Assembly (NCBI RefSeq): GCF_024223415.1 | Contig: NZ_CP100500.1 | DNA from: Escherichia coli | GTDB taxonomy: Bacteria > Pseudomonadota > Gammaproteobacteria > Enterobacterales > Enterobacteriaceae | Direction: 5' to 3' (one strand) | Length of the DNA: 64,000 nt | In this document: piece after piece, positions 1 to 64,000 of the stretch | How positions within the stretch are numbered: position 1 is the first letter of the stretch | How the letters are laid out: every line of letters starts with the position of its first letter | Notes under the pieces: generated by a model | What the model saw: only the letters and a program-made list of their open reading frames with translations | Told to the model about the DNA's origin: nothing | Databases searched by the model: none | Position numbers and translations under genes: made by a program

Positions 1-94
1 GTAATGCCGGAGCAAGACGTTTAGCGACAAAATCCGCCGCATGTTGTTCGATGACTGGCGCGCCTTTCTCCAGACAATACTGACGCTCTTTCAT
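1..94 (-). CDS. Partial CDS (N-terminus only, runs off window start) of the gene downstream of glsB; possibly YneG-like
   Basis: ATG at about 94 on minus strand opens a frame (MKERQYCLEKGAPVIEQHAADFVAKRLAPAL...) that continues to position 1; same orientation as glsB/sad; no strong SD. Confidence 0.3.
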   Translation of the reverse strand, partial: MKERQYCLEKGAPVIEQHAADFVAKRLAPAL

Positions 95-162
95 GCCCAA
101 ACGAAAGCGAGATCGAAATTTTGAACGGGATAAACGCGCGAAGAGTGGATCGAGAGACTGCA

Positions 163-1089
163 TTAATAAACCGAACGCCCTAACTGTTTCGTCAATTGTT
201 CAAGGACGGCAATGCCCGCAAGCGAGTTACCTGCATCATCCAGTTCCGGACTCCAGACTGCGATGGCCATTTCATGCGGAACAATCGCCACAATACCGCC
301 CCCAACGCCAGATTTCGCCGGTAGTCCCACCCGCCAGGCAAACTCCCCCGCGTTCTGGTACATACCACTGGTCGCCATCAGCGCGTTAATTTGCCGCGCC
401 TGCATTGGCGTCACCACTGGTTCATCAATATGAATAGCTTTCCCCTGATTAGCCAGAAAGACAAACGTCCGGGCCAGCTCTACACAGCTCATTTTCAGAG
501 CGCAGTAATGAAAGTAGTTTTGCAGAACGGTTGTCACGTCATGATGGAAATTGCCAAACGACTTCATCAGCCAGGCGATAGCCGCATTTCGCGCGGAATG
601 TTCAAATTCGGAACGCGCTACCACCGTATCGTAGGAAATATCAGACACACCGCTTAAGCCGCGCACGACTTCCAGCATACGTTGCCGTGGTGCGCTTAAT
701 CGCCCTTGCAACATATCGCAGACCACCAGCGCACCGGCATTAATAAACGGATTACGCGGAATACCCTGCTCCATTTCCAGTTGCACTAAAGAATTGAACG
801 GTGATCCAGACGGATCTTTGCCGACGCGTTGCCAGATTTCCTCTTCGGAGTAATGACGCATGGCGACAACGAGACTCAGCACTTTAGAAATAGACTGAAT
901 GGAAAAACGTTCTTGCGCGTCTCCGGCCTGAAAAAGCTGTCCGTCAACGGTACAGATAGCAATGCCCAATCGGGAACCGTCTACCGTAGCCAGCGCTGGG
1001 ATATAATCCGCGACTTTACCCTGACCAATGAGCGGCCGGACTTGCCGCAAGATGTTTTCTAAAATTGCATTATCCATGGCGACTGCCAC
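163..1089 (-). CDS. glsB: Glutaminase 2 (GlsB/YneH), 308 aa
   Basis: Full-length ORF; sequence recognised as E. coli glutaminase 2; serine-dependent beta-lactamase-like fold motifs. Confidence 0.9.
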
Positions 1090-1152
1090 TTTCTACTCCT
1101 GGACCGCAGGTCTGAAAAGACCTGCGAGTATATCAGAGCTGAATATGTCGCG

Positions 1153-2541
1153 TCAGATCCGGTCTTTCCACACCGTCTGGATATTACAGAATTCGTGTAA
1201 GCCGAAATGGGAAAGCTCACGACCAAAGCCACTCTTTTTCACGCCACCAAAGGCCACTCGCGCGTCGCTGGCACAATAACCATTGATAAACACCCCACCG
1301 CATTCCAGACGTGCCGCCATCTGTCTGGCCTGTGTTTCGTCGGTGGTAAAAATGGTCGCTGAAAGGCCGAACTCACTATCATTAGCCAGTTCCAGCGCAT
1401 GTTCTGCATCTTTCGCAATGGTGATTGCCGCAACGGGGCCAAACATTTCTTCCCGAAACGCGGTCATTTCTGGGGTAACATTCGCCAGAACCGTTGGCGG
1501 ATAGTAGTTACCTGCCCCAGCCATCTTTTCCCCGCCCAGTAACAAACGCGCACCTTGCGCCAGGGTTTTCTCCACCTGATGATGCAGCTCATCACGTAAA
1601 TCGAAACGAGCCATTGGTCCGAGAGCGTTATCTTCGTCACGGGGATCGCCCATTTTCAAGGCTGCCGCAGCTGCCACAAAACGTTCGGTAAATGCCGAAG
1701 CAATTCCCTCTTCGATAATAAAGCGTTTTGCCGCTGCACAAACCTGTCCGGTATTCTGATAACGTCCGGCTACCGCCGCTTTAACCGCCAGTTCCAGATC
1801 GGCATCGTTAAGCACAATAAATGGATCCGAACCGCCCAGTTCCAGTACGCATTTTTTCAGTGCCGCTCCAGCCTGTGCACCAATAGCCGCTCCCGCACGA
1901 ACACTTCCGGTCACCGTGACAGCAGCAATGCGCGAGTCTTTAATCATCTGACTGACACCGTCGTTGTGGGCATTCAGCCAGCCATATACGCCTTGTGGGA
2001 TTCCCGCATCTTTAAACACCTGGGCAATGAGCTGAGCACAGCCCATCACATTCGGCGCATGTTTAAGTAAGTAACCGTTACCAGCAAGAATGATGGGAAC
2101 AGCGCCACGCATCACCTGCCATAACGGAAAATTCCACGGCATAATCGCCAGAATCGTCCCCAACGGTCGATACTCAATAACTGCCTGCTGATTTTCCACC
2201 AGCGTAGGTTCCGCCTTCAGCATTGCCGGACCATGTTCTGCATACCAGTCACACAAATTCGCCGATTTCGCCACTTCAGCGCGCGCCTGGTTGATTGGTT
2301 TGCCCATTTCGCGGGTGATCATTTGCGCCATTTCTTCGCTACGGGCGCGCAGAGCCTTACCGATATCACGCAGTTTTTCAGCACGATAATCTATATTTGT
2401 CTCGCGCCAGTCACGAAAGCCTGCTGCCGCCAGCTGAAGTGTGTTTTCGATATCATCAGCGCCAGCCCACGGCAGCACAGAAAGTTGTTCACCCGTGGCA
2501 GGATTTATCGAAATTGCATGAGTTGCCGGAGTAATGGTCAT
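1153..2541 (-). CDS. sad: NAD-dependent succinate-semialdehyde dehydrogenase Sad (YneI), 462 aa
   Basis: Aldehyde dehydrogenase family ORF; start moved to internal ATG at 2541 ([10 protein letters not shown]...) which has a strong AGGAGA SD; track ORF start at 2565 lacks SD. Confidence 0.9.
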
Positions 2542-2641
2542 CGGGGTATCTCCTTTATGAGTCATGGTATGAAGATACGCAGATTTACTCTTGCTTTAAA
2601 ATGAATAATATTAAGCCACTTATTCACGAATCGAGAATATT

Positions 2642-3523
2642 ATGGATCTGACCCAACTGGAGATGTTCAACGCGGTTGCCGAAGCTGGCAGCATTACGCA
2701 GGCTGCAGCAATAGTGCATCGCGTGCCGTCGAATCTCACTACCCGTCTACGCCAGCTGGAAACAGAACTGGGGGTAGATCTGTTTATTCGCGAGAATCAG
2801 CGTTTACGTCTATCTCCTGCCGGGCATAACTTTTTACGCTATAGCCAACAAATTCTCGCGTTAGTGGATGAAGCGCGGAGCGTTGTCGCTGGCGATGAGC
2901 CGCAAGGTTTATTTTCTCTGGGTTCGCTGGAAAGCACCGCAGCAGTTCGCATTCCGGCCACGCTGGCGGAATTCAACCGTCGTTATCCCAAAATTCAGTT
3001 TTCACTTTCCACCGGCCCTTCCGGCACTATGCTGGAAGGTGTGCTGGAGGGAAAACTTAATGCGGCGTTTATTGATGGACCCATTAACCATACTGCCATT
3101 GACGGGATACCGGTATACCGCGAGGAGCTGATGATCGTCACGCCACAAGGTCATGCGCCAGTAATCCGTGCCAGTCAGGTTAATGGCAGTAACATTTATG
3201 CCTTCCGTGCCAATTGTTCGTATCGTCGCCACTTCGAGAGCTGGTTTCATGCTGACGGTGCCGCTCCGGGAACTATCCATGAGATGGAGTCTTATCACGG
3301 AATGTTGGCCTGTGTAGTCGCAGGAGCAGGCATTGCGCTTATTCCGCGCTCTATGCTGGAAAGTATGCCGGGGCATCACCAGGTTGAAGCGTGGCCGTTA
3401 GCTGAGCAATGGCGTTGGTTAACAACCTGGCTGGTCTGGCGTCGTGGTGCGAAAACGCGTCCGCTCGAGGCATTTATTCAACTGCTGGATGTGCCTGACT
3501 CGACAAAACAGGGTTACCAATGA
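2642..3523 (+). CDS. yneJ: LysR-family transcriptional regulator YneJ, 293 aa
   Basis: N-terminal HTH (LysR type) plus substrate-binding domain; divergent from sad as is typical for LysR regulators. Confidence 0.85.
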
Positions 3524-3600
3524 GCTATTTTTGATAGTTCTTGCGGCTAATATGCTCTATATAGTGATGTTCCGATGACTTATGACTATATGGGGCAAAT

Positions 3601-4716
3601 ATGGTTACGCCAGTAAGCATCAGCAATTACATATCTCTTCCTGATGATTTTCCCGTTCGTAATATTGCACCGAAGATAAAAGAAGTTTTAAAGGATTTTA
3701 TTGATGCACTTAGTACAATAATATGTAATGAAGAGTGGCGCACGTCTTTAAACATCAACTCAGCCACAAAAAAGATATTTAATAATCTTGACAACTTATC
3801 ATATATTCAGAGGACTTCTTTTCGGGGTAACGACACGCTATACAATGAAAAGGTTCAGTTTAAACTCACTTATCCCGCCAGGAATGGAAGACACAAAGAA
3901 AATATTGAATTTCAGGTAGTAATAAATTTAAGCCCTATTTATTTAGATAATTTCCGCCATGATGGAGAAATTAATATTTTTTGCGCTCCCAACCCAAAGC
4001 CTGTTACTATGGGGCGCGTATTTCAGACCGGCGTCGAGCGTGTGCTCTTTCTGTTTCTGAATGATTTTATTGAACAATTCCCAATGATCAACCCTGGCGT
4101 TCCCATCAAAAGAGCGCATACACCACATATTGAACCCCTGCCTCCGGATCACCATACCGCTGCAGATTACTTACGCCAGTTTGATTTGCTTGTCCTGAAT
4201 TTTATCTCTCGCGGTAATTTTGTCATACTCCCCCGATTATGGAATAACTCTGAGGTTCACAGATGGTTCGTCAATAAAGATCCTAACTTGATCACCGCCA
4301 TTCTCGACATAACGGACAGCGAATTAAAAGAGGATTTATTGCAAAGCCTGATGGATTCATTAGGTTCTAACAAACATGTACTACCCGAAGTCTGCATCTG
4401 TTTTTTATCCCTTTTAGCAGAACAAGAATCTCCTCATTTTCAGGACTTGTTTTTATTTTTCGCCAATATGTTGTTACACTATCACCAATTTATGAATCCC
4501 AATGAAAGTGATTTGAATGACGTGTTGATGCCAGCATCATTAAGTGATGATAAAATTATCAAACATATGGCGCGCAAGACCCTCAAACTTTTTGTAAAAA
4601 ATGAAACACCGCCAAAAGTTACTCATGAAGACCTGGTGAAAAACAGGCCTCGCTCCCCTGTCAGACCACCTATACCCGCAACCTCCAAAACGCCAGACAT
4701 TCCTGATCGTCATTAA
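3601..4716 (+). CDS. yneK: Uncharacterised protein YneK, 371 aa
   Basis: Long ORF with AT-rich codon usage, atypical for the flanking core genes; matches the position and length of K-12 yneK. Confidence 0.7.
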   Translation: MVTPVSISNYISLPDDFPVRNIAPKIKEVLKDFIDALSTIICNEEWRTSLNINSATKKIFNNLDNLSYIQRTSFRGNDTLYNEKVQFKLTYPARNGRHKENIEFQVVINLSPIYLDNFRHDGEINIFCAPNPKPVTMGRVFQTGVERVLFLFLNDFIEQFPMINPGVPIKRAHTPHIEPLPPDHHTAADYLRQFDLLVLNFISRGNFVILPRLWNNSEVHRWFVNKDPNLITAILDITDSELKEDLLQSLMDSLGSNKHVLPEVCICFLSLLAEQESPHFQDLFLFFANMLLHYHQFMNPNESDLNDVLMPASLSDDKIIKHMARKTLKLFVKNETPPKVTHEDLVKNRPRSPVRPPIPATSKTPDIPDRH

Positions 4717-4866
4717 ACCGTGATGTTTACCGTCTCTCTGACGCGTGAAAGAATCAGCGTCAGAGAAACGGAAAACGCGATCCAGATCACAAATGCATTG
4801 TATTCACATCATTAACCGTTTTAAGATCATTTCATCACTTTTTCGCAACTCACCCGATAATCTGTT

Positions 4867-6057
4867 ATGACAACAAACACTGTTTCCCGCAAAGTGGCAT
4901 GGCTACGGGTCGTTACGCTGGCAGTCGCCGCCTTCATCTTCAACACCACCGAATTTGTCCCTGTTGGCCTGCTCTCTGACATTGCGCAAAGTTTTCACAT
5001 GCAAACCGCTCAGGTCGGCATTATGTTGACCATTTACGCATGGGTAGTAGCGCTAATGTCATTGCCTTTTATGCTAATGACCAGCCAGGTTGAACGGCGC
5101 AAATTACTGATCTGCCTGTTTGTGGTGTTTATTGCCAGCCACGTACTGTCGTTTTTATCGTGGAGCTTTACCGTTCTGGTGATCAGTCGCATTGGTGTGG
5201 CTTTTGCACATGCGATTTTCTGGTCGATTACGGCGTCCCTGGCGATCCGTATGGCTCCGGCCGGGAAGCGAGCACAGGCATTGAGTTTAATTGCCACAGG
5301 TACAGCACTGGCAATGGTATTAGGATTACCTCTCGGGCGCATTGTGGGGCAGTATTTCGGTTGGCGAATGACCTTCTTCGCGATTGGTATCGGGGCGCTT
5401 GTTACCCTTTTGTGCCTGATTAAGTTACTTCCCTTACTGCCCAGTGAGCATTCCGGTTCATTGAAAAGCCTCCCGCTATTGTTCCGCCGCCCGGCATTGA
5501 TGAGCATTTATTTGTTAACTGTGGTGGTTGTCACCGCCCATTACACGGCATACAGCTATATTGAGCCTTTTGTGCAAAACATTGCGGGATTCAGCGCCAA
5601 CTTTGCCACGGCATTACTGTTATTACTCGGTGGTGCGGGCATTATTGGCAGCGTGATTTTCGGGAAACTGGGTAATCAGTATGCGTCTGCGTTGGTGAGT
5701 ACGGCGATTGCGCTGTTGCTGGTGTGTCTGGCACTGCTGCTACCTGCGGCGAACAGTGAAATACACCTCGGGGTGCTGAGTATTTTCTGGGGGATCGCGA
5801 TGATGATCATCGGGCTTGGTATGCAGGTTAAAGTGCTGGCGCTGGCACCAGATGCCACCGACGTCGCGATGGCGCTATTCTCCGGGATATTTAATATTGG
5901 AATCGGGGCGGGTGCGTTGGTAGGTAATCAGGTGAGTCTGCACTGGTCAATGTCGATGATTGGTTATGTGGGCGCGGTGCCTGCTTTTGCCGCGTTAATA
6001 TGGTCAATCATTATATTTCGCCGCTGGCCAGTGACACTCGAAGAACAGACGCAATAG
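4867..6057 (+). CDS. ydeA: MFS sugar efflux transporter YdeA (arabinose exporter), 396 aa
   Basis: 12-TM hydrophobic profile; recognised as YdeA. Confidence 0.85.
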
Positions 6058-6061
6058 TTGA

Positions 6062-6084
6062 AAGGCCCATTCGGGCCTTTTTTA
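6062..6084 (+). terminator. Rho-independent terminator hairpin between convergent ydeA and marC (probably bidirectional)
   Basis: AGGCCC-attc-GGGCCT stem followed by TTTTTT; A-run on the other side. Confidence 0.6.
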
Positions 6085-6747
6085 ATGGTACGTTTTAATG
6101 ATTTCCAGGATGCCGTTAATAATAAACTGCACACCCATACATACCAGCAGGAACCCCATCAGGCGGGAGATCGCTTCAATGCCACCCTTGCCCACCAGCC
6201 GCATAATTGCGCCGGAGCTGCGTAGGCTTCCCCACAAAATAACCGCCACCAGGAAAAAGATCAGCGGCGGCGCAACCATCAGTACCCAATCAGCGAAGGT
6301 TGAACTCTGACGCACTGTGGACGCCGAGCTAATAATCATCGCAATGGTTCCCGGACCGGCGGTACTTGGCATTGCCAGTGGTACAAAAGCAATATTGGCG
6401 CTGGGTTCATCTTCCAGCTCTTCCGACTTGCTTTTCGCTTCCGGTGAATCAATCGCTTTCTGTTGCGGAAAGAGCATCCGAAAACCGATAAACGCGACGA
6501 TTAAGCCGCCTGCAATTCGCAGACCGGGAATCGAAATGCCAAATGTATCCATCACCAGTTGCCCGGCGTAATACGCCACCATCATGATGGCAAAGACGAA
6601 CACCGAGGCCATCAACGACTGACGATTACGTTCGGCACTGTTCATGTTGCCTGCCAGGCCAAGAAATAACGCGACAGTTGTTAATGGGTTAGCTAACGGC
6701 AGTAACACCACCAGCCCCAGGCCAATTGCTTTAAACAAATCTAACAT
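6082..6747 (-). CDS. marC: MarC-family inner membrane protein, 221 aa
   Basis: Multi-TM ORF divergent from marRAB. Confidence 0.85.
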
Positions 6748-6861
6748 TGGTGGTTGTTATCCTGTGTATCTGGGTTATCAGCGAAAAGTATAAGGGGTAA
6801 ACAAGGATAAAGTGTCACTCTTTAGCTAACCCTGCATCGCATTGGCCAAAACTTGAACCGA

Positions 6862-6958
6862 TTTAGCAAAACGTGGCATCGGTCAATTCATTCATTTGAC
6901 TTATACTTGCCTGGGCAATATTATCCCCTGCAACTAATTACTTGCCAGGGCAACTAAT
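6862..6958 (+). promoter_or_regulatory. marO: marO operator/promoter: marbox (about 6862-6881), -35 TTGACT (6896-6901), -10 TATTAT (6919-6924), two MarR sites TTGCC-N-GGCAA (about 6904-6922 and 6938-6956)
   Basis: Two near-identical palindromes tacTTGCCtgGGCAAta and tacTTGCCagGGCAAct read directly; 17-bp spaced -35/-10; ATTTAGCAAAACGTGGCATC marbox upstream. Confidence 0.75.
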
Positions 6959-7393
6959 GTGAAAAGTACCAGCGATCTGTTCAATGAAATTATTCCATTG
7001 GGTCGCTTAATCCATATGGTTAATCAGAAGAAAGATCGTCTGCTTAACGAGTATCTGTCTCCGCTGGATATTACTGCGGCACAGTTTAAGGTGCTCTGCT
7101 CTATCCGCTGCGCGGCGTGTATTACTCCGGTTGAACTGAAAAAAGTGTTGTCGGTCGACCTGGGAGCACTGACCCGTATGCTGGATCGCTTGGTCTGTAA
7201 AGGCTGGGTTGAAAGGTTGCCGAACCCGAATGATAAGCGCGGCGTACTGGTAAAACTTACCACCAGCGGCGCGGCAATATGCGAACAATGCCATCAATTA
7301 GTTGGCCAGGACCTGCATCAAGAATTAACAAAAAACCTGACGGCGGACGAAGTGGCAACACTTGAGCATTTGCTTAAGAAAGTCCTGCCGTAA
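6959..7393 (+). CDS. marR: Multiple antibiotic resistance repressor MarR (MarR-family wHTH), 144 aa, GTG start
   Basis: ORF directly downstream of marO; recognised sequence. Confidence 0.9.
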
Positions 7394-7412
7394 ACAAAAA
7401 AGAGGTATGACG

Positions 7413-7796
7413 ATGTCCAGACGCAATACTGACGCTATTACCATTCATAGCATTTTGGACTGGATCGAGGACAACCTGGAATCGCCACTGTCACTGGAGA
7501 AAGTGTCAGAGCGTTCAGGTTACTCTAAATGGCACCTGCAACGGATGTTTAAAAAAGAAACCGGTCATTCATTAGGCCAATACATCCGCAGCCGTAAGAT
7601 GACGGAAATCGCGCAAAAGCTGAAGGAAAGTAACGAGCCGATACTCTATCTGGCAGAACGATATGGCTTCGAGTCGCAACAAACTCTGACCCGAACCTTC
7701 AAAAATTACTTTGATGTTCCGCCGCATAAATACCGGATGACCAATATGCAGGGCGAATCGCGCTTTTTACATCCATTAAATCATTACAACAGCTAG
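7413..7796 (+). CDS. marA: AraC/XylS-family activator MarA, 127 aa
   Basis: Internal ATG ([21 protein letters not shown]...) with AAGAGG SD; track ORF begins upstream inside marR. Confidence 0.9.
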
Positions 7797-7827
7797 TTGA
7801 AAACGTGACAACGTCACTGAGGCAATT

Positions 7828-8046
7828 ATGAAACCGCTTTTATCCGCAATAGCAGCTGCGCTTATTCTCTTTTCCGCGCAGGGCGTTGCGGAACAAACCC
7901 AGCAACCGCTCGTTACTTCCTGTGGCGATGTGGTGGTTGTTCCCCCATCGCAGGAACAACCACCGTTCGATTTAAATCACATGGGTACAGGCAGTGACAA
8001 ATCGGATGCGCTGGGCGTGCCCTATTATAACCAACAAGCCATGTAG
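7828..8046 (+). CDS. marB: MarB, small periplasmic protein, 72 aa
   Basis: Signal-peptide-like N-terminus; last gene of marRAB. Confidence 0.85.
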   Translation: MKPLLSAIAAALILFSAQGVAEQTQQPLVTSCGDVVVVPPSQEQPPFDLNHMGTGSDKSDALGVPYYNQQAM

Positions 8047-8054
8047 TATATTCA

Positions 8055-8078
8055 GGCCCCGGCATATCGGGGCTTGTT
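8055..8078. terminator. Hairpin terminator between marB and eamA
   Basis: GCCCCG-gcatat-CGGGGC stem followed by TTGTT. Confidence 0.5.
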
Positions 8079-8976
8079 AACCTCTTACCTTCACCGCTTT
8101 ACGCCACTGCAAACCAAATACATTGATATACAGTCCGGCCATAATGAGCACAGCCCCTAAGAATTGCAGACCTGTTAAGCGTTCATCCAGCAGTAACGCT
8201 GCACTTGCCAGACCGACTACCGGCACCAGTAATGATAATGGTGCGACACGCCATGTTTCATAGCGTCCAAGCAGCGTACCCCAAATCCCGTAGCCAACTA
8301 TCGTCGCTACAAATGCCAGATACATCAACGCCAGAATGGTGGTCATGTCGATAGTGACCAGACTGTGAATCATTTTTCCGGAGCCATCGAGAATGAGCGA
8401 GGCGACAAAAAACGGAATTATCGGGATTAATGCGCTCCAGACGACCAGAGACATTACCGCCGGACGGGATGAATGAGACATGATCTTTTTGTTGAAGATA
8501 TTGCCACTCGCCCAACTAAATGCCGCTGCCAGAGTCAAAATAAAACCGAGCATCGCCACATGCTGACCGTTAAAGCTATCTTCGATTAACACCAGTACGC
8601 CAAAAATCGCTAACGCAATCCCCGCCAGTTGCTTACCGTGCAGCCGTTCGCCAAAAGTAAAAGCACCGAGCACGATAGTAAAAAACGCCTGAGCCTGTAA
8701 GACCAGCGAGGCCAGTCCAGCCGGCATACCGAAGTTAATGGCGCAGAAGAGAAAGGCAAACTGTGCAAAACTGATGGTTAAACCATACCCCAGCAGTAAA
8801 TTCAGCGGTACTTTTGGTCGTGCCACGAAAAAGATTGCCGGGAAGGCGACCAGCATAAAGCGCAAACCGGCCAGCATCAGCGGTGGCATGTTATGAAGCC
8901 CCACTTTGATGACCACAAAATTTAGCCCCCATACGACCACTACCAGTAGCGCCAACACCCCATCTTTTCGCGACAT
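8077..8976 (-). CDS. eamA: Cysteine/O-acetylserine exporter EamA (YdeD), DMT superfamily, 299 aa
   Basis: Start set at ATG 8976 (MSRKDGVLALLVVVVWG...) preceded by GAGGCGG; 10-TM profile. Confidence 0.85.
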   Translation of the reverse strand: MSRKDGVLALLVVVVWGLNFVVIKVGLHNMPPLMLAGLRFMLVAFPAIFFVARPKVPLNLLLGYGLTISFAQFAFLFCAINFGMPAGLASLVLQAQAFFTIVLGAFTFGERLHGKQLAGIALAIFGVLVLIEDSFNGQHVAMLGFILTLAAAFSWASGNIFNKKIMSHSSRPAVMSLVVWSALIPIIPFFVASLILDGSGKMIHSLVTIDMTTILALMYLAFVATIVGYGIWGTLLGRYETWRVAPLSLLVPVVGLASAALLLDERLTGLQFLGAVLIMAGLYINVFGLQWRKAVKVRG

Positions 8977-9170
8977 TCTACCGCCTCTGAATTTCATCTT
9001 TTGTAAGCAATCAACTTAGCTGAATTTACTTTTCTTTAACAGTTAATTCGTTAGTCGCCGGTTACGACGGCATTAATGCGCAAATAAGTCGCTATACTTC
9101 GGATTTTTGCCATGCTATTTCTTTACATCTCTAAAACAAAACATAACGAAACGCACTGCCGGACAGACAA

Positions 9171-10358
9171 ATGAACTTATCCCTACGACGCTCTACCAGC
9201 GCCCTTCTTGCCTCGTCGTTGTTATTAACCATCGGACGCGGCGCTACGCTGCCATTTATGACCATTTACTTAAGTCGTCAGTACAGCCTGAGTGTCGATC
9301 TCATTGGTTATGCGATGACAATTGCGCTCACTATTGGCGTCGTTTTTAGCCTCGGTTTTGGTATCCTGGCGGATAAGTTCGACAAGAAACGCTATATGTT
9401 ACTGGCAATTACGGCCTTCGCCAGCGGTTTTATTGCTATTCCCCTGGTTGACAGCGTCACGCTGGTGGTACTTTTTTTCGCACTCATCAACTGCGCCTAT
9501 TCCGTTTTTGCCACAGTGTTGAAAGCCTGGTTTGCCGACAATCTTTCATCCACCAGCAAAACGAAGATCTTCTCGATCAACTACACCATGCTCAATATTG
9601 GCTGGACCGTCGGCCCGCCACTCGGCACGCTGTTGGTCATGCAGAGCATCAATCTGCCCTTTTGGCTGGCCGCTATCTGCTCTGCGTTTCCCATGTTTTT
9701 CATTCAAATTTGGGTAAAGCGCAGCGAGAAAATCATCGCCACGGAAACAGGCAGTGTCTGGTCGCCGAAAGTTTTATTACAAGATAAGGCACTGTTGTGG
9801 TTTACCTGCTCTGGCTTTCTGGCTTCTTTTGTTAGTGGCGCATTTGCTTCATGCATTTCACAATATGTGATGGTGATTGCTGATGGTGATTTTGCCGAAA
9901 AGGTGGTCGCGGTTGTTCTTCCGGTGAATGCCGCCATGGTAGTTACGTTGCAATATTCCGTGGGCCGCCGACTTAACCCGGCTAACATCCGCGCGCTGAT
10001 GACAGCAGGCACCCTCTGTTTCGTCATCGGTCTGGTCGGTTTTATTTTTTCCGGAAACAGCCTGCTATTGTGGGGTATGTCAGCTGCGGTATTTACTGTC
10101 GGTGAAATAATTTATGCGCCGGGCGAGTATATGTTGATTGACCATATTGCGCCGCCAGGAATGAAAGCCAGCTATTTTTCCGCCCAGTCTTTAGGCTGGC
10201 TTGGTGCCGCAATTAACCCATTAGTGAGTGGCCTAGTGCTAACCAACCTGCCGCCTTCCTCGCTGTTTATCATCTTAGCGTTGGTGATCATTGCTGCGTG
10301 GGTGCTGATGTTAAAAGGGATTCGTGCAAAACCGTGGGGGCAGCCCGCGCTTTGTTGA
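9171..10358 (+). CDS. ydeE: MFS transporter YdeE (dipeptide exporter), 395 aa
   Basis: 12-TM MFS profile; recognised sequence. Confidence 0.85.
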   Translation: MNLSLRRSTSALLASSLLLTIGRGATLPFMTIYLSRQYSLSVDLIGYAMTIALTIGVVFSLGFGILADKFDKKRYMLLAITAFASGFIAIPLVDSVTLVVLFFALINCAYSVFATVLKAWFADNLSSTSKTKIFSINYTMLNIGWTVGPPLGTLLVMQSINLPFWLAAICSAFPMFFIQIWVKRSEKIIATETGSVWSPKVLLQDKALLWFTCSGFLASFVSGAFASCISQYVMVIADGDFAEKVVAVVLPVNAAMVVTLQYSVGRRLNPANIRALMTAGTLCFVIGLVGFIFSGNSLLLWGMSAAVFTVGEIIYAPGEYMLIDHIAPPGMKASYFSAQSLGWLGAAINPLVSGLVLTNLPPSSLFIILALVIIAAWVLMLKGIRAKPWGQPALC

Positions 10359-10484
10359 TTTAAGTCGAACACAATAAAAATTTAATTCAGCCTTCGTTTA
10401 GGTTACCTCTGCTAATATCTTTCTCATTGAGATGAAAATTAAGGTAAGCGAGGAAACACACCACACCATAAACGGAGGCAAATA

Positions 10485-10580
10485 ATGCTGGGTAATATGA
10501 ATGTTTTTATGGCCGTACTGGGAATAATTTTATTTTCTGGTTTTCTGGCCGCGTATTTCAGCCACAAATGGGATGACTAA
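10485..10580 (+). CDS. mgtS: Small membrane protein MgtS (YneM), 31 aa
   Basis: ATG preceded by GGAGG SD; translation MLGNMNVFMAVLGIILFSGFLAAYFSHKWDD; below the 60-aa track cutoff. Confidence 0.8.
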   Translation: MLGNMNVFMAVLGIILFSGFLAAYFSHKWDD

Positions 10581-10605
10581 TGAACGGAGATAATCCCTCA
10601 CCTAA

Positions 10606-10647
10606 CCGGCCCCTTGTTACAGTTGTGTACAAGGGGCCTGATTTTTA
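10606..10647 (+). terminator. Rho-independent terminator of mgtS
   Basis: GGCCCCTTGT...ACAAGGGGCC stem followed by TGATTTTTA. Confidence 0.5.
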
Positions 10648-10656
10648 TGACGGCGA

Positions 10657-10756
10657 AAAAAAACCGCCAGTAAACCGGCGGTGAATGCTTGCATGGATAG
10701 ATTTGTGTTTTGCTTTTACGCTAACAGGCATTTTCCTGCACTGATAACGGATCGTT
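10657..10756 (-). ncRNA. mgrR: PhoP-dependent Hfq-binding sRNA MgrR (approximate ends)
   Basis: Bounded by a minus-strand terminator (ACCGCC-loop-GGCGGT plus 8 T at about 10656-10682) and a PhoP box at 10788-10804; known genomic context between mgtS and dgcZ. Confidence 0.55.
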
Positions 10757-10787
10757 GACACAGTAGCATCAGTTTTCTCAATGAATG

Positions 10788-10804
10788 TTAAACGGAGCTT
10801 AAAC
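10788..10804 (-). promoter_or_regulatory. PhoP box (direct repeat GTTTAA-N5-GTTTAA) of the mgrR promoter
   Basis: Minus strand reads GTTTAAgctccGTTTAA, matching the PhoP consensus (T/G)GTTTA-N5-(T/G)GTTTA; lies just 3' of the dgcZ stop. Confidence 0.6.
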
Positions 10805-10812
10805 TCGGTTAA

Positions 10813-11715
10813 TCACATTTTGTTCGTCAATAAACATGCAGCGATTTCTTCCGGTTTGCTTACCCTCATACATTGCCCGGTTTGCTTACCCTCATACATT
10901 GCCCGGTCTGCTCTTCCAATGACCACATCCAGAGGCTCTTCAGGAAATGCGCGACTGACACCTGCTGTCACGGTAATGTTGATATGCCCTTCAGAATGTG
11001 TGATGGCATGGTTATCGACTAACTGGCAAATTCTGACACCTGCACGACATGCTTCTTCATCATTAGCCGCTTTGACAATAATGATAAATTCTTCGCCCCC
11101 GTAGCGATAAACCGTTTCGTAATCACGCGTCCAACTGGCTAAGTAAGTTGCCAGGGTGCGTAATACTACATCGCCGATTAAATGCCCGTAGGTATCATTA
11201 ACCAATTTAAATCGGTCAATATCCAACAACATTAAATAAAGATTCAGAGGCTCAGCGTTGCGTAACTGATGATCAAAGGATTCATCAAGAACCCGACGCC
11301 CCGGCAATCCCGTCAAAACATCCATATTGCTACGGATCGTCAGTAAATAAATTTTGTAATCGGTTAATGCCGCAGTAAAAGAAAGTAACCCTTCCTGAAA
11401 GGCGTCGAAATGCGCGCCCTGCCAGTGATTTTCAACAATAGCCAGCATTAATTCCCGACCACAGTTATGCATATGTTGATGGGCAGAATCCATTAGCCGA
11501 ACGTAAGGTAATTCATCGTTATCGAGTGGCCCCAGATGATCAATCCACCGACCAAACTGGCACAGTCCATAAGAATGGTTATCCGTTATTTCTGGCTTAC
11601 TGGCATCTCTCGCGACCACGCTGTGAAACATACTCACCAGCCACTGGTAGTGGGCATCGATAGCCTTATTGAGATTTAACAAGATGGCATCAATTTCCGT
11701 TGTCTTCTTGATCAT
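10813..11715 (-). CDS. dgcZ: Diguanylate cyclase DgcZ (YdeH; CZB zinc-sensor plus GGDEF), with frameshifted C-terminus
   Basis: Recognised CZB and GGDEF sequence; start taken at MIKKTTEIDAI; last 20 residues (QCMRVSKPEEIAACLLTNKM) replace the expected GRNRCMFIDEQNVINRV because of a 26-bp tandem duplication. Confidence 0.85.
   Translation of the reverse strand: MIKKTTEIDAILLNLNKAIDAHYQWLVSMFHSVVARDASKPEITDNHSYGLCQFGRWIDHLGPLDNDELPYVRLMDSAHQHMHNCGRELMLAIVENHWQGAHFDAFQEGLLSFTAALTDYKIYLLTIRSNMDVLTGLPGRRVLDESFDHQLRNAEPLNLYLMLLDIDRFKLVNDTYGHLIGDVVLRTLATYLASWTRDYETVYRYGGEEFIIIVKAANDEEACRAGVRICQLVDNHAITHSEGHINITVTAGVSRAFPEEPLDVVIGRADRAMYEGKQTGQCMRVSKPEEIAACLLTNKM
10855..10906. repeat. Perfect 26-bp tandem duplication (2 copies of tttgcttaccctcatacattgcccgg) inside the 3' end of dgcZ
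   Basis: Read directly; unit length not divisible by 3; removing one copy restores the GGDEF C-terminal GRNR motif. Confidence 0.85.
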
Positions 11716-11969
11716 TGCCACTCCTTTTTCACAGTTCCTTGTGCGCGCTATTCTAACGAGAGAAAAGCAAAATTACGTCAATATTTTCATAGAAATCCGA
11801 AGTTATGATTCATCTCTGAGATAACATTGTGATTTAAAACAAAATCAGCGGATAAAAAAGTGTTTAATTCTGTAAATTACCTCTGCATTATCGTAAATAA
11901 AAGGATGACAAAAAGCATAACCCAATACCCTAATGGCCCAGTAGTTCAGGCCATCGGGCTAATTTATTT

Positions 11970-12362
11970 TTATTTCTGCAAATGAGTGACCCGAACGACG
12001 GCCGGCGCGCTTTTCTTATCCAGACTGCCGCTAATGTTGATCATCTGGTCCGGCTGAACTTCTCGTCCATCAAAAACGGCCGCAGGAATAACAACATTAA
12101 TTTCACCGCTCTTATCGCGAAAAACGTAACGGTCCTCTCCTTTGTGAGAAATCAAATTACCGCGTAGTGAAACCGAAGCGCCATCGTGCATGGTTTTTGC
12201 GAAATCAACGGTCATTTTTTTTGCATCATCGGTTCCGCGATAGCCATCTTCTATTGCATGAGGCGGCGGTGGCGCTGCATCCTGTTTTAAACCGCCCTGG
12301 TCATCTGCCAACGCATAAGGCATGACAAGAAAACTTGCTAATACAATGGCCTGAAATTTCAT
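11970..12362 (-). CDS. ydeI: Periplasmic OB-fold (BOF/YgiW family) protein YdeI, 130 aa
   Basis: Signal peptide then OB-fold-like sequence; recognised. Confidence 0.85.
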
Positions 12363-12637
12363 ACTGACTCCTTAATTGCGTTTGGTTTGACTTATTAAGT
12401 CTGGTTGCTATTTTTATAATTGCCAAATAAGAATACTGCCAATTGTTATAAGGCATTTAAAATCAGCCAACTAGCTGTCAAATATTCAGAGAATTTAACT
12501 CACTAAAGTTAAGAAGATTGAAGAGTCTTAAACATATTTTCAGAATAATCGGATTTATATGTTTGAAAATTATTATATTGGACGAGCATACAGAAAAAGC
12601 AAATCACCTTTACATATAATAGCGTGGACAAAAAACA

Positions 12638-13156
12638 GTGAACATTAATAAAGATAAAATTGTACAACTCGCAGATACCGACACTATTGAAAACCTGACA
12701 TCCGCGTTGAGTCAAAGACTTATCGCGGATCAATTACGCTTAACTACCGCCGAATCATGCACCGGCGGTAAGTTGGCTAGCGCCCTGTGTGCAGCTGAAG
12801 ATACACCCAAATTTTACGGTGCAGGCTTTGTTACTTTCACCGATCAGGCAAAGATGAAAATCCTCAGCGTAAGCCAGCAATCTCTTGAACGATATTCTGC
12901 GGTGAGTGAGAAAGTGGCAGCAGAAATGGCAACCGGTGCCATAGAGCGTGCGGATGCTGATGTCAGTATTGCCATTACCGGCTACGGCGGACCGGAGGGC
13001 GGTGAAGATGGTACGCCAGCAGGCACCGTCTGGTTCGCGTGGCATATTAAAGGCCAGAACTACACTGCGGTTATGCATTTTGCTGGCGACTGCGAAACGG
13101 TATTAGCTTTAGCGGTGAGGTTTGCCCTCGCCCAGCTGCTGCAATTACTGCTATAA
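12638..13156 (+). CDS. ydeJ: CinA C-terminal domain protein YdeJ (PncC-like NMN deamidase fold), 172 aa
   Basis: CinA_C-like sequence; recognised. Confidence 0.8.
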   Translation: MNINKDKIVQLADTDTIENLTSALSQRLIADQLRLTTAESCTGGKLASALCAAEDTPKFYGAGFVTFTDQAKMKILSVSQQSLERYSAVSEKVAAEMATGAIERADADVSIAITGYGGPEGGEDGTPAGTVWFAWHIKGQNYTAVMHFAGDCETVLALAVRFALAQLLQLLL

Positions 13157-13200
13157 CCAGGCTGTCCTGGCGATATCTCCAGGACAGCCATTGGTGGTGT

Positions 13201-15246
13201 TTATATGTTCAAGCCACGATGTTGCAGCATCGGCATAATCTGAGGTGCCTTACCGCGCCATTGTCGATACAGGCGTTCCAGATCTTCGCTGTTACCTCTG
13301 GAAAGGATCGCCTCGCGAAAACGCAGCCCATTTTCACGCGTTAATCCGCCCTGCTCAACAAACCACTGATAACCATCATCGGCCAACATTTGCGTCCACA
13401 GATAAGCGTAATAACCTGCGGCATATCCGCCACCAAAAATATGGGCGAAATAACTGCTGCGATAGCGTGGCGGTATAGCAGGAAGATCCATATTTTCCGC
13501 CACCAGCGCCCGCAATTCGAAATCATCGACATCCTGCATTGCTTCGTTTTCTTCCAGGCAATGCCAGCGCATATCGAGAAGTGCGGCGCTAAGCAGTTCG
13601 CTCATCTCATACCCTTTGTTGAACAGGCTGGCATTACGCATTTTCTGTTGCAGTTCGTCAGGCATTGCTGCCCCGCTCTGATAATGCCGGGCGTAGCGAG
13701 CGAATACCTGCGGATGCGTTGCCCAGTGTTCGTTGATTTGCGACGGAAATTCGACAAAATCACGCGGCGTGTTGGTGCCGGAGAGCGTGGCATAACGCTG
13801 GCGGGCAAAAAGGCCGTGCAGCGTATGACCAAATTCATGGAATAAGGTTATGACATCATCCCAGAGTAACAACGCAGGCTCACCGGCAGCGGGTTTCTGA
13901 TAATTGCAGACGTTATAAATTACCGGATGCGTTTCATTAAGCGTTGATTGCTCAACAAAATTGCCCATCCATGCACCGCCGCTTTTTGAATCACGGGCGA
14001 AGAAATCACCGTAAAATAACGCCAGTCCCACGCCATTATGATCAAAAATCTCCCACACACGAACGTCAGGATGGTAGACAGGAATATCAAAACGTTCGAC
14101 AAACTTAATACCGAAGAGCTGATTCGCGGTCCAGAATACACCTTCATTCAACACCGTGTTTAATTCAAAATATGGCTTGAGCTGCGCCTCATCAAGATCA
14201 AATTTCTCTCGCCGGACCTGTTCGGCATAAAATGCCCAGTCCCACGGCTGCGCGCTAAACCCGCCCTGCTGCTTATCGATAACCGCCTGTATGGAGGCTA
14301 ATTCATCGCTCGCACGTTGACGCGCCGCTGGAACAATTTCCCGCATAAAGTTAAGTGCTGCTTCAGGTGTTTTTGCCATCTGATCGGCGATTTTCCATGC
14401 GGCATAATGAGGAAAACCAAGTAGTGTTGCCTGTTGTGCACGGATCTCCACAAGACGTTGAATGATAGCGCGGGTATCATTGGCATCATTTTTTTCCGCT
14501 CGCGTCCAGCCCGCAATAAACAGTTTTTCACGCGTCGCACGATCGCGCATTTCGGCAAGCGCCGGTTGTTGGGTGGTATTCAGCAGCGGAATCAGCCATT
14601 TGTTATCCAAACCTTTCTCGCGAGCCGCCTCTGCCGCCAGCGCAATCTCTTGCTCACTCATTCCCGCCAGCTGCGCGATATCGTTCACAACCAGACCGCC
14701 GGATTTATTTGCTGCCAGTAACCGCTGGTTAAACTGACTGGTCAGTGTCGCAGCTTCTGTATTCAGTACTTTTAATTTTGCTTTATCAGCTTGTGCAAGT
14801 TTGGCTCCGGCTAGGACAAAACGTTGATGAATCACCTCCACCAGGCGGATGGATTCACTATCAAGCCCCAGAGATTCACGGCGTTGCCAGACAGCATCTA
14901 CCCGCGCGAATAATTCACTGTTCAGATAGATATCATTAGCCAGTTCCGCCAGTTCAGCGGAAAACTGTTCATCAAGACGCTGTAATTCATCATTGGTATG
15001 CGCCGCAGTCATCGCAAAAAAGACGCTGGTAACGCGGGTAAGTAATTCTCCGCTTTGTTCCAGTGCCAGAATAGTATTGTTGAAATCAGGTGTTTGCGGG
15101 TTAAGCGCGATGGCAGCAATTTCTGCCCGCTTTTGCTGTATTCCCTCATCGAATGCCGGGCGATAGTGATGATTGGCAATTTGATCAAAATGAGGAGCCA
15201 GATACGGCAGTGTGCTTTGCACAAGGAAAGGATTCATTGTTGTCAT
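13201..15246 (-). CDS. dcp: Dipeptidyl carboxypeptidase II Dcp (M3 metallopeptidase, HEFGH motif), 681 aa
   Basis: HEFGHTLH zinc motif present; start set at MTTMNPFLVQ (ATG 15246). Confidence 0.9.
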   Translation of the reverse strand: MTTMNPFLVQSTLPYLAPHFDQIANHHYRPAFDEGIQQKRAEIAAIALNPQTPDFNNTILALEQSGELLTRVTSVFFAMTAAHTNDELQRLDEQFSAELAELANDIYLNSELFARVDAVWQRRESLGLDSESIRLVEVIHQRFVLAGAKLAQADKAKLKVLNTEAATLTSQFNQRLLAANKSGGLVVNDIAQLAGMSEQEIALAAEAAREKGLDNKWLIPLLNTTQQPALAEMRDRATREKLFIAGWTRAEKNDANDTRAIIQRLVEIRAQQATLLGFPHYAAWKIADQMAKTPEAALNFMREIVPAARQRASDELASIQAVIDKQQGGFSAQPWDWAFYAEQVRREKFDLDEAQLKPYFELNTVLNEGVFWTANQLFGIKFVERFDIPVYHPDVRVWEIFDHNGVGLALFYGDFFARDSKSGGAWMGNFVEQSTLNETHPVIYNVCNYQKPAAGEPALLLWDDVITLFHEFGHTLHGLFARQRYATLSGTNTPRDFVEFPSQINEHWATHPQVFARYARHYQSGAAMPDELQQKMRNASLFNKGYEMSELLSAALLDMRWHCLEENEAMQDVDDFELRALVAENMDLPAIPPRYRSSYFAHIFGGGYAAGYYAYLWTQMLADDGYQWFVEQGGLTRENGLRFREAILSRGNSEDLERLYRQWRGKAPQIMPMLQHRGLNI

Positions 15247-15382
15247 TTTCTTCTCCTGAACGCGAGGTGTTCCATAGCGTAGGCTTACTGATAACGGAGT
15301 GCAATCTTGCAAACCAGTATTACCCGCTCTTAAGCATCCCGTGCTATGTTATTGACACACAAAAGCGTTGAGGAACAGTGAG

Positions 15383-16129
15383 ATGATCGTTTTAGTAACT
15401 GGAGCAACGGCAGGTTTTGGTGAATGCATTACTCGTCGTTTTATTCAACAAGGGCATAAAGTTATCGCCACTGGCCGTCGCCAGGAACGGTTGCAGGAGT
15501 TAAAAGACGAACTGGGAGATAATCTGTATATCGCCCAACTGGACGTTCGCAACCGTGCCGCTATTGAAGAGATGCTGGCATCGCTCCCTGCCGAGTGGAG
15601 CAATATTGATATCCTGGTAAATAATGCCGGCCTGGCGTTGGGCATGGAGCCTGCGCATAAAGCCAGCGTTGAAGACTGGGAAACGATGATTGATACCAAC
15701 AATAAAGGCCTGGTATATATGACGCGCGCCGTCTTACCGGGTATGGTTGAACGTAATCATGGTCATATTATTAACATTGGCTCAACGGCAGGCAGCTGGC
15801 CGTATGCCGGTGGTAACGTTTACGGTGCGACGAAAGCCTTTGTTCGTCAGTTTAGCCTGAATCTGCGTACGGACCTGCATGGTACGGCGGTGCGCGTCAC
15901 CGACATCGAACCGGGTCTGGTGGGTGGCACCGAGTTTTCCAATGTCCGCTTTAAAGGCGATGACGGTAAAGCGGAAAAAACCTATCAAAATACCGTTGCA
16001 TTAACGCCAGAAGATGTCAGCGAAGCCGTCTGGTGGGTGTCAACGCTGCCTGCTCACGTCAATATCAATACCCTGGAAATGATGCCGGTTACCCAAAGCT
16101 ATGCCGGGCTGAATGTCCACCGTCAGTAA
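15383..16129 (+). CDS. ydfG: NADP-dependent 3-hydroxy acid dehydrogenase YdfG (SDR family), 248 aa
   Basis: TGATAGFG Rossmann motif and YxxxK active site; start at MIVLVTGA. Confidence 0.9.
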   Translation: MIVLVTGATAGFGECITRRFIQQGHKVIATGRRQERLQELKDELGDNLYIAQLDVRNRAAIEEMLASLPAEWSNIDILVNNAGLALGMEPAHKASVEDWETMIDTNNKGLVYMTRAVLPGMVERNHGHIINIGSTAGSWPYAGGNVYGATKAFVRQFSLNLRTDLHGTAVRVTDIEPGLVGGTEFSNVRFKGDDGKAEKTYQNTVALTPEDVSEAVWWVSTLPAHVNINTLEMMPVTQSYAGLNVHRQ

Positions 16130-16217
16130 TTTTTATACCCGGCGTAACTGCCGGGTTATTGCTTGTCATAAAAAAGTGGTAGACTCATGCAGTTAACTCA
16201 CTCACAAGCAAGAACGA

Positions 16218-16904
16218 ATGACCGTCGAAACGCAACTTAATCCCACACAGCCTGTCAATCAGCAGATTTATCGTATCCTTCGTCGCGACATTGTCCATTG
16301 CCTGATTGCCCCAGGCACACCGTTGTCGGAAAAAGAAGTTTCTGTTCGTTTCAATGTGTCTCGCCAGCCGGTTCGTGAAGCCTTTATTAAACTGGCGGAA
16401 AACGGCCTGATTCAAATTCGTCCGCAGCGTGGCAGCTACGTCAACAAAATTTCCATGTCCCAGGTGCGCAACGGCAGTTTTATCCGTCAGGCCATTGAGT
16501 GCGCGGTGGCGCGTCGGGCGGCGAGCATGATTACCGAAAGCCAGTGCTACCAACTGGAACAAAATCTTCACCAGCAACGCATTGCCATTGAGCGCAAGCA
16601 ACTGGATGATTTTTTTGAACTTGATGACAACTTCCATCAACTCCTGACGCAGATTGCCGACTGTCAACTGGCGTGGGATACCATTGAGAACCTGAAAGCG
16701 ACCGTTGATCGCGTGCGCTATATGAGTTTCGACCACGTTTCTCCACCAGAAATGCTGTTACGCCAGCATCTTGATATTTTCTCTGCCCTGCAAAAACGTG
16801 ATGGCGATGCGGTAGAACGTGCAATGACGCAACATTTGCAGGAAATCAGCGAATCCGTGCGCCAGATCCGCCAGGAAAACAGCGACTGGTTTAGCGAAGA
16901 GTAA
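16218..16904 (+). CDS. ydfH: GntR/FadR-family transcriptional regulator YdfH, 228 aa
   Basis: N-terminal GntR HTH plus FCD domain. Confidence 0.85.
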
Positions 16905-16912
16905 TTCATTTA

Positions 16913-16940
16913 CTCTCATCCCATTCGGGATGAGAGTCTT
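16913..16940 (+). terminator. Terminator hairpin after ydfH
   Basis: CTCTCATCCC-attc-GGGATGAGAG stem followed by TCTTTT. Confidence 0.5.
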
Positions 16941-17080
16941 TTCCCCCGCCTTATGGCTCATGCATGCATCAAAAAAGATGTGAGATTGATCAAAAACAAA
17001 AAATATTTCACTCGACAGGAGTATTTATATTGCGCCCGTTACGTGGGCTTCGACTGTAAATCAGAAAGGAGAAAACACCT

Positions 17081-17284
17081 ATGACGACCTACGATCGTAA
17101 CCGTAACGCAATCACCACTGGCAGCCGTGTTATGGTTAGCGGCACCGGTCACACTGGCAAGATCCTGTCGATTGATACTGAAGGTCTGACCGCTGAGCAA
17201 ATCCGCCGCGGAAAAACCGTAGTTGTTGAAGGTTGTGAAGAGAAACTGGCACCTCTGGACCTGATTCGTCTCGGCATGAACTAA
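17081..17284 (+). CDS. ydfZ: YdfZ (KOW-like small protein, FNR regulon), 67 aa
   Basis: Strong AGGAGA SD; recognised sequence. Confidence 0.85.
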
Positions 17285-17293
17285 GCGTGTGAA

Positions 17294-17321
17294 TGCCGCC
17301 GATGGCGGCATTGCTTTTTTT
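17294..17321 (+). terminator. Rho-independent terminator of ydfZ
   Basis: TGCCGCC-gat-GGCGGCA stem followed by TTGCTTTTTTT. Confidence 0.55.
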
Positions 17322-18780
17322 ACTTCACGGAATATTTCGCCACGGTCGCTTTCGCGCCATGCGCTAATAAAGACAAGTACGCTTCCGTCACTTTTGCAGT
17401 AAACAAGCTATTGTCTGGCAAATCATCACCAAAGATTGCCTTAATCGCCAGCAATGACTGGACGCGCGCTTTCCCTTCGGCACTACTTTGTACAGCCTTC
17501 TGAATAACAGGTAACAGTGGGTCACTGATTTCTATCGGATTTCCCTGTTCATCAACACCACCGACATAACGCATCCAACCCGCGACGCCCAGCGCCAGCA
17601 GATCGAACTTGCTGTCATGCGCCAGATGCCAGCGAACAGAATCCAACATCCGCTGTGGCAATTTCTGGCTGCCATCCATCGCAATCTGCCAGGTTCGATG
17701 ACGTAACGCCGGGTTGCTATAGCGTTCAATTAATCGGTTAGCGTAATCTTGCAAATCAACGCCCTGCACTTTCAGCGTCGGCGCTTGTTCCTGCAACATC
17801 AAGCCATACGCCGCATAACGATAATGTTCATCTTCCATACAGTCATTAATGTGCTGATATCCGGCAAGATAACCCAAATACGCCAGGAATGAATGACTGC
17901 CGTTGAGCATGCGCAACTTCATCTCTTCATAAGGCAGCACATCACTAACCAGTTCGGCTCCCGCTTTTTCCCATTCCGGACGTCCGGCAACAAAGTTATC
18001 TTCGATTACCCACTGGCGGAAAGGTTCACAGGCAACGCCCGCAGGATCGCGCACACCGGTAAGTTGTTCGATTTTCGCCAGCGTATCCTCTGTCACTGCG
18101 GGCACAATACGGTCCACCATTGTTGATGGGAAAGTCACGTTATCTTCGATCCATTGTGCCAGTTTTACATCAACGGCTTGCGCGTAGGAAGTGACAACGT
18201 CACGCATAACATGACCGTTTTCTGGCATGTTGTCACATGACATGACGGTAAATGCGGGAAGTCCTGCCGCTTTACGGCGAGCCAGCGCCTCAACAATCAC
18301 CCCTGTTGCTGTTTTCGGCTGGTGGGGATTTTGCACGTCGGCAACGACCATCGGGTGATCGAGCATTAACTGTCCGGTCGCCGGAGAGTGGAAATACCCT
18401 TTTTCGGTGATTGTCAGAGAGACAATCGCGATTTGTGGTTCACACATCGCAGCCAACACGGTTTCTAAGCCATCCATCTGTACGTGCAAGGCTTTTTTAA
18501 CGACGCCAACGACGCGAGCCGTCCACGCATCGGCCGACATTTCCGCAACGGTATAAAGATTATCTTGCTGTTGTAAATCGGCAATTTGCTGTTCGCCACC
18601 GATTAAGTTGACCTCATAATATCCCCAGTCACTGAAATGTTCTGTAGCAAGAATATCGGCATACACGCCCTGATGCGCACGGTGAAATGCACCAAAGCCT
18701 AAATGAACAATCCTTGGGGCCAGGTTATTACGATTATAAACAGGGAGTGTCGCTTTTGCTGATAACAAATTATTTCCCAT
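17320..18780 (-). CDS. ydfI: Mannitol dehydrogenase-family oxidoreductase YdfI, 486 aa
   Basis: Long-chain mannitol/mannonate dehydrogenase family sequence. Confidence 0.85.
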
Positions 18781-18868
18781 AACAATTCCTTAAATATAAA
18801 TATGGCAAGCTACATGTTTTGTTATATGAAGAAAAATCCCCTCTCCGGTAAGAGAAGGGATTGAGGAT

Positions 18869-20152
18869 TTACAGACTTCTGGAAGGTTGCGCAGCTCTTA
18901 CAACACGCGGTTGATCTTCCGCAGCGTCTTCCAGCGCACTTAAATCACGGTCTTTCACTTCTGGCATTTTCAGCGCAGAGATTAAACCAATCACTGAATA
19001 TGCCATGATCATAATGGCGATCGGATACCAGGATTCCGTCATGGTGCAGAAAATACCCGCCAGGATAGGACCAAAACCGGAAGCGATAAGACCACCAATT
19101 TCTTTAGAAATAGCCATCCGGGTAAAACGGTTTTTACAACCGAACATTTCTGCCATGGTAATGTTTTCCAGAGCAAATAATCCCAGCACCGCACAGTTAT
19201 GAATCACAATCAGTGCAACCATAATGGTGCTCGGGGCATAGCTTTTATCTACGATGATAGAAAGCATTGGCCATGCCAGCACAATCGCAGAGGTATTCAT
19301 AATAATATACGGGATCCGGCGACCAATTTTATCGGATAACCAACCAAGGAACGGAATGGTCATAAAGCCGAGAATCGAACTGATCATCAATGCATCTGTT
19401 GGAATTGCTTTGTTAAACAATAACGTCTGTACTAAATAGCCTGCAAGGAAAGTCTGAATTAACCCGGAGTTACCTGCCTGACCAAAACGCAGTCCTGTTG
19501 CCAGCCAGAAGGATTTGCTCTGGAACATGCTACCAGCAGGTGCAGGTTTTGCTGTCGGTTGGTTGCTGTCGTTAACCTTCTCAAAGACCGGGCTTTCTTT
19601 CAGATTCATACGCAACCAGATAGCAAAGACCATCACGACAACGCTCGCCAGGAACGGTATACGCCATCCCCACGCCAGCAGTTCCTCTTTACTGAGAATG
19701 AAGAACATAAAGGCCCAGATTGCCGTTGCGCTCAAGGTTCCGCAGTTAGTTCCCATAGCTACAAATGAGGAGATAATTCCGCGCTTACCTTTTGGCGCAT
19801 ATTCCGCCAGCATCGTACCGGCACCGGAAATTTCCGCACCTGCACCCAACCCCTGAATAATACGCAGCGTCACCAGCAAGATGGGTGCAAAAACACCAAT
19901 CTGTGCATAGGTCGGTAACACACCAATTAAGGTGGTACAGATCCCCATCATGGTGATGGTAATAAAGAGCACTTTTTTACGCCCTATTCTGTCGCCCATT
20001 TTGCCGAAAATAAATGCTCCGACAATACGCGCCACATAACCTGCACCGTAGGTTCCCATTGCCAGAATTAACGCCATTGCCGTTGATGATTCAGGAAAAA
20101 ATATTTCATGAAACACTAACGCTGCGCCGAGCGAATATAACTGGAAATCCAT
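18869..20152 (-). pseudogene. ydfJ: MFS (metabolite:H+ symporter family) transporter YdfJ, 5'-truncated at the prophage junction
   Basis: ORF begins MDFQLYSLGAAL, i.e. inside the conserved TM1 W-(F/Y)-D-F motif of MHS transporters; about 25-30 N-terminal residues missing; sequence character changes at about 20153. Confidence 0.7.
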
Positions 20153-20753
20153 AATTCACAGGTGTTTTTTCCCATCCTGTGGTTTCCTTGGCGTTTTCTA
20201 GGTTTTTTCAGATAGTTGCATTTTTTTAAAAGCATCCTAAGTTCGATCTCAGTGTCTATCTGGGGCCTATTTCTGTCCCATATATGCCCCAAAAAACTCC
20301 CCAACAGATAAGTAGTTTTTTCATGGATTTACGCGTAAAATCAATAACGGCTGGAAATCATTCAATACTCGCACTATCGAAAAATTTACCAGCCAACCGC
20401 AGCACGTTCTTGCATAAGGTGTGTCTGCGGTTTTTCAACTATTCAGATACATCACTCCCATCACATTCATTCCTCCACATCAAAGGCATATAGGCTATAT
20501 CACCTTGATATTTTTCTTCTTCAGATAAAAACTGTTATCTATGTATACTTTTAAACCCAATCCGTGTAGAGTCTCTGCATAAGATAGTTTGCAGTTGCCA
20601 CTTCAGATTGCGCCATAAACCGCCTGATTTTTGCCGCCACCTGTTAGCATTCCTGTATACCTGAAACGACAATGTTTATCTACGAACTTTAAGAACACCC
20701 AAGATAAAATTGTCAACTATATCATATATAACACATTACTAATTCGAGGCTAT

Positions 20754-20867
20754 ATGAACAGCATACTGATAATCACTTCTCTCCTTATCATATTCAGCAT
20801 TTTTAGTCATGCCCTAATAAAATTAGGGATTGGCATATCCAATAACCCAGACAAAACCGATGTATAA
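20754..20867 (+). CDS. Hypothetical small hydrophobic protein, 37 aa (single TM)
   Basis: ATG with GAGG SD; [37 protein letters not shown]; AT-rich prophage-end region. Confidence 0.3.
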
Positions 20868-20935
20868 GTCAACATATCCTGAATCAGACATACAATATCG
20901 CAATGAAAATCAATAATATTTTAAGGAATATCTTC

Positions 20936-21169
20936 ATGAAATCAAAAGACACCCTAAAGTGGTTCCCTGCGCAGCTTCCTGAAGTAAGAATTATCCTAGG
21001 GGATGCTGTAGTGGAAGTAGCAAAACAGGGAAGACCTATCAATACCAGAACATTGCTTGATTACATTGAAGGAAACATAAAGAAAAAATCATGGCTGGAT
21101 AACAAAGAATTATTACAAACAGCGATATCAGTTCTTAAAGACAACCAAAATTTAAATGGTAAAATGTAA
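20936..21169 (+). CDS. ydfK: Prophage protein YdfK (YnaE paralogue), 77 aa
   Basis: Start at MKSKDTLKWFPAQ with AAGGAA SD. Confidence 0.8.
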   Translation: MKSKDTLKWFPAQLPEVRIILGDAVVEVAKQGRPINTRTLLDYIEGNIKKKSWLDNKELLQTAISVLKDNQNLNGKM

Positions 21170-21485
21170 TATAATAAACTTACTTTTTTATCATTTTTCC
21201 ACTTTAACAACATTTTGCTCCACTTTTCCACGACCAAACAACTTGAAATCTGGTTAAAATAACACGCAACACTATTCTTCTTCCTTGAGTCCGCCCGGAA
21301 CTCGAAAAACAAACCGAGTTAAAGCCATTTTTCACAAAATCGATTTTGGGTCTCACCAAAGTTACGGGGTTGCATACGCATTCGTTTATTTTCGAACGTG
21401 TACATACAAATATGCACAAAAATAATCAAAATTATTTTCTGAGATGCATTATGATATGAACACCAATTTCGTATAGAGTCTCACT

Positions 21486-22076
21486 ATGTCTCGAATTTTT
21501 GCTTACTGTCGGATATCAACGCTGGATCAGACCACCGAAAATCAACGCCGGGAAATCGAAAGTGCAGGTTTTAAAATCAAACCTCAGCAAATAATCGAAG
21601 AACACATTAGCGGCTCAGCAGCAACCAGTGAGCGTCCTGGTTTTAACCGGTTGCTTGCTCGCCTGAAATGTGGTGATCAATTGATTGTGACAAAACTGGA
21701 TCGCCTTGGTTGTAATGCAATGGATATCAGGAAAACAGTGGAACAACTGACCGAAACAGGTATCAGAGTGCATTGCTTAGCATTGGGGGGCATTGACCTG
21801 ACCAGTCCAACAGGAAAAATGATGATGCACGTAATTTCAGCAGTCGCTGAATTTGAACGAGACCTTTTACTTGAACGAACTCATTCCGGGATAGTAAGAG
21901 CCCGCGGCGCAGGGAAACGTTTTGGTCGACCACCTGTGTTAAATGAAGAACAGAAACAGGTGGTATTCGAACGAATTAAGTCAGGTGTAAGTATAAGTGC
22001 CATTGCCCGGGAATTCAAAACCTCGCGGCAAACCATTTTAAGAGCCAAAGCAAAACTTCAGACACCTGACATATAA
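21486..22076 (+). CDS. pinQ: Serine-recombinase DNA invertase PinQ, 196 aa
   Basis: Resolvase/invertase N-terminal catalytic domain (YCRISTLDQ with active-site Ser) and C-terminal HTH. Confidence 0.9.
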
Positions 22077-22173
22077 AAAATAATCTCGGTGTGAGATGCT
22101 TTACGTCTTCCAAGCCCCCTTCCTTGCCGTAAATGGAAAGATACATCTAATTATAGAATTTATATGTTTTACC

Positions 22174-22749
22174 CTACGGCAGTGCTGGCCATTCAATATC
22201 CTGTGCAGTTGACGTATCAACACGGTTCAGCAACACCCGATACTTTTTCCAGGCTTCCAGCAATGAGGTTTCTTCCTCCGTTGCGATTTCCAGATCTACA
22301 GCATCCTGAAGTGGCGCAATATGCTCACTGGCTACCTGCATCAGGCTGTTTTTTGTTTCTTCCGCCTCCCGGATCCGGAACAGTTTTTCTGCTTCTGCAT
22401 CTTTCACCCAGGCTGTGCCGTTCCACTTCTGAAACTCCCCTTCCGGCGATAACCAGGTAACATTTTCCGGTAACGGACCGAGTTCAGAAATAAATAACGC
22501 GTCCCCTGACGCTACGTCATAAACCGTTTTACCCCGATGGTCTTCATCGAGATGCCACGATGCCTTATCACTGTTGAAAACAGCCACAAAGCCAGCAGGA
22601 ATATCTGGTGGTGCAATATCGGTACTGTTTGCTGGCAGACCTGTATGAGGCGGAATATATGCGTCACCTTCACCAATAAATTCATTAGTTCCGGCCAGCA
22701 GATTATAAATTTTTATGGTCCGTGGTTGTTCACTCATTCTGAATGCCAT
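22174..22749 (-). CDS. tfaQ: Tail fibre assembly protein (TfaQ/TfaR-like), 191 aa
   Basis: Recognised Tfa sequence; start overlaps the stop of the upstream fibre gene. Confidence 0.9.
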
Positions 22750-25247
22750 TATGCAAGCCTCACAATATAGTTAAATGCGATGTTTTTGACGGTGTTTTCC
22801 GCGTTACCAGCAGCGTTAACGGTGATGGTGTGTCCATGTGAGCCAATCGCAACGGAGTGCGTATGAGCACCAATACCGACAGTATGTGCGTGTGCACCTG
22901 CAGATGCTGCGGTGCCGGACAGTGAGTGGCTATGATTACCATCTGTACTGGTATTAGCTAACGCCCCCGTAGACATACCTACTGAGCCTTGTACACCCCA
23001 AGTATTTTGACCTGAGCTTGTATAACCATATTGATAAGTATCTTTAAAAACACTGGGGTTAAATCGACGGCCATCTCTATGGCTGTGATTACCAGCTGCA
23101 TTCGTGCTGCCACTTAAACTATGGGTATGCGCACCAGTGTTATTCGTAGATTTAGTGCCGTAATCAAACGACGATGTGGTTTTCGTCCCCAAATCCGTAC
23201 TGGATGCGCTGGCGCTGTGGGTATGCGATTTAATGCCGTCCTGTTCCTGAGACAATACGGCCCGACCACTGGCAGGTTTGCCCTTAATCGTCCAGCCACG
23301 CATATCAGGGATCACGCCTGACGGATAAGCCGCTGCAAGTTTCGGGTATGCAGATTTGTCAAAAGCCTGCCCCTGCATCAGGGCATAGCCAGACGGAACG
23401 GTATCTGATGGCCACGGGATTGGTGCGCCAGGCGGATAAAACTGCTCTGATGGCGTATAGAGTGAATAAACTGTACCGTCCGTTAACCCTTCCGGCTTAT
23501 TAGCAGAATATGCTGGTGACGTATGAATCGTCACGCTGGCATTACTGGTATAATCCCATTGAATATTTACACCAGTCGCATAATTTCCGATTGCAACGTA
23601 AATATCGTAAGTATCACCAGATGTATTAACCCAGGCAAAATTTGTAAACCCTGTCAATGTGCGCTGCCATAAAGCACCAGTAATCCCCTTCGGATTACCA
23701 TTACCTGCACGTAAAACAAGTTCAGATATACCTGCCTGTTGAGGTGACCCCACGTTAAATCCAGCGCCACCAATCAACGTAATTGAAACAACAGAACTCG
23801 CCTGTGGCATGGTTACCGTTGCTAATTTGAACCAACCAGCACCACCGCTGAATGACATTGTTGTTGAGTTAAGCGTACCAATATCTTTCGACGTCAGTGT
23901 TATATCCGCTGAAAGCGCCTTACCATTCACCTTACGGGCAGAAGGTACCCGACCATTCGCATTGTCATTAGCTGCTTTCACTGCTTTCGGTGTCGCAGCA
24001 AGCGTTTCAGATGTGCTGTTGGTTGCACTACTGAGCTGGACAATTCCTTTTTGTGCTGTCGTAGCGTCCTGTGCGGTGTATTTCCCGTTAGCCAGGTCAT
24101 ACGCGGCCTTAACGGCTTTTGGCGTTGCCGCCTGTGACTCGGAAGTGCTGTTAGTCGCACTGCTGAGCTGAACTATCCCTTTCTGTCCTGTCGTTGCATC
24201 CTGTGCGGTGTATTTCCCGTTAGCCAGGTCATACGCGGCCTTAACGGCTTTTGGCGTTGCCGCCTGTGACTCGGAAGTGCTGTTGGTCGCACTGCTGAGC
24301 TGTACTACCCCCTTTTTCGTCGTGCTCGCATCCTCAAGCGCCACGGCGGATGCAATATCCTCTGCACGTTTTGCCGCTGTCTCAGCGCGCGTTGCTGCGG
24401 ATTCTGCCGTACTTTTGCTCTGTGCTGCCGCTGCCGCACTGCCAGCAGCCTCTGTCGCCTTCGTGGATGCCGTCGTGGCGCTGCCCCTCGCTGCTGACGC
24501 CTGTCTGGTCGCCTCATCTTTTGAAGCCGACGCATCCCTGGCTGAGGAGGCAGCTTCTGACGCTTTCGTGGTCGCGGTGGATGCAGAAGTGGCGGCTGAT
24601 TGTTGTGACGCTGCCGCATTCGTTTCTGACGTTTTTGCCGCACCGGCACTGGTGGCCGCCGCGCTTTTTGAGGACTCTGCAGCGGCAGCACTTTTTAATG
24701 CTTCAGTGGCCTTTGCTGATGCCATTCCTGCGCTGGAAGACGCTGACTGAGCCGACGACGCGGCCTGTCCGGCTGACGAGCTGGCTGCGCGTGCTGAGTC
24801 TGCAGCATCAGTCGTATGGGTTGCCGCCTCACGGGCAGATGTGCCGGCATCGCTGGCTGACTTCTTTGCGGCTGCCGTGTTCTGTGCCACTGCGGACGCG
24901 TTACGCGCCACCTCTTCCACCATCAGCTCAAAACGGCGCAGTGCCTCCGGACGGGCATCATCCTCCGTCATGGCACCGAGAAAATCATTCAGCGTACCGG
25001 GTTGAGAATCTTCATACACGGTGATGGTCCCGGCATGTGACGGCGGGAATCCTTCCACCAACAGAATAACGCTGTACTGACCGTACTCAACGTCCATGCT
25101 GTAACGCCCGGCTTCATCCGGATTTTCTGAGGCCAGCGTGTTCACCACCACCGTGGTGCTGTTACGTTTTGCTTTCAGCTGGATTGTGCAGTTCTGTACC
25201 GGTTTTCCTGTGCCGTCTTTCAGTACACCTGAAATCTTTACTGCCAT
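22749..25247 (-). CDS. stf: Side tail fibre protein (Stf), about 832 aa, with three 44-aa tandem repeats
   Basis: Lambda Stf-like N-terminus ([17 protein letters not shown]); Ala/Ser-rich coiled region; C-terminal His/Gly-rich fibre tip. Confidence 0.9.
23945..24335. repeat. Three tandem copies of a 132-bp unit inside stf
   Basis: Near-identical DNA repeats with period 132 bp, encoding repeated [16 protein letters not shown](S/T)[26 protein letters not shown]. Confidence 0.8.
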
Positions 25248-25311
25248 ATTCACCCCACAAAAAAGCCCGCCTGAACCGGCGGGCTGTCATAACACTGTGT
25301 TACCTGGCTAA

Positions 25312-25911
25312 TCAGAACTTATAACCGACACCCATGATGAAACCGTCAGTGCGCCAGTCGCCACTGCCGGAGCCTTCATAAGCAATATCAATGGCCACGG
25401 ATTCGGTCGGGTTAAACTGCACGCCAGCTCCCCACGCCAGAGACGTGTTGCTGTGGCGACCGTCATCACTTCCGGTCAGCACGTCGTGCGTTTTCCCCTT
25501 GTTGTCAGTTACGCGGAGATAATCCCCGGAGAAAGTCGACACACGGCTGTAAGCCACACCCGCCATCGCATACGCGCTGAACCATTCATTCACGCGCACA
25601 GACGGCCCCGCCATCACGCTGAACCAGCGGTTACGAACGGAATCTTCATGCCAGCGGGTATCGCTGTAACGGGTCAGCTGGCGATTCTTGTCTCCTGCAT
25701 AGCTGAATGACGTCACCAGCCCCAGTATGTCCGTAAACTCATAACGGTATTTCACGTTAATCCCGTTCAGATCATCGCTGCCGGGAACGTTCGTCGAGGC
25801 ATGAAGATACCCCGCGCTCAGCGTGGACTGATGTTCAGACGCCCATGCAGGCGCACCGGATACGGCCAGACAAATGGCTGCGGACAAAATGGCTGCACAA
25901 ACTTTACGCAT
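25312..25911 (-). CDS. lom: Lom/Ail-family outer-membrane beta-barrel protein, 199 aa
   Basis: Signal peptide, alternating beta-strand pattern, C-terminal aromatic residue; lambda lom position after J. Confidence 0.9.
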   Translation of the reverse strand: MRKVCAAILSAAICLAVSGAPAWASEHQSTLSAGYLHASTNVPGSDDLNGINVKYRYEFTDILGLVTSFSYAGDKNRQLTRYSDTRWHEDSVRNRWFSVMAGPSVRVNEWFSAYAMAGVAYSRVSTFSGDYLRVTDNKGKTHDVLTGSDDGRHSNTSLAWGAGVQFNPTESVAIDIAYEGSGSGDWRTDGFIMGVGYKF

Positions 25912-25981
25912 AATTACCTCTCGCTTTTCTGCAATAAAAAAGGCGTCATTCCTGACGCCATTTATTGGGGTTATAAATATT

Positions 25982-28900
25982 TCAACGAATACTGATGCCG
26001 GAAGCCGCTTTTTTGGTCACAATCACCGTACAGTCGGTGATATTGCCTGCCCCCTGATTGCCTTTCTGGAAAATCTTAAACTCCAGAGTGACGCTACCAC
26101 CACCACTAGGCATATCAATAACTGCACTGTAACTACCGGGAATGGCCCCTTTAGTTTCTCTGGATGCGATTAATACGCCGTTTTTGCGAACTTCAAAACC
26201 ATAACCCGTGTATCGCGTGCCTCCTGGGTTATTTCCGCTCCCCGGATCGTCATACGCTATACCGTTAAAAATAATGGGCGGAATAATAATCTGGCGGTCA
26301 AAGTTATGATCATCGCTGATGGTGACTGTAACCGTACCGTTTGGTGTTTCCGTGTTACCCCACGTACCGACTTTTTTCGGGAAGGCTTTTGATACAGCTT
26401 TAACGAAATCTCCTCTGACCTGGGTCGCCTCCAGCATGCCCTTAATCGTACAGTTCTGGTTAATCGTGACATTGTTGAGCGTTCCTGAGTTCGCATTCAC
26501 ACTACCACTGATATCCGCATTTTTAGCGGTCAGCTTTCCGTCTGATGTCAGGGAAAATACCGGAGGACTGCCACCGCTGGTAATGGTGGGGGCTGTCAGG
26601 CGCTTCAGGAACACGTCGTTCATGAATATCTGGTTGCCCTGCGCCACAAACATCGGCGTTTCATTCCCGTTTGCCGGGTCAATAAACGCGATACGATTGG
26701 CGGCAACCAGAAACTGGCTCAGCTTGCCTTCCTCCGTGTCCTCCATGCTGAGGCCAATACCCGCGACATAATGTTTGCCGTCTTTGGTCTGCTCAATTTT
26801 GACGCCCCACATGGCATTCCATTTATCACTGGCGTCTTTCCACTCTTTCGAAAACTCCTCCAGTCTGCTGGCGTTATCCTCCGTCAGGTCGACTTTTTCC
26901 AGCAGCTCCTGGCCGAGATGGGATTCGGTTATCTTGCCTTTGAAAAAATCCAGGTAACCTTCCGCATCATCGCTCGCCCGACCGACGGCCTCCACGAATG
27001 CCGATTTGCCAACGGTGTTCACACTGCGGATATAAAAGTAATAATCATGGCCCGGTTTGATATTGATACTGGCGGCTATCCAGTACAGCCCCGTGCCAAG
27101 GTAGCGGGCTGTGGTTTCAACCTGCCTGATATCGGTAATCCGCGTTTCCGAGAACCAGAACTCAAACTGTACCGTCGGATCATAAACCGCAAGATGCGGC
27201 GTGGCAGTTATCTGAAAATAGCCCGGCGTCAGCTCAATCCGCGACGGCGCTGCCGGGGCGGCAATCCGGAACGATACCGACGCCGGATCGCCCTGCTGTC
27301 CCCGGGCATTTACCGCCCGGACCGTCAGCGTGTAACGCCCCAGCGCCAGTTGCCTGAAGCGGTAAGTGGTTTCCGTCGTCCGGGCCGTGCTGACCAGCCG
27401 CTCACTGCCGTCATCCGCGGCCACGGTCAGGCGAAGCAGGAAGCTCACGCCCTTCACCACCTTCGGCGTGTCCCAGCGCGCCAGCACCTGATATTCCCCG
27501 CTGTCTGCGGTGACTTCTGCGGTCAGGTGCTGTACTGCTGGCGGCGTGACACCATTCACCGTTCCGCTCTGGTCGCCGTCAAAGTGCGCCCCGTTATCCA
27601 CGATGGCCTCTTTTTCCGGTACATGCTGCACGGCAGTGATGGCATACGTGCCGTCGTCGTTCTCACGGATACTCACGCAGCGGAACAGGCGCTGGCGCAG
27701 CGTCGGCAGCTTCAGCCCCCACACGCTGTACTCGGCAACGCCGTCAGGAACCCGGCTCACTTTCACCTTCACGCCGTCGGTGACGGACTGAACCTCCACG
27801 CTGACCGGATTGCCACTTCCGTCAACCAGACTTATCAGCGTGGTACCGGAGGATGGCAGCGTGATTTCACGGTCGAGCGTCAGCGTCCGGGTCTGGCTGT
27901 TCACCGCCAGCACACGACCACCGGTGCTGATACCGGCATAGTCATCATCACAGATTTCAATGACATCGCCCGGTACATGGCGAAGCCCTTCAGCACCCAC
28001 GCTGAAGTCCACGGTCTGCGTCTCCAGCAGCTCCGTTTTAATCAGCCACAGCCCGGCGCGGTGTGCCTGCCCCCGGCTGGTACAGCCAAAGGCATCCATC
28101 TTCGTGACGTTACGACCGTAACGGGCAATGGCCTGCGTGTCCTCCACAAGCTCTGTCGCCGTCTCCTGGCCGTTATTCGGGTCACTCCAGTTCACCTCAA
28201 CGGCATTATGGCGGTCCTTCAGGGCGCTGAAGCTGTAGCGGAACGGCGCGCCATCATCCGGCATCACCACATTACTGCGGTTATAGGTCCACACCTTATC
28301 CGACGGTCGGTCCTGCACGAACGTCAGCGTCTGCCCGTTCCATACCGGCATACAGCGCATCGCCGAGCAGAAATCACTGAGCACATCCCACGCCTTACGC
28401 TGCCTGGTCAGCCAGGCATTACAGGTGATGCGCGGCTCCGTGCCACCAAAGCCGTCCGGCACTGACTGGTCGCAGTACTGGCCGATGACATACAGCGCCC
28501 ATTTATCCACATCCGCCGCACCAAGACGTTTCCCCATGCCGTAGCGCGGATGGGTCAGCATATCCCACAGACACCAGGCCGGGTTGTTGCTGTATGCCGG
28601 TTTAAACGTTCCGTCCCAGATACCGCTGTATTGCCGCGTCTGCGGGTTATAATTCGACGGCACCTGCAGAATACGCCCGCGAAGATGATAATTACGGCTC
28701 ACCTGCTGGCTGCCGAACTGCTCCGAATCCACCTGCACACCGACCAGTGCCGTGTTCGGGTAGCACTGTTTCACATCGATGATTTCGGTGTATGACGACC
28801 AGAGCGTTTTGTTCTGCAGCTGGTCTGTGGTGCTGTCCGGCGTCATCCTGCGCATCCGGATACTGAACGGGCGCGGCGGCAGGTTACCCACCACCACCGG

Positions 28901-29395
28901 GGCCAGATACTGCGAGGTGGTTTTGCCCTTAATGGTGATGTCTTTTTCCGTTAACCAGCGACCGTTACGCTGTATCTGAACCAGCAGGCGGACTTCCGAC
29001 GGATTCCGGTCCCCCTTTGAGGTGGTTTCCACCAGTGCCTGCACACCGAAGGTCAGGCGCAGACGGTCGATGTTTGCCGACGTGATGGTCCGGGTAATCG
29101 GCGTGTCGTACTTCACTTCCGTACCCAGCACCGTCTCGGAGCCGGAGGATTCAAATCCCTCCGGCGGTGTCTGCTCCTGCTCACCTGCCCGGAAAACCAC
29201 CGTGACACCGGAGATATTGGTATTCCCCTCACTGTCCAGCACCGGCGTACTGTTCAGCAGCACACTTTTTAATCCGTCCACCGGACCTTCAACCGGCCCT
29301 TCACTGATGGCGTCTATCACGCTCAGCATCTGGGATGATTTCAGGTTGTCCTTCGCTTCGCGCGGGGTATGCCCCTTACTGCTGCCTTTACCCAT
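25982..29395 (-). CDS. J: Tail tip host-specificity protein J, 1137 aa
   Basis: N-terminus [20 protein letters not shown] as in lambda gpJ; length and position. Confidence 0.95.
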
Positions 29396-29455
29396 TCCTC
29401 ACGCTCCAGAAACGACAAAACCGCCCTGAGGCGGTTTCACATAAAACGTTTTTCA

Positions 29456-30103
29456 TCAACGACCAATCACCACAACCTGACCACCGTCCCCCTCGTCTGC
29501 CGTGCTGATCTCCTGAGAAGCCACCCGCGACCCCACGCGCATTTCACCGTACAGAACCGGCAGAACATTGCCCTGAGCAACCATGTTATCCAGTGAGGAG
29601 AAATAGGTGTTCTGTTTGCCGTTATCTGTACTGGCTGCCGTGGGCGTCCTGGCTTTCGGTGCCAGCATCTGCGCCACACCGCCCAGGATCATACTGGCCC
29701 CTGCCGCATACATGCCCGATACAGCCGCGGCACCCAGCCAGCCCACAGGGTTCCACCATGCCACCGCAATCAACGCCGCCCCCAGCACCACCTGAAATAC
29801 ACCGCCACTTTTAGCCCCCGCCAGACGCGGCACGATATGGATCACGGCACCATTTGCCAGCGGCTCATTAAGACGGGCAGATAATTCGGTTTCACCTGCA
29901 TCACGCCCGGCAATGCGCACCTGATACCAGCCATCATTCAGTTTCTGACGAAACGCCGGGACCTGTGTGGACAGCGCCCGGATGGCTTCAGCCCCCGTTT
30001 TCACACGAAGGTCGATGCGGCGGCCAAATCGTTGTAAATCCCCGTAAAGGCAGATGCGTGCCATGCCCGGTGACGCCAGAGGGAGTGTGTGCGTCGCTGC
30101 CAT
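29456..30103 (-). CDS. I: Tail assembly protein I, 215 aa
   Basis: MAATHTLPLASPGMARICLYGDLQRFG as in lambda gpI. Confidence 0.9.
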   Translation of the reverse strand: MAATHTLPLASPGMARICLYGDLQRFGRRIDLRVKTGAEAIRALSTQVPAFRQKLNDGWYQVRIAGRDAGETELSARLNEPLANGAVIHIVPRLAGAKSGGVFQVVLGAALIAVAWWNPVGWLGAAAVSGMYAAGASMILGGVAQMLAPKARTPTAASTDNGKQNTYFSSLDNMVAQGNVLPVLYGEMRVGSRVASQEISTADEGDGGQVVVIGR

Positions 30104-30744
30104 TTGTCGGTATACCTCTCTCGTTTACTCAGTTGTTCAGGAATATGGTGCAGCAGCTCGCCGTCACCACAGTAAATAGCGGCATGATTCGGCACCGATG
30201 AACCAAAACAGCACAGCAGCACATCGCCCGGCTGCGCCGCTGACAACGGCACCTGATATAGCCCCGTTGCCTCCAGATTATCCAGATAGAGATTCTGACC
30301 GTGACGCCACCAGTCATCCTCACGATGAAAATCCGGCATCTCAATCCCCGCCAGATGGTAAGCATCCCGGAACAGCGTGTAACAGTCCGTCACCCCGTGC
30401 TCAAAGCGCCGCCCGGTGAGATGCGGCACACAGCGGAATTTATGAATCTCACCCCGGCAGACCAGCCACCACGGCAAATCACTCTGCACCTGCAGCCGCC
30501 GGTCGGCCTCACTCAGCCAGGGCAGACCACCGGGGTGGCTGTGGACCAGCGCCACAATCTCACCCTGCATCTCTGCCCGCAGCCAGTCCTCCGGCGACAT
30601 CCGGAAATACGCCTCCGGCTCACCGGAGATATTCACGCAGGGAAAATATCTTTCCCCCTCCGGTGTTCTCACCACGAAGCCGCACGACTCCGCTGGCGCA
30701 CATCGCCGGGCGTGCGCCAGAATCGCTGATTCTGTCTGTGTCAT
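30001..30744 (-). CDS. K: Tail assembly protein K (MPN/JAB plus NlpC/P60 domains), 247 aa
   Basis: Start at MTQTESAILAHARRCAPAESCGF; HSHPGG JAMM-like motif. Confidence 0.9.
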   Translation of the reverse strand: MTQTESAILAHARRCAPAESCGFVVRTPEGERYFPCVNISGEPEAYFRMSPEDWLRAEMQGEIVALVHSHPGGLPWLSEADRRLQVQSDLPWWLVCRGEIHKFRCVPHLTGRRFEHGVTDCYTLFRDAYHLAGIEMPDFHREDDWWRHGQNLYLDNLEATGLYQVPLSAAQPGDVLLCCFGSSVPNHAAIYCGDGELLHHIPEQLSKRERYTDKWQRRTHSLWRHRAWHASAFTGIYNDLAAASTFV

Positions 30745-30748
30745 GGGA

Positions 30749-31447
30749 TTACTGCGAAAGTTTGTTAATGGAAAGGAAGCCGCCAAAGTTGCCGACGTTA
30801 TTGCGAAACTTACAACCACTCAGGCATTTGCTGCATTTATCCTTCGTGATATCGGACGTCGGCTGGTCATATTCATCAGCGACAGCCGGACCGCTATAAC
30901 CGCACTCATCACCGCGATAGGTCCAGGTGCAGGTGTTGGCCAGCATGATGCGCCCCGGAAAAACAGCACCATCCGTTTCCGTCGGTGTGGAGAGCACAAA
31001 GGAGGCACTGACCGCACTCAGTTCGCTGCACTGCTCGATGCGCCAGCGGCTGATCACCTCCTGCTCCGGATCGGCGTCACTGTTTCCGTTGACGAAGTTC
31101 ACCGCATCCAGAAAACGGGCGTAAACCTTACGCCGGACCACCGTTCCTCCGACCAGACTCTGCAGGTCTTCCGCCATCCCGGTGACCATGCCGTGCAGGT
31201 TAGAAACCGTCAGTGTCGGACGGGCAGCACTGCCTTTGCCGTTCAGTTCAAATCCCGTCCCCTGAATGGGATACGCCTGATACTGTCGCCTCTGCCAGGT
31301 GACCGGCTCACCTTTATCGTTCTGCTCATTACAGAAAAAATAACGTTCTCCACCGACCACTGTCAGATCGATTTCCCAGAGCACCACCTGGGCTGACTGA
31401 GTGAGGCGTGTCGTCTCATGATGTGTTTCCTGTGGAATATCCTGCAT
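30749..31447 (-). CDS. L: Minor tail protein L, 232 aa
   Basis: Lambda gpL-like sequence and length. Confidence 0.9.
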   Translation of the reverse strand: MQDIPQETHHETTRLTQSAQVVLWEIDLTVVGGERYFFCNEQNDKGEPVTWQRRQYQAYPIQGTGFELNGKGSAARPTLTVSNLHGMVTGMAEDLQSLVGGTVVRRKVYARFLDAVNFVNGNSDADPEQEVISRWRIEQCSELSAVSASFVLSTPTETDGAVFPGRIMLANTCTWTYRGDECGYSGPAVADEYDQPTSDITKDKCSKCLSGCKFRNNVGNFGGFLSINKLSQ

Positions 31448-31456
31448 CAGAGACTC

Positions 31457-31786
31457 CTATGCCACGACCTGTTCAAAATCTGCCGTTATGGTTACCCACA
31501 ACGCCCCCACGCTTGCCGACCATTTACGACAAACCACCCTGATCGGCTTCCAGTCATAAGGTGGCGTCCACTGAAATGCGCGGACGCCACCGTGCCGTTC
31601 CAGAAAGGCTTTTAAAGATGGGTGTTCACATTTACGAACACGTATCGTCACGCTGTAAATCGACAACTGGTTATTCAGTCCCGCCGCACGACGCTGTTCA
31701 TAACCATCGCCCAGCTTCACTGTCACCACTTTCGGCTCTGATACCACATTCATATCCGGGCGCACTTTCCAGTGAAACGTCTCCAT
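31457..31786 (-). CDS. M: Minor tail protein M, 109 aa
   Basis: Lambda gpM-like sequence and length. Confidence 0.9.
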   Translation of the reverse strand: METFHWKVRPDMNVVSEPKVVTVKLGDGYEQRRAAGLNNQLSIYSVTIRVRKCEHPSLKAFLERHGGVRAFQWTPPYDWKPIRVVCRKWSASVGALWVTITADFEQVVA

Positions 31787-34700
31787 TACCGATATGCTCC
31801 ACTTAACCGACCACCATCACGGGCCTGCTGTTGCATAAAGTCCGCTGCCGCTTTTTTCCCAAGGTCATAAACCACCTTCAGGGCAGCCGGACCTATCTGC
31901 CCGTTCGTGCCATCGTTATTGATCTCGATGTTGTACTGCGGGGCAAACATCGCCATACCTGAACCACCAATATCCGCCACAACCCCCAGCTTACCGTCAG
32001 CACCACGACGCAGTGGCAGAATGGCTTCAGGTCCAGCTTCCCCCATCACACCCGCGCCTTTTGCAAAAGCAAAAAACGTCGGACGGTTAACCACCGTGCC
32101 ACTGTAACGACTCAAATCAGCAGACTGATAAATCCCCCCATTGGCATTCAGGGAAAGGCTGCTGAGATCAAATCCCAGTACACTGCCAATCCCTTTTATC
32201 GATTTCATCATGGTTGCCTGCGCCAGGATTTTCGCCATATCTGACAGCACCGAAGAGGTGAAGGATTTGAAGTTGAGTTTGCCGGTAGTGACAAAAGTTG
32301 CCAGGCCATTTCCCATGTTGCTGAAGGCTGATGAGAACACCTGTTCTGCTGTTCCTGCCGTATTGTCTGCATCCACGGTAAAATCCTGAAATGCACGCAG
32401 GACTCCGTTTTTCCAGTTACCCTGCACAACTTCAAGCTGTTGCCAGTAACGGCGATTCTCATTCAGTTGTCGGTTCAGGCTCTCCGTCAGCGCCTGCTCG
32501 GCCTTTCTGTAGTCATCCGTGTTATATGTCCCTTTCTGCTCACTATCCCGCCTCAACTGCTCCAGCTGTTGCTGGTATTTCTGGCGAAGACTCAGTTGTA
32601 CCTGATATCGCTGCCGCTGCTGATCACCCATACCCACCGTGGCGATATCCAGGTCATGTTGCTGACGCTGAGCGCGCTCTTCTTCAGCCAGTTGACTGGT
32701 CAGCTGAATTGTTTTTTTCTTCAGATCGTTGAGTGCCGTTTGTTTCTGAAGCTCCTGCTGTTTTACATCCAGCAGCGTCAGTGCCTGAATCAGTTCATCT
32801 TTACGGGCCAGCACACTCTTTTCATCTGCCGTCAGTTTTTTCCCGTCCAGGTCGCTGATGCGCTGCTGCAGAGCCAGAAGCTGTTTATGCGCTTCTGTCA
32901 TCCTGTCAGTGGCAATGCCTGCTGACTGTCTGGCAGCAGCAATCTGCCCTTCCACCTGTGCCTGTTGCTGGCTGTACTGCAGCAATAACCGGGTGGCCTC
33001 ATCATTACGGGTTTCGCGTGTTTTTTTCTTACCGGATGCCAGGGCTTTCTCGTAACGTTCATTTTCACGTTGTATCGCCGCATCCCTGACAGCCTGATCG
33101 GCGTACTGCATGGCATTAATACGCGCAATTTCACGCTGATGTCGTGCTGCTTCCGTTTCATTCATCCGGTTCAGTGCAGCATTTTCAGCATTACGGCGTT
33201 TCTGTTGCTCCTGATAATTCCGCTCTGCCTGCTCTTTTGCATCCTGCAAATCCTTCTGGCGTTTTTTCTCCTGAAGCTCGTTAAGACGCTGCTGATCGTA
33301 TTCAACCTGAGAAGATGATGCCGTCCAGGGGAGTCTTTTCGCCCGCGATACTTTCTCCTGCAAAGTGGCAATCTGCGCATCCAGCGAATCTTCACGACCA
33401 ATATTCATGGCCGCATCCCAGAACTGCTTCCACCAGTCAGACAAGGTTTGCAGCGTACTACCCAGCGCATTGAGGTTATTATCAATATCCGCAGTACGCC
33501 GACCGGTTTCCTCTGCCAGTGCAGACATGGCTATCCGTGCCGCATCACTGGAGCGCCCCTGCTCTCCAAGGACGCGTATCTGCTCAAGCTGAGTGGCAGT
33601 AAGAAAATGCAGCTCATTGTCCAGAGCCTTCGCGGCATTTACAGGATCATCCTTCAGCCGCTTAAACTGATTTATGGTATCGCTGATCGACTGGCCAACC
33701 GATCGCTCCATCTGTGCGGCAGCTCTCGCCACCATACCGATATCGTTTCCACGAAATGCACCACTCCCCACCACCTGAGCCAGCGCACCGGCTGCAGCAT
33801 GTTGCGTGATACCATTCCCGGAAATAGCACGACTGAGCGTCCACAGCTGCCCGGCAGTGACTCCGGCATAATGCCCCGTCAGCGACAGCTGGCGGTTAAA
33901 TTCTTCCCCCTCCTTCTGACCGTCATACCAGGCTTTACCCAGACCATAGACGGCCGCGGTAATACCGCCAATAACCCCGCCCAGCATCATGCCTTTCGGT
34001 GACATCAGTGTGTCTATCCATCCGGCACGGTTAGCCAGCGTTATCCCGGATCCCCTCAGCGCCCCTAAATTGCCGCGGGCCAGTTCACCTATCAGAACGC
34101 CTATCTCCTGGCGGGCCGCTGCACTTTTCAGACCCAGCGAATGCGTGGCTTTTCCTGCCCGCTCCATTTTGCGGATATACACTTCTGCAGCACTGCTTAC
34201 CCCCAGCTGGGCAGCCCTGGCACGAAGCAACTCAGAAGAAGAAAGATTCTGGCGGGTTGCCTGCTCTTTAAGCTGACGGATAAACGCCACTTTCTGTCGG
34301 GTAGCCTCTGCCTCAGCCTGCGTAAGAACACGGGTTTTCGCCGTAACCTCAGAAATCAGCGCCAGATAATCCTGCTGACCAATCCCGCCACTGTTTCTGG
34401 CCTGTCGGATCTGCTGCTGAATACGCTGTAACTCCTGCAACCCCGCACTGGCCTGTTTCACACTGTCAATCTGACGATAAAACGCGGCAGCCGCTTTATC
34501 CTGAGCCTCCGCCAGAGCCATGGCCTGCGCCTGTTCCTCGCGCATTTTCTGGCTCAGCGCCTCCATGCGCTGGCGGGTTTTCTCCACCTCGCGGGCCATG
34601 CGTTCATGAGCCTGTGCGTTCTTCTCCACCGTCTGCGCATGGACGGATGCGGCTGTTGCAGCCGAAGAAGCCGCCTGCGTTGTCTGCCGGGCGGCCTGAG

Positions 34701-34851
34701 TCTGACGCTCCATAAAACGCTGCATACGGGCAGAAGACCGTTCTGCATCGCTGGCTGCACCATTCAGAAGGTTTTTGATACGGGGAATTTCATTTTTAAA
34801 TTCTGCCGCATCAATCCCCAAATCAATGACCAGGTTGGCTATCTGGTCCAT
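31786..34851 (-). CDS. H: Tail tape-measure protein H, about 1021 aa
   Basis: Start at MDQIANLVIDLGIDAAEF with GGAGGTG SD; long coiled-coil-rich ORF; conserved C-terminal NNDGTNGQIGPAALK. Confidence 0.9.
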   Translation of the reverse strand: MDQIANLVIDLGIDAAEFKNEIPRIKNLLNGAASDAERSSARMQRFMERQTQAARQTTQAASSAATAASVHAQTVEKNAQAHERMAREVEKTRQRMEALSQKMREEQAQAMALAEAQDKAAAAFYRQIDSVKQASAGLQELQRIQQQIRQARNSGGIGQQDYLALISEVTAKTRVLTQAEAEATRQKVAFIRQLKEQATRQNLSSSELLRARAAQLGVSSAAEVYIRKMERAGKATHSLGLKSAAARQEIGVLIGELARGNLGALRGSGITLANRAGWIDTLMSPKGMMLGGVIGGITAAVYGLGKAWYDGQKEGEEFNRQLSLTGHYAGVTAGQLWTLSRAISGNGITQHAAAGALAQVVGSGAFRGNDIGMVARAAAQMERSVGQSISDTINQFKRLKDDPVNAAKALDNELHFLTATQLEQIRVLGEQGRSSDAARIAMSALAEETGRRTADIDNNLNALGSTLQTLSDWWKQFWDAAMNIGREDSLDAQIATLQEKVSRAKRLPWTASSSQVEYDQQRLNELQEKKRQKDLQDAKEQAERNYQEQQKRRNAENAALNRMNETEAARHQREIARINAMQYADQAVRDAAIQRENERYEKALASGKKKTRETRNDEATRLLLQYSQQQAQVEGQIAAARQSAGIATDRMTEAHKQLLALQQRISDLDGKKLTADEKSVLARKDELIQALTLLDVKQQELQKQTALNDLKKKTIQLTSQLAEEERAQRQQHDLDIATVGMGDQQRQRYQVQLSLRQKYQQQLEQLRRDSEQKGTYNTDDYRKAEQALTESLNRQLNENRRYWQQLEVVQGNWKNGVLRAFQDFTVDADNTAGTAEQVFSSAFSNMGNGLATFVTTGKLNFKSFTSSVLSDMAKILAQATMMKSIKGIGSVLGFDLSSLSLNANGGIYQSADLSRYSGTVVNRPTFFAFAKGAGVMGEAGPEAILPLRRGADGKLGVVADIGGSGMAMFAPQYNIEINNDGTNGQIGPAALKVVYDLGKKAAADFMQQQARDGGRLSGAYR

Positions 34852-35173
34852 AACGCACACCTCCGGAAATACCTTCCCCAAGATGCATCAGTTCTTCGTC
34901 CGTTCGCTCCGGTATCCCGTTCTCTTCCGGTAAAAGGCTGAAATCAGCCACCGCAGCATCACTGCTGCCGGACACCATTCTCACGATCAATGCCTTCAGC
35001 GAGGCAAACTGCGCATCCATCCACACATCACTGAAGCTCTGCATCCGGAAATAATCGCCCCACTCACCAAGCTCAGTGGCCGACATTTCCGACAGCATCC
35101 GCCGCCAGTCTGCCCGCCTGAACTCCCGGGCAAGCCGCATGACAAACTGCATTTCCCGCGTCAGGACTTTTCC
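34823..35173 (-). CDS. T: T segment of the tail assembly chaperone G-T fusion (expressed by -1 frameshift from G)
   Basis: ORF in the -1 frame relative to G, open across the end of G; position identical to lambda G/GT. Confidence 0.65.
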   Translation of the reverse strand, partial: GKVLTREMQFVMRLAREFRRADWRRMLSEMSATELGEWGDYFRMQSFSDVWMDAQFASLKALIVRMVSGSSDAAVADFSLLPEENGIPERTDEELMHLGEGISGGVRYGPDSQPGH

Positions 35174-35589
35174 GGCGTCAGCACCTCATGCTCCAAATCC
35201 CCGACATTCTCAATGGCTCCCATACCGCTCAGCGACAGAACCATCTCCGCCCCCGCTCCCAGGGCATCATACGACCATGTTGTAATAACGGATGCGCAAA
35301 GCGTCTCAACATCCTGAGACTGTTCCGCATTCCACAGTGAGCGGGAAACCAGCCAGGCATTGATATCCATCCCCATCCGTAGAAAAGCAATCTGTCGTTC
35401 AGCCTCCGGCAGTTCTCCCTCTTCGGCATCAAACTTTGCCGTTCGCTGCTGAACAAACGCCAGATATTCAATTCTCTGCAGCCCGGACAGCTCACTGAGC
35501 ACCACGGACTGCTTTTCATAATTAAACGTGCCCTGTTTCAGAAACATCATGTTCTCCACCTGCAAAAAAGCCCCGGATAATCGGGGCAA
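35161..35589 (-). CDS. G: Tail assembly chaperone G, 142 aa
   Basis: Position between V and T/H; size as lambda gpG. Confidence 0.8.
   Translation of the reverse strand: MPRLSGAFLQVENMMFLKQGTFNYEKQSVVLSELSGLQRIEYLAFVQQRTAKFDAEEGELPEAERQIAFLRMGMDINAWLVSRSLWNAEQSQDVETLCASVITTWSYDALGAGAEMVLSLSGMGAIENVGDLEHEVLTPEKS
35167..35173 (-). other. Candidate -1 programmed frameshift site GGAAAAG near the 3' end of G
   Basis: Minus strand reads ccG GAA AAG tcc tga in the G frame; lambda uses G GGA AAG at the equivalent position. Confidence 0.4.
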
Positions 35590-35607
35590 ATGATGAGTAT
35601 CGTCCTG

Positions 35608-36351
35608 TTAACCTGCGGCGCTGACGGCCACCGTAGCCACTGCCACAAAATCGCCGTCAGAAGTCATGCCCACAATGCTGACACTGCCCTGCTTCACGCC
35701 TTTCACCGTGACCACAAGCCCGTTCAGGGTCACCGTGGCAGTCTGTGGATCTGTCGAATGCACACTGATCGCTTTGTCACTGGCTCCGTCAGGTTTTACT
35801 GTAAAGGTCAGCGTGGTGGTTGCTCCCACTTTTACACTGGCAGATGCCGGTGCCACCGTCAGCCCGGTAACGCCCACGATTTCAGTGCCTTCTTCTGCCA
35901 GATACGGACGCCCCACACCGCTGATTTTCACTGTGCGGGTCATCACGTCTTTTGAGGCAATGGTTTTACCCAGTGAACTCAGCCAGCCACGGAAAACATC
36001 AACAGTACCGTTGGGATATTTGATACGAAACGCGCAGACTTCACCGGAGTCGAACAACTGAACCAGTTTTTTCTGCCCGCTGTCACCCGGACGCCAGGCC
36101 AGCGTCGCCGAAGTATCACCGACGGATTTCTGCCCCTGGGTTGTCGTTTTCCAGTCTGCATCTTCATCATCGAGATAAGTGTCATCTTCTGCATCAGCGG
36201 TCATTTCGCCAGGCTGCAGATCCTTCACCATCGCAAGACGCAGCCAGTCAGTGTCCGATAAAGGGTTCGCAAACGCATCGCCCTTGCCGGTGTACATCCA
36301 GAACGTCGTTCCCGCACCTTTCGTTTTTGCCAGTGGATTTGGTGTGGTCAT
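35608..36351 (-). CDS. V: Major tail protein V with C-terminal Ig-like domain, 247 aa
   Basis: Start at MTTPNPLAKTKGAGTT; lambda gpV-like throughout. Confidence 0.9.
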   Translation of the reverse strand: MTTPNPLAKTKGAGTTFWMYTGKGDAFANPLSDTDWLRLAMVKDLQPGEMTADAEDDTYLDDEDADWKTTTQGQKSVGDTSATLAWRPGDSGQKKLVQLFDSGEVCAFRIKYPNGTVDVFRGWLSSLGKTIASKDVMTRTVKISGVGRPYLAEEGTEIVGVTGLTVAPASASVKVGATTTLTFTVKPDGASDKAISVHSTDPQTATVTLNGLVVTVKGVKQGSVSIVGMTSDGDFVAVATVAVSAAG

Positions 36352-36361
36352 TGCCACCTCC

Positions 36362-36763
36362 TTAATTCGTGTACGTGATCTGGTACGTGATTTCCGCCAT
36401 CGCCCAGGTGGCCATCTCATTATCACGTTGATAGTTAAAACCGAGTGGGATCAGGGTGTCGATGAGTCCGGAAAGTGCCGGTACATCATTCAGGGCCGGG
36501 AAAATGGTGCTCTCCATCCACATATCCAGCTCTGAATCCGGTGCCTGTGCCCGGATGAAGACGGCAATATGCAGAACAGCCTGCCAGTCATCTTCATCCG
36601 TCATTTTTCCGGTGTACTGAGCATCACTCAGCCACACCGCCACGGCAGGCAGTTCCTGCGCATCAATAAATGCCGGAAGCCCGTCAAAAAATGTGGCGCT
36701 GTCTCCACACTGTTCCCGAAGGCGTGCCAGTACGGCCTGGCGGATTTGTGTATGTCGGTTCAT
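36362..36763 (-). CDS. U: Tail terminator protein U, about 133 aa
   Basis: Lambda gpU-like (ATFFDG, PAVAV, PDSELD-WMES motifs); start ATG overlaps the Z stop (ATGA). Confidence 0.85.
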   Translation of the reverse strand: MNRHTQIRQAVLARLREQCGDSATFFDGLPAFIDAQELPAVAVWLSDAQYTGKMTDEDDWQAVLHIAVFIRAQAPDSELDMWMESTIFPALNDVPALSGLIDTLIPLGFNYQRDNEMATWAMAEITYQITYTN

Positions 36764-37338
36764 CGGGTCAGCCATAACCTCAGTTGTTGTTTCAGTGCAT
36801 ACCCCAGCTGTTTCGGCATTTCCGCAGCAATGATGCGCTCGCGGGCATCTTCAAATGCCTGTGTCAGCGGTCCGGACAGCGGGATTTTCACCACATCAAT
36901 GGGGTAACGATTTTTGCCATCAATACGCCGCATCACATGCCAGCGACCATTCGCCAGTTGCTGAATAAACGCATCCCGGAAAAGATATTTACCCACCTTC
37001 AGCACGCTGCCACGGTACTGCAGTTTTCCACCACGCCGGGCCAGTCTGACCCGGGCTGTCCCCAGCTTAATGGCGGGCAGATTGCCCCGGTTAACGCGGA
37101 TCCTGGCCGTCATTTTTCCTGACGGACTGGCTTTAAACACCCGGACACGCTGACGTACCAGTTTCAGGGGGATCCCTTTCACCTGGTTATCTCCCGCAAC
37201 GGTATTCCCGGCAACCTGCCGGGTGGCAACCGAGACCGCTTTCTGTGCCACACGGTTTATCGCCCATGCGCTGGCCTGTGGCACCATACGGGTATCAAGG
37301 CTGTTCAGATTGCGGATGGCATTCTCAAGCCCCTTCAT
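36760..37338 (-). CDS. Z: Tail completion protein Z, 192 aa
   Basis: Length and position as lambda gpZ. Confidence 0.85.
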   Translation of the reverse strand: MKGLENAIRNLNSLDTRMVPQASAWAINRVAQKAVSVATRQVAGNTVAGDNQVKGIPLKLVRQRVRVFKASPSGKMTARIRVNRGNLPAIKLGTARVRLARRGGKLQYRGSVLKVGKYLFRDAFIQQLANGRWHVMRRIDGKNRYPIDVVKIPLSGPLTQAFEDARERIIAAEMPKQLGYALKQQLRLWLTR

Positions 37339-37349
37339 CCCACACCTCT

Positions 37350-37625
37350 TTACTCAATAAAGATCATTGGCTTACCGTTAAAGCGTTCATGCCGTGTGAC
37401 CGTCCATTGTTGTCCGTCATAAACAACGCGATCCCCGCGCCGTGGGCGGTATCCCGAAGAAAACACCACCAGAGAGACCGCAGGTCCGGACAGAGCATTC
37501 AGCTCTGCCAGTGTTTCTCCCGGGATCACGGTCATATCGACATCATTAATCGAGGCTGTCTTTCCCATCTTTCTGACCGTGATAGCATCCATACGCGCTG
37601 CCAGCCGGGAAAAGGGATCAGACAT
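37350..37625 (-). CDS. Head-tail attachment protein (gpFII-like), 91 aa
   Basis: C-terminal RRGDRVVYDGQQWTV resembles the lambda FII RRGDTLTIGEENFWV region; position before Z. Confidence 0.65.
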   Translation of the reverse strand: MSDPFSRLAARMDAITVRKMGKTASINDVDMTVIPGETLAELNALSGPAVSLVVFSSGYRPRRGDRVVYDGQQWTVTRHERFNGKPMIFIE

Positions 37626-37941
37626 TGAGTTTTACCGGCACTTCTTCTGCACTGGTTCCGGCATCTGCCCAGACAACCCCGACCAGCGGATCAGAGCCGC
37701 TGTTAGTCAGCTGAACTTTTCCGGACTTCAGATAAACCTTCTTACCCGTTTTCATGTCATCCGTTTTCAGCTTAGGCAGCATAAACACACCTTCGGTCAT
37801 ACCGTCGCCTGTTTCACCCTGTGGAATATCGGTCAGCGCCACCGCAAAAACATCACCCACCTGCACCAGATCTCCGCTGCTGATGGCTGCACTGGCAACA
37901 ATCGCCACCGTTTTTCCTTCTTCTACAAAATTCTTTGCCAT
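37618..37941 (-). CDS. Hypothetical head protein (FI/decoration position), about 107 aa
   Basis: Start at MAKNFVEEGKTVAIV with GGAGA SD; lies between the capsid gene and the FII-like gene. Confidence 0.45.
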   Translation of the reverse strand: MAKNFVEEGKTVAIVASAAISSGDLVQVGDVFAVALTDIPQGETGDGMTEGVFMLPKLKTDDMKTGKKVYLKSGKVQLTNSGSDPLVGVVWADAGTSAEEVPVKLNV

Positions 37942-38027
37942 AACTGTCTCCACACAGCCCCGTTCAGGGGCTGATTTCAGGTACAAAAAAAGCCCTTACG
38001 GGCCATCAGAGTTGTTGTCTGCGATGT

Positions 38028-39986
38028 TTACGCCGTACATTTCACCAGACCGCGGTGATCAACTGGCGCGACACCGGCGTCAATACGCACTTTCGTTGTC
38101 ACGCCATCCACACTGAAGCCCTCCATCTGATCAATATATGGCGTATCCACACCGTTGAGATAAGCCACTTCAATCGTATCGGAGCCTTTTGACGCAGCCA
38201 GGTAGAAGGTGGTCTGGCTGTTATCATCAAGACGAGGCTCTGCAATAACGGTCGCAAAATCTTTCACCGGGTTAATAATACCGGCGTTAATGTCAGCCCC
38301 CTTGACACTTGAGGAGCGAATGACCTGGTTAGCAACAGACTCCATCGCCGTCGGTACCAGTACGAACGCAGGACGAATATTCAGATGACGCTCCCCCTCT
38401 TTCTGAACACGCATCAACTGGCGGGCTTTATCCAGCGATGCCACGTCCATTGCAGCGTCCTCCAGTACGTTTGCATGTTTCGCTTTATCGAACAGACTTA
38501 CATTATCTGTGGAGATTTTCGGGTTAGACGTCAGAATGGCATAAACCAGATCGGCAATAGTGGATTTCGCCGCACGGCCCAGCTTCATCGGGACATCGGT
38601 CAGCATATTCAGATCATCATTGATAATGGCCTGACGGGTGATACTGAACAGCTCGCCATAGGTCGCCAGTGCAATAGTGGCCTGTTTATCTCCGGTGGTG
38701 ACGTATTTATATTCCGCCCCTTCACGCACCTGACGCAGAGCACTGAAGCCCCCTATACCCACGCGATGGGCAATTTTAAAATCAGACAACTGACCTTTCC
38801 GCGTCCACTGTTCATAGGTTTCAGGGGCATCTTCCCAGCCCTGCAGAATGGCTTTGTTCGCAACATCCAGCAGAATATTACCGAAGTCAGACGTACTGTG
38901 TGTGAACGCCGCACCGACCATCTGCATCGGGTTATAACCGGAAACCCCAATACCCCGTTCAGTCAGTGACATACGGGCATATTCACGCAGGGTCATCCCG
39001 TTGTAGACATTATCACGTTCGGTTTTTTCAAATCCGGCACGCGCCATCAGCGCCTGGCGGATCCCGTCCCCCACAAAATTACCGTTACCGGCATAAATAT
39101 GAGCCGGGGTATTTTTATTGGATGGCGTGGACTCGCGCCCCATCTCGTTCAACAGCTTTTCGCGGGCCTGCTCCAGCGAACATTCAGGATCGGCAAGACA
39201 CTGAGCCTGCAGCGTCTGATAACGCCCGCCAAACATGGCAAACAGATCATTAATACCGTTTACACGCGCTTTTTGCTCTGCCAGTACCTGCGCACGGATA
39301 CTGTTTTCATCCACCACGGGTGCTGCTGCCTGCACTGGCGTCCGGGAGGCTGCAGGTTCATTATCCTGTACGCGTGGAGCACTGTTGCGTGGCGGAGTAA
39401 TCATGTTTCGAATGGATTCCGGCATCTTTTTAAATTCCTCTGTACGTTTTGACTGAATACATGCCATTGCCTTAACGGCTGGCGTCACCTGATCAGCAAA
39501 TCCATGTGCCAGACATTCGGCACCGGACATCCAGGTCTCATCCGCCAGCATGGCAGCAATTTCATCGGTGGTTTTCCCGGTTTTCTGTGCATAAGCGGGT
39601 AACAGAACCGCCTCAACCTTATCGAGCAGGTCGGCATAGGTGCGCATGTCCTCCGCATCACCGCCCGTAAAGCCAAATGGTTTATGAATCATCATGAAGG
39701 TGTTTTCCGGCATAATGACCGGTTTTCCCACCATCGCAATGACCGACGCCATTGACGCCGCCACACCGTCGACATAAACGGTAATGGACGCACCATGTGT
39801 TTTCAGCGCATTAAAAATGGCGATGCCTTCAAAGACATCGCCACCCGGTGAATTGATATGGAGATTAATGTGGGTGATATCGCCCAGTGCATTCAGATCA
39901 CTGATAAACTGCTTCGCTGTAACACCCCAGAAACCAATCTCGTCATAAATATAAATATCCGCGTCACTCTGGTGACCAGCCTGCAT
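38028..39986 (-). CDS. Fused prohead protease (ClpP/S49-like) - scaffold - HK97-fold major capsid protein, about 652 aa
   Basis: N-terminal ClpP-like region (IYIYDEIGFWG...INSPGGDVFEG...MMIHKP), central Ala/Gln-rich linker, C-terminal capsid-like region; start chosen at MQAGHQS just inside the portal 3' end. Confidence 0.75.
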   Translation of the reverse strand: MQAGHQSDADIYIYDEIGFWGVTAKQFISDLNALGDITHINLHINSPGGDVFEGIAIFNALKTHGASITVYVDGVAASMASVIAMVGKPVIMPENTFMMIHKPFGFTGGDAEDMRTYADLLDKVEAVLLPAYAQKTGKTTDEIAAMLADETWMSGAECLAHGFADQVTPAVKAMACIQSKRTEEFKKMPESIRNMITPPRNSAPRVQDNEPAASRTPVQAAAPVVDENSIRAQVLAEQKARVNGINDLFAMFGGRYQTLQAQCLADPECSLEQAREKLLNEMGRESTPSNKNTPAHIYAGNGNFVGDGIRQALMARAGFEKTERDNVYNGMTLREYARMSLTERGIGVSGYNPMQMVGAAFTHSTSDFGNILLDVANKAILQGWEDAPETYEQWTRKGQLSDFKIAHRVGIGGFSALRQVREGAEYKYVTTGDKQATIALATYGELFSITRQAIINDDLNMLTDVPMKLGRAAKSTIADLVYAILTSNPKISTDNVSLFDKAKHANVLEDAAMDVASLDKARQLMRVQKEGERHLNIRPAFVLVPTAMESVANQVIRSSSVKGADINAGIINPVKDFATVIAEPRLDDNSQTTFYLAASKGSDTIEVAYLNGVDTPYIDQMEGFSVDGVTTKVRIDAGVAPVDHRGLVKCTA

Positions 39987-39999
39987 CCTGAACCAGGAA

Positions 40000-41508
40000 T
40001 TATTCTTCGGACTGGTCGTCGGTGTGCTGCGGCTCCTGTCGTTTCGTTGCGGCACTGCTGCCTCCTTTATCACTGGCCGGATCGGTATCAAATACCAGAT
40101 CCAGCTTGCGGTTTTCATCAATTTCGGCCTTGCGCCGACGTTTGACATCATCCGGATTACGACCACCTGCACGTACCCAGTCTGATTCTGTCGCCGCTCC
40201 ACCACGAATCTGGATTTTCCAGGCCTCAGCCTCCTTAACAGGGTCAATCCACGGCATCACCGGTCCGGAATACACCGCGGTATACAGTGAAGAACGGTCA
40301 AGATCGCGGGGTAGCCTGATAACACCGGATGCCACAGCCTGTTTCAGCCAGGCACGGTACATCGGGCGGGTGACGGCACCAATAAACCAGTCCTGCAGGA
40401 TCAGGTAGCCATCAGTGGATTCAACCAGCTCCTGACGCTGGGCGCTGTAAGTGCCGTTATAGTTGCGCGCTGTACTGGAAAAACTCAGACGACTGCCAGC
40501 CGCCACTGCACGCAACTGACCATTACGAAAAGTTTCAAGATTAGGATTGGGGCGATCCGACTTCACCATTCCGATTTCTTCGCCGGGTTTCAGATCGTCG
40601 TAAATAATGCCTGGCTGAATGGTAAGCTCGCGTTCCTTATCCTTGCTGCCATTACCATCCGGTTCATAGCTCTGCCCGTCGCCTTTGCGGATGTACATCC
40701 CCAGAGCAGCGGCGATCCTTGCTGCAGTCAGCTCATAATCTTCATAATCTTTCAGGGCACTGAGGCGGATCAGCACACCGGACAACAAAGACGTCCCGCG
40801 CATCTGGTGCAGACGGCGAACAAATTTAAGATGCAGCATTCGCTCTGCATCCACTTCTTTGGTTTCCATCTGCCGTCCGGATACGGGACGGCTTTTATAC
40901 ACCAGATATTTTTCGGGACGCCCCCAGTCATCAACAAACACGCCCTGATTCAGCCTGTTGCTCTCATCACTGGTCATGGGAATAAAGTCCGGCTCGAGCG
41001 CCTCCAGCCAGAAATGAACACCGGCAGAAGGCGTCAGGCTGTTTATGCGCCCGGAAACCATCTGGGCAAACACCTCACCATCGCGCAGCCAGGTACGCAG
41101 CATCAGACGTTCCAGTATCGGACGGGTAAACTGCCCGGTGACTTCCGGGCTGACAGACCATTCACTCCATCGGGTGCGAATCTCCGCTGCCAGATCACGG
41201 GCAATGGCCCCATTGCGTAATACCGGATGTGGCTCGACAATAATCCCGTTTTTCCCCACCACCCGTTCTTCCCGCTTGTCAAATACACCAATAACCAGAT
41301 CGTGGTTGTTATCAAGGTAACGGGCCTGCTCACGTAACGACACGGCCCCGTACTGGCTTAGCTGGTCGGCAGTTCGGTTCTCCCGTCGGGCTTTGTGTGT
41401 CCGCGTCGTTTTTACGGCTTCATAAGCCTGGATCACCGCACGGGAACGCAGCCTTGCCGCTTTCCATCCAGGTGAAAAAACGCCAATCACATCATCAAGA
41501 ATTGCCAT
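40000..41508 (-). CDS. Portal protein (lambda gpB family), about 502 aa
   Basis: Start at MAILDDVIGVFSPGW, coupled to the W-like stop (ATGA overlap); length and position. Confidence 0.9.
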   Translation of the reverse strand: MAILDDVIGVFSPGWKAARLRSRAVIQAYEAVKTTRTHKARRENRTADQLSQYGAVSLREQARYLDNNHDLVIGVFDKREERVVGKNGIIVEPHPVLRNGAIARDLAAEIRTRWSEWSVSPEVTGQFTRPILERLMLRTWLRDGEVFAQMVSGRINSLTPSAGVHFWLEALEPDFIPMTSDESNRLNQGVFVDDWGRPEKYLVYKSRPVSGRQMETKEVDAERMLHLKFVRRLHQMRGTSLLSGVLIRLSALKDYEDYELTAARIAAALGMYIRKGDGQSYEPDGNGSKDKERELTIQPGIIYDDLKPGEEIGMVKSDRPNPNLETFRNGQLRAVAAGSRLSFSSTARNYNGTYSAQRQELVESTDGYLILQDWFIGAVTRPMYRAWLKQAVASGVIRLPRDLDRSSLYTAVYSGPVMPWIDPVKEAEAWKIQIRGGAATESDWVRAGGRNPDDVKRRRKAEIDENRKLDLVFDTDPASDKGGSSAATKRQEPQHTDDQSEE

Positions 41509-41726
41509 CAGAACCTCGCCAGCCGGTACCCGGGATGCCCCCGTCGTCGTGTAATCAGAGCCGCAAGGCGGCGCTCCCACTCCTGCCGTCCCTGCCGGAT
41601 CTCAGATAAGTTTTCCATGGTCATCTGCTGACCATTAAAGGTGACGGATTTTCCGTCCAGCACCGCCATTTCAGCTTCCATATAACGCTGAATCATGGCT
41701 TCGATATCATTCTGGTTCATAACCAT
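41508..41726 (-). CDS. Head-tail joining protein (gpW-like), 72 aa
   Basis: Small ORF between terminase large subunit and portal, as lambda W. Confidence 0.65.
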   Translation of the reverse strand: MVMNQNDIEAMIQRYMEAEMAVLDGKSVTFNGQQMTMENLSEIRQGRQEWERRLAALITRRRGHPGYRLARF

Positions 41727-43816
41727 CCTCCGGAAGTCAGCCAGGGGTTAACATCGTCAGTTACTGTTTTCTTCCGTTTTTGTTTTTTAACAGGCGTGGA
41801 TACCGGTTCCGGTGAGGATGACGGTTCGGTACTGTCCTGGACACACTCCAGCCAGGTTTCCCGGCTCGCCCACTCCGGTGCATCCGGCCAGCGGATCTTT
41901 TCGTATCCATGCAGAATGACCAGAGCCTCGGCATACACCATCAGGTCAAAAGCTTCGTTGGCACCGCGACCCGGCTTACTCCATTTCCCGTCACTGCTCC
42001 GCTCTTCATACGTCAGTTCGTCGTAAAACCAGCTCCCCAGCCAGTCAGGGAAATGCACATAGCCGGGACCTGGCGAGTCACGCCATAACGCGTTATTCAC
42101 CCGGTCTTTCAGTGCATCCGTCTGAAGAAGCCAGAGCGGCACATCACCTGCGGCCTGCGCCCGGCGGCCCGTTCGTCCGGTGTTATCAGGGAATGTACGG
42201 CTGATCAGTTTTGCGCGCCGGATGCTGTCACCCTTAAACAGGTAAATACGTTTACCAAGGCCATCACGACGGCAACGACGCCAGAATTTATAGGCATTAT
42301 CAGTGACCCCGTCTTCACCGCCGGAGTCCACCGCCATTGCCATCAGTCGCATTTGTTGAGAAGGATCGGAGGCCAGCGGCCAGCTTTTATGAAAAACATC
42401 CGTCAGCAGGACATCCCAGTCTTCCGGATAGCTGGCCGGATCAATTCGCTGGCTCTCCCCGTCGCAGTCACTGCGCAATGACTGCGTGATGTTGTAACGA
42501 TCAATAATCCAGCGTTCGCCACGACTGCCATAGCCCGTTACCTGAACCACAAAACGGCGATGACGTCCCGCCTGCACATCCACTGTCGCCACAAGGAAAT
42601 TAACGCCATCCGGCACACTGCGGGAAGGAACTGGCTCTGCCCGCTGCTCAAGCAGTTCACTTTTTCGTTGCTCCATGCTGGCACGAGGAAGATAAGGCAA
42701 TCCCCAGTCGGTGTTGATAACCGCCCTGAGTGTTTCTTCGCTTCCTGTCGCTTCATACTCCTGTTCTGCAGTCAGTAATTTGTAAACCAGTTGCGCCCAG
42801 GTCTGATACGCAGCAGCTGGCCCTTCCATCCAGAAACTGGCGATACGGGAGCGGCGCGGTTCACCGGAAACGTTGCCGTTACGATCAATGACCTGACCTT
42901 CACGCAACCAGACTCCTGCACTATTGAGCTCACGCTTTTTCTCCGCAGTGATAATGCCGCTGCAGTGCGGGCAAAGTAGATACGCCGCCTCACTGGCTTT
43001 AAAGGGATCCGGTTCATTACGGTAGCCGGTCATGGCATCCATGGCTGGCTGAAAATATTCACCGCAGTGCGGACATGACCAGTACCAGCGGCGGCGGTCA
43101 CCACGATTGTAAAGGGAAAGAATACCAGTCGTCGGTGGCGCTTCATGAGGCGACTTACGTCGCCATTTGCTGTCGCAGATGTCACGTCCCGGCGAGCTCT
43201 CCACCAGAGTCATCCCGGCGGACATAAATGTGGTGGTACGTTTTGAGGCCAGGGAGAAACCATCACCCTCGCTGTCGATATTCTCCGGAAAACGGTCGTA
43301 ATCGGTTAAGGCGACAAACCGGTAATCCGACGACGACATAATGTTGACCGAGGGCCAACCAATTTTAAGGAACGAGCCATCCCTGAACGTCTTATCATGG
43401 ACATTATTGTCGTTACGACGTGGACTCATTCTTTTCTTTACCGCCGCACTGCTTCTGAACGTTCTGTCGAGGCGCTTTTTAGAATGCTCGCGGGCCTTAT
43501 CTTCGGTCATCTGCACAACGAGCATGTCCGAAGGATCGCAAACGATGGTATAGACAATCCATCCATCGATCAGACCAATGGTCTTCCCTGTTCGCGCAGG
43601 ACCAACAAAAATCACCGCATCGTATTCACGCGATGCCAGGCAGTTCATGGGCTCAATGATGTAGGGTGTCAGTTCAGGATCCCATGGCACCGAGTTACCA
43701 GCCCCCTTGGGAACACGCATGAATTTTTTAACAGCCTCCGAAATCGGCATGCGACGTGGTGGGGAAAATCCTGCCGATATGTCCCTTCCCAAATTTCGGG
43801 CTGATGAAAAACCCAT
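41717..43816 (-). CDS. Terminase large subunit (lambda gpA family), 699 aa
   Basis: Walker A-like VGPARTGKT; strong AGGAGG SD; followed by W and portal. Confidence 0.9.
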   Translation of the reverse strand: MGFSSARNLGRDISAGFSPPRRMPISEAVKKFMRVPKGAGNSVPWDPELTPYIIEPMNCLASREYDAVIFVGPARTGKTIGLIDGWIVYTIVCDPSDMLVVQMTEDKAREHSKKRLDRTFRSSAAVKKRMSPRRNDNNVHDKTFRDGSFLKIGWPSVNIMSSSDYRFVALTDYDRFPENIDSEGDGFSLASKRTTTFMSAGMTLVESSPGRDICDSKWRRKSPHEAPPTTGILSLYNRGDRRRWYWSCPHCGEYFQPAMDAMTGYRNEPDPFKASEAAYLLCPHCSGIITAEKKRELNSAGVWLREGQVIDRNGNVSGEPRRSRIASFWMEGPAAAYQTWAQLVYKLLTAEQEYEATGSEETLRAVINTDWGLPYLPRASMEQRKSELLEQRAEPVPSRSVPDGVNFLVATVDVQAGRHRRFVVQVTGYGSRGERWIIDRYNITQSLRSDCDGESQRIDPASYPEDWDVLLTDVFHKSWPLASDPSQQMRLMAMAVDSGGEDGVTDNAYKFWRRCRRDGLGKRIYLFKGDSIRRAKLISRTFPDNTGRTGRRAQAAGDVPLWLLQTDALKDRVNNALWRDSPGPGYVHFPDWLGSWFYDELTYEERSSDGKWSKPGRGANEAFDLMVYAEALVILHGYEKIRWPDAPEWASRETWLECVQDSTEPSSSPEPVSTPVKKQKRKKTVTDDVNPWLTSGGWL

Positions 43817-43824
43817 TATTCCTC

Positions 43825-54310: not shown

Positions 54311-54597
54311 ACTACAACATGCTTAGGGCAAGTCACGAAGGAAGTCAGAAAGTAGTCGTAAGAACGGTGATCACTGTCCGCTTTGTGCCAGGAGCAGCCA
54401 TTGCTAAGTCCATCCTGTATTGTGCAGGTCAGCTCGTTTTTAAAGAGTCCGGCCATCATCTTACTGGTACAGACACCATATACTTTGTGACGGTCAGGCT
54501 ACATATGCACAACTCAACTTATTCATCTATTTTTTGCTTTAGCATGTCAGTGTTGCTTTCTCGTCGGCGGGTGAGCGGTGACCTGACCTGTCGATAA
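54292..54597 (+). CDS. Possible YdfV-like ORF, 101 aa (weak)
   Basis: ORF in the position of K-12 ydfV; overlaps the relO region; no clear SD. Confidence 0.3.
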   Translation: MSLQVSHYNMLRASHEGSQKVVVRTVITVRFVPGAAIAKSILYCAGQLVFKESGHHLTGTDTIYFVTVRLHMHNSTYSSIFCFSMSVLLSRRRVSGDLTCR

Positions 54598-54749
54598 AGG
54601 AACGTAGCACGTTTTATGCAACACCCGCATGCGGCAGAAAATTATTGCCGAACGTTTACCCCTGTCAACAAGCTTTACTTTCTGAGGCGCGCCAGCCCGC
54701 GAGGAAAACAATCTGAACATCAAAGAATTAATGACACAAGAAATACGAT

Positions 54750-54776
54750 TAAAGATTTTTTTGTGCATGCCGATAG
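54750..54776 (+). promoter_or_regulatory. FliA (sigma-28) promoter of flxA: TAAAGATT-N11-GCCGATAG
   Basis: Close match to the sigma-28 consensus TAAAGTTT-N11-GCCGATAA, about 25 nt upstream of flxA. Confidence 0.65.
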
Positions 54777-54799
54777 TGCTTTTTTAAAAGGAGAAATCT

Positions 54800-55132
54800 A
54801 TGTCTGTCACAATTCAGGGAAATACCTCAACCGTTATTTCAAACAACTCCGCCCCGGAAGGAACATCAGAAATAGCCAAAATCACAAGACAAATTCAGGT
54901 GCTGACTGAAAAGCTTGGGAAAATCTCATCGGAAGAGGGGATGACGACACAGCAGAAAAAAGAAATGGCTGCATTGGTACAGAAGCAAATTGAAAGCCTC
55001 TGGGCTCAACTGGAGCAGTTGTTAAGGCAGCAGGCAGAGAAAAAGAATGAAGACGCGACAGTTCAGCCTGATAAAAAAGAAGAGAAAAAAGACGATACAA
55101 ATACCGCTGGCACCATTGATATTTACGTCTAA
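54800..55132 (+). CDS. flxA: FlxA (FliA-regulated protein), 110 aa
   Basis: AAGGAGA SD; Gln/Lys-rich sequence. Confidence 0.85.
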   Translation: MSVTIQGNTSTVISNNSAPEGTSEIAKITRQIQVLTEKLGKISSEEGMTTQQKKEMAALVQKQIESLWAQLEQLLRQQAEKKNEDATVQPDKKEEKKDDTNTAGTIDIYV

Positions 55133-55146
55133 GTGACAGCCGTATT

Positions 55147-55169
55147 GTGGCCCTCATCGGGCCACTTTT
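55147..55169 (+). terminator. Rho-independent terminator of flxA
   Basis: GTGGCCC-tcatc-GGGCCAC stem followed by TTTTC. Confidence 0.6.
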
Positions 55170-55221
55170 CGCCATCAGCCTTTTCTTTAAAGACATATTA
55201 TCTTTGTATCATTTCTGATAG

Positions 55222-56984
55222 TTAACATTACAAGATATAAGTAATGGACGCACTCCCAATTAGTCTATTTAAATCGCCACGAGTTTAACTGACAACCCAT
55301 GATCAATTATGAATTGCAACTATTTCTGTAGTCACTTTTGTGGGGACAGTCCACAAAACTGCCAACTTCCGCTTCTTGCTCTTAGCGGACATTAGCATAG
55401 GCTATTTACCATAACGCCTCATTACGCGCACCGCCCAGACTGACTCAGCGCGTTTCTGGCATATCCCCGGTAAAACAAGTAACAACCCCCCCGAAAATGA
55501 ACACCAGAAACGCGACTTAAGAATCTACCCTATGAATGGATATGCACTCAACCGAATCGATCTTGGTTTCAATCTATTTTATCGGGATCAGGCTTCTTTT
55601 TAGGTAACTTCGGGGGCTTAACTTGCTGATGACTTTGCGTTCGGCGCGTAAGCCAGGGATGGTCAGCTTTAGATTTAACATAGTATTTTGAGCGTAAATC
55701 AATACGGGCATTATCCACTCGTTCATGGACACTCTTTTCATCATCCAGTGGTATAGGCTCCGGGCCATCAACATACTTTTCCCAGCCCAGCGCTTTCCCG
55801 TCATACAGAACGTTAATTTCACCGTCAAAGTTCTCACATACAGTAACAACCGAATGCCTAAGTCGATATCCCCGGCCCTCACTGCGTACCTGAAACGCAC
55901 TGCTTTTGTACTGGAAAGTGAGATTTTTAGACAGAACGCGCTTCGCCTGTAGGCTGAAGATATAACCCAGTTCCTCTTCAGAATGGTGCACATCAAGATG
56001 AGCATTATCAGTAGTACGAGGCGACGTAGCGAACCGGTTGTTATAGGCTTCAATAAAGGTCGGCAACCATGCATTTGCTGTTTCAATATCACTGATATTC
56101 TGAAGCCGCATTTCTTTGACCAGCCTGTCCTGTAGTGTCTGATTGGCGCGCTCTACCCGCCCTTTTGCCTGCGGGCTGTTGGCATGGATTGGCTCGATGC
56201 CCAGTGTCTTTATCGCACGAGTGAACTGGGTCAGCTCACCTTCCCGCTCTGGGTTATTTACCCTGAATATACTGTGTCTATCAGAGTAGAGAGCGAGCGG
56301 TACGCCATGATCATTGAGGTAACCCCGGAGGGTTTCCATGTAAGCCCGGGTTGTTTCAGCAGGCACAAAACGCAACGCCATCAACGCACTGGTGGCATCA
56401 TCAATGAAAACGATCAGTGTACATCTGGGGCCTCGATTTTCAAACCAGTCATGAGGTGAGCCATCAATCTGGATCAGTTCACCGTAAGATGGTCGTCGCA
56501 TGCGGCGTTGATATATACGGGCAATTTTACGACGGCGTTCACGCCATAACCCCTCTTCTATCATCCACTTTCTGAGAGTTTCAACGGATAAAGATAAACC
56601 GTGTATCTCGCGCAATTTTTCGCACGCAAACGTAGGTCCAAAATCAGCGTAACGGCCTTTGAGGAGTGAAATTACTGTTGCTCTGAATTCAGTAGAAAAG
56701 AAATTATTAGGACGCTTTCCACGTCGGTGGGAAACCAGACCAGAAGGCCCTTCATTTCTATACCGTTGCACCAGACGTTTAACCTGCCGAATAGAAATGC
56801 CAATGCGTGCCGCAGCTTGTTCCTGAGTAATATGTCGATTAATTGACTCCTGAATAATCTGAAGTCGGTGGAGTTCCTTATGACTCATCGTAACAGCTCT
56901 TTGATCATGAAAAATCCCCCAGAGAATTGTCTGGGGACATTTTAGAATGGTTCAAAGGGGACATTACAGCTTGGTGTTAACAAT
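55222..56984 (-). mobile_element. Insertion sequence-like element carrying one DDE transposase; boundaries not resolved
   Basis: Transposase gene with 5' leader and a 3' non-coding tail; degenerate inverted similarity GTTAACA...CAAG...GTAATG at both ends; interrupts the 3' end of a phage replication-region ORF. Confidence 0.3.
55569..56888 (-). CDS. DDE transposase with N-terminal HTH and rve (integrase core) domain; IS481/ISNCY-like, 439 aa
   Basis: N-terminal HTH (AARIGISIRQVKRLVQRY) followed by D...D...E integrase-core spacing. Confidence 0.85.
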   Translation of the reverse strand: MSHKELHRLQIIQESINRHITQEQAAARIGISIRQVKRLVQRYRNEGPSGLVSHRRGKRPNNFFSTEFRATVISLLKGRYADFGPTFACEKLREIHGLSLSVETLRKWMIEEGLWRERRRKIARIYQRRMRRPSYGELIQIDGSPHDWFENRGPRCTLIVFIDDATSALMALRFVPAETTRAYMETLRGYLNDHGVPLALYSDRHSIFRVNNPEREGELTQFTRAIKTLGIEPIHANSPQAKGRVERANQTLQDRLVKEMRLQNISDIETANAWLPTFIEAYNNRFATSPRTTDNAHLDVHHSEEELGYIFSLQAKRVLSKNLTFQYKSSAFQVRSEGRGYRLRHSVVTVCENFDGEINVLYDGKALGWEKYVDGPEPIPLDDEKSVHERVDNARIDLRSKYYVKSKADHPWLTRRTQSHQQVKPPKLPKKKPDPDKID

Positions 56985-57361
56985 AGCCTGCTTCTCCTTG
57001 CCTTCCGGCACTCGCGACAGATTATGTTTAGACGACTGTCGTAGCGACGTATTTCTCCGTCAGGTAATGACCAGATAAGGTCCGGATCAACCACAGCAGG
57101 TTTCTTCACCTTTGCCCTCGAGAGTTTTTTGCGGGCGTTTTGCCAGTCCTTACGCGCCTGTTCAGACGGGAATAACCCGTAACCAGAGCTGTATACATCG
57201 CCACTGGCAACCAGCTCTCTGGCCAGAACGCTCATCAGATATCTTGTTGCCCCAGTTTTAGCTTCCAGTTGTCGTAACGTCTCGCGCCCACTCTGGCGTA
57301 CGAGTTCCACCACCTGCCCTTTAATTTTTTCCCGCTCTTCTTGTGTAAAAACTTTTGCCAC
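56942..57361 (-). CDS. Hypothetical phage replication-region protein, 139 aa; 3' end apparently fused to IS-derived sequence
   Basis: ORF immediately downstream of the O-like gene; last codons run into the transposase leader. Confidence 0.45.
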   Translation of the reverse strand: MAKVFTQEEREKIKGQVVELVRQSGRETLRQLEAKTGATRYLMSVLARELVASGDVYSSGYGLFPSEQARKDWQNARKKLSRAKVKKPAVVDPDLIWSLPDGEIRRYDSRLNIICRECRKARRSRLLLTPSCNVPFEPF

Positions 57362-57401
57362 AAGTCCTCCTGAACATTACTTTATACCCTAAAATCAACA
57401 C

Positions 57402-58367
57402 TTATCCCCTGAAACCAGGCGGAATTTCTGTATCCGGTTCAGAAATATGATTCACACAACGCTGTACAGGTGAACGTCCCAGGCGGATGACCAGTTCGTC
57501 CCATTTTTCGCGGAGTTTTGACGGGCTCATGATGTTTTTTACCCAGAATTGATCTCGCTGTACCCGACCAAACATTTCGCAAATTTGTCTGTGGCTTCTG
57601 CCATCCAGCATCCGCATTGTGCGCACGTCATTGGCCCAGGCTGTCCAGTTAGGCTCTTTTGGTCGCATGATCTCTCCATCGTCGCTGGCAGCCTGTTCGT
57701 AAAGGTTCACGATCCGCCCCCAAATCCACTGCGCACACGCCAAATCCTCCCTGCTACCCCACTGGCGTTTTTTCGCACTAAACACAACCGCGTCGGGGTT
57801 CCGGGTTAAAAAATCCTGTTCAGCGGTCTGCGGGTCCGGTTGCGAAGCTTCCGGACGAAAAGTGTTTTTATTCTCTGTAGTAATCTCTGTTGTATTCTCT
57901 GTAAGATCATCAGGCCATTTTGACCCGATGACATTGGGTCGTTTTGAACCAATGGAGCGTTTCATTTTGACCTCTTCCATCGTGTCATTTTGACCTGATG
58001 GAGCGGCGCATTTTAAACCGATGGATTCGCTCAATTTGCCACCATCTAAAAGCTCGCTCCCGTAGTTGATCGTGTAGAAATTGGTCATATCGCGCTTTGA
58101 TTTATTGAGCTTTTCACAACGCAAAAGCCCCAGCGTTTTCAGACTTGCAAACGCGCGCTTTAACGTTGACTCTGACCAGAATGGGAACTGTTCCAGCCAT
58201 TGTTCCGTTGTGTTGTAAATCCAGCGAACACCATCACATTCCATGCCGGAATTGGTATCTCTCAACCAGTAATGCAACTGCTGCAACACAATGGCTTCAT
58301 TTAAGCCAATCTTCATCGCAAGCTGTGTGTTTATAACCAGTGGGCGTTCAGCAAAAAGAAGGCTCAT
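57402..58367 (-). CDS. Replication initiation protein (phage O-like / DnaD-like N-terminal domain), about 321 aa
   Basis: Start at MSLLFAERPLVINTQLAMKIGLNEAIVLQQLHYWL; position after the cro/cII-like genes. Confidence 0.6.
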   Translation of the reverse strand: MSLLFAERPLVINTQLAMKIGLNEAIVLQQLHYWLRDTNSGMECDGVRWIYNTTEQWLEQFPFWSESTLKRAFASLKTLGLLRCEKLNKSKRDMTNFYTINYGSELLDGGKLSESIGLKCAAPSGQNDTMEEVKMKRSIGSKRPNVIGSKWPDDLTENTTEITTENKNTFRPEASQPDPQTAEQDFLTRNPDAVVFSAKKRQWGSREDLACAQWIWGRIVNLYEQAASDDGEIMRPKEPNWTAWANDVRTMRMLDGRSHRQICEMFGRVQRDQFWVKNIMSPSKLREKWDELVIRLGRSPVQRCVNHISEPDTEIPPGFRG

Positions 58368-58869
58368 AATTCCATCCAGCTTTTTGTTGGTATTGCTGTC
58401 GATACGCAAGTTTGAAAGCAATTGCTTTTTCTATAAGTTCATCAGTTTCACGATCCACTACGGCAGGATCAGCAAAAAGCAGTCCGGACTCCACCACATC
58501 GCCATATTCTTTGTTTAACCCGGCGATCATGTACGTGATGCTTTTTCCGTCACTAATTTCACGATACAACCTGAAATCATTAATCCGAATAGCCTCCATA
58601 ATTGCAGGCACTAGCGCCGTGAACTTTTCACGCTTATCCCTGGTGTCGATAGCCTTCCAGCGTTCGAATATCTTCACTCGATTAACGCCAAGTGCTCGCT
58701 GATCAACCGCGCCACCTTCATCTGTGACACGCTGAACATCGATGTTCGGGCGCTCTTTCAAAGCCCAGAATGCTTCAGTGATTAATATCGTCGCCTGCTC
58801 CTGTGTCATTCCTGGTCGACATATCCAGGCATCCAGAGCCTCACGAGCCTGTTCAGGAGTGATTTTCAT
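58348..58869 (-). CDS. Hypothetical regulatory protein (cII/YdaT-like position), 173 aa
   Basis: ORF between the cro-like gene and the O-like gene. Confidence 0.45.
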   Translation of the reverse strand: MKITPEQAREALDAWICRPGMTQEQATILITEAFWALKERPNIDVQRVTDEGGAVDQRALGVNRVKIFERWKAIDTRDKREKFTALVPAIMEAIRINDFRLYREISDGKSITYMIAGLNKEYGDVVESGLLFADPAVVDRETDELIEKAIAFKLAYRQQYQQKAGWNYEPSFC

Positions 58870-59080
58870 TGTTCAACCGCCCCGCCCGCTTCGTCTTACG
58901 GTATTCGTCATAAACCTTGGGATCATACAGAAGCTCGCCGCCAGATGCCTCCTGTAGACGCATCGCGCGACCTTCAGGAACCAGCTCTTGCCATTGAGAA
59001 ACAGCAGATGGGTCAACGCCAGCAGCTTTCGCTACTTTGGCTTTCGTACCGTAAAAATTAATTACGTCTGATTTAAACAT
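58853..59080 (-). CDS. dicC: Cro-like repressor DicC, about 75 aa
   Basis: Start at MFKSDVINFYGTKAKVA with GGAGGTG SD; C-terminal half (VPEGRAMRLQEASGGEL...YDEYRKTKRAGRLNNENHS) recognised as DicC. Confidence 0.75.
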   Translation of the reverse strand: MFKSDVINFYGTKAKVAKAAGVDPSAVSQWQELVPEGRAMRLQEASGGELLYDPKVYDEYRKTKRAGRLNNENHS

Positions 59081-59157
59081 CGCACCTCCAATATTGAGTT
59101 TTCTCAATGCTAATCACTCAAGGAATCTCAAGTCAAGGGTTATTAAGATATCTAAAT
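59081..59157. promoter_or_regulatory. Divergent dicC/dicA promoter-operator region
   Basis: Palindrome TTGAGttttCTCAA and repeated TCAAGG motifs between divergent repressor genes. Confidence 0.4.
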
Positions 59158-59565
59158 ATGAACGAGAAAACTTTAGGTCAACGCATTAGAGAAAGACGTA
59201 AGCAGGTAGGCTTAAGTCAAAACGGTTTAAGCAAAGCTGCTGGCGTATCTGGCTCATCAATTTCATTATGGGAAAGTGACCATACAGCCCCGCGCGGGCA
59301 AAATTTGCATCGCCTCGCCGAGGTATTGCAATGTTCACCAACTTGGATACTGTTTGGCGACGAGGACAAAACACCAGCTCCCCCTGTTTCACTCGATAGT
59401 GCCTTAGACTTATCGGAAGATGAGTTAGAGATGCTGCGTTTGTATCGCGCACTTCCTAAATCAGAGCAACAAGCACAACTCAGCGAACTCCGCGCCCGCG
59501 TTGAGAATTTTAATCGCCTGTTCACCGAGCTATTAGAGGCTCGCAAACGCAACAAGCATCAATAA
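59158..59565 (+). CDS. dicA: CI-like XRE-family repressor DicA, 135 aa
   Basis: Start at MNEKTLGQRIRERRKQVGLSQ; HTH_XRE; VLQCSPTWILFGDEDK motif recognised. Confidence 0.8.
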   Translation: MNEKTLGQRIRERRKQVGLSQNGLSKAAGVSGSSISLWESDHTAPRGQNLHRLAEVLQCSPTWILFGDEDKTPAPPVSLDSALDLSEDELEMLRLYRALPKSEQQAQLSELRARVENFNRLFTELLEARKRNKHQ

Positions 59566-59757
59566 TCATCCCTTCACAAAATTTTAAAGCCTTACATTTC
59601 AATGTATTGGCTTTATCTTGCGCCAACACTTGAGTTTTCTCATCAAAAAACCTTGACGAAAAATAATGAGAAAACTAAATTACCTCCATCAAGACACCGC
59701 ACGGTGTTCTCAGCAAACAGTTCCGCTACCCCGGCGTTAAGGGGAAATGAGGTCAGC

Positions 59758-59913
59758 ATGGATACTATCGATCTTGGCAACAGCGAATCTCTGGTATGTG
59801 GCGTGTTCCCCAACCAGGACGGCACGTTCACCGCGATGACGTATACCAAAAGCAAAACGTTTAAAACCGAAAATGGTGCCCGTCGCTGGCTGGAAAGAAA
59901 CTCAGGTGAGTGA
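59758..59913 (+). CDS. ydfA: YdfA, 51 aa
   Basis: MDTIDLGNSESLVCGVFPNQDGTFTAMTYTKSKTFKTENGARRWLERNSGE; not on track. Confidence 0.8.
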   Translation: MDTIDLGNSESLVCGVFPNQDGTFTAMTYTKSKTFKTENGARRWLERNSGE

Positions 59914-59914
59914 T

Positions 59915-60490
59915 ATGGATTTCGACACAATCATGGAAAAGGCTTACGAAGAATACTTCGAAGGCCTTGCCGAAGGCGAAGAAGCTCTCAGCTTCAGTGA
60001 GTTTAAACAGGCACTCAGAATAAGAATGTGCTCTCACAATGACGCGGAGCACAAATATGAGAAGCAAAATCAGACCGCAGAAAATTTTGTTCTGGAACCC
60101 GGAGAAACGCTTTTCAAAATTCCCGTTACGTGCCCCATTTGCGGTTTTACATCAGAAGAACTTGACGACTCCTGTAACAATCAGGAAACAACCAAGTATG
60201 TCGAAGATGATACCGAGTGCGCACGAAGAACGATTATATCCACGAGTCCAAACTCCAGGACCAATAAATCTCACTATGAGAGGGTGATTAATCCACTCCC
60301 CCAAACCAATAAAAAAGATGCCGGAGGACAAAAAACCCAATGGAACAACGGGATATCTGTCAAAAAAAGACGTTCCATTAAAGACAAACAACGCAGCGCC
60401 AACAACTGTAAGCGCTTTATACCAGTAATCAATTTTCATGTTCTTAAGCGGATTTATTGGTGGTTGCGACATTGCTTAATGAATCCTTAA
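59915..60490 (+). CDS. YdfB/YdfC-like protein as a single 192-aa ORF
   Basis: Start ATG overlaps the ydfA stop; N-terminus MDFDTIMEKAYEEYFEGLAEGEEALSFSEFKQAL matches YdfB; contains a CPIC zinc-finger-like motif. Confidence 0.6.
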   Translation: MDFDTIMEKAYEEYFEGLAEGEEALSFSEFKQALRIRMCSHNDAEHKYEKQNQTAENFVLEPGETLFKIPVTCPICGFTSEELDDSCNNQETTKYVEDDTECARRTIISTSPNSRTNKSHYERVINPLPQTNKKDAGGQKTQWNNGISVKKRRSIKDKQRSANNCKRFIPVINFHVLKRIYWWLRHCLMNP

Positions 60491-60749
60491 AACTGTGGTG
60501 ATTTTAAGGATACCACCTCGCCTGACGTGGTTAAAAGCAGGCACACAACACGAAAGCGCACGGCGAAGTTCGTCTCACTGTACGGTGTCGTTAAATTTAA
60601 TTCGACCGTGCGCTTCCGGTTGTGGCAACCCGCAAAATGGCGCGGCGGTAAGTATGGCGGGGTTATTCCTTCCCCGTTGAGGACACCGGGTTGTCAGGTT
60701 GACCATACGCTTAAGTGACAACCCCGCTGCAACGCCCTCTGTTATCAAT

Positions 60750-60807
60750 TTTCTGGTGACGTTTGGCGGTATCAGTTTTACTCCGTGACTGCTCTGCCGC
60801 CCTTTTT
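60750..60807 (+). ncRNA. dicF: DicF small RNA (ftsZ translation inhibitor), with intrinsic terminator
   Basis: TTTCTGGTGACGTTTGGCGGTATCAGTTTTACTCCGTGACTGCTCTGCCGCCCTTTTT read directly; recognised DicF sequence. Confidence 0.7.
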
Positions 60808-60976
60808 AAAGTGAATTTTGTGATGCGGTGAATACGGCTAAGCGCACGCGGAACAGTTAAAACCAAAAACAGTGTTATGGGTGGATTCTCTGTATCCGAC
60901 GTTAATTGTTAACTGGTTAACGTCACCTGGAGGCACCAGGCACTGCATCACAAAATTCATTGTTGAGGACGCGATA

Positions 60977-61165
60977 ATGAAAACGTTATTACCAAACGTT
61001 AATACGTCTGAAGGTTGTTTTGAAATTGGTGTCACTATCAGTAACCCTGTATTTACTGAAGATGCCATTAACAAGAGAAAACAAGAACGGGAGCTATTAA
61101 ATAAAGTATGCATTGTTTCAATGCTGGCTCGTTTACGTCTGATGCCAAAAGGATGTGCACAATGA
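60977..61165 (+). CDS. dicB: Cell-division inhibitor DicB, 62 aa
   Basis: MKTLLPNVNTSEGCFEIGVTISNPVFTEDAINKRKQERELLNKVCIVSMLARLRLMPKGCAQ. Confidence 0.85.
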   Translation: MKTLLPNVNTSEGCFEIGVTISNPVFTEDAINKRKQERELLNKVCIVSMLARLRLMPKGCAQ

Positions 61166-61353
61166 ATTCAGCATTTGCGCTTGTTCTGACAGTTTTTCTT
61201 GTTTCCGGAGTGCCAGTTGATATTGCAGTCAGTGTTCACAGGACAATGCAGGAGTGTATGACTGCAGCAACCGAACAGAAAATTCCCGGTAACTGTTACC
61301 CGGTCGATAAAGTTATTCACCAGGATAATATCGAAATCCCGGCAGGTCTTTAA
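61162..61353 (+). CDS. ydfD: YdfD (small membrane protein), 63 aa
   Basis: Start ATG overlaps the dicB stop; MNSAFALVLTVFLVSGVPVDIAV... Confidence 0.8.
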   Translation: MNSAFALVLTVFLVSGVPVDIAVSVHRTMQECMTAATEQKIPGNCYPVDKVIHQDNIEIPAGL

Positions 61354-61446
61354 AACAGTTCCGTAATAAATATCCGGTTTCATTCTTATATGCCAGCAAT
61401 GGCAGGGATTTGTTCATCCTTAAATCTGTCATGAGGTTAAAACAAA

Positions 61447-63918
61447 ATGAGTAAAGTCTTTATTTGCGCCGCTATTCCTGACGAACTGGCAACAAGGGAA
61501 GAAGGCGCTGTGGCTGTAGCCACAGCCATTGAAGCTGGCGACGAACGCCGTGCTCGAGCAAAATTTCACTGGCAATTCCTGGAACATTATCCGGCTGCTC
61601 AGGACTGCGCTTATAAATTTATTGTCTGCGAGGATAAACCTGGCATACCCCGCCCTGCCCTCGATTCATGGGATGCTGAATATATGCAGGAAAACCGCTG
61701 GGATGAGGAGTCTGCTTCTTTTGTCCCGGTTGAGACTGAATCCGATCCGATGAACGTCACTTTTGACAAGCTGGCCCCTGAAGTACAGAACGCTGTCATG
61801 GTTAAGTTCGACACATGTGAAAACATCACCGTTGATATGGTTATTAGCGCACAGGAATTGTTGCAGGAAGACATGGCAACATTCGACGGACATATCGTTG
61901 AAGCGTTGATGAAAATGCCAGAAGTTAACGCCATGTATCCGGAGCTTAAGTTGCACGCCATTGGGTGGGTTAAGCATAAATGTATTCCTGGTGCTAAATG
62001 GCCCGAAATTCAGGCAGAGATGCGCATCTGGAAAAAACGTCGCGAAGGTGAACGCAAGGAAACCGGAAAATACACGTCTGTTGTTGATCTCGCCCGCGCC
62101 AGAGCCAATCAACAGTACACTGAAAATTCAACAGGAAAAATCAGCCCGGTCATTGCTGCCATTCATCGCGAATACAAGCAGACATGGAAAACACTGGATG
62201 ACGAACTGGCCTACGCTCTCTGGCCTGGTGATGTGGATGCCGGAAACATTGACGGCAGCATCCATCGCTGGGCAAAAAAAGAAGTTATCGACAACGACCG
62301 CGAAGACTGGAAGCGTATCTCGGCATCAATGCGCAAACAGCCTGATGCCCTTCGCTACGACCGCCAAACTATTTTTGGCCTTGTCCGTGAGCGTCCGATC
62401 GACATTCACAAAGATCCCGTAGCACTGAACAAATATACCTGCGAATACCTGACGACAAAGGGCGTGTTTGAGAATGAAGAAACAGACCTGGGCACTGTTG
62501 ATGTTCTCCAGTCATCAGAAACACAAACTGATGCAGTGGAAACTGAGGTATCTGATATCCCAAAAAATGAAACCGCGCCGGAAGCTGAACCATCTGTAGA
62601 GCGTGAGGGGCCGTTCTATTTCCTCTTCGCAGATAAGGACGGAGAAAAATACGGTCGCGCAAACAAACTTTCTGGTCTGGATAAGGCACTGGCTGCTGGC
62701 GCCACTGAAATCACAAAAGAAGAATATTTTGCCCGAAAAAATGGCACATACACGGGCTTACCGCAAAATGTAGATACCGCTGAAGATTCAGAACAACCAG
62801 AGCCGATAAAAGTTACCGCTGACGAAGTAAACAAAATTATGCAGGCAGCCAATATCAGCCAGCCTGACGCCGATAAGTTGCTTGCTGCATCACGTGGTGA
62901 ATTTGTTGAAGGGATTAGTGACCCGAATGATCCGAAATGGGTTAAGGGGATCCAGACCCGCGATTCTGTGAACCAGAACCAGCATGAATCGGAACGGAAC
63001 TACCAAAAAGCGGAACAAAACAGTCCAAATGCGTTACAAAACGAGCCAGAAACGAAACAGCCTGAACCAGTGGCGCACCAGGAAGTGGAAAAAGCCTGCA
63101 CCGCCTGCGGTCAGACCGGCGGCGGCAACTGCCCTGATTGTGGCGCGGTGATGGGCGACGCAACATACCAGGAAACATTCGATGAAGAGTATCAGGTTGA
63201 AGTTCAGGAAGATGATCCGGAGGAAATGGAAGGCGCTGAACATCCACACAAGGAGAACACTGGCGGCAATCAGCATCACAATAGCGATAATGAAACTGGC
63301 GAGACGGCAGATCACCCAATTAAGGTGAACGGTCATCACGAAATCACATCCACCAGCAGGACGTGTGACCATCTAATGATCGACCTTGAAACCATGGGAA
63401 AAAATCCTGATGCCCCGATCATCTCAATAGGTGCAATATTTTTCGATCCGCAAACCGGAGATATGGGACCGGAATTTAGTAAGACTATCGATCTGGAAAC
63501 TGCTGGCGGAGTCATTGATCGGGACACCATTAAATGGTGGCTTAAGCAATCACGCGAAGCGCAATCTGCCATTATGACCGATGAAATCCCGTTAGATGAT
63601 GCACTGTTACAATTGCGGGAATTTATCGACGAAAACTCCGGTGAATTTTTTGTTCAGGTTTGGGGAAATGGAGCCAACTTCGACAACACGATTTTGCGCC
63701 GTTCATACGAACGGCAGGGGATCCCCTGCCCGTGGCGTTACTACAACGATCGCGATGTACGCACAATCGTTGAGCTGGGGAAAGCCATAGACTTCGATGC
63801 CAGAACGGCTATTCCATTCGAAGGTGAGCGCCATAATGCACTTGATGACGCCCGTTACCAGGCAAAATACGTTTCAGTTATCTGGCAAAAACTGATCCCA
63901 AGTCAGGCTGATTCTTAA
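61447..63918 (+). CDS. YdfE-like protein with central zinc ribbon and C-terminal DEDDh 3'-5' exonuclease (DnaQ-like) domain, 823 aa
   Basis: C-terminal motifs MIDLET (Exo I), WGNGANFD (Exo II), [10 protein letters not shown] (Exo III); CTACGQ...CPDCG zinc ribbon. Confidence 0.75.

Positions 63919-64000: not shown

Follow-up and report, generated by a model that had tools for sequence, protein, structure and literature searches.

Introduction

The AT-rich gene yneK of Escherichia coli raises the question of whether a reading frame so unlike its neighbors in base composition is a genuine gene, from where it came, and what its product might do. The preliminary description of the locus regarded it as a gene of the core region with lower GC content and different codon usage than the surrounding genes, encoding a protein without recognizable motif, and proposed an old horizontal acquisition. 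Here, we examine yneK within a window of 64,000 nucleotides, which is the whole stretch of DNA analyzed, and compare its locus with the corresponding sites of other E. coli strains, of other Escherichia species and of related genera. We conclude with good confidence that yneK is an orphan gene confined to one genus, and that it lies on a foreign, AT-rich piece of DNA of ~1.27 kb, inserted once and later lost repeatedly.

Identity and Coding Status of yneK

The feature under study is a single open reading frame.

3601–4716, plus strand: coding sequence (CDS) of yneK, an intact ATG-to-TAA frame of 371 aa

It is an already known and uncharacterized gene (b1527, UniProt P76150), whose name carries no functional information. 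Its product matches the NCBIfam equivalog NF033404, "putative protein YneK", with 810.8 bits (E 1.3e-244; curated cut-off 40 bits), residues 1–371 falling on profile positions 1–371, and in RefSeq an identical strain carries the same sequence under the name yneK, at a position between ptrR and ydeA. Comparison with YneK of E. coli K-12 likewise gives a full-length match at the same ptrR/ydeA position without any difference, so that the two are the same gene. It has been termed uncharacterized in the literature (PMC11540155; PMC12757027), where matches for "yneK" mostly concern an unrelated YneK of B. subtilis or author names, and those for "b1527" are strain names. On the Kyte-Doolittle scale, no 19-mer of the protein exceeds 1.17, the pI is 6.4, and there is neither a signal peptide nor a membrane segment; YneK is a soluble protein and probably cytoplasmic.

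An AT-rich stretch of this kind could also be mere spacer with a chance reading frame, or a decaying pseudogene. Expression is indeed very low, with a base mean of 14 (PMC9068703), and yneK is without known phenotype, without domains, and often deleted or truncated in nature. Against this, all 371 codons remain open in DNA of 39% GC in E. coli, in the second allele class of this species and in E. albertii, despite pS values of 0.4–0.6. When the 1268-bp segment was shuffled 2000 times, the longest open reading frame averaged 62 codons and reached at most 160, and thus a frame of 371 codons is not due to chance. The dN/dS ratio is 0.15–0.16, and the excess of synonymous over non-synonymous change is strongly significant both against E. 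albertii (chi-square p 3e-40) and between the allele classes (p 2e-34); no 40-codon window of yneK has a pN/pS above 0.45, and positive selection is rejected. Judged by this substitution pattern, yneK is a real protein-coding gene under moderate purifying selection, and its reading as a chance frame or pseudogene is very improbable and close to refuted.

Base Composition and Codon Usage

The GC content of yneK is 0.392 (GC1 0.47, GC2 0.32, GC3 0.39), as compared with 0.489 for the 64-kb window, and it is the lowest among the 37 open reading frames of at least 150 aa (mean 0.503, sd 0.041), lying ~2.7 sd below their mean. The three neighboring genes on each side have values of 0.51–0.53, so that yneK falls ~10 points lower, and does so at all three codon positions. 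Along the window, the dip in GC is sharp and coincides with the yneK frame and its short flanks. Equally or more AT-rich composition is found in 7.3% of the 1116-bp windows across the 64 kb, all of them in the prophage part. The lower GC of the preliminary description is thereby borne out (39.2% vs. 48.9%), and the composition of yneK falls outside the local norm. Its claim of a different codon usage holds in part: the Kullback-Leibler (KL) divergence of synonymous usage is 0.191, the highest among the 12 frames of 280–480 codons (others 0.086–0.160), but the deviation is modest over all 37 frames, where yneK ranks only 15th. By rare-codon content it ranks 7th of 37. The difference in codon usage mostly reflects the difference in GC content.

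Searches for Domains, Homologues and Structure

Apart from its own family, NF033404, YneK has no significant match in Pfam, PHROGs or PADLOC, and PADLOC-DB 2.0, which holds described defense systems only, returned no family at E up to 1. Three PHROGs (best E 0.066–0.29) and Pfam DUF1140 (E 0.15; 13 bits, below the cut-off of 25) gave sub-threshold matches, every one of them on residues 39–93 and probably compositional. No homologue outside Escherichia emerged from 5.8 billion clusters in a word-indexed search. Profile searching, done exhaustively over 1.84 billion representatives, gave matches only in E. coli, Shigella and E. albertii, barring an 820-aa repeat protein (E 5e-4), the sole match outside, which was dismissed as chance. 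Low-scoring matches, inspected singly, were frameshifted yneK fragments from noisy assemblies. The best match among PDB sequences had an E of 0.62. Six-frame searches of phages and plasmids, together with IMG/VR, revealed neither a donor nor a relative; apparent "plasmid" matches were mislabeled chromosomes. Among a total of ~15 billion predicted proteins, no relative of YneK was found. The absence of a recognizable motif is therefore as initially described, and no homology to a housekeeping family emerged from any of these searches. The structure-based homology check that had been suggested was also carried out, but it was uninformative: the AlphaFold2 models reached pLDDT values of only 47.9 for the full length and 47.4 for residues 1–180, too poor for interpretation, and the fold search was unspecific. 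Present in a narrow clade and constrained at the protein level, yneK is a taxonomically restricted (orphan) gene.

The Inserted Segment and Its Target Site

Alignment to empty sites, in which ptrR (yneJ) and ydeA (sotB) adjoin without yneK, delimits a segment that is larger than the gene.

2642–3523, plus strand: ptrR (yneJ), gene of a LysR-type regulator that immediately precedes yneK in the same orientation; the insertion apparently rebuilt the 3' end of ptrR
3501–3509, plus strand: left direct-repeat copy CGACAAAAC, from empty-site alignment and junction comparison
3510–4768 (+/- ~10 nt), unstranded: Escherichia-specific insert, ~1.27 kb, GC 0.396, from empty-site alignment
4769–4777, plus strand: right direct-repeat copy CGGAAAACG, at the point where empty-site homology restarts

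Within the insert, the four final codons and the stop of ptrR/yneJ are followed by a 77-nt leader, by yneK and by a 3' hairpin. Empty sites in Salmonella, Citrobacter and other Escherichia cease to align near 3489–3510 and align again from near 4765–4785. The insert is absent from the ptrR(yneJ)-ydeA(sotB) junction of Salmonella enterica subsp. diarizonae and arizonae, of several Citrobacter and of Trabulsiella, and the same junction is likewise empty in the representatives of four non-coli Escherichia species. In E. albertii, yneK occupies the same site as in E. coli.

These empty sites bear on two explanations that dispense with a foreign source. According to the first, yneK would be an ancestral enterobacterial gene, inherited vertically, diverging fast and lost outside E. 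coli and E. albertii. The conserved chromosomal neighborhood without mobility genes is in keeping with this, as is a dS of yneK that resembles that of its neighbors. However, yneK is missing from every one of the more than 70 loci outside Escherichia that have a yneJ orthologue, and where yneJ and sotB adjoin, the gap between them is only 88–166 bp and can be aligned from genus to genus as a target present once; the GC content 10 points below that of the neighbors and the lack of any remote homologue also speak against vertical descent, which we regard as highly unlikely. The second explanation, de novo birth from non-coding spacer DNA between ptrR and ydeA, could draw on the orphan status of YneK among ~15 billion proteins and on its low AlphaFold confidence. 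The spacer of the sister taxa, however, measures only ~90–170 bp and the whole 1.27 kb is missing there; since these spacers are so short, there was no local raw material for such a birth. With the foreign composition and the strongly conserved blocks of a long protein also weighing against it, a de novo origin is exceedingly improbable.

The left repeat copy CGACAAAAC matches CGGCAAAAT, which empty sites contain once, as the coding sequence of the final YneJ codons. The insert of E. albertii has the exact 10-mer CGACAAAACG on either side, with a score reached in 22 of 2000 shuffles, while the E. coli copies are decayed and, by the shuffle test, not significant alone. A longer target duplication or att-like site (~45 nt) was also considered, and shuffle tests gave it no support. 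The only open reading frame of the insert has no integrase or transposase domain, no tRNA lies within 12 kb, no inverted repeat pairs the two ends, and the median number of yneK copies per genome is 1. As we reconstruct it, the segment would have entered ptrR/yneJ once, at the 3' end of this gene and shortly before ydeA/sotB, in an ancestor of E. coli and E. albertii, duplicating or using a target of ~10 bp (CGACAAAACG) and rebuilding the last ptrR codons; any mobility gene that it may have brought would not have survived to the present.

Age and Number of Acquisitions

Between E. coli and E. albertii, dS is 1.21 for yneK, 1.01 for yneJ and 1.10 for sotB. Since the dS of yneK equals that of its flanks, the insertion is about as old as the split of the two species, an equality of age that is approximate, as dS values near 1 are close to saturation. 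The corresponding dN/dS ratios are 0.16, 0.044 and 0.029, and the YneK protein evolves 4–6 times faster than its neighbors. Right up to the final 300-bp window on either side of the junction, the flanks of E. coli lie nearer to those of other Escherichia species than to those of E. albertii; the distance between the two carriers shows no dip, and thus the locus follows the species tree and a recent exchange between E. coli and E. albertii is rejected. The old horizontal acquisition originally proposed gains support from the empty outgroup sites, from a dS equal to that of the flanks and from the absence of homologues outside Escherichia.

A single gain requires at least two or three later losses among the other Escherichia species. 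The empty sites of E. whittamii, Escherichia sp. E1V33 and SCPM-O-B-8794 share a Gln codon with the outgroups, Salmonella included, in a position that is Pro in the two carriers, and they also share 13 extra nt with the outgroups, the tail common to E. coli and E. albertii being shorter; this near-ancestral look means that simple deletion fits these sites poorly. It could instead be that the other Escherichia never had yneK, and that E. coli and E. albertii gained it separately or through a later transfer between them, for which the near-saturated dS, with its loose timing, also leaves room. Yet the site and the junction repeat are identical in both carriers, the flanks fit the species tree to the last 300-bp windows, the divergence of yneK between the carriers is not below that of the flanks, and independent losses by deletion are demonstrably frequent here. 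Two gains or a later transfer thus appear unlikely, and one ancestral insertion followed by losses is the reading that we prefer.

Loss Alleles and Allele Classes in Escherichia coli

The most frequent form of loss in E. coli is an internal deletion of ~1 kb.

3686–4699, unstranded: stretch missing in the common deletion allele (L085 retains 3422–3685 and 4700–4926)

This one deletion is common to 1116 of 5426 complete E. coli genomes (~21%), including that of ABU 83972; all 1116 have the contiguous deletion junction, with at least 99% identity in 1056 records. In other lineages, yneK is interrupted by IS1 or IS903, the type strain of E. albertii carries a nonsense codon at position 86, and Shigella sonnei has truncated forms. 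To judge from these natural alleles, yneK is dispensable, having been deleted, interrupted or truncated many times. The designation as a gene of the core region must accordingly be given up in its strict sense, as about a fifth of the complete genomes hold the deletion allele.

The yneK alleles of E. coli fall into two classes that have diverged deeply, with a dS of 0.59 and a dN/dS of 0.147. Divergence between them peaks centered on yneK, and the flanks diverge by only 1–3%. Pangenome associations that flag yneK, and nearby marB, therefore probably reflect lineage-linked allele splitting at a hypervariable spot rather than a causal gene.

Leader, 3' Hairpin and Expression

Two non-coding elements accompany yneK within the insert or at its edge.

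3524–3600, plus strand: leader between ptrR and yneK, 84% identical to that of E. albertii (74% for the CDS)
4725–4776, plus strand: stem-loop (inverted repeat I1), beginning 9 nt past the yneK stop, without a U-tract

The leader contains a TATAGT hexamer (3560–3565) and a GGGG Shine-Dalgarno-like run (3592–3595), and is predicted to form a hairpin in which ~3553–3565 pairs with 3584–3595 and covers the GGGG (-26.7 kcal/mol; z -2.5 in E. coli). Similar pairing is predicted for E. albertii (z -1.9) and for the second allele class (z -2.0). A consensus scan of the leader found no sigma-54 or sigma-70 promoter and no terminator between ptrR and yneK; published gSELEX peaks of several holoenzymes at this AT-rich spot were not accepted as proof of a specific promoter. 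The 3' stem-loop has 20-nt arms that are 90% complementary (-30.5 kcal/mol, z -5.9; none of 200 shuffles as stable). Its stem core TCTCTGACG/CGTCAGAGA is retained in E. albertii, and its right arm extends into ancestral target sequence. The scan calls no intrinsic terminator here and Rfam gives no match; the element is probably a 3'-end or stabilizer hairpin.

The PtrR box TTCACGAATCGAGAA occurs without mismatch at 2623–2637, where it is the ptrR operator; this copy at the ptrR promoter is the sole one, and none lies near yneK. In a ptrR deletion mutant, yneK rises 6.9-fold (log2 2.78, p 0.032) from its base mean of 14 (PMC9068703). The deletion construct itself may have produced this rise as an artefact. 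On the model that we favor, yneK would be weakly expressed, and part of its transcription would start at the ptrR promoter, which PtrR autorepresses, and read through into yneK, because no terminator parts ptrR from yneK, and a weak promoter of its own inside the conserved leader may add to this transcription. The leader hairpin over the ribosome-binding site probably dampens translation, and H-NS would be likely to bind yneK, as it does other DNA of such composition.

Possible Functions of YneK

The protein is predicted to consist of an N-terminal alpha/beta half and a C-terminal helical half, with a strictly conserved His/Pro-rich linker, PIKR[AS]HTPHIEPL, and a conserved proline-rich tail, RPRSPV. 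Our tentative suggestion from the two halves, the linker and the tail is that YneK may most likely bind other proteins, and we would tentatively expect an accessory, niche-dependent role rather than a housekeeping one. Deep allelic dimorphism combined with recurrent loss is a pattern typical of conditionally useful "conflict" genes acting in phage or host interaction, an analogy that we draw with low confidence. A conflict or defense-type function is accordingly possible without being probable; a host-interaction or secreted function is a doubtful candidate, and a co-option into the PtrR/nitrogen-stress response is equally doubtful. The remaining share falls to something that the sequence does not yet let one imagine.

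A more specific proposal makes YneK a secreted host-interaction protein, for example a type III substrate (LEE or ETT2) of the Escherichia ancestor. Its N-terminus is rich in Ser, Ile, Pro and Asn, with the first 23 residues modeled at low confidence and probably disordered, its conserved proline-rich tail contains PRSPVR, and the AT-rich orphan is found in E. albertii and most E. coli and deleted in a lineage that includes ABU 83972. Against secretion, no search gave any similarity to a type III effector family or a linked chaperone, the neighbors being ptrR and ydeA, and yneK is intact and constrained also in strains that are not known to have a working secretion system. A pangenome association of yneK with adherence to bovine cells, which would favor the proposal, was lost after correction (PMC11540155), and lineage-linked allele divergence explains it. 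We consider a secreted host-interaction protein of this kind decidedly unlikely.

The boldest conjecture, for which the chances are slim, is that YneK founds a new family with a new fold in biological conflict, either as a single-gene phage-defense or abortive-infection factor or as an ancestral Escherichia secretion substrate. If this were true, the two allele classes would be an old balanced polymorphism and not a recombination accident, and the recurrent deletions would reflect the cost of the gene when its opponent is absent.

Comparison with Known Gene Classes

In itself, the locus is of little weight, as it concerns a named, uncharacterized gene. It does provide a clean case for studying the origin and function of orphan genes, with a datable and probably single insertion, mapped boundaries, purifying selection and two deep alleles, and cheap comparative and experimental tests are at hand owing to the natural knock-outs in a fifth of sequenced E. 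coli, the natural isogenic contrasts and the Keio mutant.

The segment would resemble insertion sequences and miniature transposons (IS/MITE) in its putative target direct repeat of ~10 bp on both sides, but differs from them in that it lacks a transposase domain, terminal inverted repeats and multiple copies, and was never found on plasmids or phages. H-NS silences xenogeneic DNA well below the genome GC in E. coli and Salmonella. With its sharp low-GC bounds, its absence in sisters, its putative short flanking repeat and its very weak expression, the yneK segment is like the small islets silenced in this way and, by its AT-richness and low expression, would be a candidate H-NS target. As in horizontally acquired islets, the sister sites are empty and the GC deviates (0.392–0.396 vs. 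0.51–0.53); unlike genomic islets in general, the segment comes without an integrase, a tRNA target or a mobility gene.

A close parallel is a class of AT-rich, fast-evolving E. coli ORFans and taxonomically restricted genes, reportedly described by Daubin and Ochman in 2004. Members of that class are typically shorter than 371 aa. Like them, yneK is confined to one genus, low in GC, faster evolving than its neighbors, poorly expressed, without homologues and patchily lost; it differs from them in its long-term purifying selection and in being a lone insert in a conserved neighborhood rather than part of a prophage or island. AT-rich orphans are a familiar class in E. coli, and yneK is an ordinary example of such a foreign orphan gene.

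The yneK Gene, Its Composition and Constraint

The window is E. coli chromosome and begins with the gene order glsB, sad, ptrR (yneJ), yneK, ydeA (sotB), marC, marRAB and eamA. The feature under study is yneK, a gene already known, and the boundaries first reported for it are exact:

3601–4716, + strand: yneK, ATG at 3601, stop codon ending at 4716, 371 aa

Along its whole length, YneK fits the NCBIfam equivalog "putative protein YneK" (810.8 bits), and searches of Pfam, PHROGs and PADLOC returned no match, so that the preliminary description of 371 aa without a recognised motif holds, the only hit being to its own family. The low GC content noticed by eye is confirmed as well: the open reading frame (ORF) has a GC of 0.392 (GC1 0.47, GC2 0.32, GC3 0.39), against 0.489 for the window and 0.51–0.53 for the neighbours, and is the minimum among 37 ORFs of at least 150 aa (mean 0.503, sd 0.041). 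The claim of unusual codon usage stands in part, since the Kullback–Leibler divergence is the highest among ORFs of similar length but ranks only 15th of 37 overall, with rare-codon content in 7th place; the usage is moderately atypical. More AT-rich stretches lie only in a lambdoid prophage further along the window (~21000–64000), at the position of the K-12 Qin prophage. The prophage encodes a tail fibre, tip attachment protein J, a tape measure, a ClpP-capsid fusion and a large terminase, and its AT-rich lysis/regulatory segment (44.3–51.2 kb) reaches a GC minimum of 0.327 near 45283. Its content is unlike that of O78 strain 3, which matches the window at 100% identity over yneK.

Three grounds establish yneK as a genuine gene. 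In 2000 shuffles of the 1268-bp segment, the longest ORF averaged 62 codons and never exceeded 160, compared with 371 aa in yneK. Comparison with the E. albertii orthologue (68% amino-acid identity; pS 0.60, pN 0.17) gives a dS of 1.21, a dN of 0.19 and a dN/dS of 0.16, a synonymous excess with a chi-square p of 3e-40; comparison with the second allele class of E. coli gives a dN/dS of 0.147 (p 2e-34). No 40-codon window along the gene approaches a pN/pS of 1. The most constrained block covers residues ~146–211 and includes the invariant stretches ERVLFLFLNDFIEQFP, HTPHIEPL and NFISRGNFVI, while the protein as a whole evolves 4–6 times faster than the flanking genes (dN/dS 0.03–0.044).

Insertion Site and Boundaries

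A scan for YneJ orthologues in one genome per species gave 80 loci, which were then searched by tblastn with YneK and the proteins of the flanking genes. Among these and four further E. albertii assemblies (L001–L004), yneK occurs only in E. coli (contig L005) and E. albertii (L010 and L001–L004), at an identical position between yneJ and sotB. Two records in the set are probably contaminants or mislabelled public assemblies: L005, labelled "MAG: Caldithrix sp.", has 98–100% protein identity to E. coli over sad–marC, and "Chryseobacterium sp. 18061" (L037) carries an enterobacterial yneJ locus near-identical to the one in Citrobacter sp. 18056, a record of the same project. Adjacent yneJ and sotB are only 88–166 bp apart, both in outgroups (Salmonella enterica subsp. 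diarizonae and arizonae, several Citrobacter, Trabulsiella) and in E. whittamii, Escherichia sp. E1V33, Escherichia sp. MOD1-EC7003 and the divergent "E. coli" SCPM-O-B-8794. At these empty sites, homology to the window ends near 3489–3510 and restarts near 4765–4785, which delimits an Escherichia-specific segment:

~1.27 kb between these breaks, GC 0.396: last four ptrR codons and stop, 77-nt leader, yneK, and ~50 nt with a hairpin

The sequence GAAACGGCAAAATGA at the end of yneJ is single-copy at empty sites and is found on either side of the insert in carriers. The E. albertii insert is flanked by the exact 10-mer CGACAAAACG, a score reached in 22 of 2000 shuffles; the E. coli copies are decayed (CGACAAAAC and CGG-AAAACG) and alone are not significant. 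Terminal inverted repeats, a mobility gene and a nearby tRNA were sought, and none was found. In Escherichia sp. MOD1-EC7003 (L006, 6862–7027), closely related to E. coli, the E. coli-type ptrR tail (LLDVPD, then stop) is retained without yneK, whose place is taken by 65 nt of AT-rich sequence, unrelated to it and containing an inverted repeat; the site resembles the scar of a separate deletion or replacement.

Relatives and Age of the Insertion

In 5.8 billion protein clusters, a word-indexed search matched YneK only to sequences of E. coli, Shigella and E. albertii. A profile built from five diverse YneK sequences and run exhaustively against 1.84 billion cluster representatives gave 48 matches; the weak ones, read individually, were frameshifted yneK fragments from noisy assemblies and one unrelated repeat protein (E 5e-4). 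PDB sequences, 50,697 phage records, 72,556 plasmid records and IMG/VR held no relative, and apparent "plasmid" matches were rejected as mislabelled chromosomes. A published BLAST survey of GTDB genomes likewise reports no relatives elsewhere (PMC12757027).

Between E. coli and E. albertii, the dS of yneK (1.21) matches that of the flanks (yneJ 1.01, sotB 1.10). In 300-bp windows on both sides, up to the last before the junction, all but one place E. coli nearer to other Escherichia than to E. albertii, and the locus thus follows the species tree without sign of recent exchange between the carriers. The old horizontal acquisition first proposed is therefore supported by empty sites in sister taxa, a dS like that of the flanks and no homologue outside Escherichia. 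The simplest history would be a single insertion preceding the E. coli/E. albertii split, followed by loss in the intervening lineages. One observation fits this history poorly: at their empty sites, three Escherichia species have a Gln codon and 13 extra nt that Salmonella and Citrobacter also possess, in place of the Pro and shorter tail common to E. coli and E. albertii. An empty allele re-imported by recombination is a possible source of this sharing; a later or double gain of yneK could also produce it, which we consider improbable.

Losses and Allele Classes

Some match to the region is present in 5417 of 5426 complete E. coli genomes, and 4232 retain at least 80% of it. An internal deletion of ~1014 bp (window 3686–4699) is common to 1116 of them, and 1056 records, ABU 83972 among them, agree at its junction with at least 99% identity, which indicates one inherited event. 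Other E. coli copies are broken by IS1 or IS903, forms in Shigella sonnei are truncated, and the E. albertii type strain NBRC 107761 has a nonsense mutation at codon 86 (L010 7216–7218), the L001–L004 assemblies being intact. In a 2029-bp metagenome scaffold (L088, 275–2029), the first 36 yneK codons are joined to unrelated DNA of 33.5% GC encoding a chimeric ORF of 290 aa and a HATPase_c_4 protein of 157 aa; either some strain has had its yneK locus replaced or interrupted in this way, or the assembly is chimeric.

Intact E. coli yneK falls into two allele classes, of which the window carries the commoner; the second, at ≥99% identity, is found in 19 complete genomes and a gut metagenome. The classes are 85% identical in DNA and 84% in protein (dS 0.59). 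Over 8 kb, divergence between the haplotypes peaks at 10–22% over yneK, is 5–11% in the adjoining halves of ptrR and ydeA, and reaches the 1–3% background ~1.5 kb to either side; a side comparison set window 3000–6000 against the loci L090 and L087. The peak is the footprint of either an introgressed old haplotype or a long-maintained polymorphism. The right junction of the common deletion allele resembles the rarer haplotype and the left junction the commoner one. A second hypervariable spot lies ~3 kb from yneK at 7800–8316 (3' ends of marB and eamA), 8–14% divergent from two other E. coli strains where its surroundings differ by 0–3%, and may be why marB and yneK are flagged jointly in pangenome association studies. 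In one such study, both genes were "associated" with adherence until correction (PMC11540155), probably because allele splitting at hypervariable spots tracks lineage.

Expression and RNA Features

A 77-nt spacer separates yneK from ptrR, which precedes it on the same strand, and no intrinsic terminator is called between the two. The PtrR operator occurs once, at 2623–2637 before ptrR, and is absent near yneK. Published RNA-seq shows yneK barely expressed (base mean 14 vs 222 for sad) and 6.9-fold up in a ptrR deletion (PMC9068703). Transcription may proceed by read-through from the autorepressed ptrR promoter, which would fit this rise; a construct artefact is also possible. The leader is 84% identical to that of E. 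albertii, against 74% for the coding sequence, and its predicted fold pairs GCUCUAUAUAGU with ACUAUAUGGGGC, hiding the sole Shine-Dalgarno-like run (z −2.5), similarly in E. albertii and the second allele class. Beyond the stop codon lies a very stable hairpin (−30.5 kcal/mol, z −5.9) that has no U-tract and whose stem core is retained in E. albertii. A 13-codon upstream ORF (3575–3616, ATG 3575) runs across the E. coli start in another reading frame; this ATG shares the frame of yneK in E. albertii, where gene callers lengthen YneK by 9 residues, to 380 aa. The composition predicts H-NS silencing. Several RNA polymerase holoenzymes and NtrC are reported to bind this AT-rich spot in vitro (PMC8743547, PMC5493296), which we take as non-specific.

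The YneK Protein and Its Possible Role

YneK is soluble (maximum 19-residue hydropathy 1.17, pI 6.4), and inspection found no signal peptide. AlphaFold2 on a shallow alignment gave a mean pLDDT of 48 for the full length and 47 for the N-terminal half alone. In this low-confidence model, a disordered N-terminus precedes three helices, a four-stranded sheet, a long helix and a ~30-residue linker, itself of low confidence and yet the best-conserved part; a helical C-terminal half and a disordered proline-rich tail are modelled beyond it. Published screens report no yneK phenotype: a hit in a CRISPR-transposase host-factor screen failed validation, and butanol tolerance from yneK-ydeA-marC deletions was credited to marC. 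YneK proved negative in all tests for membership of a known defence system, phage family or effector group. Deep dimorphism, repeated loss and fast protein evolution under constraint tentatively favour a role in conflict, with phage or host, over metabolism, and an accessory, conditionally useful protein acting by partner binding would be our guess, held with little confidence.

Comparison with Known Systems

Judged against the searchable literature, this analysis adds the mapped insertion with its target repeat, its dating against the flanks, an inventory of losses, and two allele classes with a divergence peak. Nothing here should surprise a specialist, and yneK serves well as a test case in orphan-gene biology. 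Among AT-rich orphans, it is typical of its kind, on a small foreign islet. The usual genomic islet has a mobility gene or a tRNA site, whereas that of yneK has neither, and the segment also lacks the transposase, inverted ends and extra copies of an insertion sequence.

What the first reader, a model, noticed from the sequence alone, without database searches (positions are those of the whole stretch)
10485..10813. Convergent PhoP-regulated pair mgtS and mgrR, with the mgrR PhoP box adjacent to the dgcZ stop
The 31-codon mgtS gene and a minus-strand sRNA unit are each bounded by their own intrinsic terminators. The mgrR promoter carries a textbook GTTTAA-N5-GTTTAA PhoP box at 10788-10804, only 9 bp from the dgcZ stop, so dgcZ transcription ends by running into an active promoter. 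I did not find a comparably clean PhoP box upstream of mgtS (only a single GTTTAG half-site near 10395).
Basis: partly seen in the sequence, partly recalled or inferred. Interest (0 to 1): 0.3.

Follow-up and report, generated by a model that had tools for sequence, protein, structure and literature searches.

The report
Known E. coli mgtS–mgtT/mgrR magnesium locus
This is the well-studied E. coli low-magnesium locus (small protein genes mgtS and mgtT facing the small RNA gene mgrR, both switched on by the regulator PhoP), so it is ordinary; the one unusual thing is a private 26-base duplication that frameshifts the end of the neighbouring dgcZ gene and moves its stop codon out of the PhoP binding site.

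Summary
They include mgtS (10485-10580, +), mgrR (10753..10656, -; Rfam RF01407, 281.9 bits), both terminators, and an exact GTTTAA-N5-GTTTAA repeat at 10804..10788 that shuffled sequence never produced. The locus is the published PhoP-activated convergent mgtS/mgrR pair of E. coli, and K-12 Term-seq 3' ends fall on both terminators.

Three corrections apply.
1. It overlaps the mgtS stop, runs through the mgtS terminator and overlaps the mgrR 3' end.
2. "9 bp from the dgcZ stop" holds only for this sequence. A 26-bp tandem duplication (10851-10902) frameshifts dgcZ. It was found in none of 5,426 complete E. coli genomes and in no JGI metagenome contig. In K-12 and the near-identical NCTC9112 the stop codon lies inside the distal PhoP half-site (GTT TAA).
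3. mgtS does have a PhoP box (AATTCA-GCCTT-CGTTTA, 10384-10400). It sits 12 nt upstream of an extended -10 element and is conserved across Escherichia, Citrobacter and Salmonella.

dgcZ and mgrR run in the same direction with no terminator between them. dgcZ transcripts therefore most likely read through to the mgrR terminator rather than "end at a promoter".

Verdict: already known, low interest.

The parts
10384..10400 (+). mgtS PhoP box: AATTCA-GCCTT-CGTTTA. The proximal half-site is strong and the distal one is degenerate.
   Evidence: Read from the sequence. TTCA and G(T/C)TTA are conserved with 11-bp register in 18 aligned Escherichia/Citrobacter/Salmonella loci, where Citrobacter has GTTCAG-N5-GTTTAA. 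The box lies 12 nt upstream of the -10 element, which is architecture I of Zwir 2012 (PMC3335776). PhoP binding was not tested here.
10410..10418 (+). mgtS extended -10 element, TGcTAATAT. The predicted transcription start is about 10425-10426, giving a 5' UTR of about 60 nt.
   Evidence: Sequence and conservation. The start site is inferred, not mapped here. The published yneM-lacZ fusion is described only as running 'up to nt +91' (PMC3536696).
10485..10580 (+). mgtS coding sequence, 31 aa: MLGNMNVFMAVLGIILFSGFLAAYFSHKWDD.
   Evidence: ORF list. Identical to K-12 b4599. Pfam PF22865 at 88.2 bits and NCBIfam NF033842 equivalog at 80.6 bits.
10580..10684 (+). mgtT coding sequence, 34 aa. Its ATG overlaps the mgtS stop (TAATG). 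It runs through the mgtS terminator and overlaps the last 29 nt of mgrR on the opposite strand.
   Evidence: ORF list. Annotated as b4775 in K-12 and in NCTC9112. Pfam PF23498 at 96.3 bits. Detected by ribosome profiling and immunoblot (bioRxiv 10.1101/511675). Described as a PhoQP-dependent mgtS-mgtT operon (PMC11429745). Outside Escherichia only the N-terminus is conserved.
10608..10646 (+). mgtS intrinsic terminator: hairpin 10608-10638 and T-tract 10642-10646.
   Evidence: Fold of -23 kcal/mol, z = -3.45. A 10-bp perfect inverted repeat. The K-12 Term-seq 3' end at 1622804(+) corresponds to window 10643.
10656..10753 (-). mgrR sRNA, 98 nt. It has a 5' stem-loop, an A-rich Hfq/seed region, and a terminator (stem 10682..10663) followed by U8.
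   Evidence: Rfam RF01407 at 281.9 bits. K-12 annotation b4698 transferred, with a single nucleotide difference from K-12 at +4. Fold z = -2.89. The terminator stem keeps its pairing through C-G/U-G and G-U/G-C/A-U changes in 20 sequences. Term-seq 3' end at 1622824(-) with 2.4 million reads.
10760..10768 (-). mgrR extended -10 element, TGcTACTGT. The transcription start is G at 10753.
   Evidence: Sequence. TGnTAnnnT is conserved in all 21 aligned loci. The start is taken from the 5' end annotated in K-12.
10788..10805 (-). mgrR PhoP box: AGTTTA-AGCTC-CGTTTA(A), which is GTTTAA-N5-GTTTAA. It spans -52 to -35 relative to the transcription start and lies 23 nt upstream of the -10 element.
   Evidence: Exact match with 0 expected in shuffles. 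The proximal half-site is invariant and the distal one variable across genera. The 23-nt spacing is architecture III of Zwir 2012, defined as 21-23 nt. PhoP dependence of mgrR comes from the literature.
10799..10801 (-). Ancestral dgcZ stop codon (TAA of GTT TAA), inside the distal PhoP half-site. It is out of frame in this window.
   Evidence: K-12 dgcZ ends at L001 4961, which is window 10799. NCTC9112 is the same. The stop is at -48 in K-12 and E. whittamii.
10813..11715 (-). dgcZ, frameshifted allele of 300 aa. It diverges from wild type at residue 281 (GRNRCMFIDEQNVINRV becomes GQCMRVSKPEEIAACLLTNKM), with a new stop at 10815..10813.
   Evidence: NCBIfam NF007380 at 490.9 bits, aligned to positions 1-289 of 296. 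Pfam GGDEF covers 130-281, against 130-283 in wild type. This exact protein is absent from about 15 billion sequences.
10851..10902 (.). 26-bp tandem duplication (CCGGTTTGCTTACCCTCATACATTGC, two copies) bounded by the 5-bp microhomology CCGGT.
   Evidence: TRF: period 26, 2.4 copies. BLAST against K-12 shows a 26-bp offset. Removing one copy leaves a single mismatch in 10 kb against NCTC9112. The junction was found in 0 of 5,426 E. coli genomes and 0 JGI metagenome contigs.

Best explanation
This is the E. coli Mg2+-starvation module mgtS-mgtT / mgrR, flanked by ydeE and dgcZ.

**Activation.** Under low Mg2+, phosphorylated PhoP activates two converging promoters.
- On the + strand, a box at 10384-10400 lies 12 nt upstream of an extended -10 element, so it overlaps the -35 position. 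It drives mgtS-mgtT.
- On the - strand, a box at 10805..10789 lies 23 nt upstream of an extended -10 element, one helical turn further out. It drives the 98-nt Hfq-dependent sRNA MgrR.

**Termination.**
- Most mgtS transcripts stop at the hairpin and T-tract at 10608-10646.
- A fraction reads through. This fraction encodes full-length MgtT and runs antisense across mgrR into dgcZ, where a Rho-dependent region is reported.
- MgrR stops at its own terminator (10682..10656).
- The terminated 3' ends face each other 13-20 bp apart and do not overlap.

**dgcZ.** It lies upstream of mgrR on the same strand and has no terminator of its own. Its transcripts most likely cross the mgrR promoter and finish at the mgrR terminator. 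In wild-type E. coli the dgcZ stop codon is part of the distal PhoP half-site. In this window a private 26-bp microhomology-flanked tandem duplication frameshifts dgcZ after residue 280 and moves the stop 14 bp upstream. The mgrR promoter itself is untouched.

**Basis.**
- Shown here: the sequence anatomy, the family memberships, the conservation and the uniqueness of the duplication.
- Taken from the literature: PhoP dependence and the K-12 3' ends.
- Inferred: the mgtS transcription start, the promoter classes, dgcZ read-through and the effect of the frameshift.
For: - Gene identities.
- PhoP boxes and their spacing. Promoter classes from PMC3335776.
- Conservation of both boxes, both extended -10 elements and MgrR in 18-21 loci from Escherichia, Citrobacter and Salmonella.
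- Terminators. K-12 Term-seq 3' ends at 1622804(+) and 1622824(-), and a Rho region at 1623270(+) antisense to dgcZ (PMC7815308 supp. 1 and 2).
- PhoQ/PhoP dependence and convergent arrangement.
- mgtT.
- No terminator between dgcZ and mgrR.
- Duplication.
- Position of the dgcZ stop across species.
Against: - No experiment was done on this strain.
- The primary papers that mapped the mgrR and yneM/mgtS start sites and PhoP boxes (Moon & Gottesman 2009; Wang et al. 2017) were not available. The mgtS start is therefore predicted, and the mgrR start rests on the RefSeq annotation.
- The generic sigma-70 scan found no promoter in 10300-10900. This is expected for activator-dependent promoters that lack a -35 element, but it gives no positive support.
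- The distal mgtS half-site matches the consensus poorly in E. coli.
- A dgcZ-mgrR co-transcript has not been demonstrated.
- The duplication could be a sequencing or assembly error.
Confidence: 0.93

Rival explanations
1. One reading: dgcZ transcription is ended at the mgrR promoter. PhoP~P or RNA polymerase bound at the box blocks elongating polymerase, so low Mg2+ truncates dgcZ mRNA at or before its stop codon.
For: The box abuts the dgcZ stop here, or contains it in wild type. No dedicated dgcZ terminator exists.
Against: - No evidence for a roadblock was found. The curated Term-seq passages retrieved for this region list a minus-strand 3' end only at the mgrR terminator.
- The position of the stop relative to the box varies freely among relatives: -27, -48, -59, -69 to -81 and -295. 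This argues against a selected coupling.
- Response regulators bound at a promoter are not generally strong roadblocks (background knowledge).
- No paper in the library links dgcZ/ydeH to PhoP.
Confidence: 0.07
2. The 26-bp duplication is a sequencing, assembly or editing artefact. The real genome would then carry wild-type dgcZ with its stop inside the PhoP box.
For: The junction is absent from 5,426 complete genomes and from JGI metagenomes. The resulting protein is absent from about 15 billion sequences. The surrounding 10 kb is otherwise identical to NCTC9112 apart from one SNP.
Against: The duplication is bounded by a 5-bp microhomology (CCGGT), which is typical of replication-slippage duplications (background knowledge). 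The neighbouring roughly 11 kb shows no other indels, so the assembly is not generally prone to indels. A unique private mutation is entirely plausible.
Confidence: 0.3
3. The convergent layout is itself regulatory. Read-through mgtS-mgtT transcripts are antisense to MgrR and its promoter, and they modulate MgrR through transcriptional interference or RNA duplex formation, or the reverse.
For: mgtT extends 29 nt into mgrR. MgtT protein is detected, so some read-through of the terminator must occur. A Rho-dependent region on the + strand antisense to dgcZ implies that + strand transcription passes mgrR. The convergent arrangement is conserved.
Against: - At the mgrR terminator the Term-seq signal is about 1000-fold higher than at the mgtS terminator (2.4 million against 2.6 thousand). 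Antisense transcripts are therefore a tiny fraction of MgrR.
- The mgtT ORF is poorly conserved outside Escherichia.
- Deleting or overexpressing mgtT gave no phenotype.
Confidence: 0.1
4. The GTTTAA-N5-GTTTAA repeat is a chance match or simply the end of the dgcZ coding sequence, not a functional PhoP site.
For: In E. coli half of it is dgcZ coding sequence (GTT TAA). Relaxed PhoP-consensus matches occur in the window at the chance rate, 17 found against 16.4 expected.
Against: The exact repeat is never seen in shuffles. It sits in direct orientation 23 nt from a conserved extended -10 element of an sRNA shown to be PhoP-dependent. The proximal half-site is invariant across three genera, including species where dgcZ is absent upstream.
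Confidence: 0.01

Closest known systems
E. coli K-12 mgtS(yneM)-mgtT / mgrR locus (b4599, b4775, b4698; NC_000913.3 1622646-1622914)
   Same: Gene order and strands are the same. MgtS and MgtT are identical and MgrR differs by 1 nt. The PhoP boxes, the -10 elements and both terminators are identical.
   Different: A 26-bp duplication in the adjacent dgcZ moves its stop from inside the PhoP box (10799-10801) to 10813-10815. Flanking DNA is about 95-99% identical, so this is a different strain background, closest to NCTC9112.
Rfam RF01407 (STnc560 / MgrR)
   Same: Full-length match at 281.9 bits.
   Different: The Rfam model is 214 nt and covers 34 nt of promoter and the antisense of the mgtS terminator and stop. 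Its boundaries (10787..10574) are therefore not the ends of the 98-nt RNA (10753..10656).
PhoP-activated promoter architectures I and III (Zwir et al. 2012, Salmonella; PMC3335776)
   Same: mgtS has a single direct-orientation box 12 nt upstream of the -10 element, like mgtA and phoP (architecture I). mgrR has a single direct box 23 nt upstream, like rstA and ompX (architecture III).
   Different: The assignment is made here from sequence and an annotated or predicted start site. It is not based on footprinting or in vitro transcription, and neither promoter was among the 23 studied in that paper.
sRNA genes with their own promoter inside or at the end of an upstream same-strand gene (for example MicL or DapZ-type 3'-end sRNAs; from background knowledge)
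   Same: The mgrR promoter overlaps the last codons of dgcZ in wild-type E. coli. dgcZ has no terminator of its own, so it probably shares the mgrR terminator.
   Different: The MgrR body lies entirely downstream of the dgcZ ORF. MgrR also occurs without dgcZ upstream in S. enterica arizonae, C. braakii and C. amalonaticus, so it is an independent gene rather than a derivative of the dgcZ 3' UTR.

Membership tests
MgrR sRNA (Rfam RF01407) | Covariance-model score above the gathering threshold | tested here: met
   281.9 bits against 55, E = 1.8e-64.
MgrR sRNA (Rfam RF01407) | Rho-independent terminator with a long U-tract, and a conserved A-rich/seed region | tested here: met
   8-bp GC-rich stem plus U8. 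The region AAAGCAAAACACAAAUCUAUCCAUGCAAGCAUU is invariant in 20 sequences, and terminator pairing is kept through substitutions.
MgrR sRNA (Rfam RF01407) | PhoQ/PhoP-dependent transcription and Hfq dependence | not testable with these tools
   Literature for K-12 and Salmonella only. The promoter sequence here is identical to K-12.
MgtS small protein (Pfam PF22865; NCBIfam NF033842) | Profile match above the curated cut-off, with 31 aa and a single hydrophobic segment | tested here: met
   88.2 bits against 27 and 80.6 bits against 35. 100% identical to K-12 MgtS.
MgtT small protein (Pfam PF23498) | Profile match, and an ORF overlapping the mgtS stop out of frame | tested here: met
   96.3 bits against 27. 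ATG at 10580 within TAATG. Annotated in K-12 and NCTC9112.
PhoP-activated promoter | Direct repeat (T/G)GTTTA-N5-(T/G)GTTTA in direct orientation at an integral number of helical turns (12 or 21-23 nt) upstream of the -10 element | tested here: met
   mgrR: both GTTTA cores perfect, 23 nt upstream. mgtS: proximal CGTTTA and distal AATTCA, 12 nt upstream. Both are conserved.
PhoP-activated promoter | PhoP~P binding and PhoP-dependent initiation at the mapped start site | not testable with these tools
   Only literature statements that mgrR and yneM are directly PhoP-activated. The primary mapping papers were not available.
DgcZ (YdeH) diguanylate cyclase (NCBIfam NF007380) | Full-length equivalog match, comprising a CZB domain plus a complete GGDEF domain through the C-terminal GRN motif | tested here: inconclusive
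   490.9 bits against 256, but the alignment stops at model position 289 of 296. The GGDEF match loses its last two profile positions, and R281/N282 and the 14 residues after them are replaced by frameshifted sequence. GRNRCMF is invariant in all orthologues seen. Enzyme activity was not tested.

The most novel reading that the evidence does not exclude
In wild-type E. coli the distal PhoP half-site of mgrR is literally the last sense codon and stop codon of dgcZ (GTT TAA). The stop position drifts across, into and beyond the box among close relatives. PhoP~P occupancy under low Mg2+ could therefore interfere physically with the completion of dgcZ transcription, or dgcZ transcription could occlude the mgrR promoter. 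Either effect would couple Mg2+ sensing to c-di-GMP synthesis. The private duplication in this strain, which probably cripples DgcZ and separates the stop from the box, would then be a natural perturbation of that coupling.
Probability: 0.07. Interest if true: 0.4.

Novelty: already known. Interest (0 to 1): 0.1.

Why it matters
The locus itself adds nothing new, because mgtS, mgtT, mgrR and their PhoP control are textbook E. coli biology. The check is useful in four ways.
- It corrects an annotation-level error: the missing mgtT.
- It locates the degenerate but conserved mgtS PhoP box.
- It flags a probably defective dgcZ allele. That allele could affect zinc- and CsrA-controlled c-di-GMP signalling and poly-GlcNAc biofilm formation in this strain if the duplication is real.

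Tried and rejected
- **Primary papers not held.** Moon & Gottesman 2009 (PMID 19889087 / PMC2841474), Wang 2017 (PMC5465934), Yin 2019 (PMC6351178) and Thomason 2015 (PMC4288677) were all unavailable. I could not compare with their mapped start sites or drawn PhoP boxes.
- **Published start-site tables.** The Cappable-seq and SMRT-Cappable-seq supplements contained none of the expected coordinates or gene names.
- **Generic sigma-70 scan.** It found nothing in 10300-10900. This is uninformative for activator-dependent promoters.
- **Relaxed PhoP-consensus search.** Allowing up to 2 mismatches gives chance-level counts window-wide (17 against 16.4). Only the exact repeat together with its position and conservation carries weight. 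One of these hits is the mgrR terminator itself (GGTTTACTGGCGGTTTT, 1 mismatch), which I treat as coincidence.
- **Short repeats within the locus.** TCATTGAGA occurs as an inverted pair, and TAAACGGAG and ATGAATGTT as direct pairs. I considered them as shared operators and set them aside. They sit at non-equivalent positions relative to the two start sites, and about 0.4 such 9-mer pairs are expected by chance in 471 bp (my estimate for equal base frequencies).
- **MgrR as a dgcZ 3'-UTR-derived sRNA.** Rejected, because mgrR keeps its promoter and sequence in species where dgcZ is not upstream.
- **Literature link between dgcZ/ydeH and PhoP.** None was found.
Full report
**1. What is in the sequence**

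Window 9171-11721 carries, in order:
- ydeE (+)
- a 31-codon ORF at 10485-10580 (+)
- a 34-codon ORF at 10580-10684 (+)
- a minus-strand non-coding unit
- a GGDEF-domain gene on the minus strand ending at 10813

The whole window is E. coli chromosome. The 581-bp core matches 5,416 of 5,426 complete E. coli genomes at 95-100% identity. RefSeq annotates the underlying features as mgtS, mgtT and dgcZ. In K-12 MG1655 the equivalent features are mgtS b4599, mgtT b4775, mgrR b4698 (98 nt, minus strand) and dgcZ b1535. Window coordinate equals K-12 locus L001 coordinate plus 5838 up to 10881.

The family checks agree:
- The 31-aa protein is identical to K-12 MgtS and passes the Pfam MgtS-like and NCBIfam small_MgtS models.
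- The 34-aa protein passes Pfam MgtT.
- Rfam RF01407 (STnc560, the Salmonella name for MgrR) matches 10787..10574 (-) at 281.9 bits against a threshold of 55.

The Rfam model is longer than the RNA. Transferring the K-12 annotation gives MgrR at 10753..10656, and the window differs from K-12 MgrR at one base, +4.

**2.

All the stated items are present at the stated places.
- The repeat GTTTAAGCTCCGTTTAA lies at 10804..10788 on the minus strand. It is the only exact match in the 64 kb, and none of 100 shuffles gave a match.
- The mgrR terminator is an 8-bp GC-rich stem (10682..10663) followed by eight T.
- The mgtS terminator is a hairpin at 10608-10638, including a 10-bp perfect inverted repeat, followed by TGATTTTTAT.
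- The dgcZ ORF of this window stops at 10815..10813, 8 nt from the repeat.
- The GTTTAG half-site is at 10396-10401.

One qualification concerns "textbook". In the (T/G)GTTTA-N5-(T/G)GTTTA register the box reads AGTTTA-AGCTC-CGTTTA. The two GTTTA cores are perfect, but both first positions depart from the consensus.

**3. Published evidence on function**

- mgrR and yneM (= mgtS) are listed among genes directly activated by PhoP, and promoter-lacZ fusions of both fall when PhoP synthesis is repressed (PMC3536696).
- K-12 Term-seq gives a 3' end at 1622804 (+), which is window 10643 in the T-tract after the mgtS hairpin. It gives another at 1622824 (-), which is window 10663 at the start of the mgrR U-tract, with about 2.4 million reads (PMC7815308 supp. 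1).

Neither is met.

**4.

The ATG of mgtT overlaps the mgtS stop (TAATG at 10578-10582). The ORF then runs through the mgtS terminator and ends at 10684, 29 nt inside the 3' end of mgrR on the opposite strand. MgtT was found by ribosome profiling and confirmed by immunoblot (bioRxiv 10.1101/511675). It is described as part of a PhoQP-dependent mgtS-mgtT operon, with no phenotype on deletion or overexpression (PMC11429745).

The main mgtS 3' end therefore lies inside an annotated ORF, and only read-through transcripts can encode full-length MgtT. Read-through is plausible for two reasons:
- The + strand has no T-tract after the mgrR hairpin.
- A Rho-dependent termination region is reported at K-12 1623270 (+), antisense to dgcZ, about window 11135 (PMC7815308 supp. 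2).

Outside Escherichia only the first dozen or so codons of mgtT are conserved, and many Citrobacter loci have no comparable ORF.

**5.

- Tandem Repeats Finder reports a 26-bp unit (CCGGTTTGCTTACCCTCATACATTGC) in 2.4 copies at 10851-10912.
- BLAST against K-12 shows the same 26-bp offset.
- A 36-nt query across the copy junction matches none of 5,426 complete E. coli genomes.
- A 29-nt junction pattern matches no JGI metagenome contig.
- The resulting 300-aa protein is not among about 15 billion catalogued proteins.
- The closest genome, NCTC9112, is identical over 10 kb after one copy is removed, apart from a single SNP at window 13165. No other indel occurs in the first 11 kb.
- The unit is bounded by the 5-bp microhomology CCGGT, the usual signature of slippage duplications (my reading of the sequence, with background knowledge).

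The duplication shifts the dgcZ frame after residue 280. The invariant GRNRCMF...V tail is replaced by QCMRVSKPEEIAACLLTNKM, and the GGDEF profile match loses its last two positions. Whether the enzyme still works was not tested.

For the finding itself, the consequence is this. In K-12, NCTC9112 and E. whittamii the dgcZ stop codon is at window 10799-10801, so the distal half-site GTTTAA is the codon pair GTT TAA. The "9 bp" gap is specific to this allele.

**6. The mgtS PhoP box**

Twenty loci retrieved with a 20-nt MgrR core pattern were aligned. They comprise Escherichia, Citrobacter, one S. enterica arizonae, a Raoultella-labelled MAG and a contaminated "Caldithrix" MAG.

Upstream of mgtS there is a conserved block, (A/G)TTCA-N6-G(T/C)TTA, followed 12 nt later by TGCTA(A/C)TAT. 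In the window this is AATTCA-GCCTT-CGTTTA at 10384-10400, with the extended -10 element TGcTAATAT at 10410-10418. Citrobacter has the clearer GTTCAG-N5-GTTTAA.

A 12-nt distance from the -10 element is architecture I of Zwir et al. (single direct box overlapping the -35 position, as in mgtA and phoP; PMC3335776). The transcription start, about 10425-10426, is my prediction.

**7. The mgrR promoter**

All 21 sequences conserve the proximal half-site (C/T)GTTTA and an extended -10 element TGnTAnnnT (window TGcTACTGT, 10768..10760). The annotated 5' end, G10753, lies 7 nt downstream of it. The distal half-site is variable: AGTTTA in E. coli, and TAGTTA, TAGTTT or TGGTTG elsewhere.

The box ends 23 nt upstream of the -10 element. 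That corresponds to architecture III (21-23 nt; rstA and ompX, alpha-CTD-dependent). The two converging promoters therefore appear to use different PhoP geometries. This is an inference from sequence.

**8. dgcZ and mgrR**

Both are on the minus strand. The interval from the dgcZ stop to the mgrR start has no terminator-like element and no structure beyond chance (z = -0.55). The simplest reading is that dgcZ transcripts pass the mgrR promoter and end at the mgrR terminator. This is inferred, not shown.

Across relatives the first base of the dgcZ stop codon lies at the following positions relative to the mgrR start:

| Locus | Stop position |
|---|---|
| E. coli K-12, E. whittamii | -48 |
| Divergent Escherichia L009 (TAA changed to TTA; ORF continues 7 codons through the whole box) | -27 |
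| E. albertii (11 extra bp between the GTT TAA and the box) | -59 |
| Most Citrobacter | -69 to -81 |
| Two Citrobacter | -295 |
| This window | -62 |

dgcZ is not upstream at all in S. enterica arizonae, C. braakii and C. amalonaticus. This drift argues that the overlap of stop codon and box in E. coli is incidental rather than a selected coupling.

**9. Comparison with what is known, and verdict**

The locus is a member of every family considered: MgrR, MgtS, MgtT and PhoP-activated promoters. DgcZ also matches, with a damaged C-terminus. Nothing about the mgtS/mgrR pair departs from the published K-12 description.

The only new observations are strain- or lineage-level details:
- the private duplication
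- the assignment of the two promoters to different PhoP architectures
- the drift of the dgcZ stop

Novelty: already known. Interest: low, 0.1.

The most novel reading not excluded is a physical interplay between PhoP occupancy at the box and completion of dgcZ transcription. I put it at about 7% probability.

Noticed in passing
window 10851-10902 (dgcZ 3' end): A 26-bp tandem duplication bounded by CCGGT microhomology frameshifts dgcZ after residue 280. It is absent from 5,426 complete E. coli genomes, from JGI metagenomes and from a 15-billion-protein catalogue. The rest of the 10-kb neighbourhood is identical to strain NCTC9112 apart from one SNP at 13165.
   Followed up: yes
window 10580-10684 (+): The annotated small-protein gene mgtT overlaps the mgtS stop, spans the mgtS terminator (the Term-seq 3' end at 10643 falls inside it) and overlaps the last 29 nt of mgrR in antisense. 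It is poorly conserved outside Escherichia.
   Followed up: yes
L009 (a sequence labelled E. coli SCPM-O-B-8794, about 90% identical), mgrR promoter: The dgcZ stop TAA inside the PhoP box is mutated to TTA, so the distal half-site reads GTTTTA. dgcZ therefore reads 7 more codons through the whole box, to a TGA at -27.
   Followed up: partly
L003 (E. albertii), mgrR promoter: Compared with E. coli, 11 extra bp separate the dgcZ GTT TAA from the PhoP box. This suggests that a one-helical-turn deletion in the E. coli/E. whittamii lineage moved the dgcZ terminal GTTTAA into the distal half-site position.
   Followed up: partly
L004 (SMXE01000224.1, 'MAG: Caldithrix sp.') 1-396: The start of this MAG contig is 99.5% identical to the E. 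coli mgrR-mgtS region. This is probably contamination or a chimeric contig.
   Followed up: partly
window 10676..10660 (-): The mgrR terminator GGTTTACTGGCGGTTTT matches the PhoP consensus with one mismatch. It is probably coincidence, because relaxed matches occur at the chance rate.
   Followed up: partly
window 10785..10779 (-), at -32 to -26 of mgrR: A block T(T/C)(C/T)ATTG between the PhoP box and the -10 element is conserved in all 21 loci. Its role is unknown. It is too close to the -10 element to be a standard -35 hexamer.
   Followed up: no
window 10424-10432 / 10776-10784; 10469-10477 / 10789-10797; 10497-10505 / 10781-10789: Three exact 9-mer repeats link the mgtS promoter and leader to the mgrR promoter region: TCATTGAGA (inverted), TAAACGGAG and ATGAATGTT (direct). 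They sit at non-equivalent positions relative to the start sites and are probably chance.
   Followed up: partly
window about 11135 (+), equivalent to K-12 1623270: Published data report a Rho-dependent termination region on the strand antisense to dgcZ. This implies that + strand transcription from the mgtS side runs across mgrR and its promoter.
   Followed up: partly
window 10333-10349 (+): A terminator-like hairpin followed by CTTTGTTGAT lies at the 3' end of ydeE, just before its stop codon. It probably insulates the mgtS promoter from ydeE transcription.
   Followed up: no
window 22208-22406, 46822-47207, 49718-50110, 60751-60802: Rfam hits to IS009, two cspA-type thermoregulators and DicF. 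In the near-identical strain NCTC9112, lambdoid prophage genes fill the equivalent region from about window 20.7 kb. The window diverges from NCTC9112 beyond about 24.5 kb.
   Followed up: no
window 10787..10574 (-): The Rfam RF01407 model boundaries include 34 nt of promoter and the antisense of the mgtS terminator and stop. Rfam coordinates therefore overstate the sRNA (98 nt, 10753..10656).
   Followed up: yes

What the first reader, a model, noticed from the sequence alone, without database searches (positions are those of the whole stretch)
10855..10906. 26-bp tandem duplication frameshifts the C-terminus of diguanylate cyclase DgcZ
Two perfect adjacent copies of tttgcttaccctcatacattgcccgg sit in the last 60 nt of dgcZ. 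The unit length is not a multiple of 3, so the encoded tail becomes ...EGKQTGQCMRVSKPEEIAACLLTNKM. Deleting one copy in silico restores ...EGKQTGRNRCMFIDEQNVINRV, which carries the conserved GGDEF-domain C-terminal G-R-N-R motif. This looks like a slipped-strand mutation that may impair or alter c-di-GMP synthesis. The duplication is also about 50 bp from the PhoP box of the convergent mgrR promoter.
Basis: partly seen in the sequence, partly recalled or inferred. Interest (0 to 1): 0.75.

Follow-up and report, generated by a model that had tools for sequence, protein, structure and literature searches.

The report
Private 26-bp duplication disrupting dgcZ
One E. coli strain carries a unique 26-base tandem duplication near the end of the dgcZ gene. 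It shifts the reading frame and removes a conserved GTP-binding arginine, so it is an ordinary strain-specific, probably inactivating mutation and not a new biological feature.

Summary
Window 10855-10880 and 10881-10906 are two perfect head-to-tail copies of a 26-nt unit, and this is the only such duplication in the 64 kb.

The copies lie in dgcZ on the minus strand. The frame shifts at codon 281, and 20 new residues replace the last 16, giving 300 aa instead of 296. Removing one copy restores a DgcZ protein seen on more than 1000 public contigs.

The single-copy sequence has ACCGG at both ends of the unit. That is the signature of replication slippage at a microhomology.

The junction is absent from:
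- 5426 complete E. coli genomes, including relatives that are otherwise identical over 6 kb;
- the species-representative genome collection;
- the metagenome collection.

The mutant protein is absent from about 15 billion predicted proteins.

The first residue changed, R281, aligns with PleD R446, which binds a phosphate of GTP, and it is about 91% conserved. The final beta-hairpin is also replaced. Loss or strong reduction of cyclase activity is likely but untested.

mgrR is co-directional with dgcZ, not convergent. Its PhoP box is intact, 49 bp from the duplication.

An assembly artefact cannot be excluded without reads. This is an ordinary private mutation of low interest.

The parts
10855..10880 (-). 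Copy 1 of the 26-nt unit (+ strand TTTGCTTACCCTCATACATTGCCCGG). On the coding strand this is the downstream copy.
10881..10906 (-). Copy 2 of the 26-nt unit, identical to copy 1. Relatives have only one copy.
10851..10907 (.). Whole repeated tract including the flanking microhomology (+ strand CCGG...T; coding strand ACCGG). In single-copy relatives ACCGG occurs at both ends of the unit, 26 nt apart.
10813..11715 (-). Frameshifted dgcZ ORF (300 aa from ATG; a GTG two codons upstream gives 302 aa). The CZB domain (22-89) and the GGDEF domain up to residue 280 are intact. Residues 281-300 are out-of-frame sequence.
10799..10801 (-). Original dgcZ stop codon TAA, now out of frame. It lies inside the upstream half-site of the mgrR PhoP box.
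10788..10805 (-). PhoP-box-like direct repeat AGTTTA-AGCTC-CGTTTA upstream of mgrR (about -35 to -52). It is unchanged by the duplication, which ends 49 bp away.
   Evidence: only GTTTA-N6-GTTTA match in 64 kb; position relative to the K-12 mgrR start
10656..10753 (-). mgrR small RNA, co-directional with dgcZ. Coordinates are transferred from the K-12 annotation (offset +7838). The sequence differs from K-12 at one position in the aligned stretch.
   Evidence: terminator 10682-10663 followed by a T run

Best explanation
A recent, strain-private replication-slippage event duplicated the 26 bp that lie between two ACCGG pentamers near the 3' end of dgcZ. During synthesis the nascent strand mispaired the downstream ACCGG with the upstream one and copied the intervening unit a second time. 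Because 26 is not a multiple of 3, translation shifts frame at codon 281. The protein keeps its zinc-sensing CZB domain, the GGEEF active-site loop and K277. It loses R281 (the counterpart of PleD R446, which contacts the beta/gamma phosphates of GTP), N282, R283 and the terminal beta-hairpin of the GGDEF fold, and it gains 20 unrelated residues. The most likely outcome is a DgcZ with little or no diguanylate cyclase activity, which would mean less DgcZ-dependent c-di-GMP and poly-GlcNAc. The downstream mgrR gene and its PhoP-dependent promoter are untouched. Shown here: the duplication, the frameshift, its uniqueness, the microhomology, and the residue mapping and conservation. Inferred: the slippage mechanism, the loss of activity, and that the duplication is not an assembly error.
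For: The duplication is perfect and unique in the window. Relatives that are identical over 6 kb except for these 26 bp carry one copy flanked by ACCGG (NCTC9112, GPEC1446, NCTC10444, KV7). The one-copy protein is an exact match to a DgcZ seen on more than 1000 contigs. The junction is absent from 5426 complete E. coli genomes, from species-representative genomes and from metagenome contigs. The mutant protein is absent from about 15 billion proteins. By my own calculation, a random duplication endpoint would show 5 nt or more of flanking homology only about 0.5% of the time, which argues for real slippage. The surrounding 20 kb differs from GPEC1446 by only 4 SNPs, and the one homopolymer difference is the common allele in the window, so there is no sign of an error-prone assembly. 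DgcZ K277 and R281 align with PleD K442 and R446, which bind the GTP phosphates (PMC7288161; PMC3509222); a 2025 preprint states that R446 is important for catalysis (10.1101/2025.08.22.671821). R281 is R in all 23 natural CZB-GGDEF homologues aligned and in 232 of 256 aligned GGDEF domains. The Pfam GGDEF match loses its last two model positions. AlphaFold2 models the wild-type tail as loop 279-283 plus strands 284-287 and 293-295 with pLDDT above 90. The mutant tail falls to pLDDT 53 (residues 281-290) and 37 (residues 291-300).
Against: No reads are available, so an assembly or consensus artefact is not excluded. No enzymatic data exist for this allele, and I found none for an R281 substitution in DgcZ. 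The new tail begins Q-C-M-R-V, which resembles the native C-M-F-I strand, and AlphaFold2 still draws a short strand there at low confidence, so some fold and residual activity may survive. Shigella work shows that DGC genes annotated as pseudogenes can still raise c-di-GMP (PMC11327459). AlphaFold2 is not a reliable judge of the effects of mutations.
Confidence: 0.75

Rival explanations
1. Assembly or finishing artefact. The second copy does not exist in the cell and arose when two contigs overlapping by 26 nt (for example k-1 of a k=27 de Bruijn assembly) were concatenated without trimming, or from a consensus or polishing error.
For: The allele is found nowhere else: not in 5426 genomes, in about 15 billion proteins, or in the genome and metagenome contig collections. 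The source genome itself is not among the RefSeq complete E. coli genomes searched. Untrimmed contig joins are known to produce perfect short tandem duplications (my own knowledge).
Against: The duplicated unit is bounded by a 5-nt microhomology, which is expected for slippage but occurs only about 0.5% of the time for an arbitrary overlap (my own calculation). This locus is single-copy in E. coli genomes (median 1 place per genome) and there is no repeat nearby to break a contig. The flanking 20 kb shows no indel errors relative to close relatives. A 31-nt run at offset 26 does not fit the common k=31 overlap.
Confidence: 0.15
2. The duplication is real, but the altered protein is still an active or differently regulated cyclase, so the change is neutral or a gain or alteration of function instead of inactivation.
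For: The CZB domain, the GGEEF motif, K277 and about 94% of the protein are intact, and Pfam still scores the GGDEF domain at 148.7 against 153.3 bits. The new tail Q-C-M-R-V partly mimics the native strand. Degenerate Shigella DGCs retain activity (PMC11327459).
Against: R281 is near-invariant and maps to a GTP phosphate ligand. The terminal hairpin is replaced and modelled with low confidence. No natural homologue among those aligned lacks the G-R-(N/D) turn.
Confidence: 0.15
3. A reversible switch. The duplication is a contingency-type ON/OFF state of dgcZ that the population gains and loses at high frequency.
For: Tandem duplications can revert precisely by the same slippage mechanism (established knowledge). 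Precise loss of one copy would restore the wild-type gene.
Against: No copy-number variation exists at this site in 5426 genomes. There are no two-copy alleles and no reciprocal 26-bp deletion. The site has only a 5-nt microhomology in the ground state, far from the repeat tracts of true contingency loci.
Confidence: 0.04
4. The relevant effect is on mgrR, not dgcZ: the insertion changes PhoP-dependent expression of the small RNA.
For: The duplication lies about 100 bp upstream of the mgrR start. dgcZ translation now stops 14 nt earlier, just before the PhoP box instead of inside it.
Against: The PhoP box, core promoter, mgrR body and terminator are identical to single-copy relatives. The insertion begins at about -102, outside the usual reach of a PhoP-activated promoter. 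No new promoter-like site is created.
Confidence: 0.03

Closest known systems
E. coli DgcZ (YdeH), zinc- and HOCl-sensing CZB-GGDEF diguanylate cyclase (PDB 4H54, 3TVK, 3T9O)
   Same: Residues 1-280 match the crystallised protein apart from two or three substitutions, one of them the crystal construct's engineered C52A. The gene neighbourhood is the same as in K-12: ydeE-mgtS-mgtT-mgrR-dgcZ-ydeI. The CZB zinc ligands H22, C52, H79 and H83 and the GGEEF motif are present.
   Different: The last 16 residues, including R281-N282-R283 and the terminal beta-hairpin, are replaced by 20 out-of-frame residues. No other sequenced allele shows this change.
Slipped-strand (microhomology-mediated) tandem duplications that cause frameshifts, the classical spontaneous indel class in E. 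coli (for example the lacI repeat hotspot; my own knowledge)
   Same: The copies are perfect and head to tail. The single-copy ancestor has a short direct repeat (ACCGG) at both ends of the unit. The result is a frameshift that precise loss of one copy would revert.
   Different: The event here is a single private one. There is no evidence that the site is a hotspot, because neither the duplication nor the reciprocal deletion occurs in 5426 other genomes.
Degenerate or pseudogenised diguanylate cyclase genes in Shigella and E. coli lineages (PMC11327459)
   Same: A lineage-specific lesion in one member of the redundant GGDEF gene set. In S. flexneri, dgcZ itself is deleted.
   Different: Those lesions are nonsense mutations or deletions fixed in a pathovar. 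Here the lesion is a C-terminal frameshift seen in one genome only, with nearly the whole catalytic domain retained.
Simple-sequence contingency loci (phase-variable genes)
   Same: A repeat whose copy number sets the reading frame of a gene.
   Different: There are only two copies of a long unit, with no pre-existing repeat tract and no copy-number polymorphism among strains.

Membership tests
DgcZ-type CZB-GGDEF diguanylate cyclase | N-terminal CZB domain with the 3His/1Cys zinc site | tested here: met
   Pfam CZB PF13682 matches residues 22-89. H22, C52, H79 and H83 are present and near-invariant in the homologue alignment.
DgcZ-type CZB-GGDEF diguanylate cyclase | GGDEF domain with the GG(D/E)EF active-site motif | tested here: met
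   Pfam GGDEF PF00990 matches residues 130-281, E=1.5e-43. GGEEF lies at residues 206-210.
DgcZ-type CZB-GGDEF diguanylate cyclase | Conserved Lys and Arg that bind the GTP phosphates (PleD K442 and R446) plus a complete C-terminal strand | tested here: not met
   K277 is present. R281 is replaced by Gln and everything downstream is out of frame. The Pfam match stops at model position 159 of 161.
DgcZ-type CZB-GGDEF diguanylate cyclase | c-di-GMP synthesis activity | not testable with these tools
   This needs an enzyme assay or a cellular c-di-GMP measurement.
Slipped-strand tandem duplication | Perfect head-to-tail copies, with a single copy in close relatives | tested here: met
Slipped-strand tandem duplication | A short direct repeat at both ends of the unit in the ancestral sequence | tested here: met
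   ACCGG flanks the unit in NCTC9112 and K-12. The 5-nt extension of identity is measured.
Slipped-strand tandem duplication | Physically present in the strain's DNA, not an assembly artefact | not testable with these tools
   No reads are available. Indirect arguments only.
Phase-variable contingency locus | Copy-number polymorphism of the repeat among strains or within populations | tested here: not met
   None of 5426 genomes has two copies and none has the 26-bp deletion.

The most novel reading that the evidence does not exclude
The two-copy state is a genuine, readily reversible OFF state of dgcZ (or a form with altered regulation) that this lineage uses to modulate poly-GlcNAc biofilm and adhesion, reverting by precise loss of one copy. 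Alternatively, moving the translation stop and upstream DNA measurably changes PhoP-dependent MgrR expression.
Probability: 0.05. Interest if true: 0.4.

Novelty: new member of a known kind. Interest (0 to 1): 0.12.

Why it matters
The finding matters mainly for annotating and phenotyping this one strain. dgcZ should be flagged as frameshifted and probably non-functional, which predicts less DgcZ-dependent c-di-GMP, poly-GlcNAc production and surface adhesion than in its ST-level relatives. It is a clean natural example of a microhomology-mediated duplication, and it would serve as a natural R281/C-terminal-hairpin mutant for anyone studying GGDEF catalysis. It does not reveal a new mechanism, gene or regulatory element.

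Tried and rejected
- Other carriers of the allele: I searched a 44-nt junction probe against 5426 complete E. coli genomes. The only matches were two UTAK strains over 28 nt, explained by a C-to-T SNP and not a duplication. A 30-nt junction probe found nothing in the species-representative genomes or the metagenome contigs. An exact look-up of the 300-aa and 302-aa products also found nothing.
- Reciprocal 26-bp deletion between the ACCGG repeats: none found, so the site is not a hotspot.
- Hairpin or quasi-palindrome that could have templated the event: no inverted repeats in 10780-10980.
- New promoter created at the junction: none by consensus scan.
- Contig-join artefact: considered likely to be wrong because of the flanking microhomology and the clean flanks, but it cannot be excluded.
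- Homopolymer difference at 20203-20208 as a sign of a poor assembly: rejected, because the window carries the common T6 allele.
- Literature on a 'GRNR' motif: no papers under that string. The residue's role had to be taken from the PleD K442/R446 literature instead.
- 'Convergent mgrR': rejected, because mgrR is on the same strand as dgcZ.

Full report
**Observation**

The sequence at 10855-10906 is two perfect adjacent copies of TTTGCTTACCCTCATACATTGCCCGG. The period-26 identity runs 31 nt from 10851, because the unit is preceded by CCGG and followed by T. On the coding (minus) strand the unit is therefore bounded by ACCGG. No other perfect tandem duplication with period >=10 exists in the 64 kb.

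**Gene context**

The duplication lies in the 3' part of dgcZ on the minus strand (ATG at 11715). The neighbourhood is the standard E. coli arrangement eamA-ydeE-mgtS-mgtT-mgrR-dgcZ-ydeI-ydeJ-dcp.

As sequenced, the ORF ends at TGA 10813-10815 and encodes 300 aa with the tail ...EGKQTG-QCMRVSKPEEIAACLLTNKM. Removing one copy gives a 296-aa protein ending ...EGKQTG-RNRCMFIDEQNVINRV with stop TAA at 10799-10801. That restored protein is an exact match to a DgcZ recorded on more than 1000 public contigs, including the NCTC9112 chromosome.

**How common is it**

A 201-nt probe finds the locus in 5414 of 5426 complete E. coli genomes, and all listed hits span 175 nt, meaning one copy. A 44-nt probe across the copy junction finds no full match in those genomes. 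Two UTAK strains match only 28 nt because of a C-to-T SNP.

A 30-nt junction probe is absent from the species-representative genome collection and from the metagenome contigs. The 300-aa and 302-aa products are not among about 15 billion predicted proteins.

The closest genomes (GPEC1446, NCTC9112, NCTC10444, KV7) are identical over 6 kb except for these 26 bp. Over the first 20 kb the window differs from GPEC1446 by four SNPs, the duplication and one T6/T5 homopolymer, and the window carries the common T6 allele. The duplication is therefore private to this genome and recent.

**Origin**

In the single-copy relatives the 26-bp unit sits between two ACCGG pentamers. That is the configuration expected for replication slippage or microhomology-mediated duplication (established knowledge).

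For an arbitrary tandem duplication, 5 nt or more of extra flanking identity would arise with probability of about 0.005. This is my own calculation, assuming independent bases with a 1/4 match probability. It is the main argument against an untrimmed contig join.

Other points are consistent with a real event:
- The locus is single-copy in E. coli genomes, with a median of 1 place per genome.
- There is no nearby repeat or inverted repeat.
- The flanks are free of indel errors.

Without reads the artefact remains possible. I put it at about 15%. The site is not a hotspot, because neither the duplication nor the reciprocal 26-bp deletion occurs in the other genomes.

**Consequence for the protein**

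Pfam finds the CZB domain (22-89) and the GGDEF domain in both alleles. The GGDEF match covers model positions 2-161 of 161 in the restored protein (153.3 bits) and 2-159 in the mutant (148.7 bits). The G-R-N-R motif is therefore the very end of the domain model.

I confirmed a PleD sequence against PDB chains and aligned it with DgcZ. With the +1 offset between chain index and PleD numbering, DgcZ K277 corresponds to PleD K442 and DgcZ R281 corresponds to PleD R446. These two PleD residues bind the phosphates of GTP (PMC7288161; PMC3509222). A 2025 preprint states that R446 is highly conserved and important for catalysis (10.1101/2025.08.22.671821). The frameshift starts exactly at R281.

Conservation supports the importance of this turn:
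- In an alignment of 23 natural CZB-GGDEF homologues at 30-44% identity, K277, G280 and R281 are invariant apart from the mutant row.
- Across 271 aligned GGDEF domains from the representative search, the R281 column is Arg in 232 of 256 non-gap cells and the next column is N or D in 230 of 255.

AlphaFold2 models the wild-type tail as loop 279-283 followed by strands 284-287 and 293-295 with pLDDT above 90. In the mutant the rest of the fold is unchanged, but residues 281-290 fall to pLDDT 53 and residues 291-300 to 37, with only a short low-confidence strand at 283-286. [quoted passage not shown]

I therefore infer that the allele has lost most or all cyclase activity. This is an inference, not a measurement. 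The new tail Q-C-M-R-V partly mimics the native C-M-F-I strand, and Shigella DGC genes annotated as pseudogenes can still raise c-di-GMP (PMC11327459). DgcZ-made c-di-GMP controls poly-GlcNAc-dependent biofilm (PMC8262984), so the expected phenotype is reduced DgcZ-dependent adhesion.

**mgrR**

In K-12, mgrR is annotated on the same strand as dgcZ, starting 46 nt after the dgcZ stop. Rfam STnc560 matches the minus strand at 10574-10787. The only terminator-like site is on the minus strand at 10682-10663.

The PhoP-box core GTTTA-N6-GTTTA occurs once in the window, at 10789-10804 on the minus strand. That is about -35 to -52 from the mgrR start, and it overlaps the native dgcZ stop codon. The duplication begins 49 bp further upstream, at about -102. 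The box, promoter, small-RNA body and terminator are identical to those of single-copy relatives. No new promoter-like site appears. An effect on mgrR is unlikely.

**Comparison with known things and verdict**

This is dgcZ, a well-characterised gene, carrying a classical slipped-strand frameshift. It resembles the lineage-specific decay of GGDEF genes described for Shigella. It does not meet the criterion of copy-number polymorphism that defines contingency loci.

The specific allele is new to the databases searched, but the kind of event is ordinary. Interest is 0.12. The most novel reading not excluded is a reversible OFF switch or an effect on MgrR. I give it about 5% probability, and it would be of only moderate interest if true.

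Noticed in passing
window 10788-10805 and 10799-10801 (minus strand): The native dgcZ stop codon TAA sits inside the upstream half-site of the mgrR PhoP box. In wild-type strains, ribosomes finishing dgcZ therefore run into the activator site of the next gene's promoter. In this allele they stop 14 nt earlier.
   Followed up: partly
window 10485-10684 (+) versus 10656-10753 (-): mgtS (31 aa) and the overlapping small ORF mgtT converge on mgrR. The 3' end of mgtT overlaps the mgrR terminator region in antisense.
   Followed up: no
window 20203-20208: The window has a T6 homopolymer where the closest relative GPEC1446 has T5. T6 is the common allele in other genomes, so the odd one out is GPEC1446, not the window.
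   Followed up: yes
window ~20200-64000: A lambdoid prophage occupies the Qin site and truncates ydfJ. It carries pinQ/tfaQ, tail and head genes, two cspA-type 5' UTR matches (46822-47207 and 49718-50110, minus strand), DicF (60751-60802, plus strand) and an Rfam IS009 match (22208-22406, minus strand). It is 98.7% identical to the prophage of GPEC1446, much less similar than the chromosomal flank.
   Followed up: partly
window 24013-24311: A 132-bp tandem repeat, 2.3 copies at 92% identity, lies inside the prophage tail-fibre gene. The unit length is a multiple of 3, so it keeps the reading frame.
   Followed up: no
window 44578-44613: An 8-bp unit GACAGCCT is repeated 4.4 times within the prophage. 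Its coding context was not examined.
   Followed up: no
proteins P0016, P0017, P0022, P0024, P0029: Public collections contain several E. coli DgcZ-derived proteins of odd length, for example 231 aa matching only residues 1-215 and 162 aa matching only residues 1-112. Other truncated, frameshifted or contig-cut dgcZ alleles therefore occur sporadically.
   Followed up: no

Follow-up and report, generated by a model that had tools for sequence, protein, structure and literature searches.

Tail-fibre-side junction of a Qin-type lambdoid prophage in the transporter gene ydfJ of Escherichia coli

Introduction

In the 64,000-nucleotide stretch of Escherichia coli DNA analyzed here (the window), the reading frame of the MHS-family MFS transporter gene ydfJ opens abruptly at MDFQLYS, and the DNA beyond its start is AT-rich. 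Is this the natural beginning of the transporter, or the mark of something that entered the gene? A sequence-only reading of the window had proposed a prophage junction within 20100-20960. The Qin prophage is described in a review as site-specifically integrated at the 5' end of ydfJ, with loss of the promoter and a protein without its 28 N-terminal codons (PMC6379469). Such a junction is ordinary and matters little as a discovery. Its practical value lies in annotation, and what our analysis adds is a base-exact boundary, the extent of a conserved att arm, population counts and a long form of Qin.

Results

ydfJ lacks its first 28 codons

The ydfJ remnant (ydfJ') covers 18869..20152 on the minus strand, comprises the 3' 427 codons and opens with the residues MDFQLYSLGAAL (MDFQLYSLGAALVF); ydfI is its downstream neighbor on the same strand. 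In the prophage-free strain D8, intact YdfJ has 455 aa with the N-terminus MTIEKHERSTKDLVKAAVSGWLGTALEF-MDFQLYS, and compared with D8 the window gene is missing exactly 28 codons (84 nt) together with the upstream region. The sequence-only reading had put the loss at about 25-30 N-terminal codons plus the promoter, an estimate that the two protein lengths bear out. The ATG of the shortened ORF is native Met29, and because this methionine sits within the att core described below, the remnant still reads as an ORF.

The MHS model TIGR00883 aligns to the window protein from residue 1 over profile positions 7-400 (453.5 bits; cutoff 443.45), falling short of a full-length match that includes the N-terminal first helix, whereas it aligns to intact YdfJ from residue 23 over positions 1-400. 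A match that starts at 7 rather than at 1 places the break within the beginning of the family's conserved core, that is, in the first membrane helix, in agreement with the earlier claim that the frame opens within the conserved first transmembrane motif. The window copy is an MHS member by descent, truncated at its N-terminus.

An 11-bp core marks the breakpoint

We compared the junction and the empty site base by base, a procedure that involves no chance statistics. The exact core is the 11-bp sequence GAAATCCATAA at window positions 20144-20154, common to both prophage ends and the empty site: copies are found at 20144 in the window, at both ends of Qin in K-12, at the integrase end of the prophage in strain NCTC10444, and once in the empty site. 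Set side by side, the empty site reads ..AACTG GAAATCCATAA ATTCAAGCGCAG.., the window junction ..AACTG GAAATCCATAA TTCACAGGTGTT.., and the integrase-side junction of NCTC10444 and K-12 ..GACTCTT GAAATCCATAA ATTCAAGCGCAG... The flanks of the core swap between sites exactly as attL, attR and attB predict. The breakpoint thus lies inside the range first proposed, and window 20144-20154 can be used as a base-exact prophage boundary.

If one mismatch and an additional A are tolerated, the common block grows to CT[G/T]GAAATCCATAA[A]TTCA; on the phage-type side it measures 18 bp (window 20141-20158), on the bacterial-type side 19 bp. Comparison of the window, both K-12 ends, the NCTC10444 integrase end and the D8 empty site gives CTGGAAATCCATAATTCA as the attachment-site sequence at 20141..20158. 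Its length agrees with the "18- or 19-bp att sequence" ascribed to ydfJ prophages in the S7 Fig legend of PMC8112680; in that paper, the att of ydfJ prophages is defined with a PCR-derived attP for the ydfJ prophage of O26:H11 strain 11368.

When the host sequence flanking the window junction is joined to that flanking the far junction in NCTC10444, the result is a rebuilt empty site of 939 nt. It translates in frame as MTIEKHERSTKDLVKAAVSGWLGTALEF-MDFQLYS... and, with identity of up to 99.7%, is contiguous in 2010 of the 5426 complete E. coli genomes. In D8 this site is annotated as rspA-rspB-ydfJ(1368 nt, 455 aa)-ydfI; rspAB, ydfJ and ydfI lie on one strand in empty-site genomes, with gaps of only 57 and 89 nt. 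The target is therefore uninterrupted in related genomes and the host flanks rejoin exactly, giving 455 aa in frame, as at a lambda-type junction. The insertion is precise and core-flanked and splits ydfJ at codons 26-31, and recombination in the core would restore the gene exactly. Alignment to prophage-free E. coli, which had been suggested as a check, returned the 11-bp att core; the displaced 84-nt 5' fragment of ydfJ was located in NCTC10444, and no continuity with prophage-free genomes was found beyond 20154.

The empty-site genomes also bear on whether YdfJ naturally starts at the MDFQLYS methionine, with ordinary intergenic DNA upstream that happens to be AT-rich. The ORF does open with ATG, and K-12 annotates the 427-aa "putative transporter YdfJ" as a normal CDS. 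However, the gene has 455 codons in the 2010 genomes, and the 28 additional ones align to family profiles, TIGR00883 from position 1 and the shikimate transporter and ProP models reaching further N-terminally. In addition, a TGA stop precedes the ATG by two codons, no Shine-Dalgarno-like sequence is found within 12 nt of it, and PGAP flags the gene, labeling ydfJ of NCTC10444 "incomplete; missing N-terminus". No full-length homologue that naturally starts at this methionine was found. The empty-site genomes, the 455-aa annotation and the family profiles refute a natural start at this position, to which we assign practically no weight. For annotation, the window ydfJ should be handled as a prophage-split gene whose N-terminal part is missing.

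All eight aligned occupied genomes, which come from different lineages, have the same breakpoint, and this constancy bears on how the gene was cut. Deletion, IS insertion or illegitimate recombination beside an unrelated island, in place of an integrase, would be another route to the truncation, and some strains do have insertion sequences here, such as IS1 or IS903B next to or inside ydfJ in two matches. Against this, the breakpoint is the same to the base across lineages and across different prophage types, the 11-bp core is present at both ends, the joined host flanks recreate the intact gene in frame, and an integrase and excisionase pair lies at the opposite end. Constant breakpoints and a duplicated core refute an origin without an integrase, leaving it a negligible chance.

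A conserved arm adjoins the core

On the phage side, the core is followed by a stretch at 20155..20291 that is conserved in alignment and ends in the palindromic GTCCCATATATGCCCC. This arm of ~137 bp is kept up to ~20291 in K-12, E24377A, MS14384, 042, O157:H7 and others, and O157-type prophages diverge after it. We interpret the stretch as a putative functional att arm common to all phages that use the ydfJ site, the counterpart of the P arm of lambda, at the end opposite int; it would be expected to carry protein-binding sites. A search of the arm for repeats as candidate integrase arm-type sites returned just short two-copy matches and one palindrome, which lend such an assignment no support.

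Between the start of ydfJ' and ynfT lie ~600 bp without a credible ORF, and an Rfam search of this gap between core and ynfT for non-coding RNA returned chance-level matches only (CssrB, at 22.8 bits where the gathering score is 76, and mir-263). The first gene is ynfT (20754..20867, plus strand), which encodes a 37-aa small protein of the YnaM/YnfT family (Pfam PF23676, E = 6.5e-28, and annotation) and is prophage cargo, as is ydfK (20936..21169, plus strand), annotated as cold shock protein YdfK in NCTC10444 and K-12 and without a Pfam match. The invertase-type serine recombinase gene pinQ follows at 21486..22076 (plus strand; Pfam Resolvase and HTH_7) and is distinct from the prophage integrase. 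The sequence-only reading had described AT-rich DNA leading into ydfK and pinQ; G+C indeed drops from 0.43-0.51 in ydfJ to 0.32-0.39 over 20150-21500 and both genes are present, but the 37-codon ynfT had been overlooked.

Next on the minus strand come tfaQ (22174-22749) and a side tail fibre gene of 834 aa (22749-25253), and past these a lom-like gene, J and the rest of a lambda-like structural set. The side tail fibre gene has 834 codons in the window versus 986 in NCTC10444. The ~445-nt difference falls in a run of near-identical peptide repeats, indicating that repeat copy number varies between otherwise near-identical prophages. Rfam IS009 has a full match at 22208-22406 (minus strand; 226.8 bits, gathering score 117), a stretch that overlaps tfaQ at its 3' end and extends into the gap before pinQ. 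Far from the junction, in the chromosomal part of the window, the Hfq-binding RNA STnc560 has a full Rfam match at 10574-10787 (minus strand, 281.9 bits).

The prophage reaches the end of the window

The Qin-like lambdoid prophage body occupies 20155..64000, up to the window end, and is collinear with NCTC10444 2479038-2523354. It contains tail, head, terminase and lysis genes, cold-shock genes, the Q antiterminator, relBE/hokD, an immunity region, dicF/dicB and an exonuclease gene. The DicF small RNA lies within the prophage at 60751-60802 (Rfam), as in K-12 Qin. Two cspA-type thermoregulator leaders are found upstream of the prophage cold-shock genes (46822-47207 and 49718-50110), also as in K-12 Qin.

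NCTC10444 is the closest complete E. coli genome, with 98.7% identity over 25 kb and 100% across the junction. It is collinear with the window from 18809 to 64000, with 99.93% identity over the last 17.2 kb (46786-64000), and the match has two exceptions, the number of tail-fibre repeats (~445 nt) and an IS5 insertion in NCTC10444 only. Window 45425-46786 holds an intact DUF1398 (ydfO-like) gene where NCTC10444 has the IS5-like ISKpn26 and a DUF1398 fragment only; structurally, the two prophages differ mainly here.

No tyrosine integrase is present within the window, which ends 10 bases into an excisionase gene (63991..64000, plus strand, start codon at 63991). In NCTC10444, the far end of the prophage comprises the excisionase gene, a 426-aa site-specific integrase, the second core, the displaced 84-nt ydfJ 5' fragment and rspB. 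The integrase has the Pfam domains Arm-DNA-bind_2 and Phage_integrase, and its neighbor is a DUF1233 excisionase. The earlier expectation that integrase and right boundary lie beyond the window end thus fits NCTC10444, where both follow directly. Taking NCTC10444 and K-12 as proxies for the integrase and right end of the source genome, we predict the integrase at ~64277-65557 and the second core at ~65595-65605, ~0.3-1.6 kb past the window end. The integrase-end junction would read ..CTTGAAATCCATAAATTCAAGCGCAG.. and continue into the ydfJ 5' fragment, and the whole prophage, extrapolated from NCTC10444, would measure about 45.5 kb.

The early region contains, beside DUF977 and YdaT-like genes, an ORF of 439 codons with helix-turn-helix and integrase-core (rve_3) domains (55569-56888, minus strand). 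In the corresponding region, the annotation of NCTC10444 has an incomplete IS1202-like (ISEsa1) transposase. This transposase-like ORF may mean that an otherwise complete-looking prophage is perhaps unable to replicate.

The element is a long form of Qin

The window feature is a Qin-type prophage at ydfJ and as such already known, being annotated in K-12 and described in reviews. In K-12 MG1655, the "cryptic prophage Qin" (Kim) is annotated at 1632277..1652745, integrated in ydfJ; the first base of this feature is the first base of the core, and its last base lies just before the second core copy. The core and flanks at its left end are identical to the window junction, and the window prophage is integrated at the ydfJ att core with the K-12 Qin breakpoint. 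Over the initial 2.8 kb of phage DNA (att arm, ynfT, ydfK, pinQ, tfaQ and the 3' part of stfQ), the two are ~98.4% identical, and later matching blocks contain ydfO, cspI/B/F, the lysis genes, ydfT/U, rem, hokD, relBE, flxA, dicA/C and dicF/dicB. Using blastn, we obtained six blocks of 97-98.6% identity between the window and K-12 and a short tail-fibre block of 94%. The Qin marker genes (ydfK, pinQ, tfaQ, cspB/F/I, relBE, hokD, dicB and DicF RNA) are all present, and the same genes are annotated in the collinear NCTC10444.

In contrast to the window prophage, K-12 Qin is a 20.5-kb remnant without the ~22 kb of tail, head and terminase genes found at window 23443-45362, and its integrase is disrupted (an intQ pseudogene with IS2). 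Relative to K-12 Qin, the window prophage is the long form, with the full structural gene set and an extrapolated length of ~45.5 kb. This long form of ~45 kb, with K-12 Qin its 20-kb remnant, helps to reconstruct the decay of Qin. At the integrase end, K-12 has the 36-codon gene ynfP, which matches in length and in its place beside the second core the displaced ydfJ 5' fragment; translated from NCTC10444, this fragment running into phage DNA gives MTIEKHERSTKDLVKAAVSGWLGTALEFMDFKSHAC. By length and place, then, the ynfP ORF is probably the displaced ydfJ 5' fragment.

Other prophages use the same site. According to PMC8112680, PPydfJ prophages of Shiga-toxin-producing and other E. coli share the locus and the 18- or 19-bp att with the window. 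O157:H7 examples have the breakpoint and the ~137-bp att arm of the window. However, O157-type prophages carry other cargo past the arm (a DinI-like gene and effector loci), often in tandem clusters, whereas only one element, of Qin type and with ynfT, ydfK and pinQ, is present in the window. In O157:H7 strain 3384 and strain 2014C-3599 (1285-1753), only the ~137-bp att arm is common with the window and a DinI-like gene follows, so that a single conserved attachment module is combined with unrelated cargo modules.

The layout also resembles that of lambda. In both, the two ends share a short identical core, and a conserved att arm adjoins the core; an integrase with an arm-binding N-terminal domain is paired with an excisionase at one end, and the opposite end is occupied by tail-fibre and accessory genes. 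The core sequence and the target differ, the site lying here inside a coding sequence and in lambda between gal and bio in intergenic DNA. The integrase, as represented by the proxy, has 426 aa and a different arm-binding family (Arm-DNA-bind_2).

The junction is common in E. coli

We counted occurrences across 5426 complete E. coli genomes at ≥80% query coverage. A junction probe of 300 nt host and 300 nt phage DNA matched at least 2989/5426 genomes, so the junction is present in more than half of them; a longer probe reaching pinQ matched 1985/5426. The integrase-side junction was found in 2673/5426 and the rebuilt empty site in 2010/5426. Occupied genomes include K-12, BL21, E24377A, 042 and O157:H7, and the site is empty in an O25b:H4-ST131 genome and likewise uninterrupted at ydfJ in an assembly of Nissle 1917 (EcN).

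Discussion

We put the probability at about 0.97 that a Qin-type lambdoid prophage is site-specifically integrated into ydfJ, with its tail-fibre-side junction at window 20144-20154. The first description of the locus as the left boundary of a lambdoid prophage in ydfJ is upheld by the uninterrupted rspB-ydfJ-ydfI arrangement in 2010 genomes and by the duplicated core in K-12 and NCTC10444. Lying at the end away from int, the junction would be the counterpart of lambda attR. In the mechanism that we propose, a tyrosine integrase of the phage, which has an arm-binding domain and is encoded shortly past the window end beside the excisionase, would have exchanged strands between attP (..CTTGAAATCCATAATTCA..) and attB (CTGGAAATCCATAAATTCA), the insertion target being ydfJ codons 26-31. 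By analogy with lambda-type systems, integrase and host factors would catalyze this reaction and excisionase would direct the reverse. The split would leave the promoter and the first 28 codons by rspB at the integrase end (the 36-codon ORF, ynfP in K-12) and the other 427 codons by ydfI at the window junction, with ydfJ' and ydfI parted from the upstream rspAB region by ~45 kb. As a consequence, ydfJ' would be left with neither promoter nor ribosome-binding site and with only half of the first membrane helix, and ydfJ would have lost its function through the insertion.

Is the remnant decaying or kept? To look for signs of decay or of continued selection in ydfJ', we took 13 occupied genomes and 6 with the empty site from along the match ranking. 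A rival view is that ydfJ' (together with ydfI) still receives transcription from phage-side DNA and persists as a functional transporter of 427 aa, not a dead pseudogene. ydfJ' is an uninterrupted 427-codon ORF in 13/13 of the sampled occupied genomes, and its polymorphic codons (58 synonymous-only versus 9 amino-acid-changing) show the same ratio as those of the six intact alleles (46 versus 7). However, the variants E436Q, R444H, R447T and A449V are common to occupied and empty genomes, indicating that occupancy changes (by integration, loss or recombination) faster than alleles diverge. This turnover suffices to account for the lack of decay in ydfJ', without selection on the remnant. Because the variants are common to both classes, we rejected the polymorphism ratio as evidence of either decay or selection. 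Moreover, promoter-like sites facing ydfJ' do not exceed the shuffle expectation (7 found versus 6.9 expected) and none is located close upstream on the minus strand, no Shine-Dalgarno-like ribosome-binding site precedes the ATG, and half of the first membrane helix is gone, including conserved motif positions. Thus, a still functional ydfJ' is unsupported, and we consider it very unlikely. The gene is probably inactivated, although its ORF shows no decay in the 13 sampled occupied genomes.

The cluster rspA-rspB-ydfJ-ydfI is presumably one for L-gulonate catabolism and has reportedly been studied in strain CFT073; our search of the literature on its function found no source. A more speculative view, to which we give a slimmer chance still, is that the long and structurally complete Qin-type prophage acts as a reversible switch on this sugar-acid cluster, or that the 427-codon remnant is kept functional in lysogens. 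If there were such a switch, precise excision at the 11-bp core would put back a ydfJ of 455 codons in frame, and ydfJ-ydfI would again be linked to transcription from upstream. An intact ydfJ' in all 13 sampled lysogens is compatible with both views.

In the E. coli Nissle 1917 assembly NZ_CM187577.1, prophage-free at this site, ydfJ (101-1464) is annotated as frameshifted (1364 versus 1368 nt), which could reflect either a real second route to the loss of ydfJ or an assembly error.

What the first reader, a model, noticed from the sequence alone, without database searches (positions are those of the whole stretch)
35150..35180. Tail chaperone G-T -1 frameshift site differs from the lambda heptamer
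The T frame is open across the end of G in the -1 frame, as in lambda, but the overlap contains GGAAAAG rather than lambda's GGGAAAG. Lys-tRNA slippage on A-AAG is still plausible, but the P-site codon would not re-pair perfectly, so frameshift efficiency, and with it the G to G-T ratio, may differ.
Basis: partly seen in the sequence, partly recalled or inferred. Interest (0 to 1): 0.35.

Follow-up and report, generated by a model that had tools for sequence, protein, structure and literature searches.

The report
Known variant G-T tail-chaperone frameshift site
This E. coli prophage most likely makes its tail-assembly G-T fusion protein by a ribosome slipping back one base at GGAAAAG instead of lambda's GGGAAAG, but this variant is the commonest form in the gene family and is already annotated in phage N15, so it is ordinary.

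Summary
On the minus strand, G (35547..35161) ends CCG GAA AAG TCC TGA. The T frame is the -1 frame and is open only from 35185. That leaves a 25-nt window in which a shift can work, and G_GAA_AAG (35173..35167) is the only slippery candidate in it. The site is exactly homologous to lambda's G_GGA_AAG: the T-frame products align without gaps from the slip site.

The variant is not unusual. In 149 of 150 related loci, an in-register A_AAR sits 12 codons before the conserved T motif, and the preceding codon varies (GGA, GAA, GCA, GTA). GGAAAAG fills most deep clades, while lambda's canonical heptamer is limited to two. Phages phi80, mEp043 and Gifsy-2 carry GGAAAAG. The N15 GenBank record explicitly labels GGAAAAG as "slippery sequence for -1 translational frameshift".

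The most likely mechanism is a -1 slip of tRNA-Lys on A_AAG, with tRNA-Glu re-pairing imperfectly on GGA. No conserved downstream RNA structure or upstream Shine-Dalgarno-like stimulator was found. Published E. coli data rank this sequence as much less slippery than G_GGA_AAG, so a lower G-T:G ratio is plausible but untested.

One practical point: thousands of E. coli records annotate T as a free-standing 109-aa protein, and the fused product is absent from protein databases.

The parts
35161..35547 (-). Gene G, the tail assembly chaperone (128 aa, MFLKQ...TPEKS, stop TGA at 35163..35161).
   Evidence: Pfam PF06894 Phage_TAC_2, E 2e-39. PGAP calls the same CDS 'phage tail assembly chaperone G'. 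Translation checked.
35167..35173 (-). Slippery heptamer GGAAAAG in register G_GAA_AAG. The core is the A_AAG tetramer at 35170..35167.
   Evidence: Homologous to lambda G_GGA_AAG by ungapped alignment of the T-frame product. Invariant in all 62 close relatives. A_AAR is present at this offset in 149 of 150 loci. The same heptamer is annotated as the slippery sequence in N15.
35161..35185 (-). The 25-nt overlap window in which both the G frame and the T frame are open. A productive -1 shift must occur here.
   Evidence: It is bounded by the T-frame TGA at 35188..35186 and the G stop at 35163..35161.
35186..35188 (-). TGA in the T frame, which closes that frame upstream of the slip site.
34823..35167 (-). 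T-frame segment of the G-T fusion (114 codons, VLTREMQFVMRLAREF...DSQPGH, plus stop). The predicted G-T is 241 aa (G residues 1-127 plus these 114).
   Evidence: Pfam PF06223 Phage_tail_T, E 2e-14 on the fused product. Translation. The T-frame peptide is conserved from the first codon after the Lys in all lineages.
35150..35152 (-). ATG that PGAP and some phage records use as the start of a free-standing 109-aa T. It is probably just an internal Met of G-T.
   Evidence: Anti-SD pairing upstream is only -1.1 kcal/mol. This ATG is replaced by CGG in relative L064 and by CTG in lambda, and most other lineages have no start codon there at all.
35182..35187 (-). Shine-Dalgarno-like GAGGTG, 8 nt 5' of the heptamer and 11 nt 5' of A_AAG. 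It is a possible but unproven stimulator.
   Evidence: Duplex with the 16S 3' end is -9.3 kcal/mol, in the top ~10% of windows in its own G gene. It is not conserved in sister lineages (GAGGCG -6.8, CAGGTT -3.7). The review gives 9-14 nt as the effective spacing for -1 shifts.
35608..36351 (-). Gene V, the major tail tube protein, upstream neighbour (synteny context).
   Evidence: Pfam Phage_TTP_12 E 1.5e-66 plus Big_2.
31786..34851 (-). Gene H, the tape measure protein, downstream neighbour. Its ATG at 34851 overlaps the 3' end of T by 29 nt.
   Evidence: Pfam TMP_2, Tape_meas_lam_C and TMP_4. PGAP start. Sequence.

Best explanation
This is the programmed -1 ribosomal frameshift site of a lambda-type G/G-T tail assembly chaperone pair in an E. 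coli lambdoid prophage of the mEp460 / cdtI / Ayreon type.

Most ribosomes read G to its UGA and make the 128-aa chaperone. A minority slip back one base at G_GAA_AAG. The driver is tRNA-Lys (anticodon mnm5s2UUU) moving from AAG to the overlapping AAA. The neighbouring tRNA-Glu would then face GGA, pairing G-C, G.U, A-U, so its re-pairing is imperfect. Shifted ribosomes next read GUC and continue through the T frame to give a 241-aa G-T fusion (...TPEK|VLTREMQF...).

By analogy with lambda, G-T would link the tape measure protein to the tail tube protein.

Shown here: the anatomy, the homology of the site, its fixed position, and conservation of the A_AAR core. Inferred: that slippage happens and that tRNA-Lys drives it. 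Not resolved: whether the shift happens with Lys in the A site (co-slipping with tRNA-Glu) or in the P site (waiting for Ser-tRNA), and what the efficiency is. It is probably lower than on lambda's heptamer.
For: 1. G, T, V and H are identified by Pfam in lambda order.
2. T is in the -1 frame. The overlap is only 25 nt and G_GAA_AAG is the only candidate in it.
3. The G-T junction aligns without gaps with lambda's proven site: GKVFDGELSFALKLAREM against GKVLTREMQFVMRLAREF.
4. CC GGAAAAG TC[C/A] TGA is invariant in 62 relatives down to 65% protein identity, while the 5' flank diverges.
5. Across 150 loci from Escherichia, Salmonella, Serratia, Xenorhabdus, Providencia, Ewingella and metagenomes, an in-register A_AAR sits 12 codons before LARE..DW in 149. 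The overlap can be as short as 16 nt.
6. The T-frame peptide is conserved from the first codon after Lys. Most lineages have no start codon between the slip site and the LARE motif, so T cannot be made on its own there.
7. Viable phages carry the same heptamer: phi80, mEp043, Gifsy-2 (identical ACG CCG GAA AAG TCC TGA) and Providencia PSTCR8lys. N15's record labels GGAAAAG 'slippery sequence for -1 translational frameshift'.
8. A_AAG is the best -1 tetramer in E. coli, and NNA_AAG shifting is used naturally by B. subtilis cdd and IS1222.
Against: No product was observed here. In a purified E. coli system G_GAA_AAG gave mainly 0-frame product at all EF-G concentrations. In vivo, A_AAG without a stimulator was barely above background (about 0.15% against 0.11%) and needed a strong pseudoknot to reach 5.6%.

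No stimulator could be shown. The downstream fold is not significant (z = -1.0). Nothing is conserved across 20 lineages (-1.5 kcal/mol, 0 covarying pairs). The upstream SD-like element is not conserved.

Synonymous-site conservation at the three freely evolving codons is only marginal within the clade (p about 0.05). Public annotation treats T as a separate gene.
Confidence: 0.85

Rival explanations
1. T is made as a free-standing 109-aa protein from ATG 35152, as annotated. Ribosomes that terminate at the G stop 8 nt upstream would re-initiate there (translational coupling). No frameshift would be needed.
For: PGAP and several phage records annotate exactly this CDS. The 109-aa protein is in a cluster of 1,148 members seen on more than 1,000 contigs. 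The ATG lies 8 nt after the UGA, a distance compatible with re-initiation (established knowledge). The ATG is conserved within the closest clade.
Against: There is no SD: anti-SD pairing is -1.1 kcal/mol. The ATG is CGG in L064 and CTG in lambda, and most other lineages have no ATG/GTG/TTG between the slip site and the LARE motif. Even so, the T-frame residues upstream of it (V-L-T-R-E) are conserved. In lambda, function requires T joined to G (review). N15 and Gifsy-2 curators annotate the frameshift.
Confidence: 0.08
2. The shift is a classical tandem (two-tRNA) slippage in which P-site re-pairing of tRNA-Glu on GGA through a central G.U pair contributes materially. GGAAAAG would then behave as a weakened X_XXY_YYZ heptamer rather than as a bare A_AAG tetramer.
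For: The base before the P-site codon is G in most lineages, so the first-position G-C pair is kept after the shift. PRFect authors propose the same G:U re-pairing of tRNA-Glu on GGA for other tail-chaperone sites. Peng et al. saw that EF-G mutants raise shifting on G_GAA_AAG in parallel with G_GGA_AAG.
Against: Lineages with P-site codons that cannot re-pair centrally (GCA to GGC, GTA to GGT), or with A or C instead of the first G (AGAAAAG, CGAAAAG, CGTAAAG), occupy the same site. So P-site re-pairing is not a conserved requirement. The only invariant is A_AAR.
Confidence: 0.3
3. The site is a decayed lambda heptamer in a defective prophage. G-T is no longer made, or is made at a useless level.
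For: The in-vitro and reporter data show low intrinsic slipperiness. Some related loci are clearly decaying: L036 has lost G, L005 and L031-33 have truncated T, and the symbiont L069 has GGTAAAG with a broken G.
Against: The same heptamer is fixed in about 2,000 E. coli copies, and none has the GGGAAAG allele. It occurs in isolated plaque-forming or inducible phages (Ayreon, mEp460, cdtI, phi458, phi80, N15, Gifsy-2). It is spread over most deep clades of the family. G, T, V and H are all intact here.
Confidence: 0.03

Closest known systems
Bacteriophage lambda G / G-T programmed -1 frameshift (Levin, Hendrix & Casjens 1993; Xu, Hendrix & Duda 2004, 2013, 2014, as summarised in the Atkins et al. 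2016 review, PMC5009743)
   Same: Homologous G and T domains (Pfam PF06894, PF06223). Same gene order V-G-T-H. T is in the -1 frame. The slip site is at the homologous codon, and the product is ...GK/EK-V... No downstream RNA structure is evident in either.
   Different: The heptamer is G_GAA_AAG rather than G_GGA_AAG, so the P-site tRNA is tRNA-Glu with a central G.U after the shift. The G stop is 1 codon after the Lys codon (5 in lambda). The overlap window is 25 nt (64 in lambda). There is a GAGGUG 8 nt upstream that lambda lacks.
Phage N15 genes 14/15 (NC_001901, misc_feature 10027..10033 'slippery sequence for -1 translational frameshift'), with phi80 and mEp043
   Same: Identical heptamer GGAAAAG at the homologous position of the same G/T family.
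   Different: The context is GCG GAA AAG CCC with the G stop 5 codons downstream, and the T domain is lambda-like. These phages belong to a different clade of the family (one search places the related L070 next to lambda).
Salmonella phage Gifsy-2 STM1039/STM1041.1n ('part of G+G' frameshift hybrid protein')
   Same: Identical junction ACG CCG GAA AAG TCC TGA, with T 52% identical.
   Different: Different host genus. The record gives T as a separate CDS beginning at the frame opening, not as a joined feature.
A_AAG (NNA_AAG) single-tRNA -1 frameshift sites: B. subtilis cdd A_CGA_AAG, IS1222 G_CGA_AAG; systematic E. coli data in Sharma et al. 2014 (PMC4066793)
   Same: Only the Lys codon is slippery. 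The shift occurs close to the end of the upstream ORF. An SD-like element lies upstream in some cases.
   Different: The 5' codon here is GAA rather than CGA. No pseudoknot or hairpin stimulator was found.
PRFect 'twofour' / 'twoonefour' non-canonical slippery motif classes for tail assembly chaperones (McNair et al. 2024, PMC10885494)
   Same: GGAAAA fits the 'twofour' pattern, and the sister lineages' GGCAAAA fits 'twoonefour'. The G:U re-pairing idea is the same.
   Different: Those classes were derived mainly from actinobacteriophage annotations, not from this enterobacterial G/T family.

Membership tests
Lambda-type G / G-T tail assembly chaperone with programmed -1 frameshift | Upstream ORF is a gpG homologue | tested here: met
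   Pfam PF06894 Phage_TAC_2, E 2.2e-39, residues 2-113.
Lambda-type G / G-T tail assembly chaperone with programmed -1 frameshift | Downstream ORF is a gpT homologue in the -1 frame, overlapping the end of G | tested here: met
   PF06223 Phage_tail_T, E 2e-14 on the fused product. Frame and 25-nt overlap established.
Lambda-type G / G-T tail assembly chaperone with programmed -1 frameshift | Located between the major tail tube gene and the tape measure gene | tested here: met
   V (Phage_TTP_12) lies upstream and H (TMP_2, Tape_meas_lam_C) downstream.
Lambda-type G / G-T tail assembly chaperone with programmed -1 frameshift | In-register slippery sequence within the overlap, at the position homologous to lambda's | tested here: met
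   G_GAA_AAG aligns with G_GGA_AAG. The same offset holds in 149 of 150 loci.
Lambda-type G / G-T tail assembly chaperone with programmed -1 frameshift | A G-T fusion protein is made at a few percent of G and is required for tail assembly | not testable with these tools
   Needs a reporter assay, mass spectrometry or genetics. The exact fused sequence is absent from the 15-billion-protein collection.
Canonical X_XXY_YYZ tandem-slippage heptamer | Positions 1-3 identical and positions 4-6 identical, so both tRNAs re-pair in the -1 frame | tested here: not met
   Positions 1-3 are G,G,A. tRNA-Glu would face GGA, a second-position mismatch.
Z_ZZN tetranucleotide (A_AAG) single-tRNA -1 slippage sites | In-register A_AAG read by the single E. 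coli tRNA-Lys | tested here: met
   A_AAG at 35170..35167 in the G frame.
Z_ZZN tetranucleotide (A_AAG) single-tRNA -1 slippage sites | A stimulator is present: an upstream SD-like sequence at 9-14 nt, or a downstream hairpin or pseudoknot | tested here: inconclusive
   GAGGUG lies 8 nt from the heptamer and 11 nt from A_AAG, at -9.3 kcal/mol, but it is not conserved in sister lineages. There is no significant or conserved downstream structure.
'Shifty stop' sites (stop codon directly 3' of the shift codon) | The stop codon immediately follows the slippery codon | tested here: not met
   In this window UCC separates AAG from UGA. The feature is met in many sister lineages...AAG TAG...AAA TAG...AAG TAA.

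The most novel reading that the evidence does not exclude
In the lambda G/T family the conserved recoding signal is not the textbook X_XXY_YYZ heptamer. It is G-N-A_A-A-R, a single tRNA-Lys slip after any GNA codon. Lambda's canonical heptamer would then be a derived minority state.

Lineages whose P-site tRNA re-pairs worst appear to compensate. GCA, or a first base that is not G, comes with a stop codon directly abutting the Lys codon. GTA comes with a strong SD-like element. G_GAA_AAG is almost non-slippery in purified systems, yet phi80 and N15 use it without either aid. That would imply either that the required G-T:G ratio is far lower and more flexible than lambda's about 1:30, or that an unrecognised stimulator acts in vivo, such as the acidic G C-terminal nascent peptide or the stop-proximal context.
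Probability: 0.25. Interest if true: 0.45.

Novelty: already known. Interest (0 to 1): 0.18.

Why it matters
The biology is not new. It is a natural, already curated variant of a textbook recoding site.

There are two modest points of value:

1. **Annotation.** PGAP and most phage depositors call T as a stand-alone 109-aa protein from an internal ATG, in roughly a third of complete E. coli genomes. The real product, a 241-aa G-T fusion, is missing from protein databases.
2. **A natural experiment.** The family offers an allelic series at one homologous site: GGGAAAG, GGAAAAG, GGCAAAA, GGTAAAG, AGAAAAG and AAAAAAG, with the stop 0, 1 or 5 codons away. It could be used to ask how much P-site re-pairing, stop proximity and SD-like elements each contribute to low-level -1 frameshifting in vivo, and how tightly the G:G-T ratio must be held.

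Tried and rejected
- **Alternative slip sites upstream.** Excluded, because the T frame has a TGA 12 nt upstream of the heptamer.
- **GGGAAAT at 35157..35151.** It lies after the G stop, so it is irrelevant.
- **Downstream stimulatory RNA structure.** The single-sequence fold is not significant (z = -1.0). An alignment fold of 20 diverse lineages gave -1.5 kcal/mol with no covariation.
- **Upstream SD-like stimulator as a conserved feature.** Rejected. It is strong in some lineages and absent in others, including sister clades. The apparent trend (canonical heptamers weak, others stronger) rests on too few independent clades.
- **Synonymous-site conservation within the clade.** Only marginal: 38% of invariant-residue codons are identical anyway, giving p about 0.05 for the three free codons. 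I therefore relied on wider sampling instead.
- **Lambda-type allele in the same context in E. coli.** None found among about 1,835 records. Overall diversity of that 62-mer is too low to infer selection.
- **+1 shift at UCC_UGA.** It leads into the third frame, which closes after about 38 codons and is not T.
- **Transcriptional slippage.** Only four A's, so implausible (established knowledge).
- **Literature not reachable.** Xu et al. 2004 and Licznar et al. 2003, which has the NNA_AAG efficiencies, are not held. The PRFect supplement has no sequence list. A full-text search for GGAAAAG plus frameshift was mostly noise, apart from Peng et al. 2019.
- **Exact fused G-T protein in the 15-billion-protein collection.** Absent.

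Full report
**1. What is in the sequence**

The finding lies in a tail-gene block on the minus strand. Pfam identifies four genes in lambda order:

- V, the tail tube protein (Phage_TTP_12 plus Big_2), at 36351..35608.
- G (Phage_TAC_2, E 2e-39).
- T (Phage_tail_T, E 2e-14 on the fused product).
- H, the tape measure protein, from 34851.

G runs 35547..35161 and ends ACG CCG GAA AAG TCC TGA. The T frame is the -1 frame relative to G. It carries a TGA at 35188..35186, so the two frames are open together over only 25 nt (35185..35161, GGTGCTGACGCCGGAAAAGTCCTGA).

GGAAAAG occupies 35173..35167 in the register G_GAA_AAG. It is the only slippery candidate in that window.

**2. Is it the homologue of lambda's site?**

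Yes. In lambda the junction is GCG GGA AAG TGT... From the slip site onward the two T-frame products align without a gap: GKVFDGELSFALKLAREM in lambda against GKVLTREMQFVMRLAREF here.

The difference is a single G-to-A change at heptamer position 3. In the G frame this changes Gly to Glu. In the T frame it is silent (GGG to GGA).

**3. More than chance?**

The heptamer by itself is not informative. It occurs 17 times in the window against about 10 expected. An in-register A_AAR in seven codons has a naive probability of about 0.05 (my calculation). The evidence is comparative.

- In 62 related viral contigs spanning 99% to 65% protein identity, CC GGAAAAG TC[C/A] TGA is invariant while the 5' flank diverges.
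- Within that clade the synonymous-site signal is only marginal, p about 0.05, so I sampled further. One scan covered species-representative genomes and one alignment-based scan covered viral contigs.
- Over the 150 loci in which the junction could be located, 149 have an in-register A_AAR exactly 12 codons upstream of the conserved T motif LARE..DW. The exception is a contig end.
- Overlap windows range from 16 to 85 nt and always contain this site.

**4. The family picture**

The codon before the Lys codon varies. The heptamers seen are GGGAAAG, GGAAAAG, GGCAAAA, GGTAAAG, AGAAAAG, CGAAAAG, GGGAAAA, GGAAAAA and CGTAAAG, plus AAAAAAG in VT1-Sakai. The P-site codon is GNA in every locus except VT1-Sakai, where it is AAA.

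After de-replication at 70% G-T identity, GGAAAAG holds 9 clusters, GGCAAAA 3, GGGAAAG 2 and GGGAAAA 1. On a T-domain tree GGAAAAG occupies most deep clades. The canonical lambda form is confined to the lambda/E. albertii clade and a Serratia/Symbiopectobacterium clade.

Serratia has ACG CCG GGA AAG TCT TAG, the same context as this window but with the lambda-type heptamer.

The G stop lies 0, 1 or 5 codons after the Lys codon. Wherever the Lys codon is AAA, TAG follows directly.

So 'differs from lambda' is true, but lambda is the minority state.

**5. Already known**

Classic phages carry GGAAAAG at this site:

- phi80 and mEp043 (GCG GAA AAG CCC);
- Providencia phage PSTCR8lys (CTG GAA AAG TAG);
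- Gifsy-2, whose junction ACG CCG GAA AAG TCC TGA is identical to this window's.

Gifsy-2's record names T 'part of G+G' frameshift hybrid protein'. The N15 record carries a misc_feature 'slippery sequence for -1 translational frameshift' at 10027..10033, which reads GGAAAAG.

PRFect (PMC10885494) already lists 'twofour' and 'twoonefour' motif classes for tail-chaperone frameshifts and discusses G:U re-pairing of tRNA-Glu on GGA.

The module in this window is itself very common. It is 97-99.8% identical in 17 phage records (mEp460, cdtI, Ayreon, phi458, Tritos and others) and is present in 1,846 of 5,426 complete E. coli genomes.

**6. How it most likely works**

The invariant element is A_AAR, so the conserved event is a -1 slip of tRNA-Lys from AAG to AAA. 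E. coli has a single tRNA-Lys for both codons, and A_AAG is the most shift-prone tetramer.

The 5' codon modulates the level. For NNA_AAG, tRNAs with looser wobble behaviour free the third-position A for tRNA-Lys. Here tRNA-Glu would face GGA after the shift, pairing G-C, G.U, A-U. That is imperfect but the best of the non-canonical options.

Sites whose P-site tRNA cannot re-pair at all (GCA, GTA, or a first base that is not G) occupy the same position. P-site re-pairing is therefore not a conserved requirement.

I could not resolve whether the slip happens with Lys in the A site or in the P site.

I found no conserved stimulator:

- Downstream folding is insignificant here (z = -1.0) and unconserved across 20 lineages.
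- An upstream GAGGUG lies 8 nt from the heptamer and 11 nt from A_AAG. At -9.3 kcal/mol it is in the top ~10% of windows in its own G gene, and it falls in or near the 9-14 nt range quoted for -1 stimulation. It weakens or disappears in sister lineages, and phi80 and N15 have none.

**7. Efficiency**

- Peng et al. 2019 (PMC6924986) used exactly G_GGA_AAG and G_GAA_AAG in a reconstituted E. coli system. The first shifted readily when EF-G was limiting. The second gave mainly 0-frame product at every EF-G concentration.
- Sharma et al. 2014 (PMC4066793) found tetramers alone barely above background (about 0.15% against 0.11%). A_AAG reached 5.6% only with a strong pseudoknot. G_GGA_AAG was among the three best heptamers.

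A lower G-T:G ratio than lambda's is therefore plausible, but it is unmeasured. The viability of phi80, N15, Gifsy-2 and the mEp460 group shows that whatever level is reached suffices.

**8. The rival: a stand-alone T**

PGAP and several phage records start T at ATG 35152, 8 nt after the G stop. That 109-aa protein sits in a cluster of 1,148 members, whereas the exact 241-aa fusion is absent from the 15-billion-protein collection.

Four points argue against this rival:

- The ATG has no SD (-1.1 kcal/mol).
- It is CGG in relative L064 and CTG in lambda.
- Most lineages have no start codon at all between the slip site and the LARE motif.
- The T-frame residues upstream of it are conserved from the first codon after Lys.

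Re-initiation may occur as a side reaction in this clade, but it is not the conserved route.

**9. Verdict**

The site is real, correctly described and correctly interpreted. It is also ordinary: a curated, widespread variant of the lambda G-T frameshift. The residual value is an annotation correction, plus a natural allelic series for studying low-level -1 frameshifting.

Noticed in passing
window 35587..35570 (minus strand), then T-run to about 35564: An intrinsic-terminator-like hairpin, GCCCCGATTATCCGGGGC followed by TTTTTT, lies in the V-G intergenic space. The same element is annotated as a terminator in Ayreon, mEp460 and N15, and HK97 has one after its major tail gene. It probably lowers G/T/H transcription relative to V.
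   Followed up: partly
window 35152..34823 (minus strand); L001-L003: T is systematically annotated as a free-standing protein, 109 aa from ATG 35152 (or 87 aa in Ayreon). None of the records inspected for this module (one E. coli genome by PGAP, phages Ayreon and mEp460) annotates a slippage join. The exact fused G-T sequence is absent from the 15-billion-protein collection, while the 109-aa form has a cluster of 1,148 members.
   Followed up: yes
window 34851..34823 (minus strand): The tape measure gene H starts at ATG 34851, inside the last 29 nt of T. Its SD (GGAGGTG) is embedded in the codons of the conserved T C-terminal motif GISGGVRYG.
   Followed up: no
L067, L086, L092-L098, L102, L116-L118, L121, L128, L129, L139 (junctions): Wherever the slippery Lys codon is AAA rather than AAG (GGCAAAA, GGGAAAA, GGAAAAA), the G stop TAG follows immediately and the first -1 frame codon is ATA. 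This looks like a 'shifty stop' arrangement with tRNA-Lys in the P site.
   Followed up: partly
L134, L135, L138 (junctions): The GGTAAAG/CGTAAAG lineages have the poorest P-site re-pairing and a stop 5 codons away. They also have the strongest upstream anti-SD complementarity (GGGGAGGA, -11 to -13 kcal/mol). This suggests compensation, but they form only one clade.
   Followed up: partly
L160 (VT1-Sakai, AP000400.1): The Stx1 phage of O157 Sakai has the dnaX-type heptamer A_AAA_AAG (TCA AAA AAG) at the homologous G-T site.
   Followed up: partly
L036, L005, L031-L033, L069: Several related loci look like decaying prophages. In L036 G is almost entirely deleted. T is truncated in L005 and L031-L033. 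The insect-symbiont locus L069 has a broken G and GGTAAAG where its intact relative L071 has GGGAAAG.
   Followed up: no
L076 (JAIJJM010000220.1, 'MAG: Collinsella sp.') and MW057783.1 ('Campylobacter phage CJLB-4'): A contig binned as Collinsella carries a G-T junction and overlap window identical to E. albertii's. A 'Campylobacter phage' record matches the query T domain with the same identity, score and near-identical coordinates as lambda. Both look like contamination or mis-binning.
   Followed up: no

What the first reader, a model, noticed from the sequence alone, without database searches (positions are those of the whole stretch)
38028..39986. Single ORF fusing a ClpP-like prohead protease to the major capsid protein
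The N-terminal about 200 residues carry ClpP/S49-like serine protease motifs, followed by an Ala/Gln-rich linker and about 350 residues resembling an HK97-fold capsid protein. There is no separate scaffold or capsid gene. This means the head is of the protease-capsid fusion type while the tail and terminase are lambda-like, so the prophage is a mosaic.
Basis: inference. Interest (0 to 1): 0.4.

Follow-up and report, generated by a model that had tools for sequence, protein, structure and literature searches.

The report
Known protease–scaffold–capsid fusion gene of prophage
This is a real but already well-known phage head gene: one protein carries a ClpP-type maturation protease, a scaffold-like middle part and the capsid shell protein, as in Salmonella phage Gifsy-2, and it occurs in about 40% of complete E. 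coli genomes.

Summary
The ORF is real, uninterrupted and on the minus strand (stop at 38028). It carries a ClpP-type (S14) protease domain, a central domain and an HK97-fold capsid domain. It scores 983 bits, full length, against NCBIfam NF045540 [quoted passage not shown] (cutoff 475). It is 98.9% identical to gp05 of isolated phage mEp460 and 70% identical over its full length to the "tripartite capsid gene" of Gifsy-2 (Effantin 2010). It is present in 2124 of 5426 complete E. coli genomes.

- **Start codon.** The start is most likely GTG 40055 (AAGGAGG-N5-GTG, 675 aa, overlapping the portal gene by 56 nt), not ATG 39986.
- **The "linker".** It consists of a 23-residue disordered Ala/Pro-rich segment followed by a conserved helical domain that resembles the lambda Nu3 scaffold weakly.
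- **Terminase and portal.** These are lambda-family only (23–24% identity). They belong to one collinear Gifsy-2/mEp460-type head module. Only the tail, especially L-K-I-J and the fibres, is closely lambda-like.

No separate capsid or scaffold gene exists in the window. This is already known and of low interest.

The parts
38028..40055 (-). Fusion gene with its preferred start (GTG 40055, 675 aa plus stop 38030-38028). It encodes a ClpP-like prohead protease, a scaffold-like central domain and an HK97-fold major capsid protein.
   Evidence: ORF; NF045540 at 982.7 bits, full length; PHROG 133; PGAP annotates the same 2028-nt CDS in a 99.9%-identical genome.
39984..39986 (-). It is probably an internal Met24.
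   Evidence: No Shine-Dalgarno sequence lies upstream. Gifsy-2 has Ile at this position. The conserved motif W(Y/F)xIxA begins upstream of it in 40 of 71 diverse homologues.
40061..40067 (-). Shine-Dalgarno sequence AAGGAGG, 5 nt before GTG 40055, inside the 3' end of the portal gene.
   Evidence: it is the best SD of any in-frame start. SD+GTG is conserved in phage 1720a-02 (77% nt identity), and a GGAGG-N5-ATG sits at an equivalent place in Pseudomonas phage MD8.
39471..39995 (-). ClpP-type (S14) protease domain, residues 21-195 in 675-residue numbering. Catalytic Ser101 is at 39753-39755, His124 at 39684-39686, and the likely third residue Glu173 at 39537-39539.
   Evidence: Pfam CLP_protease E 4e-36; NF045542 at 215.6 bits against a cutoff of 120; alignment to solved ClpP structures; Ser and His invariant in 71/71, with Glu in 60 and Asp in 7 of 71 at the ClpP Asp position; Foldseek TM about 0.8; codons checked.
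39318..39470 (-). Two short post-protease helices, then a disordered Ala/Pro-rich linker (residues 224-246).
   Evidence: AF2 pLDDT below 50 for residues 224-246. This is the lowest-conservation, most indel-rich part of the family alignment. Composition is A 26%, P 17%.
39129..39317 (-). Conserved three-helix central domain (residues 247-309), the presumed internal scaffold.
   Evidence: AF2 helices 250-273, 280-288 and 294-307 at pLDDT about 95; family consensus ExxRxxxI...CLxD...AxxxLLxxLG. hhalign to a lambda Nu3 family profile gives P 2e-4, probability 42-49%. The Nu3 profile's best hit among 780 window segments is this ORF, E 0.005.
38925..39128 (-). Disordered segment (residues 310-326) plus 2-3 helices (residues 327-377). 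This is either the end of the scaffold part or an extended capsid N-arm. The maturation cleavage site is probably somewhere in this stretch.
   Evidence: AF2 pLDDT below 50 at residues 316-324. The Pfam capsid model starts only at residue 378. The cleavage position itself is inferred, not shown.
38031..38924 (-). HK97-fold major capsid protein core (residues 378-675).
   Evidence: Pfam Phage_capsid_4 E 2e-54 and Mu-like_gpT E 4e-8. The AF2 C-terminal model has pLDDT 91.8. Foldseek hits to HK97, D3, LME-1 and phiXacJX1 capsids and to encapsulins, E about 1e-9.
37991..38004 (-). Rho-independent terminator-like hairpin (GGCCCGTAAGGGCT followed by a T-run) immediately after the stop codon.
   Evidence: The homologous site is annotated as a terminator in mEp460.
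37618..37941 (-). Head decoration (cement) protein gene, a partner of the capsid.
   Evidence: Pfam Phage_cement_2 E 9e-21; PHROG 122 'head decoration' E 2e-47; 61% identical to the Gifsy-2 homologue.
40000..41508 (-). Portal protein gene (lambda gpB family). Its last 56 nt overlap the fusion gene.
   Evidence: Pfam Phage_portal_2 E 2e-80; 64% identical to the Gifsy-2 portal and 23% to lambda gpB.
41717..44382 (-). Terminase large subunit (41717-43816, gpA family) and small subunit (43825-44382, DUF1441) of the same head module.
   Evidence: TerL is 72% identical to Gifsy-2 and 24% to lambda gpA.

Best explanation
The gene is the 'tripartite' head gene of a Gifsy-2/mEp460-type lambdoid prophage sitting at the E. 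coli Qin locus. One polypeptide carries three parts in order:
- an N-terminal ClpP-family (S14) serine protease;
- a flexible linker plus a helical, Nu3-like scaffolding domain;
- a C-terminal HK97-fold major capsid protein.

The likely mechanism is as follows. These steps are inferred from Gifsy-2, HK97 and lambda and are not shown here.
1. The capsid domains co-assemble on the lambda-family portal into a T=7 procapsid, with the protease and scaffold parts facing inward.
2. Crowding inside the shell activates the Ser-His-Glu/Asp protease.
3. The protease cuts away itself and the scaffold part.
4. The gpA-type terminase packages DNA and the shell expands.
5. Trimers of the downstream cement protein lock the shell.

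Translation most probably starts at GTG 40055, inside the end of the portal gene. The product is then 675 aa, not 652 aa.
For: - **Family membership.** NF045540 at 982.7 bits against a cutoff of 475, full length. Pfam CLP_protease and Phage_capsid_4. PHROG 133.
- **Near-identity to isolated phages.** 645 of 652 residues match phage mEp460 gp05. The gene is 99% nt-identical in phages cdtI, Ayreon, Tritos and phi458.
- **Relation to Gifsy-2.** 69.8% identity over the full length to Gifsy-2 STM1034.3n, with the same gene order: TerS, TerL, W-like, portal, fusion, cement, then head-tail genes.
[quoted passage not shown] Gifsy-2 has a trimeric cement protein at the 3-fold axes (PMC8538268). The same fusion was noted in 17 Paracoccus prophages (PMC6536676).
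- **Catalytic residues.** Ser and His are invariant in 71 of 71 diverse homologues.
- **Structure.** AF2 pLDDT is 88.6 for the full model and 91.8 for the C-terminal model. The folds are ClpP and HK97.
- **Breadth of the architecture.** Both domains are present in 131 of the best 150 cluster representatives.
- **No competing gene.** No other capsid or scaffold candidate exists in the window, nor in annotated near-identical DNA.
- **Start codon.**
Against: - No experiment on this gene or strain is available. Processing, the cleavage site and the T number are taken from Gifsy-2 by homology. My recollection of that paper's abstract could not be checked because the paper is not in the library.
- The third catalytic residue is Glu rather than ClpP's Asp.
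- The Nu3 similarity of the central domain is weak (probability 42-49%).
- The prophage carries an IS element in its early region. The gene may never be expressed in this strain.
Confidence: 0.93

Rival explanations
1. Two ordinary genes, protease and capsid, appear joined only because of a frameshift or sequencing error in this window.
For: Most phages with a ClpP-type head protease have it as a separate gene. Of 1660 phage records with a match, only 80 cover at least 80% of the query.
Against: - The frame is continuous here.
- It is also continuous in at least 1971 complete E. coli genomes, in isolated phages, in Gifsy-2 and MD8, and in 131 of 150 diverged cluster representatives.
- A curated full-length HMM exists for exactly this architecture.
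Confidence: 0.01
2. The full-length fusion is a minor product. Most capsid subunits would be made from an internal in-frame start as a protease-less scaffold-capsid protein, in the way lambda Nu3 is nested in C. That would set a low protease:capsid ratio.
For: An in-frame ATG (Met211, window 39425-39423) lies just after the protease domain, with a weak AGGA/GAGG motif about 10 nt upstream. Lambda uses exactly this trick for C/Nu3. Proteins with only the central and capsid parts exist elsewhere (P0165, P0225).
Against: - The Met is not conserved. The column holds A, V, I, P, T or L in other family members.
- The SD is weak compared with the 7-nt SD at GTG 40055.
- No promoter-like site lies inside the gene.
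Confidence: 0.08
3. It is not a virion gene but a cellular or encapsulin-like compartment protein with a tethered protease.
For: Foldseek's top hits for the C-terminal domain include many encapsulins.
Against: - Encapsulins and phage capsids share the HK97 fold, so those hits do not discriminate.
- The gene sits between the portal and the cement and head-tail genes of a complete lambda-type structural operon.
- It is 98.9% identical to the corresponding gene of plaque-forming phage mEp460.
- Cellular ClpP equivalog models score far below their cutoffs, for example TIGR00493 at 61.6 against 308.6.
Confidence: 0.01

Closest known systems
Salmonella phage Gifsy-2 'tripartite capsid gene' (STM1034.3n, YP_001700678; Effantin et al. 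2010, Virology 402:355)
   Same: The order is the same: ClpP-like protease, central domain, HK97-fold capsid. Identity is 69.8% over the full length. The neighbours match: DUF1441 TerS, gpA-type TerL, W-like adaptor, lambda-family portal upstream, and PF09956 cement protein plus a lambda-like tail downstream.
   Different: About 30% sequence divergence and an E. coli host. Here the tail-tip genes L, K, I and J are 78-97% identical to lambda, against 63-77% to Gifsy-2. Gifsy-2 carries virulence cargo (sodC, gtgA, sseI) that is absent here.
Phages mEp460 (gp05), cdtI, Ayreon, Tritos, phi458
   Same: Essentially the same gene: 98.3-99.4% nt identity, with 645 of 652 aa matching mEp460. The whole structural arm is collinear at 95.9% nt identity.
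   Different: Their GenBank records start the gene at the ATG (652 aa) and label it variously as protease, scaffold, 'Nu3' or capsid. The window copy is in a Qin-locus prophage with an IS insertion.
NCBIfam NF045540 (scaf_prot_MCP1) and sister family NF045541 (scaf_prot_MCP2)
   Same: Full-length match above the cutoff to NF045540. The central and capsid parts (residues 199-649) also match NF045541 at 401 bits.
   Different: The NF045541 score is below that family's cutoff (525), and the N-terminal protease part is not matched. The gene is therefore not a member of the sister family.
Lambda gpC/Nu3 (S49 protease-scaffold nested genes) plus gpE and gpD
   Same: The protease is followed in the same frame by a scaffold region. 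hhalign of the family against gpC gives probability 89% and E 2e-6, collinear through the Nu3 part. Portal, terminase and cement-stabilised head follow the same logic.
   Different: In lambda the capsid protein gpE is a separate gene and shows no detectable similarity. The lambda protease is S49, not S14. The cement gene lies before the capsid gene, not after it.
HK97 gp4 protease and gp5 (delta-domain scaffold fused to capsid)
   Same: The scaffold function is covalently attached to an HK97-fold capsid protein and removed by a phage protease. The fold match is shown.
   Different: The HK97 protease is a separate gene of a different family. HK97 uses covalent chainmail instead of a cement protein. 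Crosslink residues were not examined here.

Membership tests
ClpP-like prohead protease/major capsid protein fusion (NCBIfam NF045540; Gifsy-2 type) | Full-length HMM match above the curated cutoff | tested here: met
   982.7 bits against a cutoff of 475, covering HMM positions 2-651 of 652.
ClpP-like prohead protease/major capsid protein fusion (NCBIfam NF045540; Gifsy-2 type) | N-terminal ClpP-fold domain with catalytic Ser and His | tested here: met
   Pfam CLP_protease E 4e-36. The AASMAS Ser and MIHKP His align to the ClpP catalytic residues. Both are invariant in 71 of 71 homologues. Foldseek TM is about 0.8 to ClpP.
ClpP-like prohead protease/major capsid protein fusion (NCBIfam NF045540; Gifsy-2 type) | C-terminal HK97-fold capsid domain in the same frame | tested here: met
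   Phage_capsid_4 E 2e-54. AF2 pLDDT is 91.8, with Foldseek hits to HK97-fold capsids at E 1e-9. The frame is continuous.
ClpP-like prohead protease/major capsid protein fusion (NCBIfam NF045540; Gifsy-2 type) | Position in a head module: after the portal, before the cement and head-tail genes, with no separate capsid or scaffold gene | tested here: met
ClpP-like prohead protease/major capsid protein fusion (NCBIfam NF045540; Gifsy-2 type) | Autoproteolytic removal of protease and scaffold to give the mature capsid protein in a T=7 shell | not testable with these tools
   This needs virion protein analysis or cryo-EM. It is known only for Gifsy-2 (Effantin 2010, cited; the paper itself is not held).
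Cellular ATP-dependent ClpP (peptidase S14, TIGR00493 and PRK equivalogs) | Score above the equivalog cutoffs, with a Ser-His-Asp triad | tested here: not met
   TIGR00493 scores 61.6 bits against a cutoff of 308.6, and all ClpP equivalogs fall far below their cutoffs. The position of the triad Asp holds Glu in 60 of 71 homologues. It has a ClpP fold but is not a cellular ClpP.
Peptidase S49 (lambda gpC / SppA type) | Match to the S49 family model | tested here: not met
   No Pfam Peptidase_S49 hit. SppA_dom TIGR00706 scores 22 bits against a cutoff of 155. Only a remote profile similarity to gpC was found.
Lambda Nu3-type scaffold (central domain) | Detectable homology of the central domain to Nu3 | tested here: inconclusive
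   hhalign of the central domain against a Nu3 family profile gives P 2e-4 and probability 42-49%. The Nu3 HMM's best hit in the window is this ORF, at E 0.005 and 11.9 bits.
HK97-type chainmail capsids | Lys/Asn/Glu crosslinking residues | not tested
   The presence of a cement protein gene suggests non-covalent stabilisation instead. This is an inference.

The most novel reading that the evidence does not exclude
Two small points are not in the phage GenBank records.

(1) The protein starts 23 codons earlier than annotated in mEp460/cdtI-type phages, at an SD-preceded GTG inside the portal gene. The extra residues include a conserved Trp motif that forms a beta-strand of the protease fold.

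(2) The central domain is a remote homologue of the lambda Nu3 scaffold. The gene would then be collinear with lambda C-Nu3 joined to a Mu-gpT-type capsid protein.
Probability: 0.4. Interest if true: 0.15.

Novelty: already known. Interest (0 to 1): 0.08.

Why it matters
It matters little for discovery. The architecture has been described experimentally (Gifsy-2, 2010), has its own curated NCBI family and is annotated in thousands of genomes.

The practical value is in annotation:
- The gene should be called protease-scaffold-capsid, not 'Nu3', 'protease C' or 'Clp protease'.
- Its start is probably mis-set in several phage records.
- The Qin-locus prophage in this strain keeps a complete mEp460-type structural arm.

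Such all-in-one head genes are of some interest for capsid engineering, and as single targets for capsid- or protease-sensing defence systems.

Tried and rejected
- **+ strand reading.** Translating the stated coordinates on the + strand gave only stops. The gene is on the minus strand.
- **Effantin 2010.** I tried to read the paper by PubMed id, but it is not held. Two literature searches for processing data on such fusions found nothing specific.
- **Foldseek with the full-length model.** It returned only ClpP hits. A second model of the C-terminal part alone was needed.
- **Internal Nu3-like start at Met211.** The SD is weak and the Met is not conserved. It is kept only as a low-probability rival.
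- **Similarity to lambda gpE or gpD.** None was found.
- **Central domain against a single Nu3 sequence.** Not significant (probability 4%). With a Nu3 family profile it rose to 42-49%, which is still inconclusive.
- **Maturation cleavage site.** It could not be located by computation.
- **CBASS preprint.** It concerns a different, scaffold-protease fusion and was not used.

Full report
**Observation.** The window has a continuous ORF on the minus strand from 40247 to the stop at 38030-38028. The + strand over the stated coordinates is full of stops.

**Family assignment.**
- Pfam finds CLP_protease at residues 23-168 (E 4e-36) and Phage_capsid_4 at 355-649 (E 2e-54), plus a weaker Mu-like gpT match.
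- NCBIfam NF045540, 'ClpP-like prohead protease/major capsid protein fusion protein', matches end to end at 982.7 bits (cutoff 475). The domain model NF045542, 'head maturation protease, ClpP-related', matches at 215.6 bits (cutoff 120).
- PHROG 133 matches over the full length.
- Cellular ClpP equivalogs and the S49/SppA models score far below their cutoffs. The protease is therefore a phage ClpP-fold (S14-type) enzyme, not S49.

**How common it is.**
- The 1959-nt segment is found in 2124 of 5426 complete E. coli genomes, and 1971 of them cover at least 80% of it. PGAP names it exactly as above.
- It is 98.3-99.4% nt-identical in isolated phages mEp460, cdtI, Ayreon, Tritos and phi458. 645 of 652 residues match mEp460 gp05.
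- An exhaustive HMMER search found 6678 cluster representatives at E<=1e-30. Of the best 150, 131 contain both the ClpP and capsid parts.
- Among phage records, 1660 share the protease but only 80 have the fused form.
- The fusion has been noted in the literature for Gifsy-2 (PMC12315714; PMC8538268) and for 17 Paracoccus prophages (PMC6536676).

**Context.**
- The gene order on the minus strand is: DUF1441 small terminase, gpA-family large terminase, W-like adaptor, lambda-family portal, the fusion gene, a terminator-like hairpin, PF09956 cement protein, a 'Gifsy-2' family head-tail protein, then lambda-type Z, U, V, G/T, H, M, L, K, I, J, Lom, Stf and Tfa.
- This order is identical in Gifsy-2 and mEp460.
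- Against Gifsy-2, the fusion protein is 69.8% identical over its full length. TerL is 72%, the portal 64% and the cement protein 61% identical.
- Against lambda, TerL is 24% and the portal 23% identical, with no match for TerS, the fusion or the cement protein. Z, U, V and M are about 50-55% identical. L, K, I, J and Tfa are 78-97% identical.
- At DNA level, window 26029-43720 is collinear with mEp460 at 95.9%. Lambda-like DNA (80-93%) is confined to 22184-31924.
- The head, portal and terminase genes therefore form one Gifsy-2/mEp460-type module. The lambda-like part is the distal tail. This is ordinary, inherited lambdoid mosaicism.
- The prophage lies at the Qin locus (ydfI/ydfJ on one side, rspB on the other) and carries relBE, hokD, dicB and csp genes.

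**No separate capsid or scaffold gene.**
- I built HMMs of the capsid, protease and central parts from the family alignment. I searched them, together with a lambda Nu3 family profile and the lambda C, Nu3, D and E proteins, against all 780 six-frame segments of at least 40 aa in the window.
- Only the fusion ORF is hit (capsid E 1.6e-145, protease 3.5e-76, central part 5.8e-25). Nothing resembles gpE or gpD.
- PGAP annotations of near-identical DNA list no capsid or scaffold gene either.

**Anatomy (675-residue numbering from GTG 40055).** AlphaFold2 on a 71-sequence alignment gives mean pLDDT 88.6.
- Residues 1-16 are disordered.
- Residues 21-195 form the ClpP domain, followed by two short helices to about residue 220.
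- Residues 224-246 are disordered. This stretch is Ala/Pro-rich and is the most variable, indel-rich part of the family.
- Residues 250-307 form three confident helices.
- Residues 316-324 are disordered.
- Helices at 327-339, 356-366 and 376-383 follow.
- The HK97-fold core comes last. It has an E-loop hairpin and a 29-residue spine helix at 482-510, and runs to residue 675.

Foldseek matches the N-terminal part to ClpP structures (TM about 0.8, E 1e-12). A separate C-terminal model (pLDDT 91.8) matches HK97, D3, LME-1 and other capsids, and encapsulins (E about 1e-9, 8-15% identity).

Ser101 and His124 are invariant in 71 of 71 homologues at 34-52% identity. The residue aligned with ClpP's catalytic Asp is Glu173 (Glu in 60 and Asp in 7 of 71).

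**Central domain.**
- The family profile aligns collinearly with lambda gpC residues 123-434, through the Nu3 scaffold part (probability 89%, E 2e-6). That score is driven mainly by the protease clan relationship.
- The central part alone against a single Nu3 sequence is not significant.
- Against a 23-sequence Nu3 family profile it reaches P 2e-4 and probability 42-49%.
- The Nu3 HMM's best hit in the whole window is this ORF (E 0.005).
- I treat Nu3 homology as suggestive only. The NCBIfam model name ('scaf_prot_MCP') points the same way. So does the ~200-residue central domain with a possible scaffolding role that I recall from the Gifsy-2 paper's abstract (from memory; the paper is not held).
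- The sister family NF045541 shares the central and capsid parts but not this protease. A few proteins have the central and capsid parts alone. This is consistent with the central domain being a capsid-attached scaffold like the HK97 delta domain.

**Start codon.**
- ATG 39986 has no Shine-Dalgarno sequence. GTG 40055 is preceded by AAGGAGG at 5 nt, the best SD of any in-frame start. No other start codon lies between the two.
- The conserved N-terminal motif (K/N)xW(Y/F)xIxA begins upstream of the ATG. The ATG's Met sits at the conserved Ile position, and Gifsy-2 has Ile there.
- AF2 places WFRMQ in a beta-strand of the protease fold at pLDDT about 90.
- SD+GTG is conserved in phage 1720a-02 (77% nt identity). 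Pseudomonas phage MD8 has GGAGG-N5-ATG 27 codons before the Trp.
- PGAP also uses the 675-aa form.
- The gene is therefore most likely 38028-40055 and overlaps the portal gene by 56 nt.

**Mechanism.**
- Shown: the domain content, the catalytic residues, the folds, the context and near-identity to functional phages.
- Inferred by homology to Gifsy-2, HK97 and lambda: co-assembly on the portal with the protease and scaffold parts inside, assembly-triggered autoproteolysis, expansion on packaging, and cement protein binding.
- Not determined here: the cleavage site. It probably lies between residues about 310 and 380.

**Rivals.**
- A frameshift artefact is excluded by the conservation of the single frame.
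- An internal Nu3-like start at Met211 has a weak, unconserved signal.
- An encapsulin-like, non-virion role is contradicted by the context.

**Verdict.** The finding is correct and its core interpretation is supported. The feature is already known, curated and very common. Interest is low.

Noticed in passing
window 40053-40067 (-): A perfect Shine-Dalgarno sequence (AAGGAGG-N5-GTG) lies inside the 3' end of the portal gene. It implies a 675-aa product and a 56-nt portal/fusion gene overlap. GenBank records of mEp460 and cdtI start 23 codons later.
   Followed up: yes
window 37991-38004 (-): A terminator-like hairpin with a T-run lies directly between the capsid fusion gene and the cement gene. 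The same site is annotated as a terminator in mEp460. It may lower expression of the downstream genes relative to the capsid gene.
   Followed up: partly
window 55569-56888 (-): A 439-aa transposase ORF (HTH plus rve_3 domains) sits in the early region of the prophage. The matching feature in strain KV7 is annotated as an ISEsa1-family (IS1202-like) transposase. The prophage may therefore be defective despite an intact structural arm.
   Followed up: partly
window about 20200-64000; flanks 17320-20152: The prophage occupies the Qin locus. ydfI (mannitol dehydrogenase family) and an MFS transporter lie on one side. Near-identical DNA in strain KV7 carries relBE, hokD, dicB, cspB/F/I, gnsB and rem. 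This looks like a near full-length relative of the K-12 Qin remnant.
   Followed up: partly
window 31450-31924 and 26426-31924: There is a sharp change in similarity to lambda within the tail operon. M and the genes upstream of it are about 50% aa-identical to lambda. L, K, I and J are 78-97% aa-identical (89.5% nt). This recombination junction is shared with mEp460.
   Followed up: partly
window 21486-22076 (+): An intact 196-aa serine recombinase (Resolvase plus HTH_7, Pin-like invertase) lies next to the tail fibre and tail fibre assembly genes (22174-25253). The homologue in strain 2013C-3264 is frameshifted. It may drive tail-fibre switching.
   Followed up: no
locus L003 1400-3055 (E. 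coli KV7): In strain KV7 the same fusion gene is truncated ('missing C-terminus') by a deletion that removes the tail genes up to the fibre. This shows how Qin-type remnants decay.
   Followed up: no
window 61447-63918 (+): An 823-aa ORF is annotated 'exonuclease' in relatives. Pfam matches only its C-terminal 170 residues (Rv2179c-like 3'-5' exoribonuclease domain). The first ~640 residues have no Pfam match.
   Followed up: no
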